Below, in pieces: positions 1 to 64,000 of a stretch of 64,000 nt of DNA. The translations under genes were made by a program, and so were the position numbers. Under the pieces are notes generated by a model that was given only the letters and a program-made list of their open reading frames with translations, made no database searches and was not told the origin of the DNA. Origin of the DNA: Mytilus californianus. Taxonomy: Eukaryota. The stretch's first letter is position 1; each line of letters starts with the position of its first letter. Location of the stretch: positions 4,836,001 to 4,900,000 of the forward strand of contig NW_026262668.1 in the NCBI RefSeq assembly GCF_021869535.1, given 5' to 3'.

Positions 1-771
1 ATGAAACGAAACTAAGATTCCGTAATTTGTATTAGTTTATCATGTGACGTAGTAGAGTTCAATCCGTCAGAGAGGTCGATCGGTCCTATCCGTCCGATCA
101 GTCCGATCAGTCAAATATTTTTACCATAAATCTGACGGATTGGTGACGTGAGGTTGACGCGAACTTGACTGATCGGTGACTGATCGATGACCGCTGATTG
201 ATCGCTGAAATAGTAACGCCTAAGGTTGCAAGTACTGTAGCCGGCGCCTTATATTAACAAAGAATGTATAGTTCAGTGAAAATGGGCATCACACTTTACT
301 CCGAAAAAATATCCCGTTTCCTTTTTTTTCTTCTTCTTATTTTATACATATGTTTTAAAACTTTACGTACAATTTCCTATAGATCTAAGCTTATTTTCAT
401 GTTGTCTCTCTGTTTCATTTACGATCCAACAATATCAGTATTTAAGCCCACTCTCTCTTATTTTCTACTGACATCGCCTGAAAAATATTGGCATTGTTGA
501 ATCGTAAAGATAATTACAACAACACGTTTAAAATGGGGAAAAGAAGTTTAAATATTAAATGTGTGGTTAGCTTCAATGAAATAGTAACCCAACAACAAAA
601 ATATTTAAAGAGAAAAGCATACAATTTGACCTTACACAGGAATATTGCAAGCTTCAGATCATCCAAAATCAAAATAAAGTTCCAGTAACAAACCAATCGA
701 AACCCAATTGTCTTATCTATATAAAGCGACCGTTAGAGAGATACTTTAAGTAACCAACATTTTTTAAATAT

Positions 772-1510
772 AAAAAAGAAGATGTGGTATGATTGCCAAT
801 GAGACAACTATTCACAAGAGACCAAATGACACAGTAATAAACAACTATAGGTCACCGTATGACCTTCAACAATGAACAAAGCCCATATCACATATATATA
901 TATAGTCAGCTATAAAAGGCCCCGAAATGGCAAATTTAAAACAGTTCAAACGAGAAAACTAACGCCCTAATTAATGTTACAAAAAATAAATGAAAGAAAA
1001 ACAAATATGTAACACAGCAACAAACGACAACCACTGACTTAGGACAGGCACATACATATAGAATGTGGATGAGTAAACATGTTAGCGGAATCCCAACTCT
1101 CCTATAACCTGGGACAGTGGTGTAACAGTACAACATAAGAACGAACTATGTATATCAGTTGAAAAGGGCTTAGCTCATCAGATGGATACAAATAGAAATA
1201 CATCTAACAAAACACAAATTGGATCGGTGGCCGGGTACTTGTAAATTTCCACAACAAAAGGACTCTAAGAACAGATCTGAGAGTACTCGCAGTTTCTGAC
1301 AGCTATGTCAAAGCAAATAACAACTAATAAAATAAATCATGCATCTAAGACTAAATTATCAATCAGTACACATCCAACATCCAATGGATCTAGTGTAAAG
1401 AGGTCATAAACAGTCAGAGAAAACACGACCTTGTGCAATGCCAAGATACAGGTATCGACAGATTGTAGATCCATGAATATGGATATGCTTATGACAATAT
1501 TGTTTAGTAT
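772..1510 (-). repeat. Family A interspersed repeat copy
   Basis: Begins agaagatgtggtatgattgccaatgagacaac and is colinear over ~740 bp with the reverse complement of 8649-9385. Confidence 0.8.
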
Positions 1511-2681
1511 AATAAAACCGATTTTTCCATTTTCTATATCTAAGTTACTAGTAAATACTCTAGGAGTTGTTAAGTTCAACAAAAAATAATTGTGAGAGTG
1601 GACCGTGACAAGCTGATAAATTCCTTTCCACATTCGAGTTATTACAACAGTGGTGAGCTAGCCAATAGTCATTCACCAGGTGTTCTCTGGTCTAAGTTGT
1701 TAAGCATCATCACAAATTAGTTTAAAGTTGTAAAAGCGGGCGAGACGATGCAAGTTTCTCAATATACAAGTTCATACAACTTGGAAGAGCGAGCCAATCC
1801 TTATTTTCAATATTTATTGAATACATTTTAATTACAGAGTTGCTTTATATATAATATTTAAAAAAAAACACAAAAAAGATTTTTTAAACGTATACGTTAT
1901 ATTATTTAAAGAAAAATAATCTCAGAACTGAATAGTGAGTTTTTGTCCTGTGACTTTCTGTCCTACATTCCAGTTGAAAACTTGCCAAAGGGGTTGTCCG
2001 TTTAGCTGTACGGGATGTATACATACGCAGCCCGTCTGAATAGAATGGGACGTTGATGCCTTGTGGAGAGAGAATACCACGCTTATAGAACCTGTACAAC
2101 AACCCCGGACAAACACCTCATTGAGGGGTTCGCATGTGGCCTGTTGGAAGGCAAAATTTCGGTCCCTATTCAATGTACTTTCATTTTCCAGTGTCAGTAC
2201 AAATTTCCTAGATATGGCAACATTTGTGCCTTATATGAAATTTCCCGGACATGCATCCCAGTTGACCATTACTACAGAACATACCCATTGTATGTATTGG
2301 TTATCTTTTCTCGTTCTCAACATGCATGAACTATTTGCCACTTGCGCTAAGCTAAGCTACCAACAATAAATCATCCTTTCTTGCACAAAGCCTTCTTTTA
2401 ATATTACCGTCAAATTCGTTTTCTTCACGCATTCTTAAAAATATAGAATCGGCACATGTTATCAAATAAAATGGCGAGATGAAAAATGTTTGTCAACTTC
2501 GAAAAAAAAGGATGTGTTAGGGACATAATTTTGCAATTTAAAGACGGTAAGAGATACTTTTCATACATTTTAATGTTGTTCCTATTAGTTTTATTAGTTT
2601 TTGGAGTGGGTTATTAATTTTAAAATTTGCTACGAGAAAATAGCATCTATCGATAAGACTGTGGGTTTCAACATTGATAGT

Positions 2682-2839
2682 AAAAAAAAAAAATCCGATG
2701 AAAAACGATGAATGTAAATGATATGAAACTCCGAAGTCTTATATTATAGGACTACATCGTAAAAAAAAATATCCGATAAAAAACGTTGAATGTAAATGAT
2801 ATGAAACTCCGAAGTCTTATATTATAGGACTAGATCGTC
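2682..2839. repeat. 79-bp direct duplication
   Basis: tgtaaatgatatgaaactccgaagtcttatattataggact starts at both 2712 and 2791. Confidence 0.9.
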
Positions 2840-5294
2840 TCGATGCATTCCTATTAAATGTTTACATCGGAATAACATTTGAATATGTTTAGTGACATAG
2901 ATTGGAAAGTTTTAATCTTTGCTGCACATCAATCGATTTTGTTGATGTTTTTCCTGGGCTCCTTTGATTAGCTGCTTATAAATCTGAGAATAGGCGTGTA
3001 AAGTATAAAGTCAGTAAAGAAATAAACTGAGGTTGGCACCTGAGAAATGTATTCCCTTAGCAAGGTTTCAGACCAATTTATATAATCTCCTTCAGCCTTC
3101 TGTCCTCATCGTTTACAATTTTAAGACATAATTGATAGATAACAGAATATGATTATTTTGATTTTATCTAATTTTGTTTCATCATTTCTATTTATCAGAA
3201 CGTTTTTTGTGAACTAACAATCAGTAACGTCATTGCAGAAAACATGCAAAACATTGAAGGGTCACTGACATTTGTCAGCAATTGCAGGGGAGATAAGTTT
3301 TAACACTTGATTAACATTGGTTGTTTTCCTTTTTACTTATTGTTTGTTTGTTTGCTTTTATTGTTTTCAAATCTGTTTTAATATACACCAAATATATGTA
3401 TTTTTTCCTTTCAGACAGCAGATGATTATCAATTGGTGAACAGATAACAAACCAACGAAATGAAAAAAGGATGTTTTAAGTCAAACGTCAAGTATATTTT
3501 GGTATGTTGCTTAGGTATAAAGTATCAATATGGAAGGAATATTTGGGGTTTGATATAAAAGAGAAAGGCCCAAACCTTGAATCACAGACGCGTAGACCAT
3601 TACTCCCCTTTTCACCCGTTTTCTTTTCCTTTTGTTTTGGTGTCTAAATATTATTGGTAAATATTACTAAATAGTTCAGCCGACTTTGACTATTTGATAT
3701 GTCACTTGCTCTGATACAATCGATATTACAATAACAGAAATACTTAATCTCAAGTTCACTGGGATAACGAGATGCAAGTATTCACTGAAATGTTGGTTTT
3801 TAAATGACAAGACATCATCGATATATCTTAAAGTGAAACTAAAGATGCCTTTCTGTCTTTACGATTCTATTTGAATTCTGCTTCATAAAGGTACAAATCA
3901 GGTCGATCAGTAGCGATGCACAACTAGTACCCATAGGAATACTGACTGTTTGCTAAAATAAAATCCACAGAACTAAACAAATATGTTGTCAATGAAAAAC
4001 TCCAAGATTTTGATGATATCGTCGGTGCATTTGTCGTAGGAATCAGTATGAGTATTTAAAAAGTAAGAATGTCATGACCCATAACAAGAAAGTTTTATCT
4101 TCAATTCCCATTTTTGTTGAAAAATCACTGTTTAAACAAAGTACGTAGTCGATCTTTCAGTTGACCATTGGAAAAACCAGTGTAGAGCGTTAAAAAATCA
4201 AAAGTTTTGATATAACAGCAAAATTATAATGATTGTGATTGGAGATTTTGGAGATGATCTTCGGAATTTATAAGAATCCACATCTGATTGACACCAATGG
4301 TTGGTTGTACATTTTTTCAATATTTCAGAAGGCCACTTTCTGTAGAAAAATAAGTAGCAAGAACTTTGCAAAGATATTTAGTCGAACATCTCGACGACAG
4401 GCTATACATCGCTTTAACACGGTAAAACAGATGAGATTAACATTGATTGACACTCAATTAATACAAAAAGGACGACGACGTAGAAAAGCAGATGAATTAT
4501 ATTAAAAGTGCATTATTCTGATAGTTTGTATTCCATAAAATATACTTTTAGATGTATGGCACTTTCTCATGGATATTGCTCCAAAGATTGATACTAGGTA
4601 ATAACAAATTTCATACTGTTACGTGTCCGTTTTTTTTTCTTGTACAAGCTGTGATTTTAAAACCCATCGAAAATGTAATTCAGAATTACAAACGTAATTT
4701 GTTTTCTTCACAATATGACACTAATAAACTAATTTTGAACTGAAACGCATTTTGATCGGAAATTTTTTTAAAAGACTGAACAATCAATTTGTAAATCAGG
4801 TTCAGTCTTTCAATTCTAAGACTTTTCCACTGTGGTAAATTCAATACTTTTCAGACAATTCCTTTGCACGCAGTCAGCCTGTTACGTTGTTATTATTTCC
4901 CAATTTAAAGCAACCACGTACTGCAATGTATTGAACAATACTTGTTTGACCACAAGCAAAAAGTCTGAAAGTATTGAATCTAAACCAAGAAAATATCTGA
5001 AAAGTAAGATGATCTCTTATCACGATTTAACGTTTTTAGGCTATTCAAATGATGTTAAGTTCAAAATGGCCGTTTAAGTCTAAAATTCATTTACTGGGGT
5101 GAACAATTTGATTTTGCAATAGTGCTGATCATTAGGGAAACTTGAACACTGGATACGTTAGAGATTTAAAATAGTAATTACAAGAAAAGTTATATTAAGA
5201 AACTAACGTTCCAACTCCGTCAGTTAAAGTTAATCTTCGATTAATTTAGCTATTCTTTTTAGATCCCTTTTTGTCAATTAACGGTTTTACGTAG

Positions 5295-5450
5295 TTACAC
5301 ATCCCCAGCATTAAACGTATTTACACATCCCCAGCATTAAACGTATTTACACATCCCCAGCATTAAACGTATTTACACATCCCCAGCATTAAACGTATTT
5401 ACACATCCCCAGCATTATACGTATTTACACATCAACAGCATTAAAATGTA
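5295..5450. repeat. Minisatellite, 26 bp x6
   Basis: ttacacatccccagcattaaacgtat: four identical copies, then two degenerate ones. Confidence 0.95.
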
Positions 5451-6221
5451 TCGGTTTGAGCGTTCCGATAAGGTAAATTAAGAAAAGGATTTCGAAAAAA
5501 CGAAATTTATAAAGTGTTTTTTTCTATATGAACGACTTTGTAAATTTCACGAGAAAAGCTTATAACATATTTTTACTTGCAAACATGCAAACTAGTATAA
5601 CAATTGCAACACATACGTTGTGTTACAATTGTTGTTCGCACCCGTTGAAATTTAACTCGTGTTGCTCAGTCATTTGTTTTCTATGATCTCTTCTGTGTTG
5701 TGTTTTCTTTTCTGTTGTTTGTATTTTGGTAGTTTATCGTTTTTTGCCATGGCATTGCCAGTTTGTTTTCTATTTATGAGTTTGAATATCCCTTTAGTAT
5801 CTTTCGCCTCTTGTTTGTATTAATATATCATGCCTAAAAGCTTTAATCTTACACGACCGTAGCATTGAAAATGAATGAGATTTAACAAAATTCATAACTG
5901 TGCCCCTGAAATCATTAAAAAAATTGGTCAGAATTAACTAAACATAAATTAGTGCAAAACTGAAATTGAATTAATGCAGCAATATGATGCTGCTACAAAT
6001 GACAGATGTGATGTGTCAATCTTACAGTATACATACTAAGTCACTGTTTATCTTCCCTTCCTTAAGAATTTTCAAAACCTCAACAATTGTTTTACTGGTA
6101 AATAAAAAAAAAACAAAAAACAAAAACACGATGATGAAAAAGAACGACTGCAGCGCCAACATGGTAATGCAGATGAACGTCTACAGCATCAACATGGTAA
6201 TGACGTCGGAATGATGAACTA

Positions 6222-7294
6222 TGGCAAGCCGTTCTCGTCAAAATTATGTTTAAACCATTTTTTCGAAAAAATTACACACTGAGAATTTAAAATTACACAC
6301 TGAGATTTAAAAAAAATGAAAAACACGCACCGAGAGTTTTAAAATTAAACACTGAGATTTTAAAAAGACACACTGAGATGAAATAAATTGAAAAACACAC
6401 ACTGAGAATTGTTAATTACACAAAGAGATTTCAAAAATACACACTGAGATTAATATGCAAACTACTAATGATTATTCATGAGATGAATAATTCAACAGAT
6501 TAATATCTTCGTCTCCAGAACTCTTGTCATTATAATGAAATGCGGTTCCTACAACCAACATTCGTAATAAATTTCAAGACTTAACAATTTTTTTTGCTAA
6601 CTCATATTCATAAGTTTGTTGCCTATAATTCAGATTATTACTAACAATATATCGTGATTTTTTTGCTATAAACTGTTTAAGCATGGTCCTTTTTCAAAAG
6701 TCTTTCAACTGTTACCCTGATTTCGCAAGGTAATCTTTTATATTTTTGTTACGTTTAGAATGCATTCTATATGCTAAAATAGGCACTTGGGAAAAAATTC
6801 ACTGCATTGTTTGTATTTTGGCAGATTGTTCCAATGTGTTCTTATAATTTTAATAAAGTTTTTCACCATTTGGTTATATTTTGTAATGAGAGTAAGTGGG
6901 TATTTTTCTTGTTCTATTGGTCTTTGATAACGTAGTTTTTCTATACGTTGTATTTTAAAAGTTTTTTTATAAAACATTTAGCGCCAAATTGAAGGATTAA
7001 CGAGTTCTGTCCCTTAGTTGTTTTAAGCTTGTAATAGATTCAGATTAAGTATGCTAATTAGATATGTGCGCATAAAAAGTGCGCACAAATCTCAGTGTGT
7101 AGTTTCAAATTCTCAGTGTGTGTTTTTCAGTTTATTTCATCTCAGTGCGTTTTTATGAAATCTCAGTGTGTAACTTTTAATTCTCTGTGTGTATTTTTAG
7201 GTTTTTTAATCTCAGTGTGGTTTTTTTTTAATTCTCAGTGTGTAAATTTTTCGAAAAATGGTTTAAACATAGTTTTGACGAGAACGGCTTGCCA
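6222..7294. mobile_element. TA-flanked non-autonomous TIR element (~1.07 kb) with long TIRs containing CACACTGAGA subrepeats
   Basis: ta|TGGCAAGCCGTTCTCGTCAAAA...TTTTGACGAGAACGGCTTGCCA|ta. Arrays of acacactgaga (6270-6455) are mirrored by tctcagtgtg (7088-7245). Confidence 0.85.
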
Positions 7295-8269
7295 TAATGA
7301 ACTTGTTGATAATTGCAATTTTTTATCTACCAAACAAATGCTTACTCTGTCAAGTATGACATAGATGGCACAATCAATTTGCGTACACCTGATATTAAAG
7401 TAGATTTGTCACATGTATTAACAATCTATTTGACATAATTAATGACTTTGATGGTTGCAAATCAGGACGAGCTTATCCGACGTATCTTATCGCACTTCTG
7501 TTCAAGCAAACAACTTTGTTTTGTTTTCGATCCTGCATATATGAATAAAAGAAGTGTGTGTCCGAGCGAGAACTTCTCTAAGTTAATTACTTTAGGAATA
7601 TTTTGTCTAAAACTCATATTTCACTATAAAGCCCCATTCTTCTATTAAGTCAGACGTCAGGCGCTACCCTGATATACCCCGTCTTTTGTTTTTGTCCCCT
7701 CGTTTTGATGACGGATGGCGCTTGACGTCTTGAGCCGAACAGTTTTATCATTTTATCTTCTTACTTGATTCAATTTCTGTGTGCTGGTTCATATTCTGGA
7801 CGCCAGTCTTTGCTCCTTTCTATTGGAAATACTGACAACAAAAAATAAAACTCAGAAACGGAAAAATACTCAATACCAAACTCGTTCAAAGGGTATCTAC
7901 ACGTCTCAATCTTCAAAATCGCTTATCTAAAAATACCACAATCACTTACATTTTCAATAAAAAAAATATTGGTTACCCTTCTATCGATAAGTGTCATGCC
8001 AAGAAATGACCTACATGTCCCTGTCTTTCCACCAACAATACGGTTAGGTCCACGTTTAATGGTCGCACATTTTCCTTAAATTTTGAAACTGATATCAATT
8101 GAAAAACTAACAGTATTATCTATTTGCTAAAATGAAACAAACTGGGATGCAGTATTCAGTATGTAGGTGAAACCGGACGCTATTTATCTAAACTCATGCA
8201 CGCAAGAACATATTTATCGTTTTAAAATGACATCTATAACAAACATAAACTTTTAGCTAGCTCTTTACA

Positions 8270-10730
8270 AACAGAACCAACTACAATGAAAGTTCCAACT
8301 ATGTACTGGCTTCCGAAACTGCATAAAACACCTTACAAATATAGATTTCTTTCGTCTTCAAGCCATTGTTCCACTACTAAACTGTCTATTTCACTTACTA
8401 GTACACTTGGTACAATCAAAATTCTGGTAATAAATTGTTCAAATAAGGCCTTTGAAAAAAAATCGTTGGAAGTACTTGGTAAATTGCATGCTTATATAAT
8501 AATAATTTTTACTAGAAAACATTTTTGTTCGCTTTGGAGATTCCGTATATCGTCAAGTTATAGGAATTCCAATGGGGACTAACTTGCACCACATATTGCG
8601 GACCTGTTTCTGTATTGTTATGAGTTACAATTTATGACTAACACTAAGCAAACTAAATATTATTGTTATATACATATGCACATTCATGGATCTACAATCT
8701 GTCGGTACCTGTATCATGGCATTACACAAGGTCATGTTTTTCTCTGACTGTTTATGACGTCTTTACACTAAATCCATTGGATGTTGGCTGTGTAATGATT
8801 GATAATTTTGTCTAAGTTGCATGATTTTTTTTATTAGTTATTATTGGCTTTGAACTAGCTTTCAGTAACTGCGAGTACTCTCAGATCTCTACTTAGTGTC
8901 TTTTTGTTGTTGGGATGTACAAGTACCCGGCCACGTCCACTCTGTGTTTTTGTTAGATGTATTTCCATTTGTATCCATCTGATGAGTTAAGCCTTTTTCA
9001 ACTGATTTTTATAGTTCGTTCTTGTACCGTAACACCACTGTCCCAGGTTAGGGGAGGATTGTGATCTCGCTAACATGTTTAACCCCGCCACATTCTGTAT
9101 GTATGTGCCTGTCCCAAGTCAGGAGACTGTAATTCAGTGGTTGTCGTTTGTTGATGTGTTACATATTTGATTTTCGTTCATTTTTTTTGTACATAAATTA
9201 GGCCGTTATTTTTCTCGTTTGAATTGTTTTACATTTGTCATTTCGGGGCCTTTTATAGCTGACTATGCGGAATGGGTTTTGCTCATTGTTGAGCGTACGG
9301 TGACCTATAGTTGTTAATTTCTGTGTCATTTGGTCTCTTGTGAAGAGTTGTCTCATTTACAATCAAACCACATCTTCTTTTTTATAAAGAACCATCGAAA
9401 CAACATCTGATACAAAAATTTAATAACCATTTTTAGATATTTTGATGTTATTTTGGCTCTCAATAATGACGACTTCAGTATGTACACTAAAGAGATTTAT
9501 CCTGCTGAACTGACTTTAAATAAAGCTAATACTAACAATGAACACTGCCATTTCCTGGATCTTGATATCTATATCTTTAACGGGAAGCTTAATACCAAAA
9601 TTTACGATAAAAGAGATGATTTTTCATTTCCCATTGTTAACTATCTATTTTTAGATGGTGACGTTCCTTTGTCACCATCTTATGGTGTTTATATATCTCA
9701 ACTTGTTCGATTCGCTCGTATATGTAACAACGTATTTGATTTTAACGAAAGAAATCTCTGTATTACTGAAAAAATTATTACACCAGGGTTTTCGATATCA
9801 CAAAATAGTCAAAACATTTACTAAATTTTATCATCGGTACAAGGACATCATTCTTTAATATAAATCAACATGCAGACATCTTATACGTTCAGGTATTTCA
9901 CATCCAATCTTTTATCGTAATATTCTATACAAGACACAAAAATGTCGTCATTCACCTCAAAAGCTAACCAAACCTTTAAACAGACTTATTGATAAGGGAT
10001 ATAGCTACGATACTGTTGTCAGGTCATTAAAGATGGCATATTTTGGAATTAATATTGATTCACTCATAGGGTCTTTGCATCTGAAATAAACACATTTATT
10101 CTAAAACCAGTTGTTGGCATGATACGAGTTACAGTCTTCTCATATATTTTATGATGGTATGATACCAAACCCCTAACGGGAGGGATTGTGCTTGATTTTC
10201 ATATGATGAAGACATAATCTTTCAATCAGTTTAATTGAGGTCTGGAGCTGGCACGTCAGTAACTGCTAGTAGTCCTTTGTTAATTTATGTATCATTGTCA
10301 GTTTGCTTAGTTTCTTCTGTTACCTATTCTGACATCGGACTCGGACTTCTTTTAAACTGAGTTTAACTGTGCGTATTGCTGTGTGTGTTTATTCTTCATT
10401 GGTTAGAGGTATTGGGGAGGGTTGAGATCTCACAAAACACGTTTAACCTCGCCACATTTTTGCGCCTGTCCCAAGTCAGGAGTCTCTGGCCTTTGTTAGT
10501 CTTGTATGTTTTTTTAATTTTAGTTCATTTATATGTTTCGGAGTTAAGTGTGACGTCCATTTTCACTGAACTAGTACACATTTTTGTTTAGTGGCCAGCT
10601 GAAGCCAGCCTCCGTGTGCGGTATTTTCTCGCTGTGTTGAAGACCCATTGGTGGCCTTGGGCTGTTTTCTGCTCTTTGGTCGGATTGTTGTCTCTTTGAC
10701 ACATTCCCCATTTCCATTCTCAATTTTATA
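8270..10730 (+). mobile_element. Decayed Penelope-like retroelement (RT plus 3' region), probably Naiad-type; interrupted by a ~740-bp repeat insertion
   Basis: Frameshifted RT motifs: MYWLPKLHKTPYKYRF (8286-), ENIFVRFGDSVYRQVIGIPMGTN..APHIADLFLYCYE (~8515-8625), FLDLDI...IYDKRDDFSFPIVNY...SYGVYISQLVRFARIC (9453-9824). Coding ends at TAA 10087-10089 with no C-terminal GIY-YIG, followed by a ~640-bp 3' repeat. Confidence 0.85.
8649..9385 (+). repeat. Abundant interspersed repeat (Penelope-like 3' end/pseudo-LTR family A) inserted into the RT
   Basis: Splits the RT between ..QFMT and EPSKQHLIQKFNN. It is the reverse complement of 772-1510. Related copies lie at about 15735-16010, 16650-17050, 19888-20300, 40465-41010, 50555-50700, 55510-55700 and 58318-58692, with the diagnostic end gttgtctcattggcaatcataccacatct. 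Confidence 0.8.
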
Positions 10731-11934
10731 GTAGATGTGAGGTATACGTCATTGAAACAGCATGTCAACTACATAACAAAAAAGACATGTGATTGTCAGT
10801 TTGTATATATAACTTCGGTATACTTCGTATGCTGTATTTCTAACGGAATTACGATATTTGAACATTGTCCATAATTTACAAATTTTAGCAAAAATAGTTT
10901 ATTAATGTTTAAATCTCATAAATCGAGTAAGAATATATAAATCAAAATAACAAACAGAAATTGAGAGAATGTTATGGACTCCTAAATGAGCGAGGCTGAG
11001 AGCGTCTAATTGATCGACGCCGAGTACGTCAACAGGGAGGATAAGCTTCTCCTGCTATGCGTGTTCACCCTTCATGCGAAAAAAAGTATAGCAGAAACTA
11101 CCTAACTCCAAGGTAAATAAAAAAAGGGGAAGTCCATAAAAACTGACAAAATCAAACATTATCAACCAACGGAACGAGTGGAAAACAACTGTCATATTCC
11201 TGACTTGGAACAAGCATTTCCCAAAGAAAATGGTGGGTTAAATCTAGTTTTATAGCTAGCTAAACCTCCCACTTGTATGGCAGTGGTTTATAGTTCCGTC
11301 AAATTGATAATATTGGGTGCGCAACCCAAATAGACATACTTGGTTAATGTAACAATAATTGGGATCCACACTCAGTACAAAACTCAATTATTAACAGACC
11401 ACAATCGATATAATTACGAATCACACGACTATTCTTGTATATAAAGATCAAAGTCCGCGAAAAAAAAAATACCACTAGTGAGTTGGAACATATATCGTAT
11501 CAGTCAACCAATAATTGATGGTGACCGTACATTTTTGTAGTCTCGATATTAGTTGTTCTTACTCATGACTTTGTTGGAACAGTTTTTGTGCAAGGAGCAT
11601 CCCATGTAAATGAAGCCCATATAGTGTGAATATACACGTATTAATAGATATTCAAACGCCATACAATGGGACAAAGGGTATTAAGTTAAAACAACTAGTA
11701 GCTTTAAAATTAAACATAATCGTACAAAAAGAGTTGAAATGATCTTCTGTGTCTAAATATTATTATCAATGAATTAGTAGTAACTCAAATGCTCTCTACT
11801 GATGCATCCGAATCAAGAACACAGGGTGTTAGGTAAAATAATGATAATATATTTAAATTTTTTCTCAATTTCTTAGTTTTTAGTTTTTAATATATATTAG
11901 ATCGTTTAAATGACCTCTTTTGTGTTTCTAATAG

Positions 11935-12088
11935 GAAAACTAGGACCTGAGTTGCTGAAGATTAACATGACATGGGAAAACGCTTATGAATACTGTGTAA
12001 CAAGAGATCAACGGTTGCTATATTCTTTTAATGAATTAGAAGATCAATTGGTATTTACTGCTTTTGCATCAGGAATGTCGGGTATTAG
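11935..12088 (+). CDS. Gene 1 exon: CTLD1 N-terminal half
   Basis: Acceptor tttgtgtttctaatag|GA; donor AG|gtacta; 154 nt, phase 1 to 2. GKLGPELLKINMTWENAYEYCVTRDQRLLYSFNELEDQLVFTAFASGMSGI(S) contains the CTLD TW-x-x-A-x-x-x-C motif. Confidence 0.85.
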
Positions 12089-15000
12089 GTACTATCATAC
12101 AGTAGTGATAACTCTAATTTACTTGTGAAAATAAAGGCGTTACATTTGCCTTTACCAAATTAGGAATATGACAGTTGTTTTCCATTCGTTTGATGTGTTT
12201 GAGCTTTCGATTTTGCCATTTGATAAAGGACTTTTCGTTTTGAATTTTTCTTGGAGTTCGGTATTTTTGCTATTGTACTTTTTGGTAACACGGCAAATTT
12301 TGGCAAATTTTGGCAAATTTCGGTAAGTTCCACTTAAAAGAAATGCATACTCTTCTTGACAATTATTTCCTATTGAGCGTTATAGGTCATTCAAAATGTG
12401 TTGATCTCAGGAATATACGAAGGACAGAACACAGAAGAATCATTTTTTTATGAAGAAAAACATCCACTTTGTGAATTGAATGGACAATAGAATCATGTGC
12501 ATAACAGTGTAGCCGAGACCATTGATTGGCGCGCAAAAATATCCCATTGACTGGGTCAGATTAGGTGAACGTTCGTCTGTAACGCCCAAAACTCACGACG
12601 TATTTATTATAGACATTTAAACTGTGAGGTCACCAAAGGGTCTCAACGCCTAAATAAAATAATTCGAAAAACTAATCAGGAATAACCTTTGTGTTTTGAT
12701 TTATATTGAATACTTACACTGAACTGCGGTCAAGCTTAGCGAAAGGTCGTGCAACATAATCAGTCAAACAAACTTTATTAGATTAACTCGTTAAGGAACG
12801 ATCGTTTTCATTGGTCAATTCAAACCTTCGACCTCACACCTGCGAAAATAGAACACGCGTACTATAAAGCTGAATGGACTGATCAGTATTCACGTAGCCG
12901 GTCAAGGTCGTTAAAAACTTCCATCGTCGTATTCCCGAACATGATTGTGTTCTTAATTATCGCATGGCAATTCTAGCTTTTATACATGTGCATGTAAAAT
13001 TTTAAACTTTAATCTTAACAGTCACGTCGAAATATTTAATTCAACTGTCTCCTCTCAATTGGTCCTGGATTAAGGGAGCTACCATTTTATTTTGATTGGG
13101 GGGTGAAGGACTTGGATGAAACATTTTGTCCTGCATTTTTTTTAGTTGTTATCTCTGTCCTGTCTTTCTATTTTTCAGTCTGTTAGGTCCTGACTATATT
13201 TATTCGTTTATCCTGATTTTTTACATAAATCGTCATCCTGCCATTTTTTTTGTCAAGTTGCTCACCCTGCCTTATCTTTTATTCAATGGACTTGATGAAT
13301 TAACGTTGTACTTGAAATGAAACCGTACTTAACTACAAAAATAACCAAATTACATACTAAAGATATTGCTCGATTTTTATAGTAAATGGGTTTGTGTTAT
13401 AAACTGTCATGTTCATTATTCATATTCTTTTATAAGTTTTAGGATAGTGTGATTTTTTTTCTGATTTAGTTTACTTGATTTTGAAAAAAAAAATCCCGAA
13501 ATTCTAAGTAAATTCAGAACATGTAACCAGCCATGCTTTGTTTAGAGAAAAAATGGAGATGGCAAACCATGGCACAGTGGAAGGAAATGTACTTTATAAA
13601 CTCCAGCGATATACTTTCTTAATTTATAATTAACTGTTTTGCTATCCTCGGTTGAAAATTATATATTGTAAATATTTAAATAGTTGCATAGAAAACAATC
13701 AGTTTTAAACAGTGTGGTTATTCACTAAATGTATTGATAAAAGGTGACTCCATTTTTGTACATACTTTTACAGTAGTCATCCCTAATTTCTTAATATTTC
13801 GTTTATAAGTTTATCATACATGTATGATTTTGTATTTCATTTTAATACGCACGCATGCCACACGTTACTTTGGCGGATTGTTCAACAATGTTATGCAAAG
13901 CTCTATTCTTACGGTATGAAATTAAAGTATAAATTTTCAACCAATCAAAATCGAAAACAGTACATTTATATAGTTCCTTATAAACTACGACATTTCTCAC
14001 AAGTATTTATTTATTTTTTAGTTCCACACATGCAAAAATAAAATCTTCGCCGATGAAACATTTCAAACCTTTTTACACCAACATGCCTTCACTGAATTCA
14101 TTTGAATTTCGTGGTGACTATGATAGTACATTGCATAGTACATCTATATTCACGTGCACACATGGTACGATCTTTTGGGGACAATTTGCTCGTTTATGAC
14201 ACTTCATTTCTGAATGACCAAACGCTTAGCTTCTTTATTTTCGTTTTATAGCATGAAAACAATAAAAGAGGAATGTGCAACCCATCATAAATTTGAAATG
14301 GATCAGTATTATGAGATCCTTATTATAAGTAACTACGACATTGTCAGGATAATAACCTAGCGTCAATATGAAAGAAATTAAAGTGGTTCATACATTCATC
14401 CGTATAAAAGCGGCACATGTATTTTATTTTATCCTTATATTTTTCATAGTGCGGTACAAGTGCTGCATGCATAAAGAATATTACTTAACACAAATTATTA
14501 GTATAATATTTCGACCCCACTATTTGAAATTCACAAAATACTTATTTAATTATTTCGACCAAAAATCATTGTTTTTTACGTTCGTAGTAACGTAGTACAT
14601 TCCATTGTCGGTCACCTGTGTCAATTCACGTGCACACAACAATTGTTGTTGTATTTAAATCTTTCGGCCAATGAAGTGAGACGTTACAAGTTGTTTGTTT
14701 GTGATACGCCAGAATGTTATCAATGAATTATCAATCAATTTTTATGACATCGCACGTTCTTTCAACAAAAAAAAAGGATTTAACTGGCTTTAAAAGTTAC
14801 AATGCATGTGTTGATTATTATCTTTTTTTTCGGACGTCAAAGCGATTTAACAATTGCGGTTGCATGTCCAATTATGTCATCTTTTAACTTTTATCTGGTC
14901 AAAATTTTATTTTAGAACGAATGCATGATCAACTTTAAAAAGTGTGCGTACACAAAACATATAGACAAAATATACTTCTGTTTTGTCTTTTTCGTACTTG

Positions 15001-18000
15001 CAAGTTATTAGACAATAAAAAGGCTATTTGGATCAAGCCTTGTGGAATTTGCATTTACGTTTTTGAATAGGTAAAATGTATAGTTTGGTGAACTTTTCTG
15101 CTAACTACTATACTTGTGAAAAACCCTTGGCAACAGAAACATTTTCAGCTTTTTTTTTAATCGACCCAATTTACATAGTAATGGACGACTTCGTACATTT
15201 TATGATCGCAAATAAAATATGTATATAATATACTGTGCACTGTAGTTCGTATATATACCGAAACCCTTTGGCAACCCCACAGTTTAAATGTTTATAATAA
15301 ATACGTCGTGAGTTGTGGGCGTTACAGACGAACGTTCACCTAATCTGACCCAGTCAATGGGATATTTTAGCGCGCCAATCAATGGTCTCGCCTACACTGT
15401 TTTGCACATGATTCTATTTGAATCGGGGATATTTTAAAAATATATTTGCGCAATATAAAATTTAATGCTGTCAGAATCCACTGTCAACTTCATAGCCTTA
15501 TCGTCGCATAGTGGAAAAGATTCCTTAATAAACAAAATCCATACCAACGTTGTTTGTCAAACATTTCAATGTGGCAGCCATTTTTGGTCCTGAAACTCTT
15601 AAAATCTTTTGTCAATCCCAGTTTTACAGCTGTTGTTTTCAAATGAAAATGAAAATGAATTTCATTGTCAAAGTTATTTTGAAACAGAAAAAATATGCTG
15701 AATAGGTGCGTCCGATAAGTTTTTCATGATTCATCTTTACCAGGTACTCCTCCCAAAGGATAGCCAAGGATGTTTAACCACGCCACATTCTGTATGTGCC
15801 TGTCCCAGGTCAGGAGCCTGTAATTCAGTGGTTGTCGTTTGTTGCTGTTTATCATATTTGTTAATCGTTTATTGTTTGTACATAAATAAAGGCCGTTAGT
15901 TGTCTCGTTTGAATTGTTTGTCATTTCGGGGCCTTTTATAGCTTGCTTTGCGGTATGGGTTTTGCTGATTTTTGAAGGCTGTACGGTGACCTATAGTTGT
16001 TTATTTTTGACTGTGAAGCTCTCTAACATTAGATCTATTTGATTGTACCTAATTCCAGTCGGTACTGAAACATTGATGTACTTTTTTGACAATTGTGCAA
16101 GATCAAATAATATCAACACTTGTCGATAGCACCAAAAAAGTCCGGAAGACACCAAAGAGACAAAAAATCATAAGTCGAAGAAACGATATTAATACCAAGG
16201 CAAAAAAAAAGAAAACCGACTAAAGACAAACAATAGTCCACAAAACATTACATATTAAACTAAAGACTGAGCAACCCCACCACAAATCGAGACAGACCCC
16301 GCTTCACATGTGGCATCCATTGTGTTGCTATTAGCAAGTACAAATTCTGTACAAAGTCTCATTTGGTGGTGTTACAATCGAGGAAAAGAGGAATGGATTG
16401 GGTCTACGATCATTGGAACGTACACATAGTCATCTGTGACACAGATATTCCACAGTCAACCAAATCATAATGGCGTCTGAAAAAATGTCGACGGGATGGC
16501 TTAAACTATACCATTTTACCACCATGCGCCACTATACAATAATATACGTAAATTTTCAGTTTATGAATTTTTGTAATTGTATTAAAATTAAGATTTCATT
16601 TTCTTTAGCAAAAATACAGTAGGAAGATTTTGATACTGGTTAAAAGTTATTAGAAGATGTGGTATGAGTGCCAATGAGACAACTCTCCATCCAAGTAAAA
16701 ATTTATAAAAGTAAACCAATATAGGTCAAAGTACGGTCTTCAACACGGAGCCTTGGCTCACACCGAACAGCAAGCTATAAAGGACCCCAAAAATTACTAG
16801 TGTAAAACCATTCAAACGGGAAAACCAACGGTCTAATCTATATAAAAAAGGAGAAACGAGAAACACTTATGAACCACATCAACAAACGGCAACTACTGAA
16901 CATCAGATTCCTGACTTAGGACAGGTGCAAACAATTGCAGCGGGTTTAAAAGTTTTAATGGTACCAAACCTTCACCCTTATCTAAAACAATAGTGTAACA
17001 TCACAACATAGAAAGACACACTATAAAATATCAATTGAAGTGGCTTAACTCAATAAACATGTTAAAGAAAATATATGGATGGCATATTGGTTAAATGCTG
17101 TCTGTCTTATTTGTTTTTGTTTGTTGTTTCAACTAAAACTCTGGCCGTTGGTCTTCTCTTTTAAATTGTTTAACATTCTGTCATACAGATGCCTCTTATA
17201 GCTTAATTAACGGTATGGGTTTGGCTCATTATTGAAGGCCGTACCGTGTCTTATAGTTTTTTCATCATCCTCGTCCTTCGGTTAAGGAGCAGTTTAATGA
17301 CAAATATGTAGGAATTACTGAAATACTGACTATTTCTTGGATCACTTAATTCTTAATTAAATTAAATATATTAGAATATATTTTCAAATGCCTCTTTTTA
17401 TAATCAACTACTAATAATTAATGTTTTAAACCGTATATAATTTTTCATTTTGGCAATAAACTGTTGATTAATATACACACGAATTACTCGTAGTATAAAT
17501 AAATTAATTTGTTAATATTTGACTTGAATGCCTCGTTAAAATAATACACTTTTTCGAACTCCATATATTTTCTTATTTTTTTTTTACTGCAACAAGTGAA
17601 ATAACCTTCTGGACGATACACAGAGTAACACACGAAATACCCAAACGTACCAGATTTTATACAAATTTTCCTGTCGGTGTAGGAAATAACCCGAATAACC
17701 TTACATCCTTGTCATGTGTTTACTGTGTCCTGGAAGTATTAGTCATGATGATTGGATGGGAAGCAGACAATTGCGAAATGGTACATCATATATTGTGCGA
17801 TGATTCAGAAATGTGGAATGCAGGTAATTAGAATAAGTTTATAATCCTGCCTTATAAAAGAATAGAGTATATAGTGATCATTATGTCTGTTTGTCTGTTT
17901 GCTTGTTTGTCATAGTAGTGTTTTGTTTTTGCATAATTTTAGATTTTGCGCATGACCCAAGTCCCAAAACAATGGCATGGAAAGTATCAAAATAAGATGA

Positions 18001-21000
18001 TTTCACTTTTGGCTGATCTGAACGTAATCCTTCAACGATTATAATTATGATAATGCTTTTCTTTGGGAAAATATCATAATAGTTTAATACGACTTACAAA
18101 TGTCAAGTGAACATTTTTTGTTTTTACTTGTTACAAACACATGAGATGCATATAAGGTATTTTTTTGCAATGTGTTTATTGAAACGAGTGTCCTATGCCT
18201 TGTCAATGTTTCTGTAGCTTTCTATGCATGGGCTGTTAATTGAATGTTCGTGGTTTGAATTAAAATCACCATCCAACAAAACCTATATACCTCTTGATTA
18301 AAATTTATTTCTTAATACATCTGTTTCGGATTACGCAATTAATCCTACAGTTTATCTATTTATTGCAATGTGTAATAAAACTAACGAGGTGAGAAATTTT
18401 TCAGAAAGGGTCATTTAGACGTTGATGAAGATAATTACAACGAAAAGAGCAACACTGTTGTTTCCAATAGTAATGAAAGACGTTTGATTAACTACTGTAG
18501 TGTCGTAAGCACGGAAATCGGAACGACACCTAATTTTTAAATGTGTGTCTATAATTAAACTACAAGTCTACAACATTATCATTGGCGTACACAATTATAA
18601 CCCTGATATATATGATGATTTATAACATACAAATAAACACAATGGATGTAACACATAACAAGTCATGCATGATTAGATGTGTGACACTTATTTCCCTTAT
18701 TTCCTATATTGAAGATTCTTATGAGATAACTCTCTATGAAGAAAAAGTGGTTTGGAGTGAAGCGAAGAAGTATTGTGAATATACAGACAGTGCACTGATT
18801 GTCATCGATCTAAGATTTAATTTCTATAATATTTTTGGAGCTTCGTGGTTGGCTTTGAACCTTACCGGGTAAAAATTACAGTGAATCACACATTAAATAG
18901 CTCCTCAAATATTCAAAAATTTATGCTTCCTTAGCTTTCAAATATGTTGGTTTGAGCTTCCCTTGTAGAGGTAAATACATTACAGCGTTTCGGACGCGCC
19001 TAGTTTATAAAGTGTTATTTCATTCTTTTAAAACTAAAAAAAAAACTTAGACAATGAAAAAGTAAACTGTTGGATTTGTCAAAACACTGTCATGTGTTAT
19101 GCTTTCCCTCAGAGTTTTAAAAAGTCACTAGTCAAGAACATAGAGTGATACAAAAAAAAAAAAAAACTATTACAATCCTATAGTTATATGTGTGCCTTGG
19201 TGACATTTGTTGACACACATGCGACGAAAGTTGCAGAATGTGAGACATAGGGTTTGCAATCCGGCGGCGGCGTAAATTATTTGAATAAAGCTTTATATTT
19301 CAGAAGCTAGAAGACCTGGATGCTTCATACCTTGTATGCAGAAACCTTATGTTACGACGTTTCCATCTGTCATATGTCCACTGTACTTGACCTCATCTTC
19401 TTAGTTCAGTGACTGCTTGAAAAAAATGAATAGTCTTTTCGTCGTGTAAAATACTCACTTATTATGAGTGATATGATAACTATATTTGGCATCCTTGCAA
19501 AGTAGACAGGGTTCACCTGACATCGACCTCATTTCATTCAGTGATCAAGGTTAAGTTTTCGTGGTCAAGTCTATATCTCAGATACTATAAGCAATAGGTT
19601 AACTATTTGGTATATGGAATGATTGTGAGGTGTACATGTCTGACTGGCAGGTTTCATCTGACCTTGACCTTTTTCAGGGTTCATTGGACAATGTTAATTT
19701 ATTTTGGTTTGTCTACTTCACAGATATTATAAGCAATAAGTTCACTATATTCAGTATATGGAATGATTGTAAAGTCTACATGTCTGTCTTGCAGTTTCAT
19801 ATGACCTAAGTTTGGCAGTTTATCAGATAGTATAAGCAACAGGTCAACTATATTAGGTGCATGGAATGATTGTAAGATGTACATATAAATAAGAAGATGT
19901 GGTATGGGTGCCAATGAGACAACTCTCCAACCAAGTCACAATGTATAAAAAGTTAACAATCATAGGTCAAAGTACGGCCTTCAACACGGAGCCTTAGCTC
20001 ACACCGAACAGCAAGCTATAAAGGGCCCCGAAATGACTAGTGTGAAACCATTCAAACAGGAAAACCAACGGTCTAATCTATATAAAAAACGACAAACGAG
20101 AAACAACTATGAACCACATCAACAAACGACAACCACTGAACAACAGGCTCCTAACTTAAGACAGGTGAATAAAAATGCAGCGGGTTTAAACATTTTTACA
20201 GGCGCCAACCTTCATCCTAACCTGAGACAATAGTGTAACATTTCAACATAAAAAGACACACTATAAAATATCAATTGAAATGACTTAACTCGATCAAAAA
20301 GACAATTAAATAAAACAAGTAAACAAACATAGAACGAATAAGTTTAATCTATGAAACACTATAAATACAATATTAAAACGTAGTTGCCTATATAACATAA
20401 ACGTTACAGGTAGTAATAAAAAAGATGTAGGAAGAGTGTCAATAAGACTTCTCTTACCTGGGACAAATGGCGTTGAATAAAACACCGTACACAGGTAAAT
20501 TAAAATATAATAATTTTGTTGTTAGGAGTACGGAAGTAAACATTTTTTACAAAATTAATAAATTTGTTGTTCAGAGTACGAGTACAGAAGTGAAAATTTA
20601 TCGTCATACTAAGTACTTATCAAAGGTGGTACATATCAAAAATAGTGAGACGAGATATAACACAAAATAAGTAAACATTGAATTACAGAAATGCATTACA
20701 AATTGTGTCAACAGGTCAAATTAACACGAAAGTACGATTTGAGAGTACTCGCAGTTACTGAAAGCTAGTTAAAAGCCAAAACAACTAACAATAAAAAAGC
20801 ATGCATCAGAGAGTAAAATCAATTAAAACACATCCCAGGGATTTAGTGTTTTAACGCCATGGACAGTCAAAGAAGACATCAAAATAAAAATATCATCCGG
20901 GGAAGTTGGAATTTCAGGTTATTCTCGTGAAACAACTTTGTTTAAAAGAAAAATTGCAAATATGTAGTACTTATATTATAGGAAATTTAAGAAACAATTA

Positions 21001-24000
21001 TCAAAAGAATAGTCGTCATGAACATGTATGGAATATTTGCCACTGGACGTGAAGCAACAATCAATCAATCATTCAATCAAGCAATCAAGCAATCAAGCAA
21101 TCAATCAAATGAATAGAGAGTCTCATCGAGCTTTATTGAAACAAAAAGAAAACGATGAGCGAAGTTTAACATGATCATTTAAAATCATATTTTCATTCAT
21201 GAAAATTATCGAAATAAGTATTATCAGCTCAAAATATAATAAATTATACCTTTCATATGAAATGATTTATTTTGCAGGGTCATCACATTTTGGAGTGAAG
21301 CAATTGATGCTCGTTACGGTGGTTCCAGTTTTATCAGTGATGGAACCCTCTGTGTGTATGGCAAAACACAATTATCTCGTGACATGGTTGCCACACTGCA
21401 GTCGTCAACAGAGTCATGTAAAAACCCTTTGCATGGATTTATGTGTGCCAAACAAACAGGTTGTTATTTTTTTTAAATGAAAATCTTTTAATTTAGCATT
21501 GTTTCAAATGGATATGGTTGCGTTTTGCGGAAAGGTGATCAAACTTGGAGAAAGATATAACTTTAAACATTGTGTTCACATGTGTTACCGGCGAATGAAT
21601 ATATTTGTATATCAATTTCAGTTTGAAGGGGTGGAGATCACAGTCGAATGAAACTCGTTTTTGATACTTTTCTGTTTAGGTAGCACTCCACAGTTAGAAA
21701 ATAAAATTAGAATTGAACTACAAAATGTTAAATCACCTTCTATTCCTGGCTTTCTAATACATTAAGCTAACTGTTTGTGTCATACATGTGCAAATGCATG
21801 TAATTAGTATCTTCCATAGATTTGATTTTCATAAGTTAAAATGGTGAAATATAAATCATTTTTTGTGTATCCATGGCAACATTCTGCATTTATTTACCAT
21901 AAAATATTATAAACAGGGTGATGAAGATGTCACATATTCCCCCAAAATTTGGTTCAAACTAGAATTTCAATCCCTCTGAGTAATACATTTTCTGAAACTA
22001 TCGACATTAATCTACCAAATGAGCAAATGAAAATTGGGTGCCGTTCGCCTAATTTTTTCGTAAAATTTAATCACAAAGTTCGTCCGACAAAAAGTTTGAA
22101 AATAATTTCCGGACCGATGTCTGGTATGGATATGAAAATACGGACTGTCATACAGAAAACAACCCATAATACATATATTACACAATCGAGATGTTCCTAT
22201 AAACCCACTATGAAGGCTATATTAATCTTCAGCTATCCAAAAATGAATTTTATTGCACACTAGCTTCATATTTGAAAAATCCACAGGGGCCAAAATGCGA
22301 AACTACACACCTAACTGTGGAGTGCTACCTTAGGCACCCCCTTTAAGTGCACTGAGATTATCTGTTTACCCCGTTTATCATTGTACTTTGAGTAAAACAT
22401 GAAATATGTGAAACTGTTTCAGCCCAGCATGTGAATTAAACATGAGTAAACTACTTTAAGATAATGATATACCTAAATGAGACCGCGAACCAAAAAAAAA
22501 AAAAAACAAAAAACAAAAAAAAAAAAAAACAATCACGACTTAGAGGGATCAATGCTCGGTTATTTGAATATGTATCGGGTATTCATTTCATATAGCATAT
22601 TTGATTGATTATAGAAATAAACTGCAAGTAGAATTGCAAAATGTGAAAAAAGAACAAAATCGAATGTTTAATTTGTAATTGTTATCTCGCAAAAAAAAAA
22701 GACCAAAGTTGGACAATCTAATTATTTTATCATTATACATATTGTATGTTTTCCAGAAAAAAATCCCTTTATTGAAATGAGAAATCAAATTATTTCAAAC
22801 CAACTTGTAACGAACAACAGCATACAAAGGAGTGTAGTCGAATGCCAGGAACAATGTATTGATTTAAAAATCTATGGGTTGAGCTGTGTTGGCTTTAACT
22901 TCAATCGGACATCAAAAGAGTGTGTATTACTAAAAACCTCTGAGCTAGATTATGCTTTTGCAATGGCAGAAGGAATTTCAGCTTACTTACCAATACCTGC
23001 AAAGGGTATGGAGTTAATATTACAGTTATGTCTTGAGAGTTGACTTTGCCAAAAGCCTATTGATCACTTGCCAATGTCCCTCGTCGGACAATTTGAACTT
23101 TAACCGAATAGCTAAGAGACAGTGTGATAGTTATTTTAACGTTCTTTGAATGTTTAATGCATTTGTTCTGAACGATTCAAAAACCATACTACCACGGCAA
23201 AAAATGCTCAACTGATATTCAAAATTTCAAAGATATTCTTCTTTGTAACGGTTCGATTAATTGAAAAATGTTCAAAGAATTGAGAATGTGTGTGTGTCCT
23301 ATAGGATAAACGAACGCTAAGGTTTGAAAATACGAACTGTTATTCAGGAGAAAGGATTGAAAAGATCATGACCGATACAAATAAAATTAAAAAGAACATA
23401 TATCACACAACATGAAAACACGGTCATTGAAAACGAAAAGCAAAATCAAAAACATCCCTTCTGAATAAACCTTGGTGAATTCAAGTTCTCTCGAAGGGTA
23501 AACAATTCCTGTTCAACAAGTGGCACTCGTCGTGCCCGCGAGAAGTAAAATGCGGTACAAGATCGACTTCGATGATCGATCATAACATCATATGGTCATC
23601 TGATTTAATAGAAAAGTCCCGCTAATTTGAGTTATTTTTAAAAGTCAACGCCGTTACTAGGTTGACAAGATATTAGAATAAATTCCTCCTCATACCAAAG
23701 AGTATAAAGAAGTAATGTTAACCACAAAGGTCATAGTTTACATGTGATAAAAGGTTAAATTATGAATAAAAGAAGAAGAAGATGTTTTATTTTTAATAAA
23801 ATGGGCTCACAAAAAGCATATTACAATATAAGAAATTATTTTATACAATAAAAAAACACTAATCATGTATACAAACGAAGAAAAAAAAGCAGTTTGAACA
23901 TGTATAAACCACACACCCACACATTTAAAATTTTATGCGTCCGAAGCATTTTTCTGGATTTAAATTCATCAAGAACTCCCAAAGCTAAATATTTGAAAGC

Positions 24001-26343
24001 CAAACATGTATAAAAACCGAAACAACTGAACAAGGACCTTAAATAATTGTCAAAACCATCTAAGGTCAACCTTACCTGAGGAAGTGGAAACCTTACCTGA
24101 GGAAGTGGAAACCTTACCTGAGGAAGTGGAAACCTTAGTTTCTTTATAATTTATAAACGGACAATTTAAGAAAGGCTTGTTATAAATCATGTCTGTACTG
24201 AAGTACTGAAGTACTGACTACTGAGATTATGATACCCTCGGGGACTGATAGTCCACCGACTAAAAGTCGTTTAAATCTCGATCTGACATAGCTTATTCAC
24301 ACACGGATATCGAGTCAAAGGTTTATTATGGGGTGGAACCTAGACGTTGGAACACAGAAACATTGCGCTGCATTCATATCAAAAACTTGTTTCAGCCCCG
24401 AGCATATCCTTTGAAGGTTATTAAAGAAACAAGCACTGAAATCAATCAATTGTTTCAATAAAATGATGAAAATAACAAAGATAGCCTACAATTAACTAAC
24501 CGAAATCTTAAGAATGACAACCCGTCTAAAATCCAAGAGTGAGTGTTTTTGAAGGATAAACAGTTCGAAATCCACTACTGACACTGAGGAAGAAACTTGA
24601 GCTTCAGAATGTAAAATATATGTAAATTAAGGATTGTAACAATAAAGTAAAATATTGAAGGAAGTAGATATATAAATACGATGAAGATTTTTTCATTTGC
24701 AGTGACAATTGGAGAGTACAAACCTATCATTGAATCTGATGTATCAACAGACCGTGACATTGGAAACCATGCTAATGACAAAATTGATCGACAAGGTATT
24801 TGTGAATGATGAATATGTTTTGTATTGTCCAGAGTAGGTGTATTTCGTATATTACTGTTTTGTCCCTTAACCTGTTTTGCTGTTTTTGAATTGTCTCGTT
24901 CGTATACACTCTATCAGATTTCTTTTTTTCTATTTCCTGTATGACATAGTTTTATATTTGCTATCTGATATTTTCTATTTTCTGAGTTAACATGAAGAAA
25001 TATCATAAGAGTGCACCTAAGACAGCATTATGCCAACGTTTACAAGTCGGTAATACACAGACTTAGCAATGTTGAAATCTAACAATGAATTTCACTCAGA
25101 TGTTAGGGATCGTCTTAAAAAAAGAGACAGGCAGAATTTGAATTTGCAATGATGCATTGGTTTTCGTTCCATGGTCACCTTGAGATGCAGAAGAGCTGTA
25201 AATGCGCTTTCCGTTACCCTTGTTGTTTTCTAAGAGTATGACCAAGAATTTAAAAACCTGAATACAAAGTATAAATCCTTTTTCAGGTTTTGCTGAAAAA
25301 CGATTGCAATGTATATATTTACACACGTTTACCGAGAAAAAACACTACCAAGTCCATTTGGTTATACTTAATTTAAAGTGGGAAAAATTATGCAAATACG
25401 GTGTACTGAAATATTCAATCTTTCAAAGTATATTTACAAACATTATTAAACTCTGTATATGTGAAAATGACAAAATAACAAATCACACTAATTACACTTC
25501 TGCACTATACTTTTCCAAGAAAGTCAATAGATGATGCCAATTCAGAATGTTACATTTCAAAGCCCAGTAAAAACAGCCAACACTATGGCCGTCAGGAAAA
25601 TTGAAAATAAAGACAAACAACAATAACAAAACAAAGAAACATAAAGATAAGCAACACAACCCCACCAAAAAACAACCGGGAGTTAAACTCATGTGCACCA
25701 AACAGAGTCAATGGTGGCACCCGTGATCACAATACGTCATGAGTTCCTTGTTAAGTTTTGATAATCAATTTATATTACAAATATAAGCTAAATGATTTTT
25801 CAAATTGATGAAATGTATAAGAGATACAAAACATTCACATCAATGGATTTATCCGCCTTCATACAGTCTTATAGTAGTTGGTTGCTCGCAACTGGTGATA
25901 AAAGTCCTGGATTTCAACTGCATATGGGTCAATTCAAAAACTTGTTTCTCCTGCTTTTTCGCCAAACACTTGAGATTTAAGAGTTGGCAATAAATTGTTG
26001 CCTCGGAGTCAGAAAGATTTGTCTTGGTAGAATAACATGCATATTTTGATACTGTTATATTGTGTACTAGTACGTTCAAAATAAGTGATTTTTTATCATT
26101 CTCATTAACGTGATATCGACCTGAATGTTTGGTAACATTTGCTGCAAGACATTAAGAAATCAATGTTATCAATCAGATATTCTTTGACGACAGGACTTCC
26201 TATAGTACCGAGCACATTTTATCCTGCTTTCCAAATGATGCGCCATTTTTTTTAATTTCCTAATAGATGTTAGCGGTCACCCATTTTATAGTTTCAATGT
26301 ACATGTTTTGTAAGGCATTTTAGTATTACGATATACGGTTTCG

Positions 26344-26408
<65 letters not shown>

Positions 26409-29400
26409 TATTTTTTATCCAATTTAAAACTACACCACGTGAATAATGAAAATTAATCCAGTAAACGCACAACACACCTGGTGAAAATGGTATTGTAACC
26501 AACTTTATCAGCTATATTCGGATGTTATTCAGGACCAATTTACTGATTTGGTAAATAAATTTTTGCGAAAGTGGTTCGCTTTGTGACTATTAACTGTACT
26601 CAATTGGGACTATAAAATAATAGCTAAAATCTTATCATTTATATTAAAAGATGTCTTACCTAATTAAATGCATCCCGAACAAAAGGTTTCGTGAAGGGTA
26701 GAAATATCAGTGAAGCAAACAGATTAATCCAAGAAATAATACACTACATTGACGAAGAAGAATAAGAGGAGTTATTGTTTTCTTAGATCAGTTAAAAACT
26801 TTTGATCAAATAGAATGGGGATGGGTCCTATTTTTTTTTGCAAAAAATCAATTTTGTATGTGAATAAACATGTTATTGAAAGATTCGAAAACATGCATTA
26901 ACACAAATGGATTTGTTTCTTAATATGTTCCAATTTCACGGTTAGCACGACTGTTCAATAGCACCTCTGCTTTATTTTATTCAAGGTTGCACAATAAGGG
27001 CTAATAAAGACATTGAAGGCATTAAGTTATCCGCTAATGCATAAACTCATGAAACAAAATCAGTCTCTTTGCAGATGGCACTCTATTATTGAATAAAAAC
27101 GAAAAATCAGTTAAGTCATTTGGAATTTTATCAATAAATGAATTTGCTTCTGGGGCTAGAATTAACTACGATAACACAAAAGATCTGTTTATAGGGAGGT
27201 TAAAAGGCAAAAACCTAGGTTTACTAAAATCAAATAGGTAAAAACAGTGTTAAAACTCTAGGGGTCCACCATGGCTATAAAATAGACGATACTATGATTT
27301 GGATTGATGAAATTAATAAAATAAAAAGTTGTCTGGAGGTCTGGACAACCAGAAACCTGACCTTCGTCGGCAAAACACTCATTGTAAAAAGATGATTTTG
27401 TCCTTATTAGGTTTGAAATTGACAGTCGTGGGATTCTAAACCAATATTTAAACGAAATAAACAAACTCATTTGGGATAATAAAGTTAAACAAATTGATAG
27501 TAACGTTTGTTGCTTAGATACTAAAAAAGGGGGGGATTGGTATGATAAACATTTTTTCTTTTGTAAAGAGTAGACAAATAAAATATTTATACAAGAGCAT
27601 CCACTCGGATGAAGAAATTTGGAATATTTTGGGTAAAAGCTGGTTAGAAAAAAATTGACGTAATAATTTATGAAGAGTATTTATTATGTAGATGCACAGA
27701 TCTATATAATTTTAGTCTATCATCAATTCCACCGTTCTATATAAATGCCCTTATCACTTTTTATCAGAACTAAGAAAAATATATACTCCTAATACGAAGG
27801 AAGAAATACTGAAAAATAGACTTTTTTTATATTAAATTTAAAAGAAAATCTCTATTTTTTAAATCGTTTATCAAGAGTAACATAACAACTATTGGTAACA
27901 TATGGAGTCTTGAGACGAATATTTTCCCAAACTGTAATTCTATATATAACCGACTTATTGATAAAAGGAATTGCAAAGCCGAGTATCAAAAATTAAAAAT
28001 GCTAGACATAAAATGTATATAGATATACTAAGGGGTATAGACATTTTACCGAGTCGGCAGGTCAATTTGTTAATCAAATTAGACAATAAAGACGTGTTCA
28101 CAATTTCAGGTAATAAAATAACACCAAAAAATTAAAACCGAAAGATATTCAACACTTACGTAATCAAAATACCATACGTATGCACAATTAAAATGGGAAA
28201 CTGAGTTTGATGTAAGTATTGACTGGAAATCAGTTTGTGGTAATATAAGAAATCTAGGTATAAAAAATAAAATTTGTGAATCCATAAGAAGTCCATACAT
28301 ATCATTATTTACACCGAATCTAGACAACATCGATTTGAGCATTATTTGGTTCAAAGTAACCTTTTTTTGCAAAATTCCCCTTGAAACAAAAAATCATCTT
28401 TTTTATAACTGTTAAAAGATCTACCCATTAATAATAGAATTAAAAACTATATTCACAAAAGTACACTTGACACAAGAATTAATTTTACAAATGAGAAATA
28501 TGATCCTCGGTTTTTATGACAGGCCTTTAAAGGAAATTATATTTGGCAATATCCTAATATGCATAGCCAAATGGACAATTTTGAAACTTCGAAATCTAAT
28601 AAAGTTTTAAAACATCACTTGCAATAATAATAGAATTTTATTGTGAACTAAATGAAAATATCGTTTTACGTTTCACTTATTTACAAAATGAAGAACCAGA
28701 TATCAATAATGATGTGGTACACTTATAATCTTATTATATCAGATAAATAATAACTTGGTCAAGTGTGTACTTTTACATTTCTTAGTTAACGTATCGATAT
28801 ATTCAATTATAAAAAAAAATGGTGATCATGCCTACCAACTAATTTACATTTATATTGATTATCAAAAATAGAGCAATGCACATAAACTGATTAATAACTT
28901 ACCTTGTTGTAGACAGGTATCACTGTTTATAGATTTGGTGTAATCGAATTAATGTATTATGATAGGTGTGTTTGACTGTTTGTGTTAATTTTGATAGAAG
29001 AAGCTACAATATGTGATTTTATAAGTAAATTGGACATTTATCTCGCATGTTTTCTGTGGACAGGAGTGAGTATGTAATTCAGGCACCCTAAGTCTACTAA
29101 GGTAATAAACCACTTTCAAGAACGATGCATTTCTGTCAAAAACTTTGGTTTTCGTGAACATCATTCGTGCGTTTAGGGATATCGTCACTTCCTTTCAATG
29201 TTGAGCGAACGGTTGAAAAAATATGATTGTATATTGCACGGATTATTCGGCAAATTAAATTCTTATAATTGATAATCAGCACTGCTGTCATTAGGGAATT
29301 GTGGTTAAGTACCTACGGATAAACGTTATTTCTAGTTTATCCTGCATAATGACGATCACGAAGACGCTTGATGAACTTTAATAGTGCAAGGATACAGGCA

Positions 29401-32400
29401 ATCCCCTCTATCTGGTAAATGACGTCATAAAGGCGCGCATAATTGACGAACTTTTCCGGTGAAGGACATAACTCGAAATTGGTCTATTGTAACAGGATAC
29501 TGGAAATAAATTGTATTTGAATTAAGAAAAAAAGAAAAGAAAAACACAAAAAACGTACAGATGTATGTATAATTAAATTACTTAGAATGATACAATGAAG
29601 TATAAAATGAGGTGTGGAGTATACGTCAATGACATATCACCACATCGACAACAATAATGAAAAGAAATCTAAAAGGCAACATACAGTTTTCAACAATAGA
29701 TATGTGTCAATTCAATATGTCAAGCCTTAATGAGATATGAGTTTTCAAAAGGGATTTGAAAGTTTCAAGTTGACAAACTGTATTGATAATTGTAGAGCCC
29801 ATCATTGAATATGGTGAGTCGACAACACACGAGGTAGAAAAAGAAGATAATGACAAAACACAACACACCCTTTCCTACCGACAAGGTATATATATATTAA
29901 AAAGAGGATGTAGTAACAGTTGATAACCTCCTCAATGAGTTGCTATTGCATTGATGTTTACACCTATACCCTCATATGCTACTTTTTTCAAATCATCTGA
30001 TATTAATTCCGGTGGTAAAGTGGTTTCATAGTTGCCAAAGCGTCAGATTATTTAGTATACCTCTGTTGTCAATACATAAACACCTGTCTTGTTGCATGAA
30101 TATATCTCGTTCCTGTATTGTTCTTTCATTTTTTTTATTTTCTATTTTCTTTTTGACATATAGAGGAAAATATTTGTTTGTGGTATACTTATTTTCGTGG
30201 AATACGTTTTTATCTTCAACCACGACGTTTTGCACTTACCGAAATGAATATTTTCCATTAAGTCCGAATGTGTTAATCCTTAAACCATTAACCCAAAATC
30301 CAAACAATAAATGCTGTTTTCACAAACATTGATTTCAAGGTCTTTAATGTATAAATAGACGAAACACGCGTCTGGCGTACTAACTTAAGAATGGTATCTT
30401 TGATGAGTGTTTTCGGTATCTGACATGCTTTTGTACTTGGCAACAAAGAAAAAGGCACATGACAGAGAGCATCGGTGACTTTGGTGTTGTTACAAATGTA
30501 CAGAAGTCAGACACAGAGGACATTTAACACATTAATACCGTATAAACATTTGTATTGAAAAACCACTCTTATTTGAATTGGAAAACAAACCTGTATGCTA
30601 TTATTTTCGGGCGTCGACTTTCATCAAATACGCTCGATACCACAGGACTGGAAGCCCAAAAATATGTAATGTTGTGTATCATAAGAATCAAAAGGGTCGA
30701 AACAGAACAACTGATTGAAAATCGTCCGAGGTTAACTTTGCCTGAGGGAGTTTGAACTTGGGTTTTATGTTAATCCTGAAAAGCGCTTCGGATGCATACA
30801 TTTATAACGTGTTGTTTTCATTTTTTACAGCACGGGGTCGATACCTCTGCTGGTGGACTATCAGTCCCCGATGGTATCATCAGCTCAGTAGTCAGTAATA
30901 AGGTACTGAAATGATTTGCACCAAACCTTTCTAAAATTGTCCGTTTATATATTTTGAAATTATAAAGAAACTAAGGTTTCAACTACCTCAGGCAAAGTTG
31001 AACTTAGATGGATTTGGCTATTTGTTTTATGTTCTTTTGGTCATATAGCTCTTTAACTGTTTCGATTCTTATATATCACTTGCTTTCAAATATTCGGCTT
31101 TGAGCGTTAGAAGGATTTGGCTATTTTTTTAGGTCCTTTTTGGTCATATAGTTCTTCAACTGTTTCGGTTCTTATACATCCTTGGCTTTCAAATATTCGG
31201 CTTTGAGCGTTCCTGATGAAGGTAAAGCCAGAAAAGCGCCTTGGACAATAAGATGTATAACGTGCTGTTTTAATTTTTTTTTCTTTAGCACAATACTATA
31301 ATTTTATTACTAGAAAGTCACGTACATTTAACTCATGCCAATACCAAAAACACCGGTTTCCTGATAGATTGTAGTAAATTATACAAAACATAAGTAAGGG
31401 ATTTTGAAAAAGAACTATAAGTTATTTAACTCCGTGTTACTGTAGAACATTAAGTTGCAAATTATGCAAATTACATTTATGCTATTTAAGAAAATATACT
31501 TTACCTAGAAAGTCTTTTTGCAAAAAAATTCTCTTAAACCTCTTCTATGCACCATCTTGAAATTGCCATGATATATGAGCTTCAGTTCGTGTTTAAGGTC
31601 TCGTCGTGACTTGGAGAAGAACTACAGCAATAAAACCATTGTGTATTTGCTTTTGTTATGTCAAGAACGTGTAGGGATTTTGTGTCATCGATACAAACAC
31701 TTTCTTTTATTTTCATAGATAGTGTCACTCGAGATTGCAAAACCCTAATGTGAGAATACTTTTCCATATCCCATTTACAACTCCTATTGACTACGGGCGA
31801 TTTTATAGCTATTACTTAATTAATCGTGTATATGGGCGTTCACCTGACAAATACCTGTACATTTAAAATTTTGTTCTATTAAGCTTCTGTCTCATTAACG
31901 TTTTCATTAATTCAAACTTACAACTCTTGTTATTAATAGAGGAAAGTTACTTTAAGATTTTAATAACTGACACGTGAAATAGAAAGACTTCGCCGGTCGT
32001 CTATATGATACATGTTATAATAAATAGCATTTTAAAATTCAATAACAAAATATTTGATCAAATATCAAATTAAAATCGATTGATATAGAACAAATCAATT
32101 TTAATCAAATTTGCCAGTTGTTCTGATCTTGAAGCTCTTCGTCTCGTTGCTTAAGATCTTCAAGCAACTATGAATAAATTTATGACAACTAAGATGAAAT
32201 TGCATTCGAAATCATAATAATGCATATTATTTTTACCCACATTTGAAAGCTCAATCACTTGGACAAACCAGTAGGGATAGAACTATCACTACAACGGAAC
32301 TTACCGCTACAGTCAACAAAACAGAAGCAGGTTCGATTATATTTAATTATACTCATACATACATCTTGCATTGTTTCCATCTAGTATATATACAAATGTC

Positions 32401-35400
32401 TAGTTCTAAATATTCTAACAGCTTTTGATATCATGAGAGAAAACAACATTAATAGTTGAACCTTTTTTTTACCATACAAAATTATACAAAAATACCCAAT
32501 CAATGTAAGGATAAGATTGTTGAAGTTGACAAAGTTAAGTATTCCTTAAGCGAATCTCCGGCATGTCTAATTGGGACTTTTACTTGTGCTACTGGAGCTT
32601 AAACGGCAACAATATCTTTAAAGAACCAATTGTTCTAAAAAAATCTAAAACATTTAAAACGTTGCAGAGCATTAACACAAATTTAACCTAAAAGAAGATA
32701 ATAGATTAAGGTCCCATTCGGCCTTCAACAATAGACAAGTGCCTTTTCAATAAATGAGTAGAGTTAATTACGGAATAAGTAAACAGAGACTACCAAACAT
32801 TTCTTTCGAAACCAAATACCGAAAAGTAACAACGAGAACCTCTAAACAGGTATTTTACTAGGGATTTGTGGTACATCTAGATTTCGAGATCTCAAACCTC
32901 AAGAAATAGCAGTATCAAAATCAGTCCTGTCACAACAACAATTTATAGCGTTATCCATCAGAGTCCAACAGAATGCAGATGTTAAAATACAATACATGTC
33001 ACCTTACAGAATTGAACAATGAGTCAGACCAATACCGAGTAGTGAACTATGAAACGTTAATATACATATACATTTTAATAAAGCCACTCATTTCGAAGAT
33101 GTAAACTTTGATAATAAAAACGATTGGTAATTAGTTTCTGTCTTTCATAGAAAAATATGAACTGTATATCAATTGTCAATTTTTGAAATATCAACCAACC
33201 TGCATGATGCATATTTAATATTTCTCTATAGGACAATTACTAACAATCTATATGGGATTGTTAAGTGCAATATCAAGTGTCATTGTACTGTACACAGGGG
33301 TGAAGATAATACAAGAATTTCGAAATCTGATATTACTTATGGCTGACGTATGTATATGTATAGTTAATATTTATATACTACGCTCCACATCCGCCAATGA
33401 CTGACATATTATGGTACATTTTGTCAGTCTGTCCATTCGCCTTCAATTGTCTTGTAATAATCCAAGTATGCTTTAGGAGTCTTTTCAAACCTTATACATA
33501 ATACTTGCATCGACTCCCTTTTGGAAAATATTTCGTTCTATAGTTATTGGACGAGCTACATTTTAAGCTTGTATCTTCGTAGACCAATTTTGCTTTGTCA
33601 AATCATTGTGCATTTTTTCCCATAAATTATGTTTTGTTTTACATTGACATGAAAGACAAGCTATACTGATTTTACGTTTTTATGTTATATTAGGTATTTA
33701 CAAGATTGTCACATGATGTTTGGTTTCACACAGACAAACTCCTTTCGATTTTGACGATTTTGTAAATTGAATTTAAATGATCATTCTATAAATTAACCTC
33801 CCTACTAACATGGTGATATATCGATATGAAAATTTAAAAATCGACTACGATGAGAAAAATACACCACACACTGTTAGATTGGATACAGGAAGAGTTAAAT
33901 ATCTCCAACGATGGGAACAAAATGACTCTTCGATGAAATAGAATTATGGTAAAACAACAAGACAATTTCAAAACTTAAATCATAGAAAAAAATTAAAAAT
34001 TGGTACCATGAACCCCGCCATATAGTTCAAATAATGTCAGGTACCATGAAAGCGTAATGATTTTCTTCTGCATTAAATAATCCATTGAATAAGTCATTAA
34101 CAATAAAAGGAGACATGATCGTGGCAACTTCACTAAAAATAATCGTATTTATTTGTTCAACTGGTATCTGGGTTACCCGAACAAAGCTATGATGGTGTAC
34201 GAGAACAATACAAAACAAATTAGACACCACAGAAGAGAACGAATAAACCATGGGCAATCGATTTGAAACCTAAAACTTTATCAACCAACGGAATAAATGA
34301 AAAACAACTGTCATATTCCTGACTTGGTACAAGCATTTTCAGAATAAAACATAATTCGAAGAATCATAGACAACATTATGACAAAATATACCCAACGAAA
34401 CAAAACTCCGAACACTTTTACCAGGTTGACCTACAAAAGCCCAACCATAAACTGGGGCTGAACTCGGTGTTCCAGACTAGAAGAGTTAGCTCCAATGGTA
34501 ACACACATCGTGCCACTCATGTGGAAATGCGTTGACCAGTCATCATTAGGCATAATACAGTAGCGACAACAGCGGATTGCTAAATGACTCTATCTCGTCT
34601 ATCATTACGACATTACAAAATTGATAAAATTGCGAGTGATGTGAATGGTCTTACCCTAAAGTTTAAATGAATGTGAAGCTTTAAAAGGAAAACGTGGTTT
34701 GACTATGGCAAAAAAAAGAGACTGTTTCCATTAGACAAAACACAAAAATGAAATTACAATACAAAACACAAAAAAGGAATTAATATACACATCATTAAGG
34801 CAAATTAATGAAATTAGGGGTAAATCCAGCTGCTTCGGAGGGATAAGCAGTTCATGCTCCACTTCTGACACCCGTTAATCACGGAACATATCCGTGGTAA
34901 TCTGGGACATGATTTTCCATAACAGTCAACCAAATCATAATGCCATCCTTGTGGACATGTTTGTTTTTTGTCGTTTTCTCTTTTTTCAGTTTTTTGTAAG
35001 ACACATGAGTTTTGAATGTTTCCTAGGTATTTCTTGCCTTTTTTGTTACAGCTGATGAATAGTTTTAGAATTCTATAAATTTGAAACTGATGTTGTTGCA
35101 GGTTAAGATAAACTTTTTCTTTAACTGACTACATATCCACATGCTCGTTAAAAAATAGTCTCATTGAGACGTATGACTTATACTTTCTGTCCAGGAATTG
35201 ATGGAATATCAATATTTAAAAATGCTGTGTCTGTTTTAATCTCCGGCAAAAGTACAATGTAACAAAATTAACACAGTTGAGATGAAATTATAATAATGCA
35301 CTTTCTTGAATTTCCTTTATAGATTATTTTTCAAACTCTATTTCTTGATCGACTACTACTGTGATTTTATTCGTGGAATACCAATTATCGTGGTTTTTGT

Positions 35401-36689
35401 GATGACTTTATCCAGAATTTAAGTGTCCAACGAAATATAACAACTGTTGTACAAGACATGGAAATATCCCCATATAGGTTTGACTACATGGTTTCGGGCA
35501 TTTAATCTAGAGAATACATCGAATATCAGCAAACGCACTATGAACTACATATGCAACTAGACAGGATTTTACCCATTTAATCTTTAAAACTATTTACTGT
35601 ACAACTTTTAAATTTGTATTCTCATGAAAAATTAGTTTTGTTCAAATAAAGTCAGACCTCAGGTGATGATATGCGACGATGACGTGTTCATTGTTTCTTC
35701 TCATCATTCTCATACGAAAACAAATCATATTGGGCTTTTTTTTTTATTTCCTAAAAATTAATTCTACAATTCGAAGTAAATTTGTAGCATTTTTTATGTT
35801 ACCTTTTTTTTAAGAGACATGTTTATCGCCCACTTAACACCCTTGATGTTTGTTAATCTGTTGATCATTCGATCTCGGGTTAATTAGTGTCTTATGATGA
35901 CACGTGTGCAACAATCAAAATGTTTACTTTGCAATTGCCTTCAATCGAGACAATTTATAAGCATAGGTGACTAAACCTATTTCCAAAAGCAATTATTTAT
36001 TTACAAATTTGATGAATATTGTCAGTAATGAAAGAAGAAGAAGTGAAAATTGACACATTATTTTACAATATCCTACAAAACATTATAAAACAGCATATGA
36101 TTACTTTAAAAAATCTTCGTTTCTTATTTTTTTCCTTAGAAAACTAGAATCCACGAATTTAAGAACCCACGAATAAAAGTACTTTCACAGTATATCTAAG
36201 TTTTAAAAAAAAATCAAAAATCGGTTTTGGTGTTGATCTATCAACGATTAGGGAAAGTACTGAAGATACAATGTCTGTTAAAACAAATGTATACATCTGT
36301 TACTTTCAAATGGAATTTGATGCGACTGTCATACAAGTGAGAGGTTTAGCTAGCTATAAAACCAGGTTCAATCCACCATTTTCTACATAAGAAAATGCCG
36401 GTACCAAGTCAGGAATATGACAGTTGTTATCAATTCGTTTGATGTGTTTGAACTTTTGATTTTGCCATTTGATTGGGGACTTTCCTTTTTGAATTTTCCT
36501 CGGAGTTCAGTTTTTTTGTGATTTTACTTTTTTCTGTTACAGGGGAATATAACGAAGAAAGAAGTTGAAAAACATATGTATGATAAAATTATAATTCAAA
36601 TGGTAGAAATGAATGATGATTGTGTATTCACTAAAGGAGAACATACTAGAAACATTCCACCCATTAATTACACAGATATTATTGAATAA
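11935..36689 (+). CDS. Gene 1 (spliced, 5'-incomplete): predicted type I membrane receptor, CTLD-CTLD-PAN/apple-stalk-TM-cytoplasmic tail with ITIM-like motif
   Basis: Manual join(11935-12088,17597-17823,18715-18868,21278-21459,22757-23005,24703-24795,29796-29885,32250-32330,33232-33347,36543-36689). All introns are GT-AG, all phases are compatible (start phase 1, then 2,1,2,1,1,1,1,1,0), and there is no internal stop: 1493 nt, about 497 aa. The last five exon types have homologues in gene 2. Confidence 0.85.
12488..15416. mobile_element. Non-autonomous DNA transposon (~2.9 kb) with ~154-bp terminal inverted repeats, in a gene 1 intron
   Basis: 12488-12641 and 15263-15416 are reverse complements with only a few mismatches (TAGAATCATGTGCA...). 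The termini are TA, and there is no coding remnant inside. Confidence 0.9.
17597..17823 (+). CDS. Gene 1 exon: CTLD1 C-terminal half
   Basis: Acceptor tttttactgcaacaag|T; donor CAG|gtaatt; 227 nt, phase 2 to 1. EITFWTIHRVTHEIPKRTRFYTNFPVGVGNNPNNLTSLSCVYCVLEVLVMMIGWEADNCEMVHHILCDDSEMWNA has FW, YTNF, NPNN, C, W-x-x-x-x-C and ILC. It is missed by the ORF track. Confidence 0.88.
18715..18868 (+). CDS. Gene 1 exon: CTLD2 N-terminal half
   Basis: Acceptor ttcctatattgaag|AT; donor GG|gtaaaa; 154 nt, phase 1 to 2, the same size and phases as 11935-12088. DSYEITLYEEKVVWSEAKKYCEYTDSALIVIDLRFNFYNIFGASWLALNLTG. Confidence 0.85.
19190..19885 (+). mobile_element. Probable Helentron-associated (HINE-like) non-autonomous element remnant
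   Basis: A ggcggcggcg microsatellite near the 5' end and repeated degenerate cores (tgaccttgacc; gatactataagcaataggt..tatatggaatgattgt x3) resemble bivalve HINE-type repeats. This is recognition only, with no database match. Confidence 0.45.
21020..21108 (+). repeat. 3' tail of a SINE/LINE family ending in (CAAT)n
   Basis: gaatatttgccactggacgtgaagcaacaatcaatcaatc... A related end (gaactatttgccacttgcgctaagc..caacaataaatc) terminates the 1965-2375 repeat. Confidence 0.5.
21278..21459 (+). CDS. Gene 1 exon: CTLD2 C-terminal half
   Basis: Acceptor tattttgcag|G; donor CAG|gttgtt; 182 nt, phase 2 to 1. VITFWSEAIDARYGGSSFISDGTLCVYGKTQLSRDMVATLQSSTESCKNPLHGFMCAKQT. ITFW and CVY are shared with CTLD1, and it ends in FMC. 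Confidence 0.85.
22757..23005 (+). CDS. Gene 1 exon: PAN/apple domain
   Basis: Acceptor gtatgttttccag|AA; donor G|gtatgg; 249 nt, phase 1-1. EKNPFIEMRNQIISNQLVTNNSIQRSVVECQEQCIDLKIYGLSCVGFNFNRTSKECVLLKTSELDYAFAMAEGISAYLPIPAK shows the C-x3-C...C-x-G-F-N-F-N...C pattern typical of 4-Cys PAN modules. Confidence 0.9.
23900..24270 (-). ncRNA. Decayed R1 retrozyme-like copy with a 21-bp x3 internal tandem
   Basis: The minus strand reads gagttcTTGATGAatttaaatccaGAAAaatgcttcggacgca (23936-23980). The body is colinear with 30830-31200, and accttacctgaggaagtggaa x3 lies at 24069-24131. Confidence 0.5.
24703..24795 (+). CDS. Gene 1 exon: stalk 1
   Basis: Acceptor ttttttcatttgcag|TG; donor AAG|gtattt; 93 nt, phase 1-1. 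VTIGEYKPIIESDVSTDRDIGNHANDKIDRQ; TIGEYKPI is identical in gene 2 exon 52145-52243. Confidence 0.85.
26349..26404. repeat. (GA)28 microsatellite
   Basis: Perfect GA run. A shorter interrupted (GA)n lies at ~37099-37133. Confidence 0.98.
26600..28620 (+). mobile_element. Decayed L1/Tx1-like non-LTR retrotransposon ORF2 (RT to C-terminal Cys/His knuckle)
   Basis: Frameshifted motifs: DYKIIAKILS..LKDVLP..HPEQKGFVKGRNISEANRLIQEII; VFLDQLKTFDQIEW; ISLFADGTLLL; SGARINYDNT; LIWDNKVKQI..GG..MINI; FCKIPLETKNHLFYNC. Confidence 0.8.
29796..29885 (+). CDS. Gene 1 exon (candidate): stalk 2, duplicate of stalk 1
   Basis: Acceptor gataattgtag|AG (weak pyrimidine tract); donor AAG|gtatat; 90 nt, phase 1-1, open. 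EPIIEYGESTTHEVEKEDNDKTQHTLSYRQ resembles stalk 1 at both ends (PIIE...RQ). It could be a skipped or pseudo-exon. Confidence 0.55.
30772..31275 (+). ncRNA. Retrozyme-like unit (family R1) bounded by hammerhead-like motifs
   Basis: 3' half motif GAAAagcgcttcggatgca at 30778, and full core CTGATGA(31213-31219)-aggtaaagcca-GAAA(31231-31234). Spacing is 453 bp, or 350 bp after removing a 103-bp internal duplication (31011 vs 31114). Confidence 0.55.
32250..32330 (+). CDS. Gene 1 exon: Thr-rich juxtamembrane stalk
   Basis: Acceptor acatttgaaag|CT; donor CAG|gttcga; 81 nt, phase 1-1. AQSLGQTSRDRTITTTELTATVNKTEA; the acceptor context matches gene 2 exon 49012-49077. Confidence 0.8.
33232..33347 (+). 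CDS. Gene 1 exon: transmembrane helix plus juxtamembrane segment
   Basis: Acceptor tttctctatag|GA; donor GAC|gtatgt; 116 nt, phase 1 to 0. GQLLTIYMGLLSAISSVIVLYTGVKIIQEFRNLILLMAD; same length as, and homologous to, gene 2 exon 44516-44631. Confidence 0.9.
35357..36192. mobile_element. TA-terminated MITE-like element
   Basis: tactgtga (35357-35364) / tcacagta (36185-36192), plus subterminal ttttattcgtgg (35365-35376) / ccacgaataaaa (36167-36178). Confidence 0.65.
36304..36532 (+). mobile_element. 5'-truncated retroposed repeat (family B) with 8-bp target-site duplication tctgttac
   Basis: tctgttac occurs at 36296-36303 and 36533-36540, and the insert ends in a T-rich tract. Related copies lie at about 11100-11330(-), 12150-12280, 34270-34350(-), 42830-43060, 55740-55930(-) and 61460-61552(-). 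Confidence 0.8.
36543..36689 (+). CDS. Gene 1 terminal exon: cytoplasmic tail with YDKI and ITIM-like INYTDI
   Basis: Acceptor tttttctgttacag|GGG; 147 nt to TAA. GNITKKEVEKHMYDKIIIQMVEMNDDCVFTKGEHTRNIPPINYTDIIE*. It aligns without gaps to gene 2 exon 41934-42080 (18/48 aa identical, stop in the same position). Confidence 0.85.
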   Translation, partial: GNITKKEVEKHMYDKIIIQMVEMNDDCVFTKGEHTRNIPPINYTDIIE

Positions 36690-37097
36690 GTTACCAACAA
36701 AAGACAAAGATTGATACACATTGCTAGCATAGAGACGTCTATATGTAAGGACTTTGCAGATGTTATTGTGATTGTGATACTGTTCTGATCACATGATTGT
36801 CATATTCGATTTAATTTTGTTCGTTGTTAAATTTAGAACTATTATTTTTTATTCGGTGCCATTTGAATGATATTGGATTTTTGCAGATATCTAAGAATTA
36901 AACAAAGTGTAAAACTACAAAGTTAGAAAAAGCAACATAATAGGCAGTAAGAGGTGACCGTTGCATATATGTTGTGTTGATTACTGACATTCTACCTCAT
37001 AAGTCTGTTGGAGGAGTTATTTGTGCAAGGATAACATACCTGTTAAACCAGATCTGGCGTCCTCACGTTTTGCTATTTTATCCTACACTTTTTACTT

Positions 37098-37134
<37 letters not shown>

Positions 37135-37236
37135 TCTGTTGTGATACCACTTGTTCGTCTTTTCCTTTTTCTATTTTTTGATTTACACTATGGCGTTATC
37201 AGTTTTTCTTCGACTTATTCACACATTTTATTCATT

Positions 37237-37660
37237 GATACCAGGATTAAAATTGTGTACGCCAAACGCGTGTTTCGCCTATAAATTAGTGATGACACTC
37301 GAAACAAAAAAAAATTAAATGGTTAAATATAGTACGAAGTTTAAGAGCACTGAGGGGCCCACATTCTGAAAATATTTGGAAAATACAGCTATGGTGATAT
37401 ATTTCTTGGGTGGAAAATCCTTCGTATTTCGAAACATTCGAACTTTTGTAAACAGTGTATTTATAAGTATGACTATGTCAAAAATAATTCATGTCAACAC
37501 AGAAGTCCCGACTACTAGACTGGTGACACCCTTGGGATGAAACACACAGCAGCAGTAGCATCAACAGTTGTTGTAAATAAACTCATCATAGATACCAGGC
37601 TAAATACTTGGTACAAAAGACGTGCATTTTGTCTACAAAAGACTCATCGTTGACGCTTGA
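37237..37660 (-). ncRNA. Retrozyme-like unit (family R2), decayed, with two hammerhead-like remnants 354 bp apart
   Basis: gataccagg repeats at 37237 and 37591. The minus strand reads gcgtcaacgatgagtcttttgtagacaaaatgcacgtc and ggcGAAAcacgcgtttggcGTAc, which are mutated versions of a CTGATGA-gtc..gac-GAAA-stem III-GTA core. Confidence 0.5.
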
Positions 37661-38636
37661 AACAAAAAAAAAGCAAAAAAGATAAAATAAAGTACCAAGT
37701 TGAAGAGAAATGTGTATTGAAACGATAAAAGCAGAACAAAAAGTGGAGTCGTCAAATATCAATATCTGTACTGATATAACTCCCTGAAATATGTACCCCT
37801 TTCATGTCAAACGCAAGTACAGCTTGACCATTTTTAATCATGAATTGTACGTTATATTGATTTTGGTTTATGATAAAACCTAGAATAAGGCATTTATTTA
37901 AAAAAAAAAAAAGAAATAAAAGTATAATGGAAGCAAGAAAAAAACATAAATAAAAAATGAGAGAGAGAACCACTGCCAAAGGAAAAAATAAGAAAATAAA
38001 TATAGCAGTTCAAAAAGCAGTTTTGCATGATTTTTCTATCGCCATCTAACTGCAGCAATGTAGCACTCCTATGTGCACATCAGAAACCCAAATAGGTTCA
38101 CATTGTTACCCAGCAAAGATACAACGTTAGCATAACATTATGGTGATGTTATATTTATTTTACGTTTTCATGTAACGTTAAAATAACATTAGTAAAACGT
38201 TAAACATAAACGTAATTTAGCAATCCATCTTTAGCGTTACATTTTTATGTTTACTTGAACGTTATGATTATTACATTACATTTTTATGTTAAGTTGAACG
38301 CTATGATTATTACGTTTCATGTTTTATTTATACTTAGTAAATGTAACGTTATGATATTCACGTTTCTCTAATTCTTCGTCAATTTATCCCTTTCTGCACC
38401 CATTGTATAAAAAAAATTTAATCAACGTGTGGTTCATTCGATCTCGGTTCTTCATTGGTTAAAATCCGATTATGACGTCGAATTTTCTTGCTTTCCTCTG
38501 AATTTCCTATTGTGACGGCATGAAAAACGGCGACCATGCCTGATGACGTCACATAGAAAGAACACATCTTTTTGCAGATCATTCGAAAAGAAGGACTAAA
38601 TTTGCCTGCGTATTGTTTGAAAATCATTAGAGAAAC

Positions 38637-38797
38637 AGATTCCACCACCGAATCTCGTGTAATACGATATTTATCCACTCTCGACAGTTAAATTTTAAAT
38701 ATTTAAAACGCTCGGCGAGCCTTGCGTTTTAAATTTGAAAATTTAACTGTCTCGAGTGGATAAATATCGTATCACACTCGATGCAGTAGTAGAATCT
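38637..38797. mobile_element. Short near-perfect palindromic (hairpin) MITE
   Basis: agattc..gtgtaatacgatatttatccactctcgacagttaaattt...aaatttaactgtctcgagtggataaatatcgtatcacac..gaatct folds back on itself over ~75 bp per arm. Confidence 0.75.
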
Positions 38798-41700
38798 ATA
38801 TTTATCTTTCAACGAATTTCAACGTAAAACTTATACTATAGTTCGACGTCCGAACTACGTTATTGAAAGACATTACTTTTAAACATGTATTTAATGTAAT
38901 ATCGACGTAAATATTAGACGTTTGATTACTAACCATGCCTTTGCCGGAATGTGACGTCGTCATAAATTTTCAAAAAGAGAATAAGATTATATTACATTAC
39001 AAGGAGTAGACAATGGACAACTCTTTTTTTTATGTCTGAACAACTCTGAATTATTTTCCAAAAACAAAAAGAATGTTATCAGTAAGTAAAACTAATTCAT
39101 TCCGTCATTTGTTTGAGTAGAAAATCATACGACCTGTATTAACATGAATTGCTTTGAAAATGTCAATGCATAACTGCAATTAAATTTGGACTATCACTGA
39201 ATATAGTTTTATTTTATGTCGCTTATTCTGAAATTCAATATCTCGATATTTTTTTATACCATTTTTAATTTGAAATTTATGCATCAATATTCAGATTTCA
39301 AATTATAAAAAGAGGGTTTTTGGTATTACAGTTTCGTATATTTTTTCTACATTTACAATGAGTTACCTGTTATTTGTACAATAATTGGCAAATATAGGAC
39401 AAATTGTGACACATGTCATTAATGGAATATGTTCTGGAAATCATACCACGAGAATGAGTGGCTAAGAGTTTTATCGATTATAATTGTTGATTTTTTAATA
39501 GAAAATTATATTCACTTTGATGTTTGAACGTGATGTACTCAAATAAATATTATGGTTAACTCACGATGACATGTTACATCTGCGAGCTCTGCGGTTTACA
39601 GTCTAGAAGACGGTTGCATAGAGAACTACCACTACCAATTATCTTACAAGTGAGGTTATCTAATTGAGAACACATTAAAAAAAACCCAGTTAATACACTT
39701 TTATGCATTAAAAGAGAGGCGAAAGATACCAGAGGGACATTCAAACTGATAAGTCGAAAATAAACTGACAACGTCATGGCTAAAAAAGAAAAAGACCAAC
39801 AGACAAACAATATTTCACTAAACACAACATAGAAAACTAAAGACTAAGCAACACGAACCCCACCAAAAACTGGGGGTTATCTCAGGTGCTCCCGAAGGGT
39901 AAGCAGATCCTGCTCTGCTCATGTTCTATAAACGTATTATCAAGGATTTGAAACGGATTAACAAGACAGGGGTGCCAAAGATACTATTTAGGCTTAGAAG
40001 TGTGTACATACGACTCATACCACCCATGTATGATTTGTATGCAACTTCTGTCAAAATTGTTCGTAGAAATTTCATATGCTTATTTCGGATCAGATGAAAA
40101 AAAGATTTTAATATAACAAATATCGCAGTTTTTTATTTATAGTTTGAGAATATCTCCTTGGCATCTTTTTTTACTTTTTGACACAGATAACTGCATAAAT
40201 CTAATCAAAAGCATGAACAAAAAACCCCAAATAAAACAGATAAACTATAAAAATTGACCAATTACCACATTGAACGGATTCATATATTGATATTATTAAG
40301 TTAAGTTAAGACAGTATTACAATTCATGCAAATCCTTATCTTTTATTGGCTGAAATCCGAATCATTATGATTCCGTTATATCCTTTCAATTCGTTTGAAA
40401 ACCACATATTCCCTACGTTGGGAACTCAGGAGTATACAATTATCAACTTGGCCTAGAAAACATAAAAGTAAGAAGATGTGGTATGATTGCCAATAAAACA
40501 AATATCTTGCAAAGTTAAAATGAAGTATGGTAAGCAATAAAGGCTACCGAACGGCCTCCAGCAATGAGAAAATCCATACCGTATAATCGGCAAGAAAAGG
40601 CAACAACGTGAAATTTGTAAAGCGTTTCAAATGAAAAAACTAACTGCCTAATTATAACAAACAAATTTACTAAAACAAAAATGACAGACAGGAGCCATTG
40701 TCAGACAATGAACTACTGGTCTCTGGTGAAAAGTTGTCTCATTAACAATAATACGACATCTTCTAATTTTCATATTAACATAACAACAATAGACTCAAAG
40801 AATCGATATAAGAGTACTCGCAGTTACTGACAGCTAGTTCAAAGTCAATAACAACTAATGAATAAATCTAATCTCCCAGCTTAATGTATCAATCAGTACA
40901 CATCTAACGGATTTATTGTAACGACGTCATAAACAGATTTAGAAGCCCATGACCTTGTGCAATGCCAAAAAATATATTAACAGTATCGACATGATGTAGA
41001 ATCATGAATTGTCATAACTGTACATATATAGCAATATATATTTAATTATGTTTTGAATTGTTTTGCATTGTTTGTGAACAATGTACTAACGATGATAAAT
41101 ATTTAAAAAATCGCAAATTTTATTCATTTGAAAAACAAGAAGTTTACGCTATATCTTTAAATAAGAAGAATGGATATAGATATACAATTGTTATCCTAGG
41201 ATATACATGTACGATATCAAATGAAATTTGTTAGATATGTATCGAGTTATCTACCTTGAAATCGATATCTTCAAATGTCAATTTCAGCTAAATGACGTAT
41301 TAAAATTTATTTCACCTGAAATTATATCGAATTGTACTTACAGAAACAAAATGTGAATACCATGAATTTGATGCCGTGTATTTGAAAATTTGTACGAAGT
41401 TAATGCAAGTCACCATCACATTTTAACAGGAAGCACTTCATGCTAAATCTGATAGTCCACACGGATATCCACCTTTCATATTATCATTTGTTATTTCGTC
41501 TAAACAAAAATAGACTTTAATTGTTTATAAGGTGCAGTCAAATTGTTAACTTTCATTTTACCAATGGTAACAATTCCATTACAACATATGCGCAATACAA
41601 CACATAACTTGTCATATGTGAAGCTTGCGGCAATGATAAAAGGAAAACATACGTGAAGGAGTCGATCAAACAAAAAATGAAAACAAGTAATATCAAACAA

Positions 41701-41933
41701 GATATCAGAGATTTACAGGAATGACATACTTTCTATATTCAAAATGATTTCAAGCAATTTTCAATAAAACAATATCTTCATTTGGAAGTAGTTTTTCATT
41801 GCCCCAATGTATCTTTTTATGTGTTGAAATGACATTTGTGATTTTTAAATTTAACCACAATTTAACAATAAACAAACCAATTGTAACTGAAACCACCACA
41901 CTTTGGCAGATACATTGGCAGATACAATGCTAT

Positions 41934-42080
41934 TTAGTTAATATTATCCATGTGACAATTTGGTGGAATGTTTAAAGTGACTACTCTTTCAGTGAGTATT
42001 CTTTCACCATCTTCATCTGACATTTCAATTGTAATTGCATCATTTATCTGCTCTTTAACTTCCTTCCTTGTTATTTTCCC
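41934..42080 (-). CDS. Gene 2 terminal exon: cytoplasmic tail
   Basis: Acceptor attatgttacag|GGG; 147 nt to TAA. GKITRKEVKEQINDAITIEMSDEDGERILTERVVTLNIPPNCHMDNIN*. A stronger-looking alternative acceptor lies 53 nt upstream (exon start 42133). Confidence 0.8.
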   Translation of the reverse strand, partial: GKITRKEVKEQINDAITIEMSDEDGERILTERVVTLNIPPNCHMDNIN

Positions 42081-45000
42081 CTGTAACATAATTATACTTT
42101 TTTTTAAATTGATGTGAATCTTGCCTGTCATCCCTGTAAAATTGAAAAAGTAAAAACAAAATCTGTTCAGTTGCATTACTGTAGTCGATGAACAAAATGA
42201 AGTTTACTTTTGACAAAAATATATCATGGTAACTGAAAATTCTTTGTATATTTTTATGAAGTGATTCCAAATAAATGCATCTCGTGATATCATGATAATA
42301 CTATAACATAGTGTTTTATCCGTACATTTGAAAATGATAGAGTTTTGTTTTATAGTCTGAACCGAAGGAAGGAATACGTTATTTTCATGATGTGTCAATT
42401 AGACAACACGTTCTTAAGCATAATGATGAATGATGGTATACGTCATATAAAAGTATATATTATTCAGTCAGGTTAATTTCAATTAAAGGTAGAGATCATA
42501 GGTCCACTGTTGGTGGATGTATATATCAGTCATATATCGTAGTTAAAGTTATTACAAAACAGATGTTGTAATGGTGTATAATTGCTTTCGATCCAAGACA
42601 TATTCAAGAATATGACATTTCTGAAATCAAATTTATACATTCAAATAGACATTTCATTCTTGCTAATGTGCTTCGTCTATATGCCTTTTAATGTTTCTTC
42701 GTTGACATATGTGTTTGTTTTTATATTGATTAAGATTATGACACAATGTTGACTGCTGTACCCCTATTTTTGAAATTTTTACTTTTTATGTCTGTTTGTT
42801 TTGTTCACACATCGTTGTCAATATGATCGAATTTTATGAGAATGTCATTCTAGTGAGAGGTTTAGCTAGCTATAAAAACAGGTTTAATCCACCATTTTCT
42901 ACATAAGAAAATGTCTGTACTAAATCAGGAATATGACAGTTGTTATCCATTCGTTTGATGTGTTTGAGCTTTTGATTTTGCCATTTGATTAGGGAGTTTC
43001 CGTTTTGAATTTCCTCGGAGTTCGGTTTTTTTGTAATTTGGCTTCTTTTTTTTTTTAAAGTGTTACACTGGTATTTTCTTATAAATTTCCAGCACCATGG
43101 TAAATGTTGTGTATAGAAATTTACCCATCTACAAGGACCGTGGTAATTTGTTATGAAGATTTTAGACTATCTTGTAGCACAGTGTTGAGATTTCGTTTTT
43201 TTTAAAATCATTTCGCCATTTTAGAGCCACCGCTATCAAAAATGTTACCGTCTGTTAAAACTGAGATTATCGACAGCTGTTTTTGTTTTACTTCAACTGA
43301 ATTGTTCTCGTACGACAGAATCACTGTATTATCGGTCCAATATTATTTCCCATTTGATACGATATTCCAGAGCATAGTCTATCATGATTTTCATGAAAGA
43401 TGTTTACTATTTGCAAGAAGCTATTGCAACAAGTGTTCTAATAGGTTAAGTTGAATTAAACCCATTGAAAGTTTTACGAAGGTCATCCAGAATTGATTAT
43501 GAGAACAGGTGTTGTTTGAACCTATGAATTTGTTCACAAATAACCACGCCCATTTGTGTTTTTGTGGCCACCATCTTGACTCTGTTTCTTGTTCAATATC
43601 TATAACCTGATTTTCCAAAATGTTTTACAGTGGAGAAAAAACTACTTACTTACAAATTTTACCGACGGCATCACGAGTTTGTTGATCGTTATGGAATATC
43701 TGTTTGACAAATATGTTCCCATAGACGTAACCAAAATCACGTCCTCTTCTTTGAATATGACCTACCGAATCAGACTTATCCCCGGGTTCGTACTAACATG
43801 AGCTATACAACAGGTACCACATGTGGATTAGGATCTGCTTACCCTTTTGCAGCACCTCAGATCACCCCGGCTTTTGGTTCGGTTCATATTTTCTATGTTG
43901 TATTTGTGTACTGTTGTTCGTCTTGTCCTGTATTTTTTGTTTTTGTTTGCCATGGCATTTTCAGTTTGTTCTCGACTATTAAGTTTGAATGTCTCTTTGG
44001 TATTTTTGCTCATTTTTCATTGTCATACCACCTAGCATCAACTCAGATATCAGTACTGGCTTGTGTTGCAAAATCGTTAATAGAAAAAGTGATACGTAAT
44101 GTTGTCCTTTCGAGGCAACGGCGATTTCCCCTGGTTTTTAGTGGGTTTCGCGTTGCTCGGTATTTAGTTTTCTATATATTTTGTGTTTTGCATAATGTTT
44201 GTCTTTTAGTTGTTTTTCGTTTTTTGCCCTGGCGTTGTCAGTTTGTTTTCGTTTTTTGCCCTGGCGTTGTCAGTTTGTTTTCGTTTTTTGCCCTGGCGTT
44301 GTCAGTTTGTTTTTCGTTTTTTGCCCTGGCGTTGTCAGTTTGTCATACGAATGAGGATTAAGCATTGGGTACAAATTTCGTACATTTTCCTTAAAGATCA
44401 CTCTAGTTATTGTACTGCGCCCCAAAGCGGTTTGACAGACGGACAAACATATCCTATAATATGTCAATCATTGACCCTCGTATATCTTCTATCTATCATG
44501 TATGTATATACTTACATCAGCAAGTGATACTACCATATTTTTAACTTTATTTAATACTGGTGGGGCTTTGTAAATCAGAATACCACATGATACTGCGCTA
44601 ATCAACCCCATGATAATCGTCAATAATCGTCCTATTAGAAACAAGGTAAGTTATAATTTTAGTTTTGATTGCTGATAAAAAATAAATGTTTAGTGTTTCA
44701 AAGTTGACCTTAGTTGGATTTGAGTATTTTTTTAAGGTCAGTTTTATCATATAGCTCTCCGATTTTTATGTTCTTATGCATTATTGTCTTTCAAAAATTT
44801 TGATTGAAGAGTTCTTGGTGAAGGTCAATACAGAAATGCGCTTCGAAATTATGGCATTTAAAATGTGTTGTTTTCATGTGAATAATTCGAAAACAAGTAG
44901 AATGTAGCTTTTGACAGATTCAGCCATATAACATAGTTTGCAAAGACTGTTATAGAAGTTGAGTATCCAGTACAGTGAAGAAAGATTTAATTGGGTTTTT

Positions 45001-48000
45001 GGTGGTTGAAATTCCAATGGATCATTGAACATTCTAACGATTGTTTAATATCATCACCAATTATGATGTAATTGCGCAGCACTACTGTAACAATGCCCCG
45101 TATATTGGCCGCGGAAAGCTTGTATAAATGCTGGTGATTTTTACAGTGTTTGTCACGGTTAATTTACGGGGGGCCGTGAAACTTGTTCCGTGACAATGCC
45201 GTAGAATGACTGTCGTGAAAAGACTGTGAAAAGGTTGTGAAGAGGTGCTACCTGAAAACTTGGGTGAAAAACCCGTAGAAACCCCATGGAAATATGCCGT
45301 GAAAAGGCCATGACAATGAATTATGTGCCCATTGTGAATAGACCGTGAAATGTACTACTGTAGCAAAATAGCCGTTCATTTGTCGTCAAAACTCCTGTAA
45401 AATGTACATGTAATGTACATTTTTAGGTCATAATTAAATGCTTTTTAAATCTAGAAAAATGCCTGATACCCTAGTTAAAACACCTGAAGACACTGTATTT
45501 AAGTACAATGCAAGTGAGAAGACTATGTAATATTAAACCATGAAAATATGTATATATTGCGCTAACTACCTAAGTGTTGATTAATTGTATGCTAAACTAT
45601 ATAAAAATGCTGTGATTTTTATTAATAATTATGACGAAGAACAAAAATATTCATTTTCATAGAACTGTAATTATATAAAAGAGGTGAAAACATTACATAA
45701 GGCACAAATGTCAATGTTACTTCGTCAGCTGCAAGTACAGTAGATATTTTTACTCCTCATTTCAAGTTAAAAAGTCACAGAAGAAAACTTTTAGTCCAAG
45801 TAAATAAACTGAAGATTGGTTTTACATGAACAATACAACTATGTACACCTGTCAGGTCTGATTTACCACTCAAGCAATGTATGAAATCCTTCAATACACT
45901 GTCCTTTTGAATAACTATTCCAGAAAAAAACATTCATAGATCTAGAGGTTCCTGTTAATTCCTGGGAAAATGTTTTAACTGAAAAGCTCTTTTTCCAACT
46001 GGATTCCTTTACTTTTTTATATAAGGACTGCTATCCCGCTGCTCTTCATTCCTATAAAAAAAGGTTACATGTATGTACAAGAATTATATATGTACAAAAA
46101 CCTATTTAAATATGTATTCTCATAAATTTTGTACTTCTGTACATTCAGACATTATACTTTATCATGTTTATAAAAGGTTACAATCAGCAACAAATATCAT
46201 TCTTTTTAGATCTGACTAATACTTCTTTAAAGTAATACTATTTATGGACGAGTTGACTAATTAGGTCAACTGATTTGTGGCCGAAATGAGTTCAAATAAA
46301 ATTATATGGTATATCACTCTTGGTATATAATCGTAGAATATAAATAAGGAACAATAACTCTATCTTCATGATCCATTTAAAAAGGTTTTGTTGCTCTCAC
46401 TTAATATCGTTCGATTATTTTTGGTAAATGGCTGCCAGACTCTTGTTCTAATAGTACACTTTGAAAAACGGGACAGAACAGAACAGATTTTGATGTAAAA
46501 TACAACATCAAGTTTACACGTTAACAAATGCAAGAATAAATAGTTTTTGTAACTTGTACAAACCGGTTTATATACATGTATAATTGTGTTGCATCACAGG
46601 AAATAACTGAGACAAGGACGATAATAATCCAACAAGCTCACCTGCATTGTAAATAAAGGATAGGACGTGCCTCATTACATATCCAATTTTATGAATATAC
46701 ATATACAGTCCAAATTGTAGAATACTGTAACAGTGCAGACTGCGTTTCTTGCAAGGGATGTTTTTCTTGTTCAGTTGTTTACATTGATGACATCAGAATA
46801 AAATTCCTATTAGAAATTGCAATATTATCATCAGGATGATTGCATATGCCAACTTACATCCTGATCCATGGCTTTCTTTGCAGGTTGGACATGTTTCAAA
46901 TTATACCCCAGTGGACTCAACTTTTAGGGATAGTTTTCGCGATAACACTAATAACAAGCATACATCATGTACATTAACTGGTATCAAATATTATTTTAAA
47001 TTAAGAACAGGTTTACCAGACAGGCAGATTTCCCTTACTCACAACTGACTGAATTAAAAAACTTGGTGTAAAAAGATATGAACACTCTTCCCTCTTTGAA
47101 TGTTCATTGACATTGAAAGAACTAAAGCAACCCCCCTCCCCCCACCAAAACACATAAACACAACAAAACTGTAATGGAAATTCATAAAGCCATTGTAAAA
47201 ATAAGAAAACATAAACCGAAATGATAAAAAACGTGCAACAGACTCGAATATAAATGAAAATTAAATGCATGTGTGCGCGGGATAAATAAAATCAGGTCTG
47301 CAACACCGTTTGGCAATGCTCGTAAAACGTGTCAAATCATGAACATTTTGGTTGAAAGGTGTGTCAAAGACATAAAACATAAATAACTTAACATACCTTA
47401 AACTTGCTGTCAGTAAGCTTGCATCTATATTCGTATAATAATCTTTCTTCTCATAAAATTTACAGCGCCTTTCATTCAATATTTTTTAATTGTCACTTCC
47501 GGTAGTGTAATAATTACGAAAAAACACAAATCCGGATACGGACTGATATTCCGTAAAGTTTATTTGTTTTAAGTTCCACATATATTAAACGGCTATTGTT
47601 CTTTATATTTGCTGATTGGAAAATATGAGAGGAAATATATTAATAAATATCCCTGGAAACGGCCTTAGTTGCGCAACTGTAAACCCTGTTAAAAATTTAA
47701 ATTTTCAGCTGTAATATTAATTTGGTTTAAAAATATGACGGCCTTTTCACAACTGCAATAATGTGTTGAAAAAAAAATCACTAACTTTTCACTAATTGCT
47801 TAAATAGCAAAAAGCAATACCACGACCTTTTCACAACTGCATTAGTTTTGTTGAAACAAAATGATTAAAGAACTTTAATTTTCAGCTGTTCGTCGATATT
47901 GTAAAAACAATATAACGGTCTTTTCACAACTGCATTAATTTGTTGAAAACAATTTCACGGCCTTTTCACAACTGCAAGAATTTCTTGAAAATAATAGCAT

Positions 48001-51000
48001 AGCCTTTTCAAGGGATATCAAAATTTCACGGCCTTTTCTAACCTAAAAAAAATTCACGGCCTTTAGAAATTTTTTTTTTAAAACTAAGGACTCTTTTCAC
48101 GGGGTTTTCATGACCTTGTGATATCTCACAGACATTTCACGGCCTTTTCGTGGACTGTTGTCACAGTAGTGTAGACTGATGGTACCAAGGCCTTTGTAAA
48201 AGAAAACTTTCGAAGTGGTCTGTAACATTTATTTCAATGTTATTCTGCCTGAAATACTAAGAGATACAATTACCGTGTTGATAGCTGTTTGTTTGTTGCG
48301 TTTAGAATGAACATTTGTGACAAGTGTTTTCAAGCATGATGTGTACAGAGAATAGCCATGAGAAAGAAGTGAAAGTGAATATAGCTTTGGTAAAAATAGA
48401 AGACAGTCATGTAAGGATATATATAATGAAGAGTTGGTAATGTATATTGACAATGACCGTGCTTGCATCTATGCCAACAACACATTACAAACAAACACTA
48501 AACTTTTGTCTTTAAAACTGTTTTACAACAGTAACATTCTCTCTGTTACATCTTATGGCTTTGATCAGTTAATACCTTACGTTCGTTTATGTTTCATACG
48601 GACTTTATGAATAGGGGTGCACTCATTACACAAAAACTGCCCCAACAGGGAAGAACGAATGAAATCATCACTACATAATTTTAACCATCAATTAGTTGAC
48701 CGTTACTAGGTGCCGGTGTCTCAAATCACTGGCGATATGTTTCGCGGTCTTAGATCTATAAATACAATTATAGTCGTCTGATCTGCCATTTTACATGTTT
48801 TGTTAATTTGCTACTTCTTGTCGATTTCCAAGATTTTTACATCGGTTAGGTAGTGTCGCCTTTTGTAGACGAAACGATATTCGTGCGTTCAAAATAATAA
48901 GCATGGTACCTTTTATTTACAAATTTGTAGAAATATTTAACAACCGGAAATGTTTGTGCTAGATGGAAGTCATTCTGGTTTTATATAAAATATACCAAAG
49001 CATATTCATACCTGCAGCATTGCCTCCATCTGGCCTAGTTGGTTTAGTTGTAGTAGCTGTCTTTTCAAGTGTTGAAGCTTTAAATGTTCAAAGTATATCA
49101 TTTTCATTACACATGATAAAAGATAAAGGTTGTAATATTAGGATAAAGACAAATCAAATGTGATTTTATATCTATTAGATATTATCTTTATTGTTGTTTA
49201 AATGTTTAACGATGAAACTAACAGGTACACATTGGCAATCAAACATTATAGTCAAAATTGGGCAACAGTAGTTAACCGATGTTCACACATGGGTAATCAA
49301 ACATTATAGTCAAAATTGGGCAACAGTAGTTAACCGATGTTCACACATGGGTAATCAAACATTATAATAGTCAAAATCAGGCAACAGTAGTTAACCGATG
49401 TTCACACATGGGTAATCAAACATTATAGTCAAAATCAGGCAACAGTAGTTAACCGATACTCAAATCTTATAAATCGATAAGAAGAAACAAATCAAGGTAA
49501 CAAACAAAATTGAGGCAATCGCAATGACAATAAATGAGGAAGACCGGATACATAGAAAATCAAAAATCGAACTGACAATGCCATGACAAAAAACGAAAAA
49601 TTACCAAGACGCAAACAATAGAGTACAATATATAACATACAGAACTAAGCACTGAGCAACACGAACCCCACCTCAAACCTAGAGTAATATCAGGTGCTCC
49701 GATAAGGCCGATAATGCTGCGTATATGGCACCCGTCGTGTTATTCATGTAAATACAAACCCGGTGATTAGCCTAATTCGGTAGGTCAAATTTAAGGAAAA
49801 GAGAACGGGATTGTGCTTACAATAAATGGAACATATTCGTTGTTATCTGTGAAAAAGATATTCCAAAACAGTCAATCAATTCGTAATGGGATCCCTTAAA
49901 TTTTCGAAGGGATGATTTCAACTACACCACTTAGACTAAAGTCATCAAACTTATCCGTCTGATATGAAGACATGCACTCAAACATAGACCGACGACATTT
50001 CATGTCTTTAGAAAATGAAGACGAAAAGAAAATCTACACTATTACTTATTAGATAAATCCCTGCTAAAACGCGGGAGATTATGTTTGCTTCAAAATGATC
50101 ATCTTTTACTGCTGTATCAATAAATGCAACCCGCCATGCTCTTCATTTCTAGTAAAAATACGATTTAAGTCACATTAGTGTTACGAGTTCATAGTATGCC
50201 CTCAATATCTATTTCAATATGAGATTTATACATCGGTAATCTATTGTTACCTCTTATTTCAAACCATGCAACAGCATAACCATTTCCATAGGACAAAAGA
50301 CGACGGGGGAATCACTACATAGAGAAGTAAACATTGAGTAACACAAATCTACCTAAAACAGTCGATCAAATCATAGTCTTATTCGTATAATAAATACGCG
50401 ACGACTTCAACTTCACAATTAAGAACCCTTAGTGTAATTTATTCTTCCCGTGTCCTCGTTGTCAATGTCTATTTGTAATACAACATATACAGCATTATGT
50501 ATTGTATTTGTAATACAATTATTATTTTTCCAATATCAAACGCGAGGTTAAACTTATGATGAAATTGAGAATGAAAATGGGGAATATGTCAAAGAGACAA
50601 CAATCCGACCAAAGAGCAGATGAAAATGGACGTCACACTAAACTCCAAATCATATAAATGAACTAAAATTAAAAAAAAAAACATACTAGACTAACAAAGT
50701 AGCATTTTTTAATTCATATAAAAATTACATGCATGAAGTCTGTCTCAATAAAGTTAGACACATTTCAACTGGAAGAAGAGATTATTCCGTTCCTGGTATT
50801 TAAAAAAAAAAAGTCGTCCAAATGTATCCAATATTTTTGAAAATGCTCTCCTCTCACAGTTAACTAAAGACGACGTTTATATTTTAAAAAGAAGTCAAAT
50901 GAAAAGTTCAAACAAGAAACATACTTGGAAAATGTATTGTCAAAATTTCAATCTTTTAGAAGGTTTTGATTTAATCATTACGAATAGTTAAATAGTAAAA

Positions 51001-54000
51001 GAGTTGATTTCCAGAACGGATATATTATTTAGCGGTGTCGAAATTAAAATGAAAGATATATGATATATTGATTTAATGCAAGTAATCTTGGAGGAGTACA
51101 TCCTTTGAAAGTTCGCATGTTTGCTTAAATGTCAAATTGTTTGGGATGCCAACTTTGCGGAGAATACTAAAAACGGGTAGTTACCGGGTTCTTCTATATC
51201 AATCACACGGTATTTAAGAGTAAGGATAAAAGACATTCTGGCAAAGAATAATGTTCCAAGGTAGGAAACATCTTCTTGCAGACAGTTAAGATTTAACATG
51301 TAAAGTAAATGGAGTCTACACAACAACAAAAAAAGATGTATGTCGTTTGCACTCAGCCAGCTTAAAATTAGACAATCATGAAAGAAATAAAATTAAAGGC
51401 AATCAAAATAAAGGTAGTTACGGAGACGGAAATACGTTCCTGTGTCCGATCGACCTACCAAACAAATACCAAGGAAACAACGCTTTTATTGCGTTTCTTC
51501 CTCTTGAAATAGTACAGCGGTGTTGCTCAGGCCATACTTTACCTGATCAACACTTCAAAAAAAAAGCTTACTTTTAGCTTCAACTTAAGACAACTACTAG
51601 CATGGATGTTTAATATTTACTTGATGTTCTACATCTCCACGTTCCCTGTAAAGAGTATTGTTTTAATTGGGTTACATGTTAATTCCTGGAATAACAATTT
51701 AGTGTAATTAACAGTCATACTGCAATTCCTGTTTTAAATTTTAATTCAAATATGTTCACCAGCTCTTTTCTCCCAAAATAAATGTGACTGTAATGCATTT
51801 GCATGGCGGTTGATACATTCTTAGCAAAAGACGCTTGCCCTGACGACGCATGCGGTCTCTTTCTGGTGCAGTTCATGTTGTCCTCTCAGTTTTGTTACCT
51901 TGAATTATCTTCTTAATCGATATACGACAATTGAGATCTTGTAAACTTATGTTGCCTTTATTTAAAGTCATACTATAAAAAAAGTATACAAAATGCTAAT
52001 AATATACTCTGAAACTATGAAACCATTGATACCAGAAAAGATACAAGATTGTATGAAAAGGTCAGCTTACAAAGGTAGTACATGAATAGACATCAATACT
52101 CAGACATGGTTATCATTACTTTTTCAATAAAAACTGAAACATACCTTGTTGATCAGTGACCATTGGATCTGTGTTGTCATTATCCTGAATTTGAAGCTCT
52201 GTTGACCCAGGTTCATTAATAGGTTTGTACTCTCCTATTGTTACTGAAAATGGAAAACGTTAAATTAGATTTTTCGCAGGTCCGATTCATAGGTCATGCG
52301 TACGTTTTTAATGATGTCTGATTTGTATGACATATACATTTCATTTGAAAGCACACCGGGTTGGGTCGAATTTCTATTGCTACTTTTTTAAGTTTTATTG
52401 TTGTCTTTCATTTAAGTTCTTTCAATGGTTTTCATTGTACTTTTTGATTTATCGTTTCGGTTATCCTCTTTATGAGTTAAGGATTACCCTGGTTGTGTTG
52501 ACCCAAACTGACAACATTCTGCATTGGGAATAAAAGGTAAAGTTTTTGTCTTGGTTTGAATCATTGCTGAATAAGGTTTAAAAAAGACATATGCTATGAT
52601 TTCCATGTTTACAACACATGTTTCCAAAATACGTTTCTGCAAACTTCCACGAAAACAAAGATATCTTTATAGATTATTTTGAAAAGGAATAAACATGTAA
52701 TACAATATCCTGAATATTACAATGAAGACTGAAAACCAATTTCCTATTGTTTCCTATCGTCAGATATAATTGATCCATTATGTTAGAAGCCAATGTTCTT
52801 TCATGTTATACGTATTGAAATGGTATGGCAAAAAAAATTTTTTTATAATATAGTCGATTGGGGGACTGTATACATATATTTAGCAAACCTGGTAGAAAAA
52901 TGATTCACAAATTTTCCGTATGAAGAAGGCCGCCTTTTCCTTCCTCGTCAAAAGTTATTAACCTTGACTCGGCGGTTGTCTTGCAAGAGACAGTTTTTGT
53001 TTACCCAAACCAGACTACCTAAATCCCCCTTTTTTCGGTTTTCTGCAAGGTTCGTGTCGCTCATTTTTAAGTTTTTTGGCGTATTGCTGTCTATTCTGGT
53101 GTTTTGGCCCTTGATTTCCCTTTGCAAACAACACCTTCTTTTTTTTCTTTCAAAACGAGGAATGTTAGCGAACATATCCTTGTTTTTGTGCTTAGGGCAT
53201 ACTTTTTTTATTCAAACATTTTACTTTTGAGACCTAAAGTGTTTGAAACTATTTATAAATACATTGGAAAGAAACAAATGAAGTTCGTATTTTGACGTTT
53301 AATATAGTAAAAGAAACTTTAGTAATACCTCCCCTTTTTAATCAATTCAGTGCAGGAAAGGGTGTAATGTTCAAATTCATATGACACAAGAGACTACATC
53401 GGTTTAAACAAAATCACTACGAACAAAGGTGCGAATCGGACACACGATTGATTTCTTTATCTCTCGGTAACGTGTCCTGTTTTTTTGTTCTTATTTTTAT
53501 CGTCGTTGATAAGTTTTGCATTACATTCCTATACAGGCAATAATATCAGTTTTTTTTTAAAACAAAAAACTTGAAAATCAACACCGTCACCTGAAAATTA
53601 TTAAAACTGTTGTAGCCCCTAGTTCATGAAGCACTTAGTAAATAAAGATCAAGATAATAAAGATTTAGTTGTGGTCCTCGTATTGCGGCATGATCCATCG
53701 AGCGTTAGAAGCATTATTTGAAACATGAGAAAAATGACTGTGAAATAAGTATTGACGCTGGCATAATTGAGAAGGTTAATTTAGAAAAGTTTTGCGAACA
53801 CACGAAATTTATAAAGTGTTATTTTCATTTGTCTTTATTTACTTTATATATGAATTTGATGATGAGATCAAACATGATAAATATACTATCAGTTAGAGAA
53901 TGAACTATATTATCGGAAACGTCTGAACGATTTTGACATAAGTAACGCTTCAAATGAAGGTGATGGTTAACTCTTCCGTGACATATAAGGTTATAAACGT

Positions 54001-55339
54001 ATTTCTTTCTTCTGGTGTTTATATTGAGCAATTTTTAGAAAATTGTCCACCAGACACCAATGACATATGAACTGTATGCCATTGTACGGCTTTAACAATT
54101 AGCAAAGCCATTACCTTATAGTAAGCTGCTATATATTCGTAAATGAAGTGTCGATTTTATCTTTCCGCTAAACAAGATTTTCAGTCTATTTTTTTTATTT
54201 GTTTTGGTTTTCAATCCACTTGAACTTTGTTTTGATTTTGCTATCCATTTTTTTTATTTGAGCACCGCTTATAAGTCTACAGTAGACAAAACGAGAATTT
54301 TGCGGATATAATAATGAGCCTGGTTTCTTGTATGGGCTATTACCATTTATCTAGGTTTGGCAGACATTTAAACGTCAGTAAAATTTGTTTGATTTAGCCT
54401 TCTTTTTTTTTGATTTCAGACTTTTTCAGATAATGTTATTTCTCCTTTTGACCAAAAAGTACCGGCACTCACCATACTGCAAGGTTTTTTGCAAGATATT
54501 TTTTTCGTTTTTTTTTCATTGTATAACCAAAAAAGCCTAATGATTCCATAGCACATGGATACATTGGCTTGCATCAATTCTATTCGAACTATCATATAGA
54601 TGTTATAAAAATACAATACCTTCTTTTTTTAAATCTAAATGAGAAAAATAATTAACAAAGAACAAAGGAGAAAGATGTAAATAATAACAGGCCTTTGACA
54701 ATAAACATTAATGCGTATGGGCTCATACAACGTTTTTAGATCTACGAACTTTTGATATTTCAAGAGAGTTTCATACAATAGTGATGACGATGGAAATTGT
54801 TTACTCATAAACGTATGGAAACATTCACGGATCGTTTGTAGGAAAGATATTAATCAAGCTTGTTCGTTTACATTTAGGAGAAAAGTTTAAAATACCTGAT
54901 GATCGCCAAGGCAAAATATCGCGTTACTTTGACCATGCCATATAAACACAATATTGTGTTACTTTGACCATTGCATATAAACACAATATCGCGTTACTTT
55001 GACCATGTCATATGAACACAATGTCGCGTTACTTTGACCATGTCATATAAACAAGAAGTTTTAACTTACTTGTGTACGGTCTCACATAGAAAGCCGACAT
55101 TCCCTCGGTCTTTGAAAATACAAAATCATGACATGACAATATTATACCATCTTCTAGATTTCCAAGGAGTGAACACTCCTGAAGTGTCCAATTGTAGTTG
55201 AATCCAGCACAGCTTATGCCATAAGTTAGTAAAGCAATACATTGTTCCTCACATTCGACTGTACTGCTTACTGAGATGTTTTTCAGCGATACTTTGTTTA
55301 CAATCATAGAATTACCATTTTCAATAAAAGGAATTATTT
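41934..55339 (-). CDS. Gene 2 (spliced, 5'-incomplete): paralogue of gene 1, PAN/apple-stalk-TM-tail without tail tyrosine motifs
   Basis: Manual complement(join(41934-42080,44516-44631,49012-49077,52145-52243,55070-55339)), 698 nt, GT-AG introns, phases identical to gene 1. The upstream (presumably CTLD) exons were not found up to 64000. Confidence 0.85.
43630..44345 (+). mobile_element. Penelope-like 3' end remnant (family C) with a 32-bp tandem amplification
   Basis: Family C text (..gccatggcattttcagtttgttctcgactattaagtttgaatgtctctttggtat..) also occurs at about 5640-5815, 16130-16520(-), 23380-23560(-), 25540-25730(-), 39690-39915(-), 49560-49930(-), 52960-53160 and 60005-60105. Confidence 0.6.
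44212..44342. repeat. Minisatellite, 32 bp x4
   Basis: gttttcgttttttgccctggcgttgtcagttt, amplified from family C sequence. Confidence 0.95.
44516..44631 (-). CDS. Gene 2 exon: transmembrane helix
   Basis: Acceptor cttgtttctaatag|GA; donor GAT|gtaagt; 116 nt, phase 1 to 0. GRLLTIIMGLISAVSCGILIYKAPPVLNKVKNMVVSLAD. Confidence 0.9.
45080..48171. mobile_element. CACTA (EnSpm/CMC-type) DNA transposon, non-autonomous or decayed, 3092 bp, in a gene 2 intron
   Basis: TIRs CACTACTGTAACAA (45080-45093) and TTGTCACAGTAGTG (48158-48171), 13/14 match. Subterminal arrays (c)cgtgaaaagg on the left and ggccttttcac on the right are in opposite orientation. The 3-bp flanks are cag/tag (one mismatch). Confidence 0.85.
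49012..49077 (-). CDS. Gene 2 exon: Thr-rich stalk
   Basis: Acceptor gaacatttaaag|CT; donor CAG|gtatga; 66 nt, phase 1-1. ASTLEKTATTTKPTRPDGGNAA. Confidence 0.8.
49237..49457. repeat. Minisatellite, 58 bp x ~3.8
   Basis: aatcaaacattatagtcaaaattgggcaacagtagttaaccgatgttcacacatgggt, with starts at 49237, 49295 and onward. Confidence 0.95.
52145..52243 (-). CDS. Gene 2 exon: stalk 1
   Basis: Acceptor ttttccattttcag|TA; donor AAG|gtatgt; 99 nt, phase 1-1. ITIGEYKPINEPGSTELQIQDNDNTDPMVTDQQ. Confidence 0.85.
54916..55053. repeat. Minisatellite, 35 bp x4, next to the gene 2 PAN exon donor
   Basis: atatcgcgttactttgaccatgccatataaacaca and variants. Confidence 0.95.
55070..55339 (-). CDS. Gene 2 exon: PAN/apple domain
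   Basis: Acceptor ttttatgtatttccag|AA (homologous to gene 1 context); donor A|gtaagt; 270 nt, phase 1-1. EIIPFIENGNSMIVNKVSLKNISVSSTVECEEQCIALLTYGISCAGFNYNWTLQECSLLGNLEDGIILSCHDFVFSKTEGMSAFYVRPYT. Confidence 0.9.
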
Positions 55340-56479
55340 CTGGAAATACATAAAATATATAAAATTACAGATGCAAACGCAAAATAATCCAAAGTGTTCA
55401 CGAATTTTTATCGATTGTCAATATTCGGAGAATAACAAATAAAGGGGCGGTTTTATATTATGTGCTTTTTAAGTTTATTATTGTGCTTATCTGTACAAGA
55501 TTAGGGTAGGGTTAAGAGGTAAGAAACATGTTTAACCCACCACATTGTGCCTGTTGTTACTGGTATCCGATTGTCTGTAATATTTGTTTTTGTTTGTTTT
55601 TGTTATTGTTTGCTATCCTTTGAACTGTTTTACATTTTGTCATAGGTAGGCCCTTAATAGCTTTCTTTACGGTATGGGTTTTCCTTATTGATGAATGCCA
55701 TTAGCTCTTTGATTCATTGTCCTTGTCAGGTACTTTAATGTAAATTCAAAAAGCGTGAAGTTCGTAAGGACTGACAAAATCAAACGTTAGGTTATGTCAA
55801 TCAACGGCACGAATAGAACTCAATTGTCATATTCCTGACTGCGTACAGGCAATTTCCAAAGAGAATCCATGGTTTTATAGCAAGCTTAACCTCCAACTTG
55901 TATTACAGTTGTCTTTAGTTCCGTTATATTGACACAATATTGACACAATTTGGGTGAGCAACCCAAACAGAGATAAAAGGTTATTGTTACAATAATTGTG
56001 ATTCAGCCACAAACACTGTATAAACATACATCACAGACATACAACACTACTGATTAAACAAATCCGACAAACTTACGAATAGATCTTAAAAAAAAAACGC
56101 CAACAAATAAGTTTTTGTAGCTGATATTACGTACAGTATATAAAAAAGGGACGAAAGATACCAGAGGGGCAGTCAAACTCATAGAATAGATATATAGTAT
56201 AAACATTCTCGACAAAGTACAAATTAAGTCAAATATAAAGACAAGGTTAAACAAAATGAAAACAACACTATGAAACCTTCTTATGTCCGAATCACACCTC
56301 TGAGCCTATCTGTACCAGGAACACCCAAAGCCAGAAACCCCGATAGCTGAATGCCTAAATACCAAGTCATGTCAAGTGTTATACGACCAAAAGGAATATA
56401 ATAGCACAAAACAAACAAAGGGAAAACTGTTCAGGCAACTTCAGCACCTAGAGTCTGTAACACGAGGCCATTTTGTTTT

Positions 56480-56870
56480 ATTTGTGAAGTAGACACGGAA
56501 TATTTAGCTATTGGCACATCAGTCTTTTGCTCAGACACCGATGACGTTGTAATAAAGTGTGATTAGCAGCTGCAATCTCTTGAATATCGTATGAGTTTCT
56601 AAATGTATACTTCATACGCGGGGTAACACTGCTGCTCAGGTTAGGAAAATTTATAACTTAGGAATTGAAATCATTTCGTCAAAGATTCGGGTACTGAGAT
56701 GACCGTTGTAGTCAATTTCGAGGTATATGTCTAGAAATGAGGCGAAGGAATCTGTATCTGAGATTTCTTTAATCACTGGTTTGGAAGGATTTATAAATGG
56801 GACCCAATCGGAAAAGTTTGGATTGCTAATTGAAATAACAAGTGTCTGAAGGACTCCAAATGATAGATAA
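56480..56870 (-). mobile_element. Decayed Penelope-like RT fragment (second subfamily)
   Basis: The minus strand translates with stops and shifts to ISNPNFSDWVPFINPS..IKEISDTDSFASFLDIYLEIDYNGHLSTRIFD...VINFPNLSS...LIRYSR, homologous to the RT C-terminal half at 9453-9824. Confidence 0.75.
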
Positions 56871-57583
56871 GTGTCACAGCATGTTTGATTCTCCCCTACT
56901 GTTTCGATTAGATCAGTACTGACCAGTCTTCTATAGACAAAACGCGCGTTTGGGGTACCAAATTATAAGCCTGGTATCTGTTGAAATTTAACAACCATTT
57001 GGTTAATTCCACTGCCGGTGAATTTTTCGTCACGGACGGTTTTACCATCCCACTAGTCAGTAGTTTTTTCTTGATATGGATATAATTGTAAGATGAATTT
57101 CTGTGAACTTACTGTTTATGAAATGTTGAATTATCTAGTAGACTACGCGTGAGACATATTCTCCTTATTTTGCACCACTTTCAGAATTTTCGGTTTTTAT
57201 TGCTTATGTAGATGAAATGCGAGCATAGTGTACCAAAATATTGCTGGTTTTGATGATCTTCATTTCCGTAATGATTTGGCCAGATTAAATTCGAGAGCTA
57301 CTGATGATTTCTATATAGAAGAAATGTGCAATGGCGACGACAAAAAAATAAGTAAACAAATCATCAACCAGAAAACGAAATACTGAGCAACACAATCACC
57401 ACCAAGAGTGTGCTGACATCAAGTGTTAAAATGCAAAGTTTGGCAGTTCAGTAATTTCTAATGCATTCAAAAGAAATAATGTTTATTGAATTTACATTGC
57501 GGAGACAGAACTTTAAGCATACATTTGTAAAAATCAAAACAAATCTACTTCAAATCAGTGCTTTTATTGACAATGTTGGGGTA

Positions 57584-58745
57584 GTAGTCATTTCGTACCT
57601 CTGTAATTTCGTACCCCAAATTACCATTTCTCACCCAAAATTACCTTTTCGTACCACAAATTACTATTTCGTACCCAAAATTATCATTTCGTACCCAAAA
57701 TTATCATTTCGTACCCAAAATTATCATTTAGTTCCAAACAATTATCATTTCTTACCCACGATCAAAACCATTGTGTACCTTATGGGCCAGCTGCATATAC
57801 CATTTCGTACTACATATACTGAAAACATGTTTATTTTTTCGTATCATTTATTTGTAAATCATTGAAATTTTGTACCAACAACTCTATTGGAGATTTTGAA
57901 AAAACACAAATTTATCATTCAACAATGGAAAGATCCTTCATACTGCCTCATTTGAAGTTTACAAAATGGTTTGTAATGCATAATGGTACATTCAACAAGA
58001 TATGAATGCTATTATTTTCTTTAGAAAAATAGGTTAAATACGTTATAAAACAATTTGAGATAATCTATTTTTAAAAAGATAATTATAAAAATCAAATACC
58101 TCCAGTAGTACAAATTTTCTAAATAGCTATGCTTGGTTTTATTAAGCAGCACATGCGAACCTGAATATAATTTTAATTACACTTTATTTGTTTGCAGGGT
58201 TTATCCTTCTTTCATTTAATTTTTCAACTCTAAAAATATGTGGTTTATTAACCAACGATGAAGATTACTTGTCTGCAACTGTAGTTTTTGCCTGAAAATG
58301 CAATCATTTTTTTATACTAGTTTGTTCTTATGTTGTACTGTTACACCACTGTCCCAGGTTAGGGAGAGGATTGAGCGCTCACAAACATGTTTAACTCCGC
58401 CGCATTTTATATGTGCCTTTCCCAAGTCAGGAGCCTGTAGTTTAGTGGTTGCTGTTGGTTCATGTTTGTCATATTTATTTTTCATAAACTGTTTTGTTAT
58501 GAATTAGGCCGTTAGTTTTCCCAATTGAATTGTTTCATATTTTTCATGTCGGGGCCTTTTAAAGCTGACCACACGGTATGGGTTTTTCTCATTGTTGAAG
58601 GCCGTACGGTTGCCTATAATTGCTTACACACTTCATTTTAACTTTGGTGGATAGTTGTCTCATTGGCAATCATACCACATCTCCTTATTTTTATATATAT
58701 AAATATTCTATGAGTTACGAAATGGTAATGGTACGAAATGACTAC
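57584..58745. mobile_element. TA-flanked TIR element with internal 21-bp tandem array; carries a nested family A repeat
   Basis: ta|GTAGTCATTTCGTACC (57584-57599) ... GGTACGAAATGACTAC|ta (58730-58745). Repeats of atttcgtacccaaaattatc lie at 57606-57760. Confidence 0.75.
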
Positions 58746-58989
58746 TATTCAATTAAAAGATCGATATCAAAATCGATGGAATTTTTGGATTATTAGCGAA
58801 CATGTGGTTTATCTCATGCTTTTTCAAAACTAAATTAAAAAGTATAGAACACTGACATTTTTATCAAGTTTAAAATTGCACAAAATTGTCAGATTGTTTA
58901 TTAATTATAAATGAAAAAAAGAGAAGCAAAAGATACCAAAGGGACATTCAAACTCATAATAATAATAATAATAAATTCTTTATTTTCAA

Positions 58990-59750
58990 AAGGATAGAAG
59001 GACAGACATTGCTGGTAATTTAATCCCATCTGGCATGGTAAGCGGACCATGAAATTTTTGTCTCACCTTCAGCCTTAACACTTGAATTTCCGCAACATCT
59101 TTAAGTCATTTGACTTCCCCTTTTAATGCAACTGGGAATGAAGACATATCAATTGATAGTTCTCCTTCCGCCAACATGGCAAATGGGATATCTGGTTCGT
59201 TGAATCTCATAACATCTGGTGGTAGATTCAAATAACTCTCTGGTAAAAAGCATTTTAAAATAGCTTCAAATTGATAAAATGTTTGAAAAACCCCGAGTTT
59301 GAACATCCTATGAAATATGTTGGAATAAATTGATACCGGCACCATGAATTGAATCGATTGATGATATACTACTTAAATTGCTGTAAATGGTATCTACAGC
59401 AGACGAAGTTAAAAGGTTTTTCGGTAGATTGGTAGGACAAACAATACCTTCCAGCTGGATATAACGACGACAAGCATCATTGGCCATAGAACTAGAAATT
59501 TCTAAGTTTGACGTTTTCAAGTCTTACAGTGGGTCACGATACCTAAAGAAGCACAAACTGGGGGTTCATGGTCTTTCATGTGACGGTTGGATTGTTTCTT
59601 TGTACAATTTTACACCCAAAGCTGTGCTAGTGTTAATTTCGACTGTGAATATATACGATCCCGAATGTTGGGTCCATACTGAGTCATACTGACTAAAGAA
59701 ATCAATGACTGTGGAACAGAAGCTTCTAAGGATTTTCATAGATAGCATCA
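58990..59750 (-). pseudogene. Decayed fragment of a large transposase-like protein (copy 1)
   Basis: Across frameshifts and stops: HE..HEPPVCASLGIVTHCKT; EISSSMANDACRRYIQLEGIVCPTNLPKNLLTSSAVDTIYSNLSSISSIDSIHGAGINLFQH; LPESYLNLPP; EVK(W)LKDV; ISWSAYHA; LPAMSVLL. These recall a widespread invertebrate DNA-transposon-derived protein family (from memory, DNIDHNPSS..SFHGTGISLFQH); superfamily not assigned. Confidence 0.65.
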
Positions 59751-61285
59751 TATTAAAAAAAAATCATTAGCTTTATACCTAACACTGCAATTTTTCATGC
59801 TTTAACTATGAAGTGGTCAATTATACCAATATATAATTATTTGACTTAGCCCTTTTGGCTGTTGGCGGCAATTTTGAATTTGGCGTTCATTATAGAATTT
59901 GTATAGATGGCTCCATATCCAAAAATGTTTCTAAGCATCATAACTAACGCTGTAAAAAGTTTCATGCTTTTACCATAAAGTGATCAATTGTGCCAAAATA
60001 TTAGACTTTGCCGTCTGTTTGTCTTTTTCTTTTTTAGCCATGGCGTTGTCAGTTGATTTTCGACTTTGAGTTTGAATTTCCCTTTGGTATCCATCGCCTT
60101 TATGTTAGATTTGTATATTTTATCAAAGACAAACCGATTGCTTTCTGCTATTTTACAATCCAAGATTGCAGAAGACTCCCAAATTATCTCAACAAATTAA
60201 CTGAGTATTTAAAGAGATGTTAGGTGTTTTAGATTAGAACGTAATGCATTGTATACAACGGTAATTTTAGTGTTATCTTATTTCATTCTTCAATTCGTGC
60301 TATATAAGTATGACGTAGAGCAATTGTTGTATCTTGTAAACTTTTATTATTCTGTACACTTAATAGCAAGCTTAAAACGCAGTTGCATCATACGACTTTG
60401 AAACTTCCATTATCATTTATAAGACTAGTAGCAAAACAAATAAACGTTGAAAGGCCAACTATGTTATCAAAAATTCCACTATGAAGTTCTTTGAGTACAC
60501 ACCCGTAGTAGTATGAATATATTGATATTTCAGCTGATCGTCAACATCATGGATTGTTTAGGCTGTTCGATTCTTACTCCCAAGTCTTTTGCTTTTTTTA
60601 GAATGAATTACCCGAGATCAGACGATGTAAATGACATCATTTAACGATGACGTAAAAATATAAGCATTCTATAGGAAAATGCACGAGTTTGAAACTGAAA
60701 ATCATTAAAACATGCAAATATAAACAAAGAATGATAAGACTTTGTTGAAACCCCATTTTCTTAAATAAAAGTAAGATAATCTATTACTTTCGTTTAAACC
60801 TGTCTACATAGCTTAAGATTTACCCGTATGCCTAGGAACTATTTTGTTTTAAATATGTACTACTTTCTAGTATGTTCTTTTTTTACCGGACCCGATTAGG
60901 TAGTGTTATATCTTATAAAGTCTATCTAACTTATTTTTGCAAAGAATTTAGGGCAAGGGACCGTCTTAAACTTGCAGTGAGGTAAGAGGTTTTGTTTTCT
61001 TCGTGTTGAAGGCCTCACTGTGACTTTAAGATGAAGAACAGCAATAAAAGCGCTATTCCTTTGCTTTTTGTATGTGTGTTTTTTTTTTGTGCATGTACTG
61101 GTTTTGAGTCATGGAAGGATACCCCATATCCTTTGTTTTCTATTAAGTATGTTGTTGTTAATCATTTAAGCGTGTCACTTATTCTTTTCTTTTTTAGTAT
61201 ATTACGTCTATATTAATAGTACGTTCAATAACGGGAACATTAAACATTTCCCTTCAAATAAAGCGCTTCGAAACCAAAAACAAAT

Positions 61286-61446
61286 ATAAATAATTCATGG
61301 GGGCTTGAATTAATATTGATTTTATCACCTGTTGGCCCTTTATTCTGATATTTTACCCTTCGTTGTCTCTCGTGGTAAAATATTTAGCATAAAGGACAAA
61401 CACGTGGCAAAAGCACAATACATTCAAGCCCCCATGAATTATTTCT
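61286..61446. mobile_element. Small MITE with 23-bp perfect TIR (second copy starts ~63922, cut by the window end)
   Basis: aaataattcatgggggcttgaat (61288-61310) / attcaagcccccatgaattattt (61422-61444). Confidence 0.7.
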
Positions 61447-61625
61447 TAGGTAAAATAACTAAAATACCGAGCTCCATGAAAAATTCAAAACGGAAAGTCC
61501 CTTATCGAATGGTAAAATCAAAAAATCAAACACATCAAACGAACGGAAAACAAGAGAAGCAAAAGATACCAAAGGGACATTCAAACTCATAATAATAATA
61601 ATAATAATAAATTCTTTATTTTCAA

Positions 61626-62386
61626 AAGGATAGAAGGACAGACATTGCTGGTAATTTAATCCCATCTGGCATGGTAAGCGGACCATGAAATTTTTGTCTC
61701 ACCTTCAGCCTTAACACTTGAATTTCCGCAACATCTTTAAGTCATTTGACTTCCCCTTTTAATGCAACTGGGAATGAAGACATATCAATTGATAGTTCTC
61801 CTTCCGCCAACATGGCAAATGGGATATCTGGTTCGTTGAATCTCATAACATCTGGTGGTAGATTCAAATAACTCTCTGGTAAAAAGCATTTTAAAATAGC
61901 TTCAAATTGATAAAATGTTTGAAAAACCCCGAGTTTGAACATCCTATGAAATATGTTGGAATAAATTGATACCGGCACCATGAATTGAATCGATTGATGA
62001 TATACTACTTAAATTGCTGTAAATGGTATCTACAGCAGACGAAGTTAAAAGGTTTTTCGGTAGATTGGTAGGACAAACAATACCTTCCAGCTGGATATAA
62101 CGACGACAAGCATCATTGGCCATAGAACTAGAAATTTCTAAGTTTGACGTTTTCAAGTCTTACAGTGGGTCACGATACCTAAAGAAGCACAAACTGGGGG
62201 TTCATGGTCTTTCATGTGACGGTTGGATTGTTTCTTTGTACAATTTTACACCCAAAGCTGTGCTAGTGTTAATTTCGACTGTGAATATATACGATCCCGA
62301 ATGTTGGGTCCATACTGAGTCATACTGACTAAAGAAATCAATGACTGTGGAACAGAAGCTTCTAAGGATTTTCATAGATAGCATCA
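61626..62386 (-). pseudogene. Decayed transposase-like fragment (copy 2, in the tandem duplicate)
   Basis: Matches 58990-59750 at offset +2636, including the same disabling lesions. Confidence 0.65.
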
Positions 62387-64000
62387 TATTAAAAAAAAAT
62401 CATTAGCTTTATACCTAACACTGCAATTTTTCATGCTTTAACTATGAAGTGGTCAATTATACCAATATATAATTATTTGACTTAGCCCTTTTGGCTGTTG
62501 GCGGCAATTTTGAATTTGGCGTTCATTATAGAATTTGTATAGATGGCTCCATATCCAAAAATGTTTCTAAGCATCATAACTAACGCTGTAAAAAGTTTCA
62601 TGCTTTTACCATAAAGTGATCAATTGTGCCAAAATATTACACTTTGCCATCTGTTTGTCTTTTTCTTTTTTAGCCATGGCGTTGTCAGTTGATTTTCGAC
62701 TTTGAGTTTGAATTTCCCTTTGGTATCCATCGCCTTTATGTTAGATTTGTATATTTTATCAAAGACAAACCGATTGCTTTCTGCTATTTTACAATCCAAG
62801 ATTGCAGAAGACTCCCAAATTATCTCAACAAATTAACTGAGTATTTAAAGAGATGTTAGGTGTTTTAGATTAGAACGTAATGCATTGTATACAACGGTAA
62901 TTTTAGTGTTATCTTATTTCATTCTTCAATACGTGCTATATAAGTATGACGTAGAGCAATTGTTGTATCTTGTAAACTTTTATTATTCTGTACACTTAAT
63001 AGCAAGCTTAAAACGCAGTTGCATCATACGACTTTGAAACTTCCATTATCATTTATAAGACTAGTAGCAAAACAAATAAACGTTGAAAGGCCAACTATGT
63101 TATCAAAAATTCCACTATGAAGTTCTTTGAGTACACACCCGTAGTAGTATGAATATATTGATATTTCAGCTGATCGTCAACATCATGGATTGTTTAGGCT
63201 GTTCGATTCTTACTCCCAAGTCTTTTGCTTTTTTTAGAATGAATTACCCGAGATCAGACGATGTAAATGACATCATTTAACGATGACGTAAAAATATAAG
63301 CATTCTATAGGAAAATGCACGAGTTTGAAACTGAAAATCATTAAAACATGCAAATATAAACAAAGAATGATAAGACTTTGTTGAAACCCCATTTTCTTAA
63401 ATAAAAGTAAGATAATCTATTACTTTCGTTTAAACCTGTCTACATAGCTTAAGATTTACCCGTATGCCTAGGAACTATTTTGTTTTAAATATGTACTACT
63501 TTCTAGTATGTTCTTTTTTTACCGGACCCGATTAGGTAGTGTTATATCTTATAAAGTCTATCTAACTTATTTTTGCAAAGAATTTAGGGCAAGGGACCGT
63601 CTTAAACTTGCAGTGAGGTAAGAGGTTTTGTTTTCTTCGTGTTGAAGGCCTCACTGTGACTTTAAGATGAAGAACAGCAATAAAAGCGCTATTCCTTTGC
63701 TTTTTGTATGTGTGTTTTTTTTTTGTGCATGTACTGGTTTTGAGTCATGGAAGGATACCCCATATCCTTTGTTTTCTATTAAGTATGTTGTTGTTAATCA
63801 TTTAAGCGTGTCACTTATTCTTTTCTTTTTTAGTATATTACGTCTATATTAATAGTACGTTCAATAACGGGAACATTAAACATTTCCCTTCAAATAAAGC
63901 GCTTCGAAACCAAAAACAAATAGAAATAATTCATGGGGGCTTGAATTAATATTGATTTTATCACCTGTTGGCCCTTTATTCTGATATTTTACCCTTCGTT

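What the first reader, a model, noticed from the sequence alone, without database searches (positions are those of the whole stretch)
33232..44631. Paired-receptor signature: one paralogue has a tail with YDKI and ITIM-like INYTDI, the other lacks both tyrosines
Seen: the two 147-nt terminal exons align without gaps. Gene 1 has ...HMYDKII...PPINYTDIIE* and gene 2 has ...QINDAIT...PPNCHMDNIN*. Each Tyr codon differs by one first-position base (TAT/AAT, TAC/CAC). Established: INYTDI fits the ITIM consensus [ILVS]xYxx[ILV], and vertebrate lectin and Ig receptor families (Ly49, Siglec, KIR, PIR) contain neighbouring paralogues with and without ITIMs. Inference: this may be an invertebrate inhibitory/decoy (or inhibitory/activating) receptor pair. 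Gene 2 has a Lys just after its TM helix (LIYKAPP) but no clear mid-membrane charge, so decoy or non-signalling is more parsimonious than adaptor-coupled activation. The direction of change (loss vs gain) cannot be determined here.
Basis: partly seen in the sequence, partly recalled or inferred. Interest (0 to 1): 0.8.

Follow-up and report, generated by a model that had tools for sequence, protein, structure and literature searches.

The report
Mussel lectin-like receptor pair, tyrosine-gain tail
Two neighbouring mussel genes for lectin-like membrane proteins do differ by two tail tyrosines as described, but both tyrosines are recent changes found only in this one gene copy, so an inhibitory/decoy receptor pair remains an unproven pattern match.

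Summary
Two convergent genes end in homologous 147-nt exons that align without gaps (69% nt, 38% aa). Gene 1 reads HMYDKII and INYTDIIE. Gene 2 reads QINDAIT and NCHMDNIN. The codon pairs are TAT/AAT and TAC/CAC.

- Both genes belong to a family seen only in Mytilus: two C-type-lectin-like domains (below threshold), a PAN/apple domain (above threshold), stalk, TM helix and tail.
- Fourteen other tail copies in this genome all have H at the "ITIM" tyrosine and N/T/S at the other site. These include five dead 3' fragments of gene-1 type.
- Relatives in other Mytilus species carry a tyrosine at one site or the other. Only H or Y ever occupies the second site.
- The tail shows no purifying selection (dN/dS about 1.6, noisy).
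- The ectodomains are only 32-46% identical. Gene 2 has no TM charge and keeps a full tail, so the pair does not look like classical paired receptors.
- The ITIM pattern fits 6-8% of tyrosines by chance.
- One partly read RNA run gave two 3'UTR reads and no junction reads.

First readers flagged similar "paired" or "tyrosine-tail" lectin clusters elsewhere in this genome; those notes are unchecked.

The parts
11935..12088 (+). Gene 1 exon, start of lectin-like domain 1 (MTWENAYEYC...). The signal-peptide exon upstream was not found.
   Evidence: tblastn with P0013, P0016 and P0017. AG/GT sites and phase checked.
17597..17823 (+). Gene 1 exon, end of lectin-like domain 1 (...GWEADNCE..HHILCDD)
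18715..18868 (+). Gene 1 exon, start of lectin-like domain 2 (VVWSEAKKYCEYT...)
   Evidence: The family profile hits the CLEC-2 C-type lectin domain at E = 0.022.
21278..21459 (+). Gene 1 exon, end of lectin-like domain 2 (...CKNPLHGFMCAKQT)
22757..23005 (+). Gene 1 PAN/apple domain exon
   Evidence: Pfam PAN_1, 31 bits against a gathering cut-off of 21.4
24703..24795 (+). Gene 1 stalk-repeat exon (TIGEYKP...)
29796..29885 (+). Candidate second stalk-repeat exon of gene 1. It is 90 nt, phase 1-1, with AG/GT. It could be included or skipped without changing the tail frame.
   Evidence: Weak tblastn hit (E = 0.3). Splice sites read directly. No RNA evidence.
33232..33347 (+). Gene 1 transmembrane and juxtamembrane exon
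36304..36536 (.). High-copy short repeat, about 234 bp, inserted directly in front of gene 1's last acceptor, with CTGTTAC duplicated on both sides. It is absent from all five gene-1-type fragments. Its T-rich end now supplies the polypyrimidine tract.
   Evidence: (very high depth; loose ends at 36309 and 36532/3)
36543..36689 (+). Gene 1 terminal exon (48 codons plus TAA). Tyr13 is TAT at 36579-36581 (YDKI). Tyr43 is TAC at 36669-36671 (INYTDI).
41934..42080 (-). Gene 2 terminal exon. It has Asn13 (AAT, 42044-42042) and His43 (CAC, 41954-41952).
44516..44631 (-). Gene 2 transmembrane and juxtamembrane exon (…GILIYKAPP…)
49010..49081 (-). Gene 2 mucin-like Ser/Thr-rich exon (STLEKTATTTKPT…). 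The bounds are those of the tblastn hit.
52143..52256 (-). Gene 2 stalk-repeat exon. The bounds are those of the tblastn hit.
55077..55340 (-). Gene 2 PAN/apple exon. The three lectin-like-domain exons found for gene 2 lie beyond the window end, at window-equivalent 65475-68577.
   Evidence: Pfam PAN_1, 29.6 bits. Upstream exons found in L031.

Best explanation
Gene 1 and gene 2 are two intact, long-diverged paralogues of a gene family seen only in Mytilus mussels. The encoded proteins are type I membrane proteins. Their layout is two C-type-lectin-like domains, one PAN/apple domain, stalk or mucin repeats, one TM helix and a cytoplasmic part of about 65 aa whose last 48 aa come from one exon.

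The family sits mainly in a cluster at about 4.85-5.27 Mb of the contig. That cluster holds seven gene-2-type genes, one intact gene-1-type gene (gene 1) and five truncated 3' fragments of gene-1 type.

The two tyrosines arose in gene 1 by single-base changes (AAT to TAT, CAC to TAC) after those fragments were copied. They sit on a tail scaffold that already had Ile at -2 and +3, so the His-to-Tyr change alone created the ITIM-like string.

The tail evolves about as fast as neutral sequence, and tyrosines come and go at the same two sites in relatives. The most likely reading is ordinary fast paralogue divergence, not a dedicated inhibitory/decoy pair.

Inferred, not shown: the proteins are cell-surface binding receptors. 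Whatever the tail does probably rests on features shared across the family. These are the basic juxtamembrane stretch, the acidic SDEDGE-RIL cluster in gene-2-type tails, and the C-terminal NIPPxC[H/Y]xDII motif.
For: - Gene models: eight gene 1 exons have AG/GT sites and consistent phases, giving a 439-aa open frame. The eight gene 2 exons found are intact, three of them beyond the window end.
- Domains: PAN_1 scores above threshold in both genes. Lectin_C scores 16.1 bits against a cut-off of 22.6 in relative P0016. The family profile hits the CLEC-2 lectin domain at E = 0.022 over the whole domain, and the HGF PAN domain at E = 0.42.
- Polarity: all 14 other aligned tails in this genome have H at site 43 and N, T or S at site 13.
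- The five gene-1-type fragments all begin at window position 32952. Their TM exon is interrupted or deleted. Their tail exons carry a lost acceptor AG, frameshifting deletions or, in L006, also an in-frame stop. No + strand PAN or lectin-domain exon accompanies them.
- Recurrence: Tyr13 occurs in P0001 and P0014 (M. coruscus) and in P0019 (M. galloprovincialis). Tyr43 occurs in P0016 (M. edulis), whose counterparts here (L007) and in M. coruscus (P0020) have His. Tyr43 also occurs in P0017 and P0022.
- Selection, gene 1 against gene 2: the tail has dS 0.27 and dN 0.44 (ratio 1.59). The other exons give ratios of 0.40-1.05. Gene-2-type tails compared with each other give 0.9-2.9.
- Pattern specificity: the ITIM pattern fits 6-8% of tyrosines by chance.
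Against: - Site 43 shows only H or Y in about 28 tails, so it is constrained in some way.
- Gene 1 gained both tyrosines, and both also fit the YxxPhi sorting pattern. On its branch I count 4-6 amino-acid changes and no clear silent change in the exon. That is compatible with adaptive change.
- The exon is near-identical (10 of 11 sampled words) in five further runs from four samples of the same species. The allele therefore looks common, not a one-off.
- ITIM-dependent signalling has been reported in a bivalve, the oyster CgNCAM1-SHIP2 axis (PMC11841013).
Confidence: 0.65

Rival explanations
1. A newly evolved inhibitory receptor. After tyrosine phosphorylation, INYTDI in gene 1 works as a true ITIM that recruits an SH2 phosphatase. 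The His-bearing gene-2-type neighbours would be the non-signalling counterparts.
For: - The pattern fits, and the motif lies in a predicted cytoplasmic tail 5 residues from the C-terminus.
- The family has members with and without the tyrosine.
- ITIM/SHIP2 signalling is reported in oyster.
- The allele is present in several individuals.
Against: - The tyrosine is unique to one copy and derived.
- Tyr43 in P0016 is not kept in this genome's counterpart or in the M. coruscus one (L007, P0020).
- The other two Tyr43 relatives read NCYFDI and TFYMDI, which do not fit the ITIM pattern.
- The ectodomains of the 'pair' are only 32-46% identical.
- The pattern fits 6-8% of all tyrosines by chance. 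More than 1600 human TM proteins are estimated to carry it (abstract of PMC11460946).
- Expression evidence is almost nil.
Confidence: 0.1
2. A trafficking switch. The two gained tyrosines (YDKI, YTDI) are YxxPhi sorting or endocytosis signals. In gene 1 they would replace the acidic-cluster, dileucine-like signal of gene-2-type tails (SDEDGERIL, which reads MNDDCVF in gene 1). The two proteins would then differ in internalisation or sorting, not in inhibitory signalling.
For: - Both tyrosines fit YxxPhi.
- Tyr13 relatives read YDAF, which is also YxxPhi.
- Gene-2-type tails keep a conserved S-D-E-D acidic run followed by IL or IF, which gene 1 lacks.
- From general knowledge, many endocytic C-type lectin receptors use tyrosine or dileucine signals.
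Against: This too is only a pattern match. YxxPhi fits 9 of 20 tyrosines in gene 1. There is no localisation data, and the tail is weakly constrained.
Confidence: 0.15
3. Gene 1 is on its way out. It is the last intact gene-1-type copy, barely expressed, with a repeat inserted at its final acceptor. The tyrosines would be neutral changes in a gene under relaxed constraint.
For: - All five other gene-1-type copies are dead fragments.
- A 234-bp repeat sits directly in front of the acceptor.
- There are no reads on the TM exon and only two on the 3'UTR among about 10 million reads of one RNA run.
- No gene-1-type protein was found in three other Mytilus proteomes.
- The tail dN/dS is at or above 1.
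Against: - All eight exons found are open with canonical splice sites.
- The other exons have dN/dS of 0.4-0.8 against gene 2.
- Only 6% of one run of unknown tissue was read.
- The repeat supplies a good polypyrimidine tract.
Confidence: 0.1

Closest known systems
Uncharacterised Mytilus 'Apple domain-containing' and 'C-type lectin domain-containing' proteins, for example M. coruscus CAC5421401.1 (P0001) and P0014, M. edulis P0016, M. galloprovincialis VDI12676.1 (P0007) and P0017
   Same: They share the exon-by-exon architecture (lectin-like x2, PAN, stalk/mucin, TM, 48-aa tail) and the same TM-to-tail junction (…LAD|G.IT.KE…). P0014 is 76-88% identical to gene 2 in the ectodomain exons and 80% in the tail.
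   Different: None is of gene-1 type. The best PAN match to gene 1 is 49% identical. None has both tyrosines. No function has been published for the family as far as my searches reached.
Vertebrate paired lectin-like and Ig-like receptors (Ly49, NKG2/CD94, KIR, PIR, Siglec pairs)
   Same: They are clustered paralogues in a rapidly duplicating array. Some members have and some lack a cytoplasmic tyrosine motif that fits the ITIM pattern.
   Different: Ly49 and NKG2 are type II proteins with N-terminal ITIMs. Classical pairs have near-identical ectodomains, and the activating partner has a short tail plus a charged TM residue. Here the ectodomains are 32-46% identical, both tails are full length and homologous, there is no TM charge, and the tyrosine is a single-copy novelty.
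Oyster ITIM-bearing receptor CgNCAM1 (PMC11841013)
   Same: It is a bivalve type I membrane protein with ITIM-pattern tyrosines in its tail. It is reported to bind SHIP2 and to damp inflammatory factors.
   Different: Its ectodomain is Ig/FN3, not lectin-like/PAN. It has experimental support. There is no sequence relationship to this family.
CLEC-2 (CLEC1B) and other C-type lectin-like domains; HGF/plasminogen PAN (apple) domains
   Same: CLEC-2 is the best solved-structure sequence match of the family profile (E = 0.022 across the whole domain). The HGF PAN domain scores E = 0.42. Pfam PAN_1 scores above threshold.
   Different: The lectin-like domains are below Pfam's threshold. Sugar-binding residues were not examined. 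The fold model was too poor to compare.

Membership tests
PAN/apple domain (Pfam PF00024) | Score at or above the curated gathering threshold of 21.4 bits | tested here: met
   Gene 1 exon scores 31.0 bits and gene 2 exon 29.6 bits.
C-type lectin-like domain (Pfam PF00059) | Score at or above the gathering threshold of 22.6 bits, or a confirmed fold | tested here: inconclusive
   The best score is 16.1 bits, spanning model positions 3-100 of 107, in relative P0016. The gene 1 exons alone give no hit. The family profile matches CLEC-2 at E = 0.022 over the full domain. The AlphaFold model had mean pLDDT 35.8 and was unusable.
ITIM-bearing inhibitory receptor | A cytoplasmic [ILVS]xYxx[ILV] motif in a membrane receptor | tested here: met
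   INYTDI is at residues 41-46 of the terminal exon, downstream of the TM helix. The pattern has low specificity.
ITIM-bearing inhibitory receptor | The motif tyrosine is conserved among orthologues and close paralogues | tested here: not met
   It is unique to gene 1 among 16 tails of this genome. The five closest copies have His. No gene-1-type orthologue was found in databases. Tyr43 in M. edulis P0016 is His in this genome's counterpart L007 and in M. coruscus P0020.
ITIM-bearing inhibitory receptor | Tyrosine phosphorylation and recruitment of an SH2 phosphatase (SHP or SHIP) | not testable with these tools
   This needs peptide pull-down or cell assays.
ITIM-bearing inhibitory receptor | Expressed in immune cells, with the motif-bearing exon in the mRNA | tested here: inconclusive
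   In RNA run X6 (6% read) there were 0 reads on the TM exon, 2 reads on the gene-1-specific 3'UTR and no junction reads listed. The tissue is unknown.
Paired (inhibitory/activating or inhibitory/decoy) receptors | Highly similar ectodomains combined with different signalling tails | tested here: not met
   Ectodomain exons are 32-46% identical, no more alike than the tail at 38%.
Paired (inhibitory/activating or inhibitory/decoy) receptors | The counterpart has a charged TM residue for adaptor pairing, or a truncated tail | tested here: not met
   The gene 2 TM segment LLTIIMGLISAVSCGILIY has no charge, and gene 2 keeps the full 48-aa tail exon.
Paired (inhibitory/activating or inhibitory/decoy) receptors | Neighbouring genes in one cluster | tested here: met
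   The two genes are convergent with stop codons 5.2 kb apart. They lie within a cluster of about 0.4 Mb.
YxxPhi tyrosine-based sorting signal | A cytoplasmic Y-x-x-bulky-hydrophobic motif that binds the AP mu subunit | tested here: inconclusive
   YDKI and YTDI fit the pattern. Binding cannot be tested here, and the pattern also fits 9 of 20 tyrosines in the protein.

The most novel reading that the evidence does not exclude
A mussel-specific family of lectin-like/PAN membrane receptors repeatedly toggles His/Tyr and Asn/Tyr at two fixed tail positions. This would generate members that can and cannot be tyrosine-phosphorylated, or internalised. It would be an invertebrate analogue of vertebrate paired receptors, evolved convergently. 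Gene 1 would be the only member carrying both tyrosines.
Probability: 0.1. Interest if true: 0.7.

Novelty: new member of a known kind. Interest (0 to 1): 0.3.

Why it matters
If the tyrosines were functional, this would be a datable birth of an inhibitory or endocytic motif inside a fast-duplicating bivalve receptor cluster. The dead fragment copies preserve the ancestral state, which makes that birth traceable.

As the evidence stands, the case mainly shows that the ITIM pattern is too unspecific to call paired receptors from sequence alone. It also documents an uncharacterised Mytilus-only receptor family (lectin-like x2, PAN, TM) with a conserved tail scaffold that could be worth a targeted expression study.

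Tried and rejected
- Structure: the AlphaFold2 model of relative P0016 with a 21-row family alignment had mean pLDDT 35.8. It was unusable, so no fold search was run.
- Alignment A2 (one full-length row plus gene 1 exon fragments) was badly misaligned and discarded. A1 was used instead.
- The signal-peptide exon of gene 1 was not found. The weak hit at 9538-9645 has no donor site and lies in a repeat-like open frame. A composition scan gave only unsupported candidates, for example 5683-5728.
- Run X1, labelled 'RNA?', covers introns and behaves like DNA, so it is not expression evidence.
- Reads were laid on gene 1 (31000-36950). Gene 2's junction 44516-42080 was therefore not tested with reads.
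- The read laying difference table was truncated (181 rows not shown). The state of the two Tyr codons in runs X5 (organism C) and X1 (organism A) could not be read. Their contigs carry fragment-like letters in the 3'UTR.
- Word shares give only indirect evidence. Shares of 10/11 words in other samples of the same species are compatible with both Tyr codons being present. The 3/11 share in organism A is what a fragment-like or ancestral sequence would give.
- Locus L017 (C165) was a spurious tail hit and was ignored. L007 was misregistered in the dN/dS table, so those rows are ignored.
- Pfam found nothing in the tail, TM or stalk exons.
- No paper found describes this family or any Mytilus ITIM receptor.


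Full report
**Observation**

On the + strand, a TM exon (33232-33347) joins in phase 0 to a 147-nt terminal exon (36543-36689, stop TAA). On the - strand, a homologous TM exon (44631-44516) joins to a homologous 147-nt terminal exon (42080-41934). All four have canonical AG/GT sites.

The terminal exons align without gaps, with 102/147 nt and 18/48 aa identical (tblastn E = 5e-8).

Gene 1 reads ...HMYDKII...PPINYTDIIE*. Gene 2 reads ...QINDAIT...PPNCHMDNIN*. Codon 13 is TAT against AAT, and codon 43 is TAC against CAC. Gene 2's TM helix has no charged residue and is followed by YKAPP.

**What the genes are**

Paralogue comparison and protein-guided searches extend both genes far upstream.

Gene 1 has at least eight exons, from 11935 to 36689, all with AG/GT sites and consistent phases. 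They give a 439-aa open frame. A ninth well-formed candidate stalk exon lies at 29796-29885. The signal-peptide exon was not found.

Gene 2 has intact tail, TM, mucin, stalk and PAN exons inside the window. The three lectin-like-domain exons found for it lie beyond the window end, at window-equivalent 65475-68577.

Domain evidence:
- The PAN/apple domain passes Pfam's threshold in both genes, at 31.0 and 29.6 bits against 21.4.
- The two upstream domains carry the C-type-lectin-like signature (W.EA..YC ... C..P.H..MC) but are below threshold: Lectin_C scores 16.1 bits against 22.6 in relative P0016.
- A family profile matches the CLEC-2 lectin domain at E = 0.022 over the whole domain.
- An AlphaFold model was too poor to use, with mean pLDDT 35.8.

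All database relatives are unnamed or uncharacterised proteins of Mytilus coruscus, M. edulis and M. galloprovincialis. An exhaustive search with gene 1's PAN exon over 1.84 billion cluster representatives gave only nine hits at E up to 0.001. The six I read in full, and all the named relatives, are from Mytilus. The three hits I did not read are P0003, P0006 and P0009. Annotated models in those species use the same TM-to-tail junction (…LAD|G.IT.KE…). That is the only support I have for the junctions beyond splice-site logic.

That fits my recollection of that assembly's size and scaffold number. I did not verify it.

**Cluster structure**

The window is C88:4,836,001-4,900,000. Whole-genome searches with single exons gave the following:
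- Seven gene-2-type genes lie on the - strand between 4.88 and 5.27 Mb. Each has lectin-like, PAN, TM and tail exons.
- On the + strand, only gene 1 has lectin-like and PAN exons.
- Five further + strand tails of gene-1 type (72-73% aa, about 91% nt identity) are fragments.

Homology of the two fragments I fetched to gene 1 starts in both at window position 32952, inside the intron before the TM exon. In one of them the TM exon is split by a 735-bp insertion, and in the other it is deleted. The tail exons of the five fragments carry a lost acceptor AG, frameshifting deletions at codons 4-5, an in-frame stop or a lost stop.

These fragments were therefore copied as truncated pieces. They act as fossils of the gene 1 tail at the time of duplication.

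**Direction of change**

All five fossils, all nine gene-2-type or more distant tails in this genome, and the outlying loci have His at site 43. At site 13 they have Asn, Thr or Ser. Both tyrosines are therefore gains on the gene 1 branch, not losses in gene 2.

The Ile at -2 and the Ile at +3 were already present (INHIDI, ISHIDI). His-to-Tyr alone therefore created the pattern match. Thr at +1 is also derived.

On the gene 1 branch I count four clear amino-acid changes (N13Y, A21V, H43Y, I44T), perhaps six, and no clear silent change. This is too few to test.

**Wider family**

Among twelve database tails:
- Tyr13 (YDAF) occurs in two M. coruscus genes and one M. galloprovincialis protein.
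- Tyr43 occurs in M. edulis P0016 (TFYMDII). This genome's counterpart has SCHMDII and M. coruscus P0020 has NCHMDII.
- Tyr43 also occurs in the M. galloprovincialis/M. edulis pair P0017 and P0022 (NCYFDII).

Only gene 1 has both tyrosines, and only gene 1's version fits the ITIM pattern. Site 43 is only ever H or Y, which points to a requirement for a ring side chain rather than for phosphorylation.

**Selection and chance**

Between gene 1 and gene 2, the tail exon has dS 0.27 and dN 0.44 (ratio 1.59, from 6 silent and 39 replacement differences). This is the highest ratio of all exons; the others give 0.40-1.05. Gene-2-type tails compared with each other give ratios of 0.9-2.9 from very few changes. 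The tail is therefore the least constrained part. With these counts, the data cannot separate relaxed selection from diversifying selection.

The ITIM pattern fits 3 of 20 tyrosines in gene 1, with 1.5 expected, including one in the ectodomain. It fits 11 of 189 tyrosines in twelve relatives. A paper in the library cites an estimate of more than 1600 human TM proteins with the pattern (abstract of PMC11460946).

**Comparison with paired receptors**

The ectodomain exons of the two genes are 32-46% identical. Gene 2 keeps the complete homologous tail and has no TM charge. These are not the features of KIR, Ly49 or PIR-type pairs. Only adjacency and the presence or absence of tyrosine are shared. 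ITIM-type signalling has been reported in a bivalve, for oyster CgNCAM1-SHIP2 (PMC11841013), so the idea is not absurd, nor would it be without precedent.

**Expression and population data**

One read-laying run was allowed, and I used it on 31000-36950.
- In the only true RNA run (X6, same species label, 6% of the run read) there were no reads on the TM exon. Two reads matched the gene-1-specific letters of the 3'UTR. No 33347-36543 junction was listed.
- Run X1, guessed to be RNA, covers introns and is DNA-like.
- The exon's sampled words are held 10/11 in five further runs from four samples and two studies of the same species. They are held 6/11 in organism C and a constant 3/11 in many runs of organism A. 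The gene 1 allele thus seems common in its own species. Its state in other species could not be read.

**A caveat at the acceptor**

A high-copy repeat of about 234 bp (36304-36536) is inserted directly in front of the last acceptor of gene 1. It is flanked by a duplicated CTGTTAC and is absent from all five fossils. Its T-rich end now forms the polypyrimidine tract. Splicing of the tyrosine-bearing exon therefore needs direct proof.

**Verdict**

The sequence observation stands. The paired inhibitory/decoy receptor reading rests on a low-specificity pattern in one derived, unconserved, barely expressed copy.

My probabilities are:
- 0.65: ordinary fast divergence in a Mytilus-specific family of lectin-like/PAN membrane receptors.
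- 0.15: a tyrosine-based sorting switch.
- 0.10: a newly born functional ITIM.
- 0.10: a gene under relaxed constraint.

First readers of this scan flagged similar 'paired' or 'tyrosine-tail' lectin receptor clusters elsewhere in this genome. Those notes are unchecked and are not independent support.

Noticed in passing
window 36304-36536; related copies at 42829-43049, 12147-12278 and 61450-61557: A very high-copy short repeat, with summed contig depths of about 10^5-10^6 in DNA runs and roughly 100x in RNA reads. The copy in gene 1 is a lineage-specific insertion flanked by a duplicated CTGTTAC, right at the last acceptor site. Gene 2's last intron holds an independent copy.
   Followed up: partly
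G000:C88 4.87-5.27 Mb (loci L002-L016, L020-L026): An array of seven gene-2-type genes plus five gene-1-type 3' fragments. Some copies are identical or nearly so (L003=L004, L011~L012, L020=L021=L022), and spacing suggests a recent duplication of about 110 kb (5.00-5.10 to 5.11-5.21 Mb). An assembly duplication was not excluded.
   Followed up: partly
L013 (G000:C88:5014659-5014796, - strand): This gene-2-type tail exon has one extra A just after the acceptor (CAGGGGAAAAATAAC). That shifts the frame, so this copy may be a pseudogene.
   Followed up: no
Relatives P0010, P0011 and P0015 (M. galloprovincialis, M. edulis): Annotated models of family members end just after the TM exon or in other 3' sequence, without the conserved tail exon. 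Tail-less isoforms, or mis-annotations, therefore exist in this family.
   Followed up: no
P0016 (M. edulis, RefSeq model): Its tail ends ...PPTFYMDIIE. TFYMDI fits the switch-motif pattern TxYxx[VI], whereas this genome's counterpart (L007, C88:71.065 Mb) has SCHMDIIE.
   Followed up: partly
G000:C88:25.45 Mb, C88:71.03-71.07 Mb, C143:2.21-2.27 Mb, C154:61.5-61.9 Mb: Further dispersed members or relatives of the family, found as hits to the lectin-like, PAN and tail exons.
   Followed up: no
window 9440-9680 (+): An open frame (…DLDIYI…KIYDKRDDFSFPIVNY…) that looks like part of a repeated mobile-element gene. It produced a false signal-peptide hit.
   Followed up: no
window 29796-29885 (+): A well-formed 90-nt, phase 1-1 exon candidate that would encode a second stalk repeat of gene 1. 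It is not in the minimal model and has no RNA evidence.
   Followed up: partly
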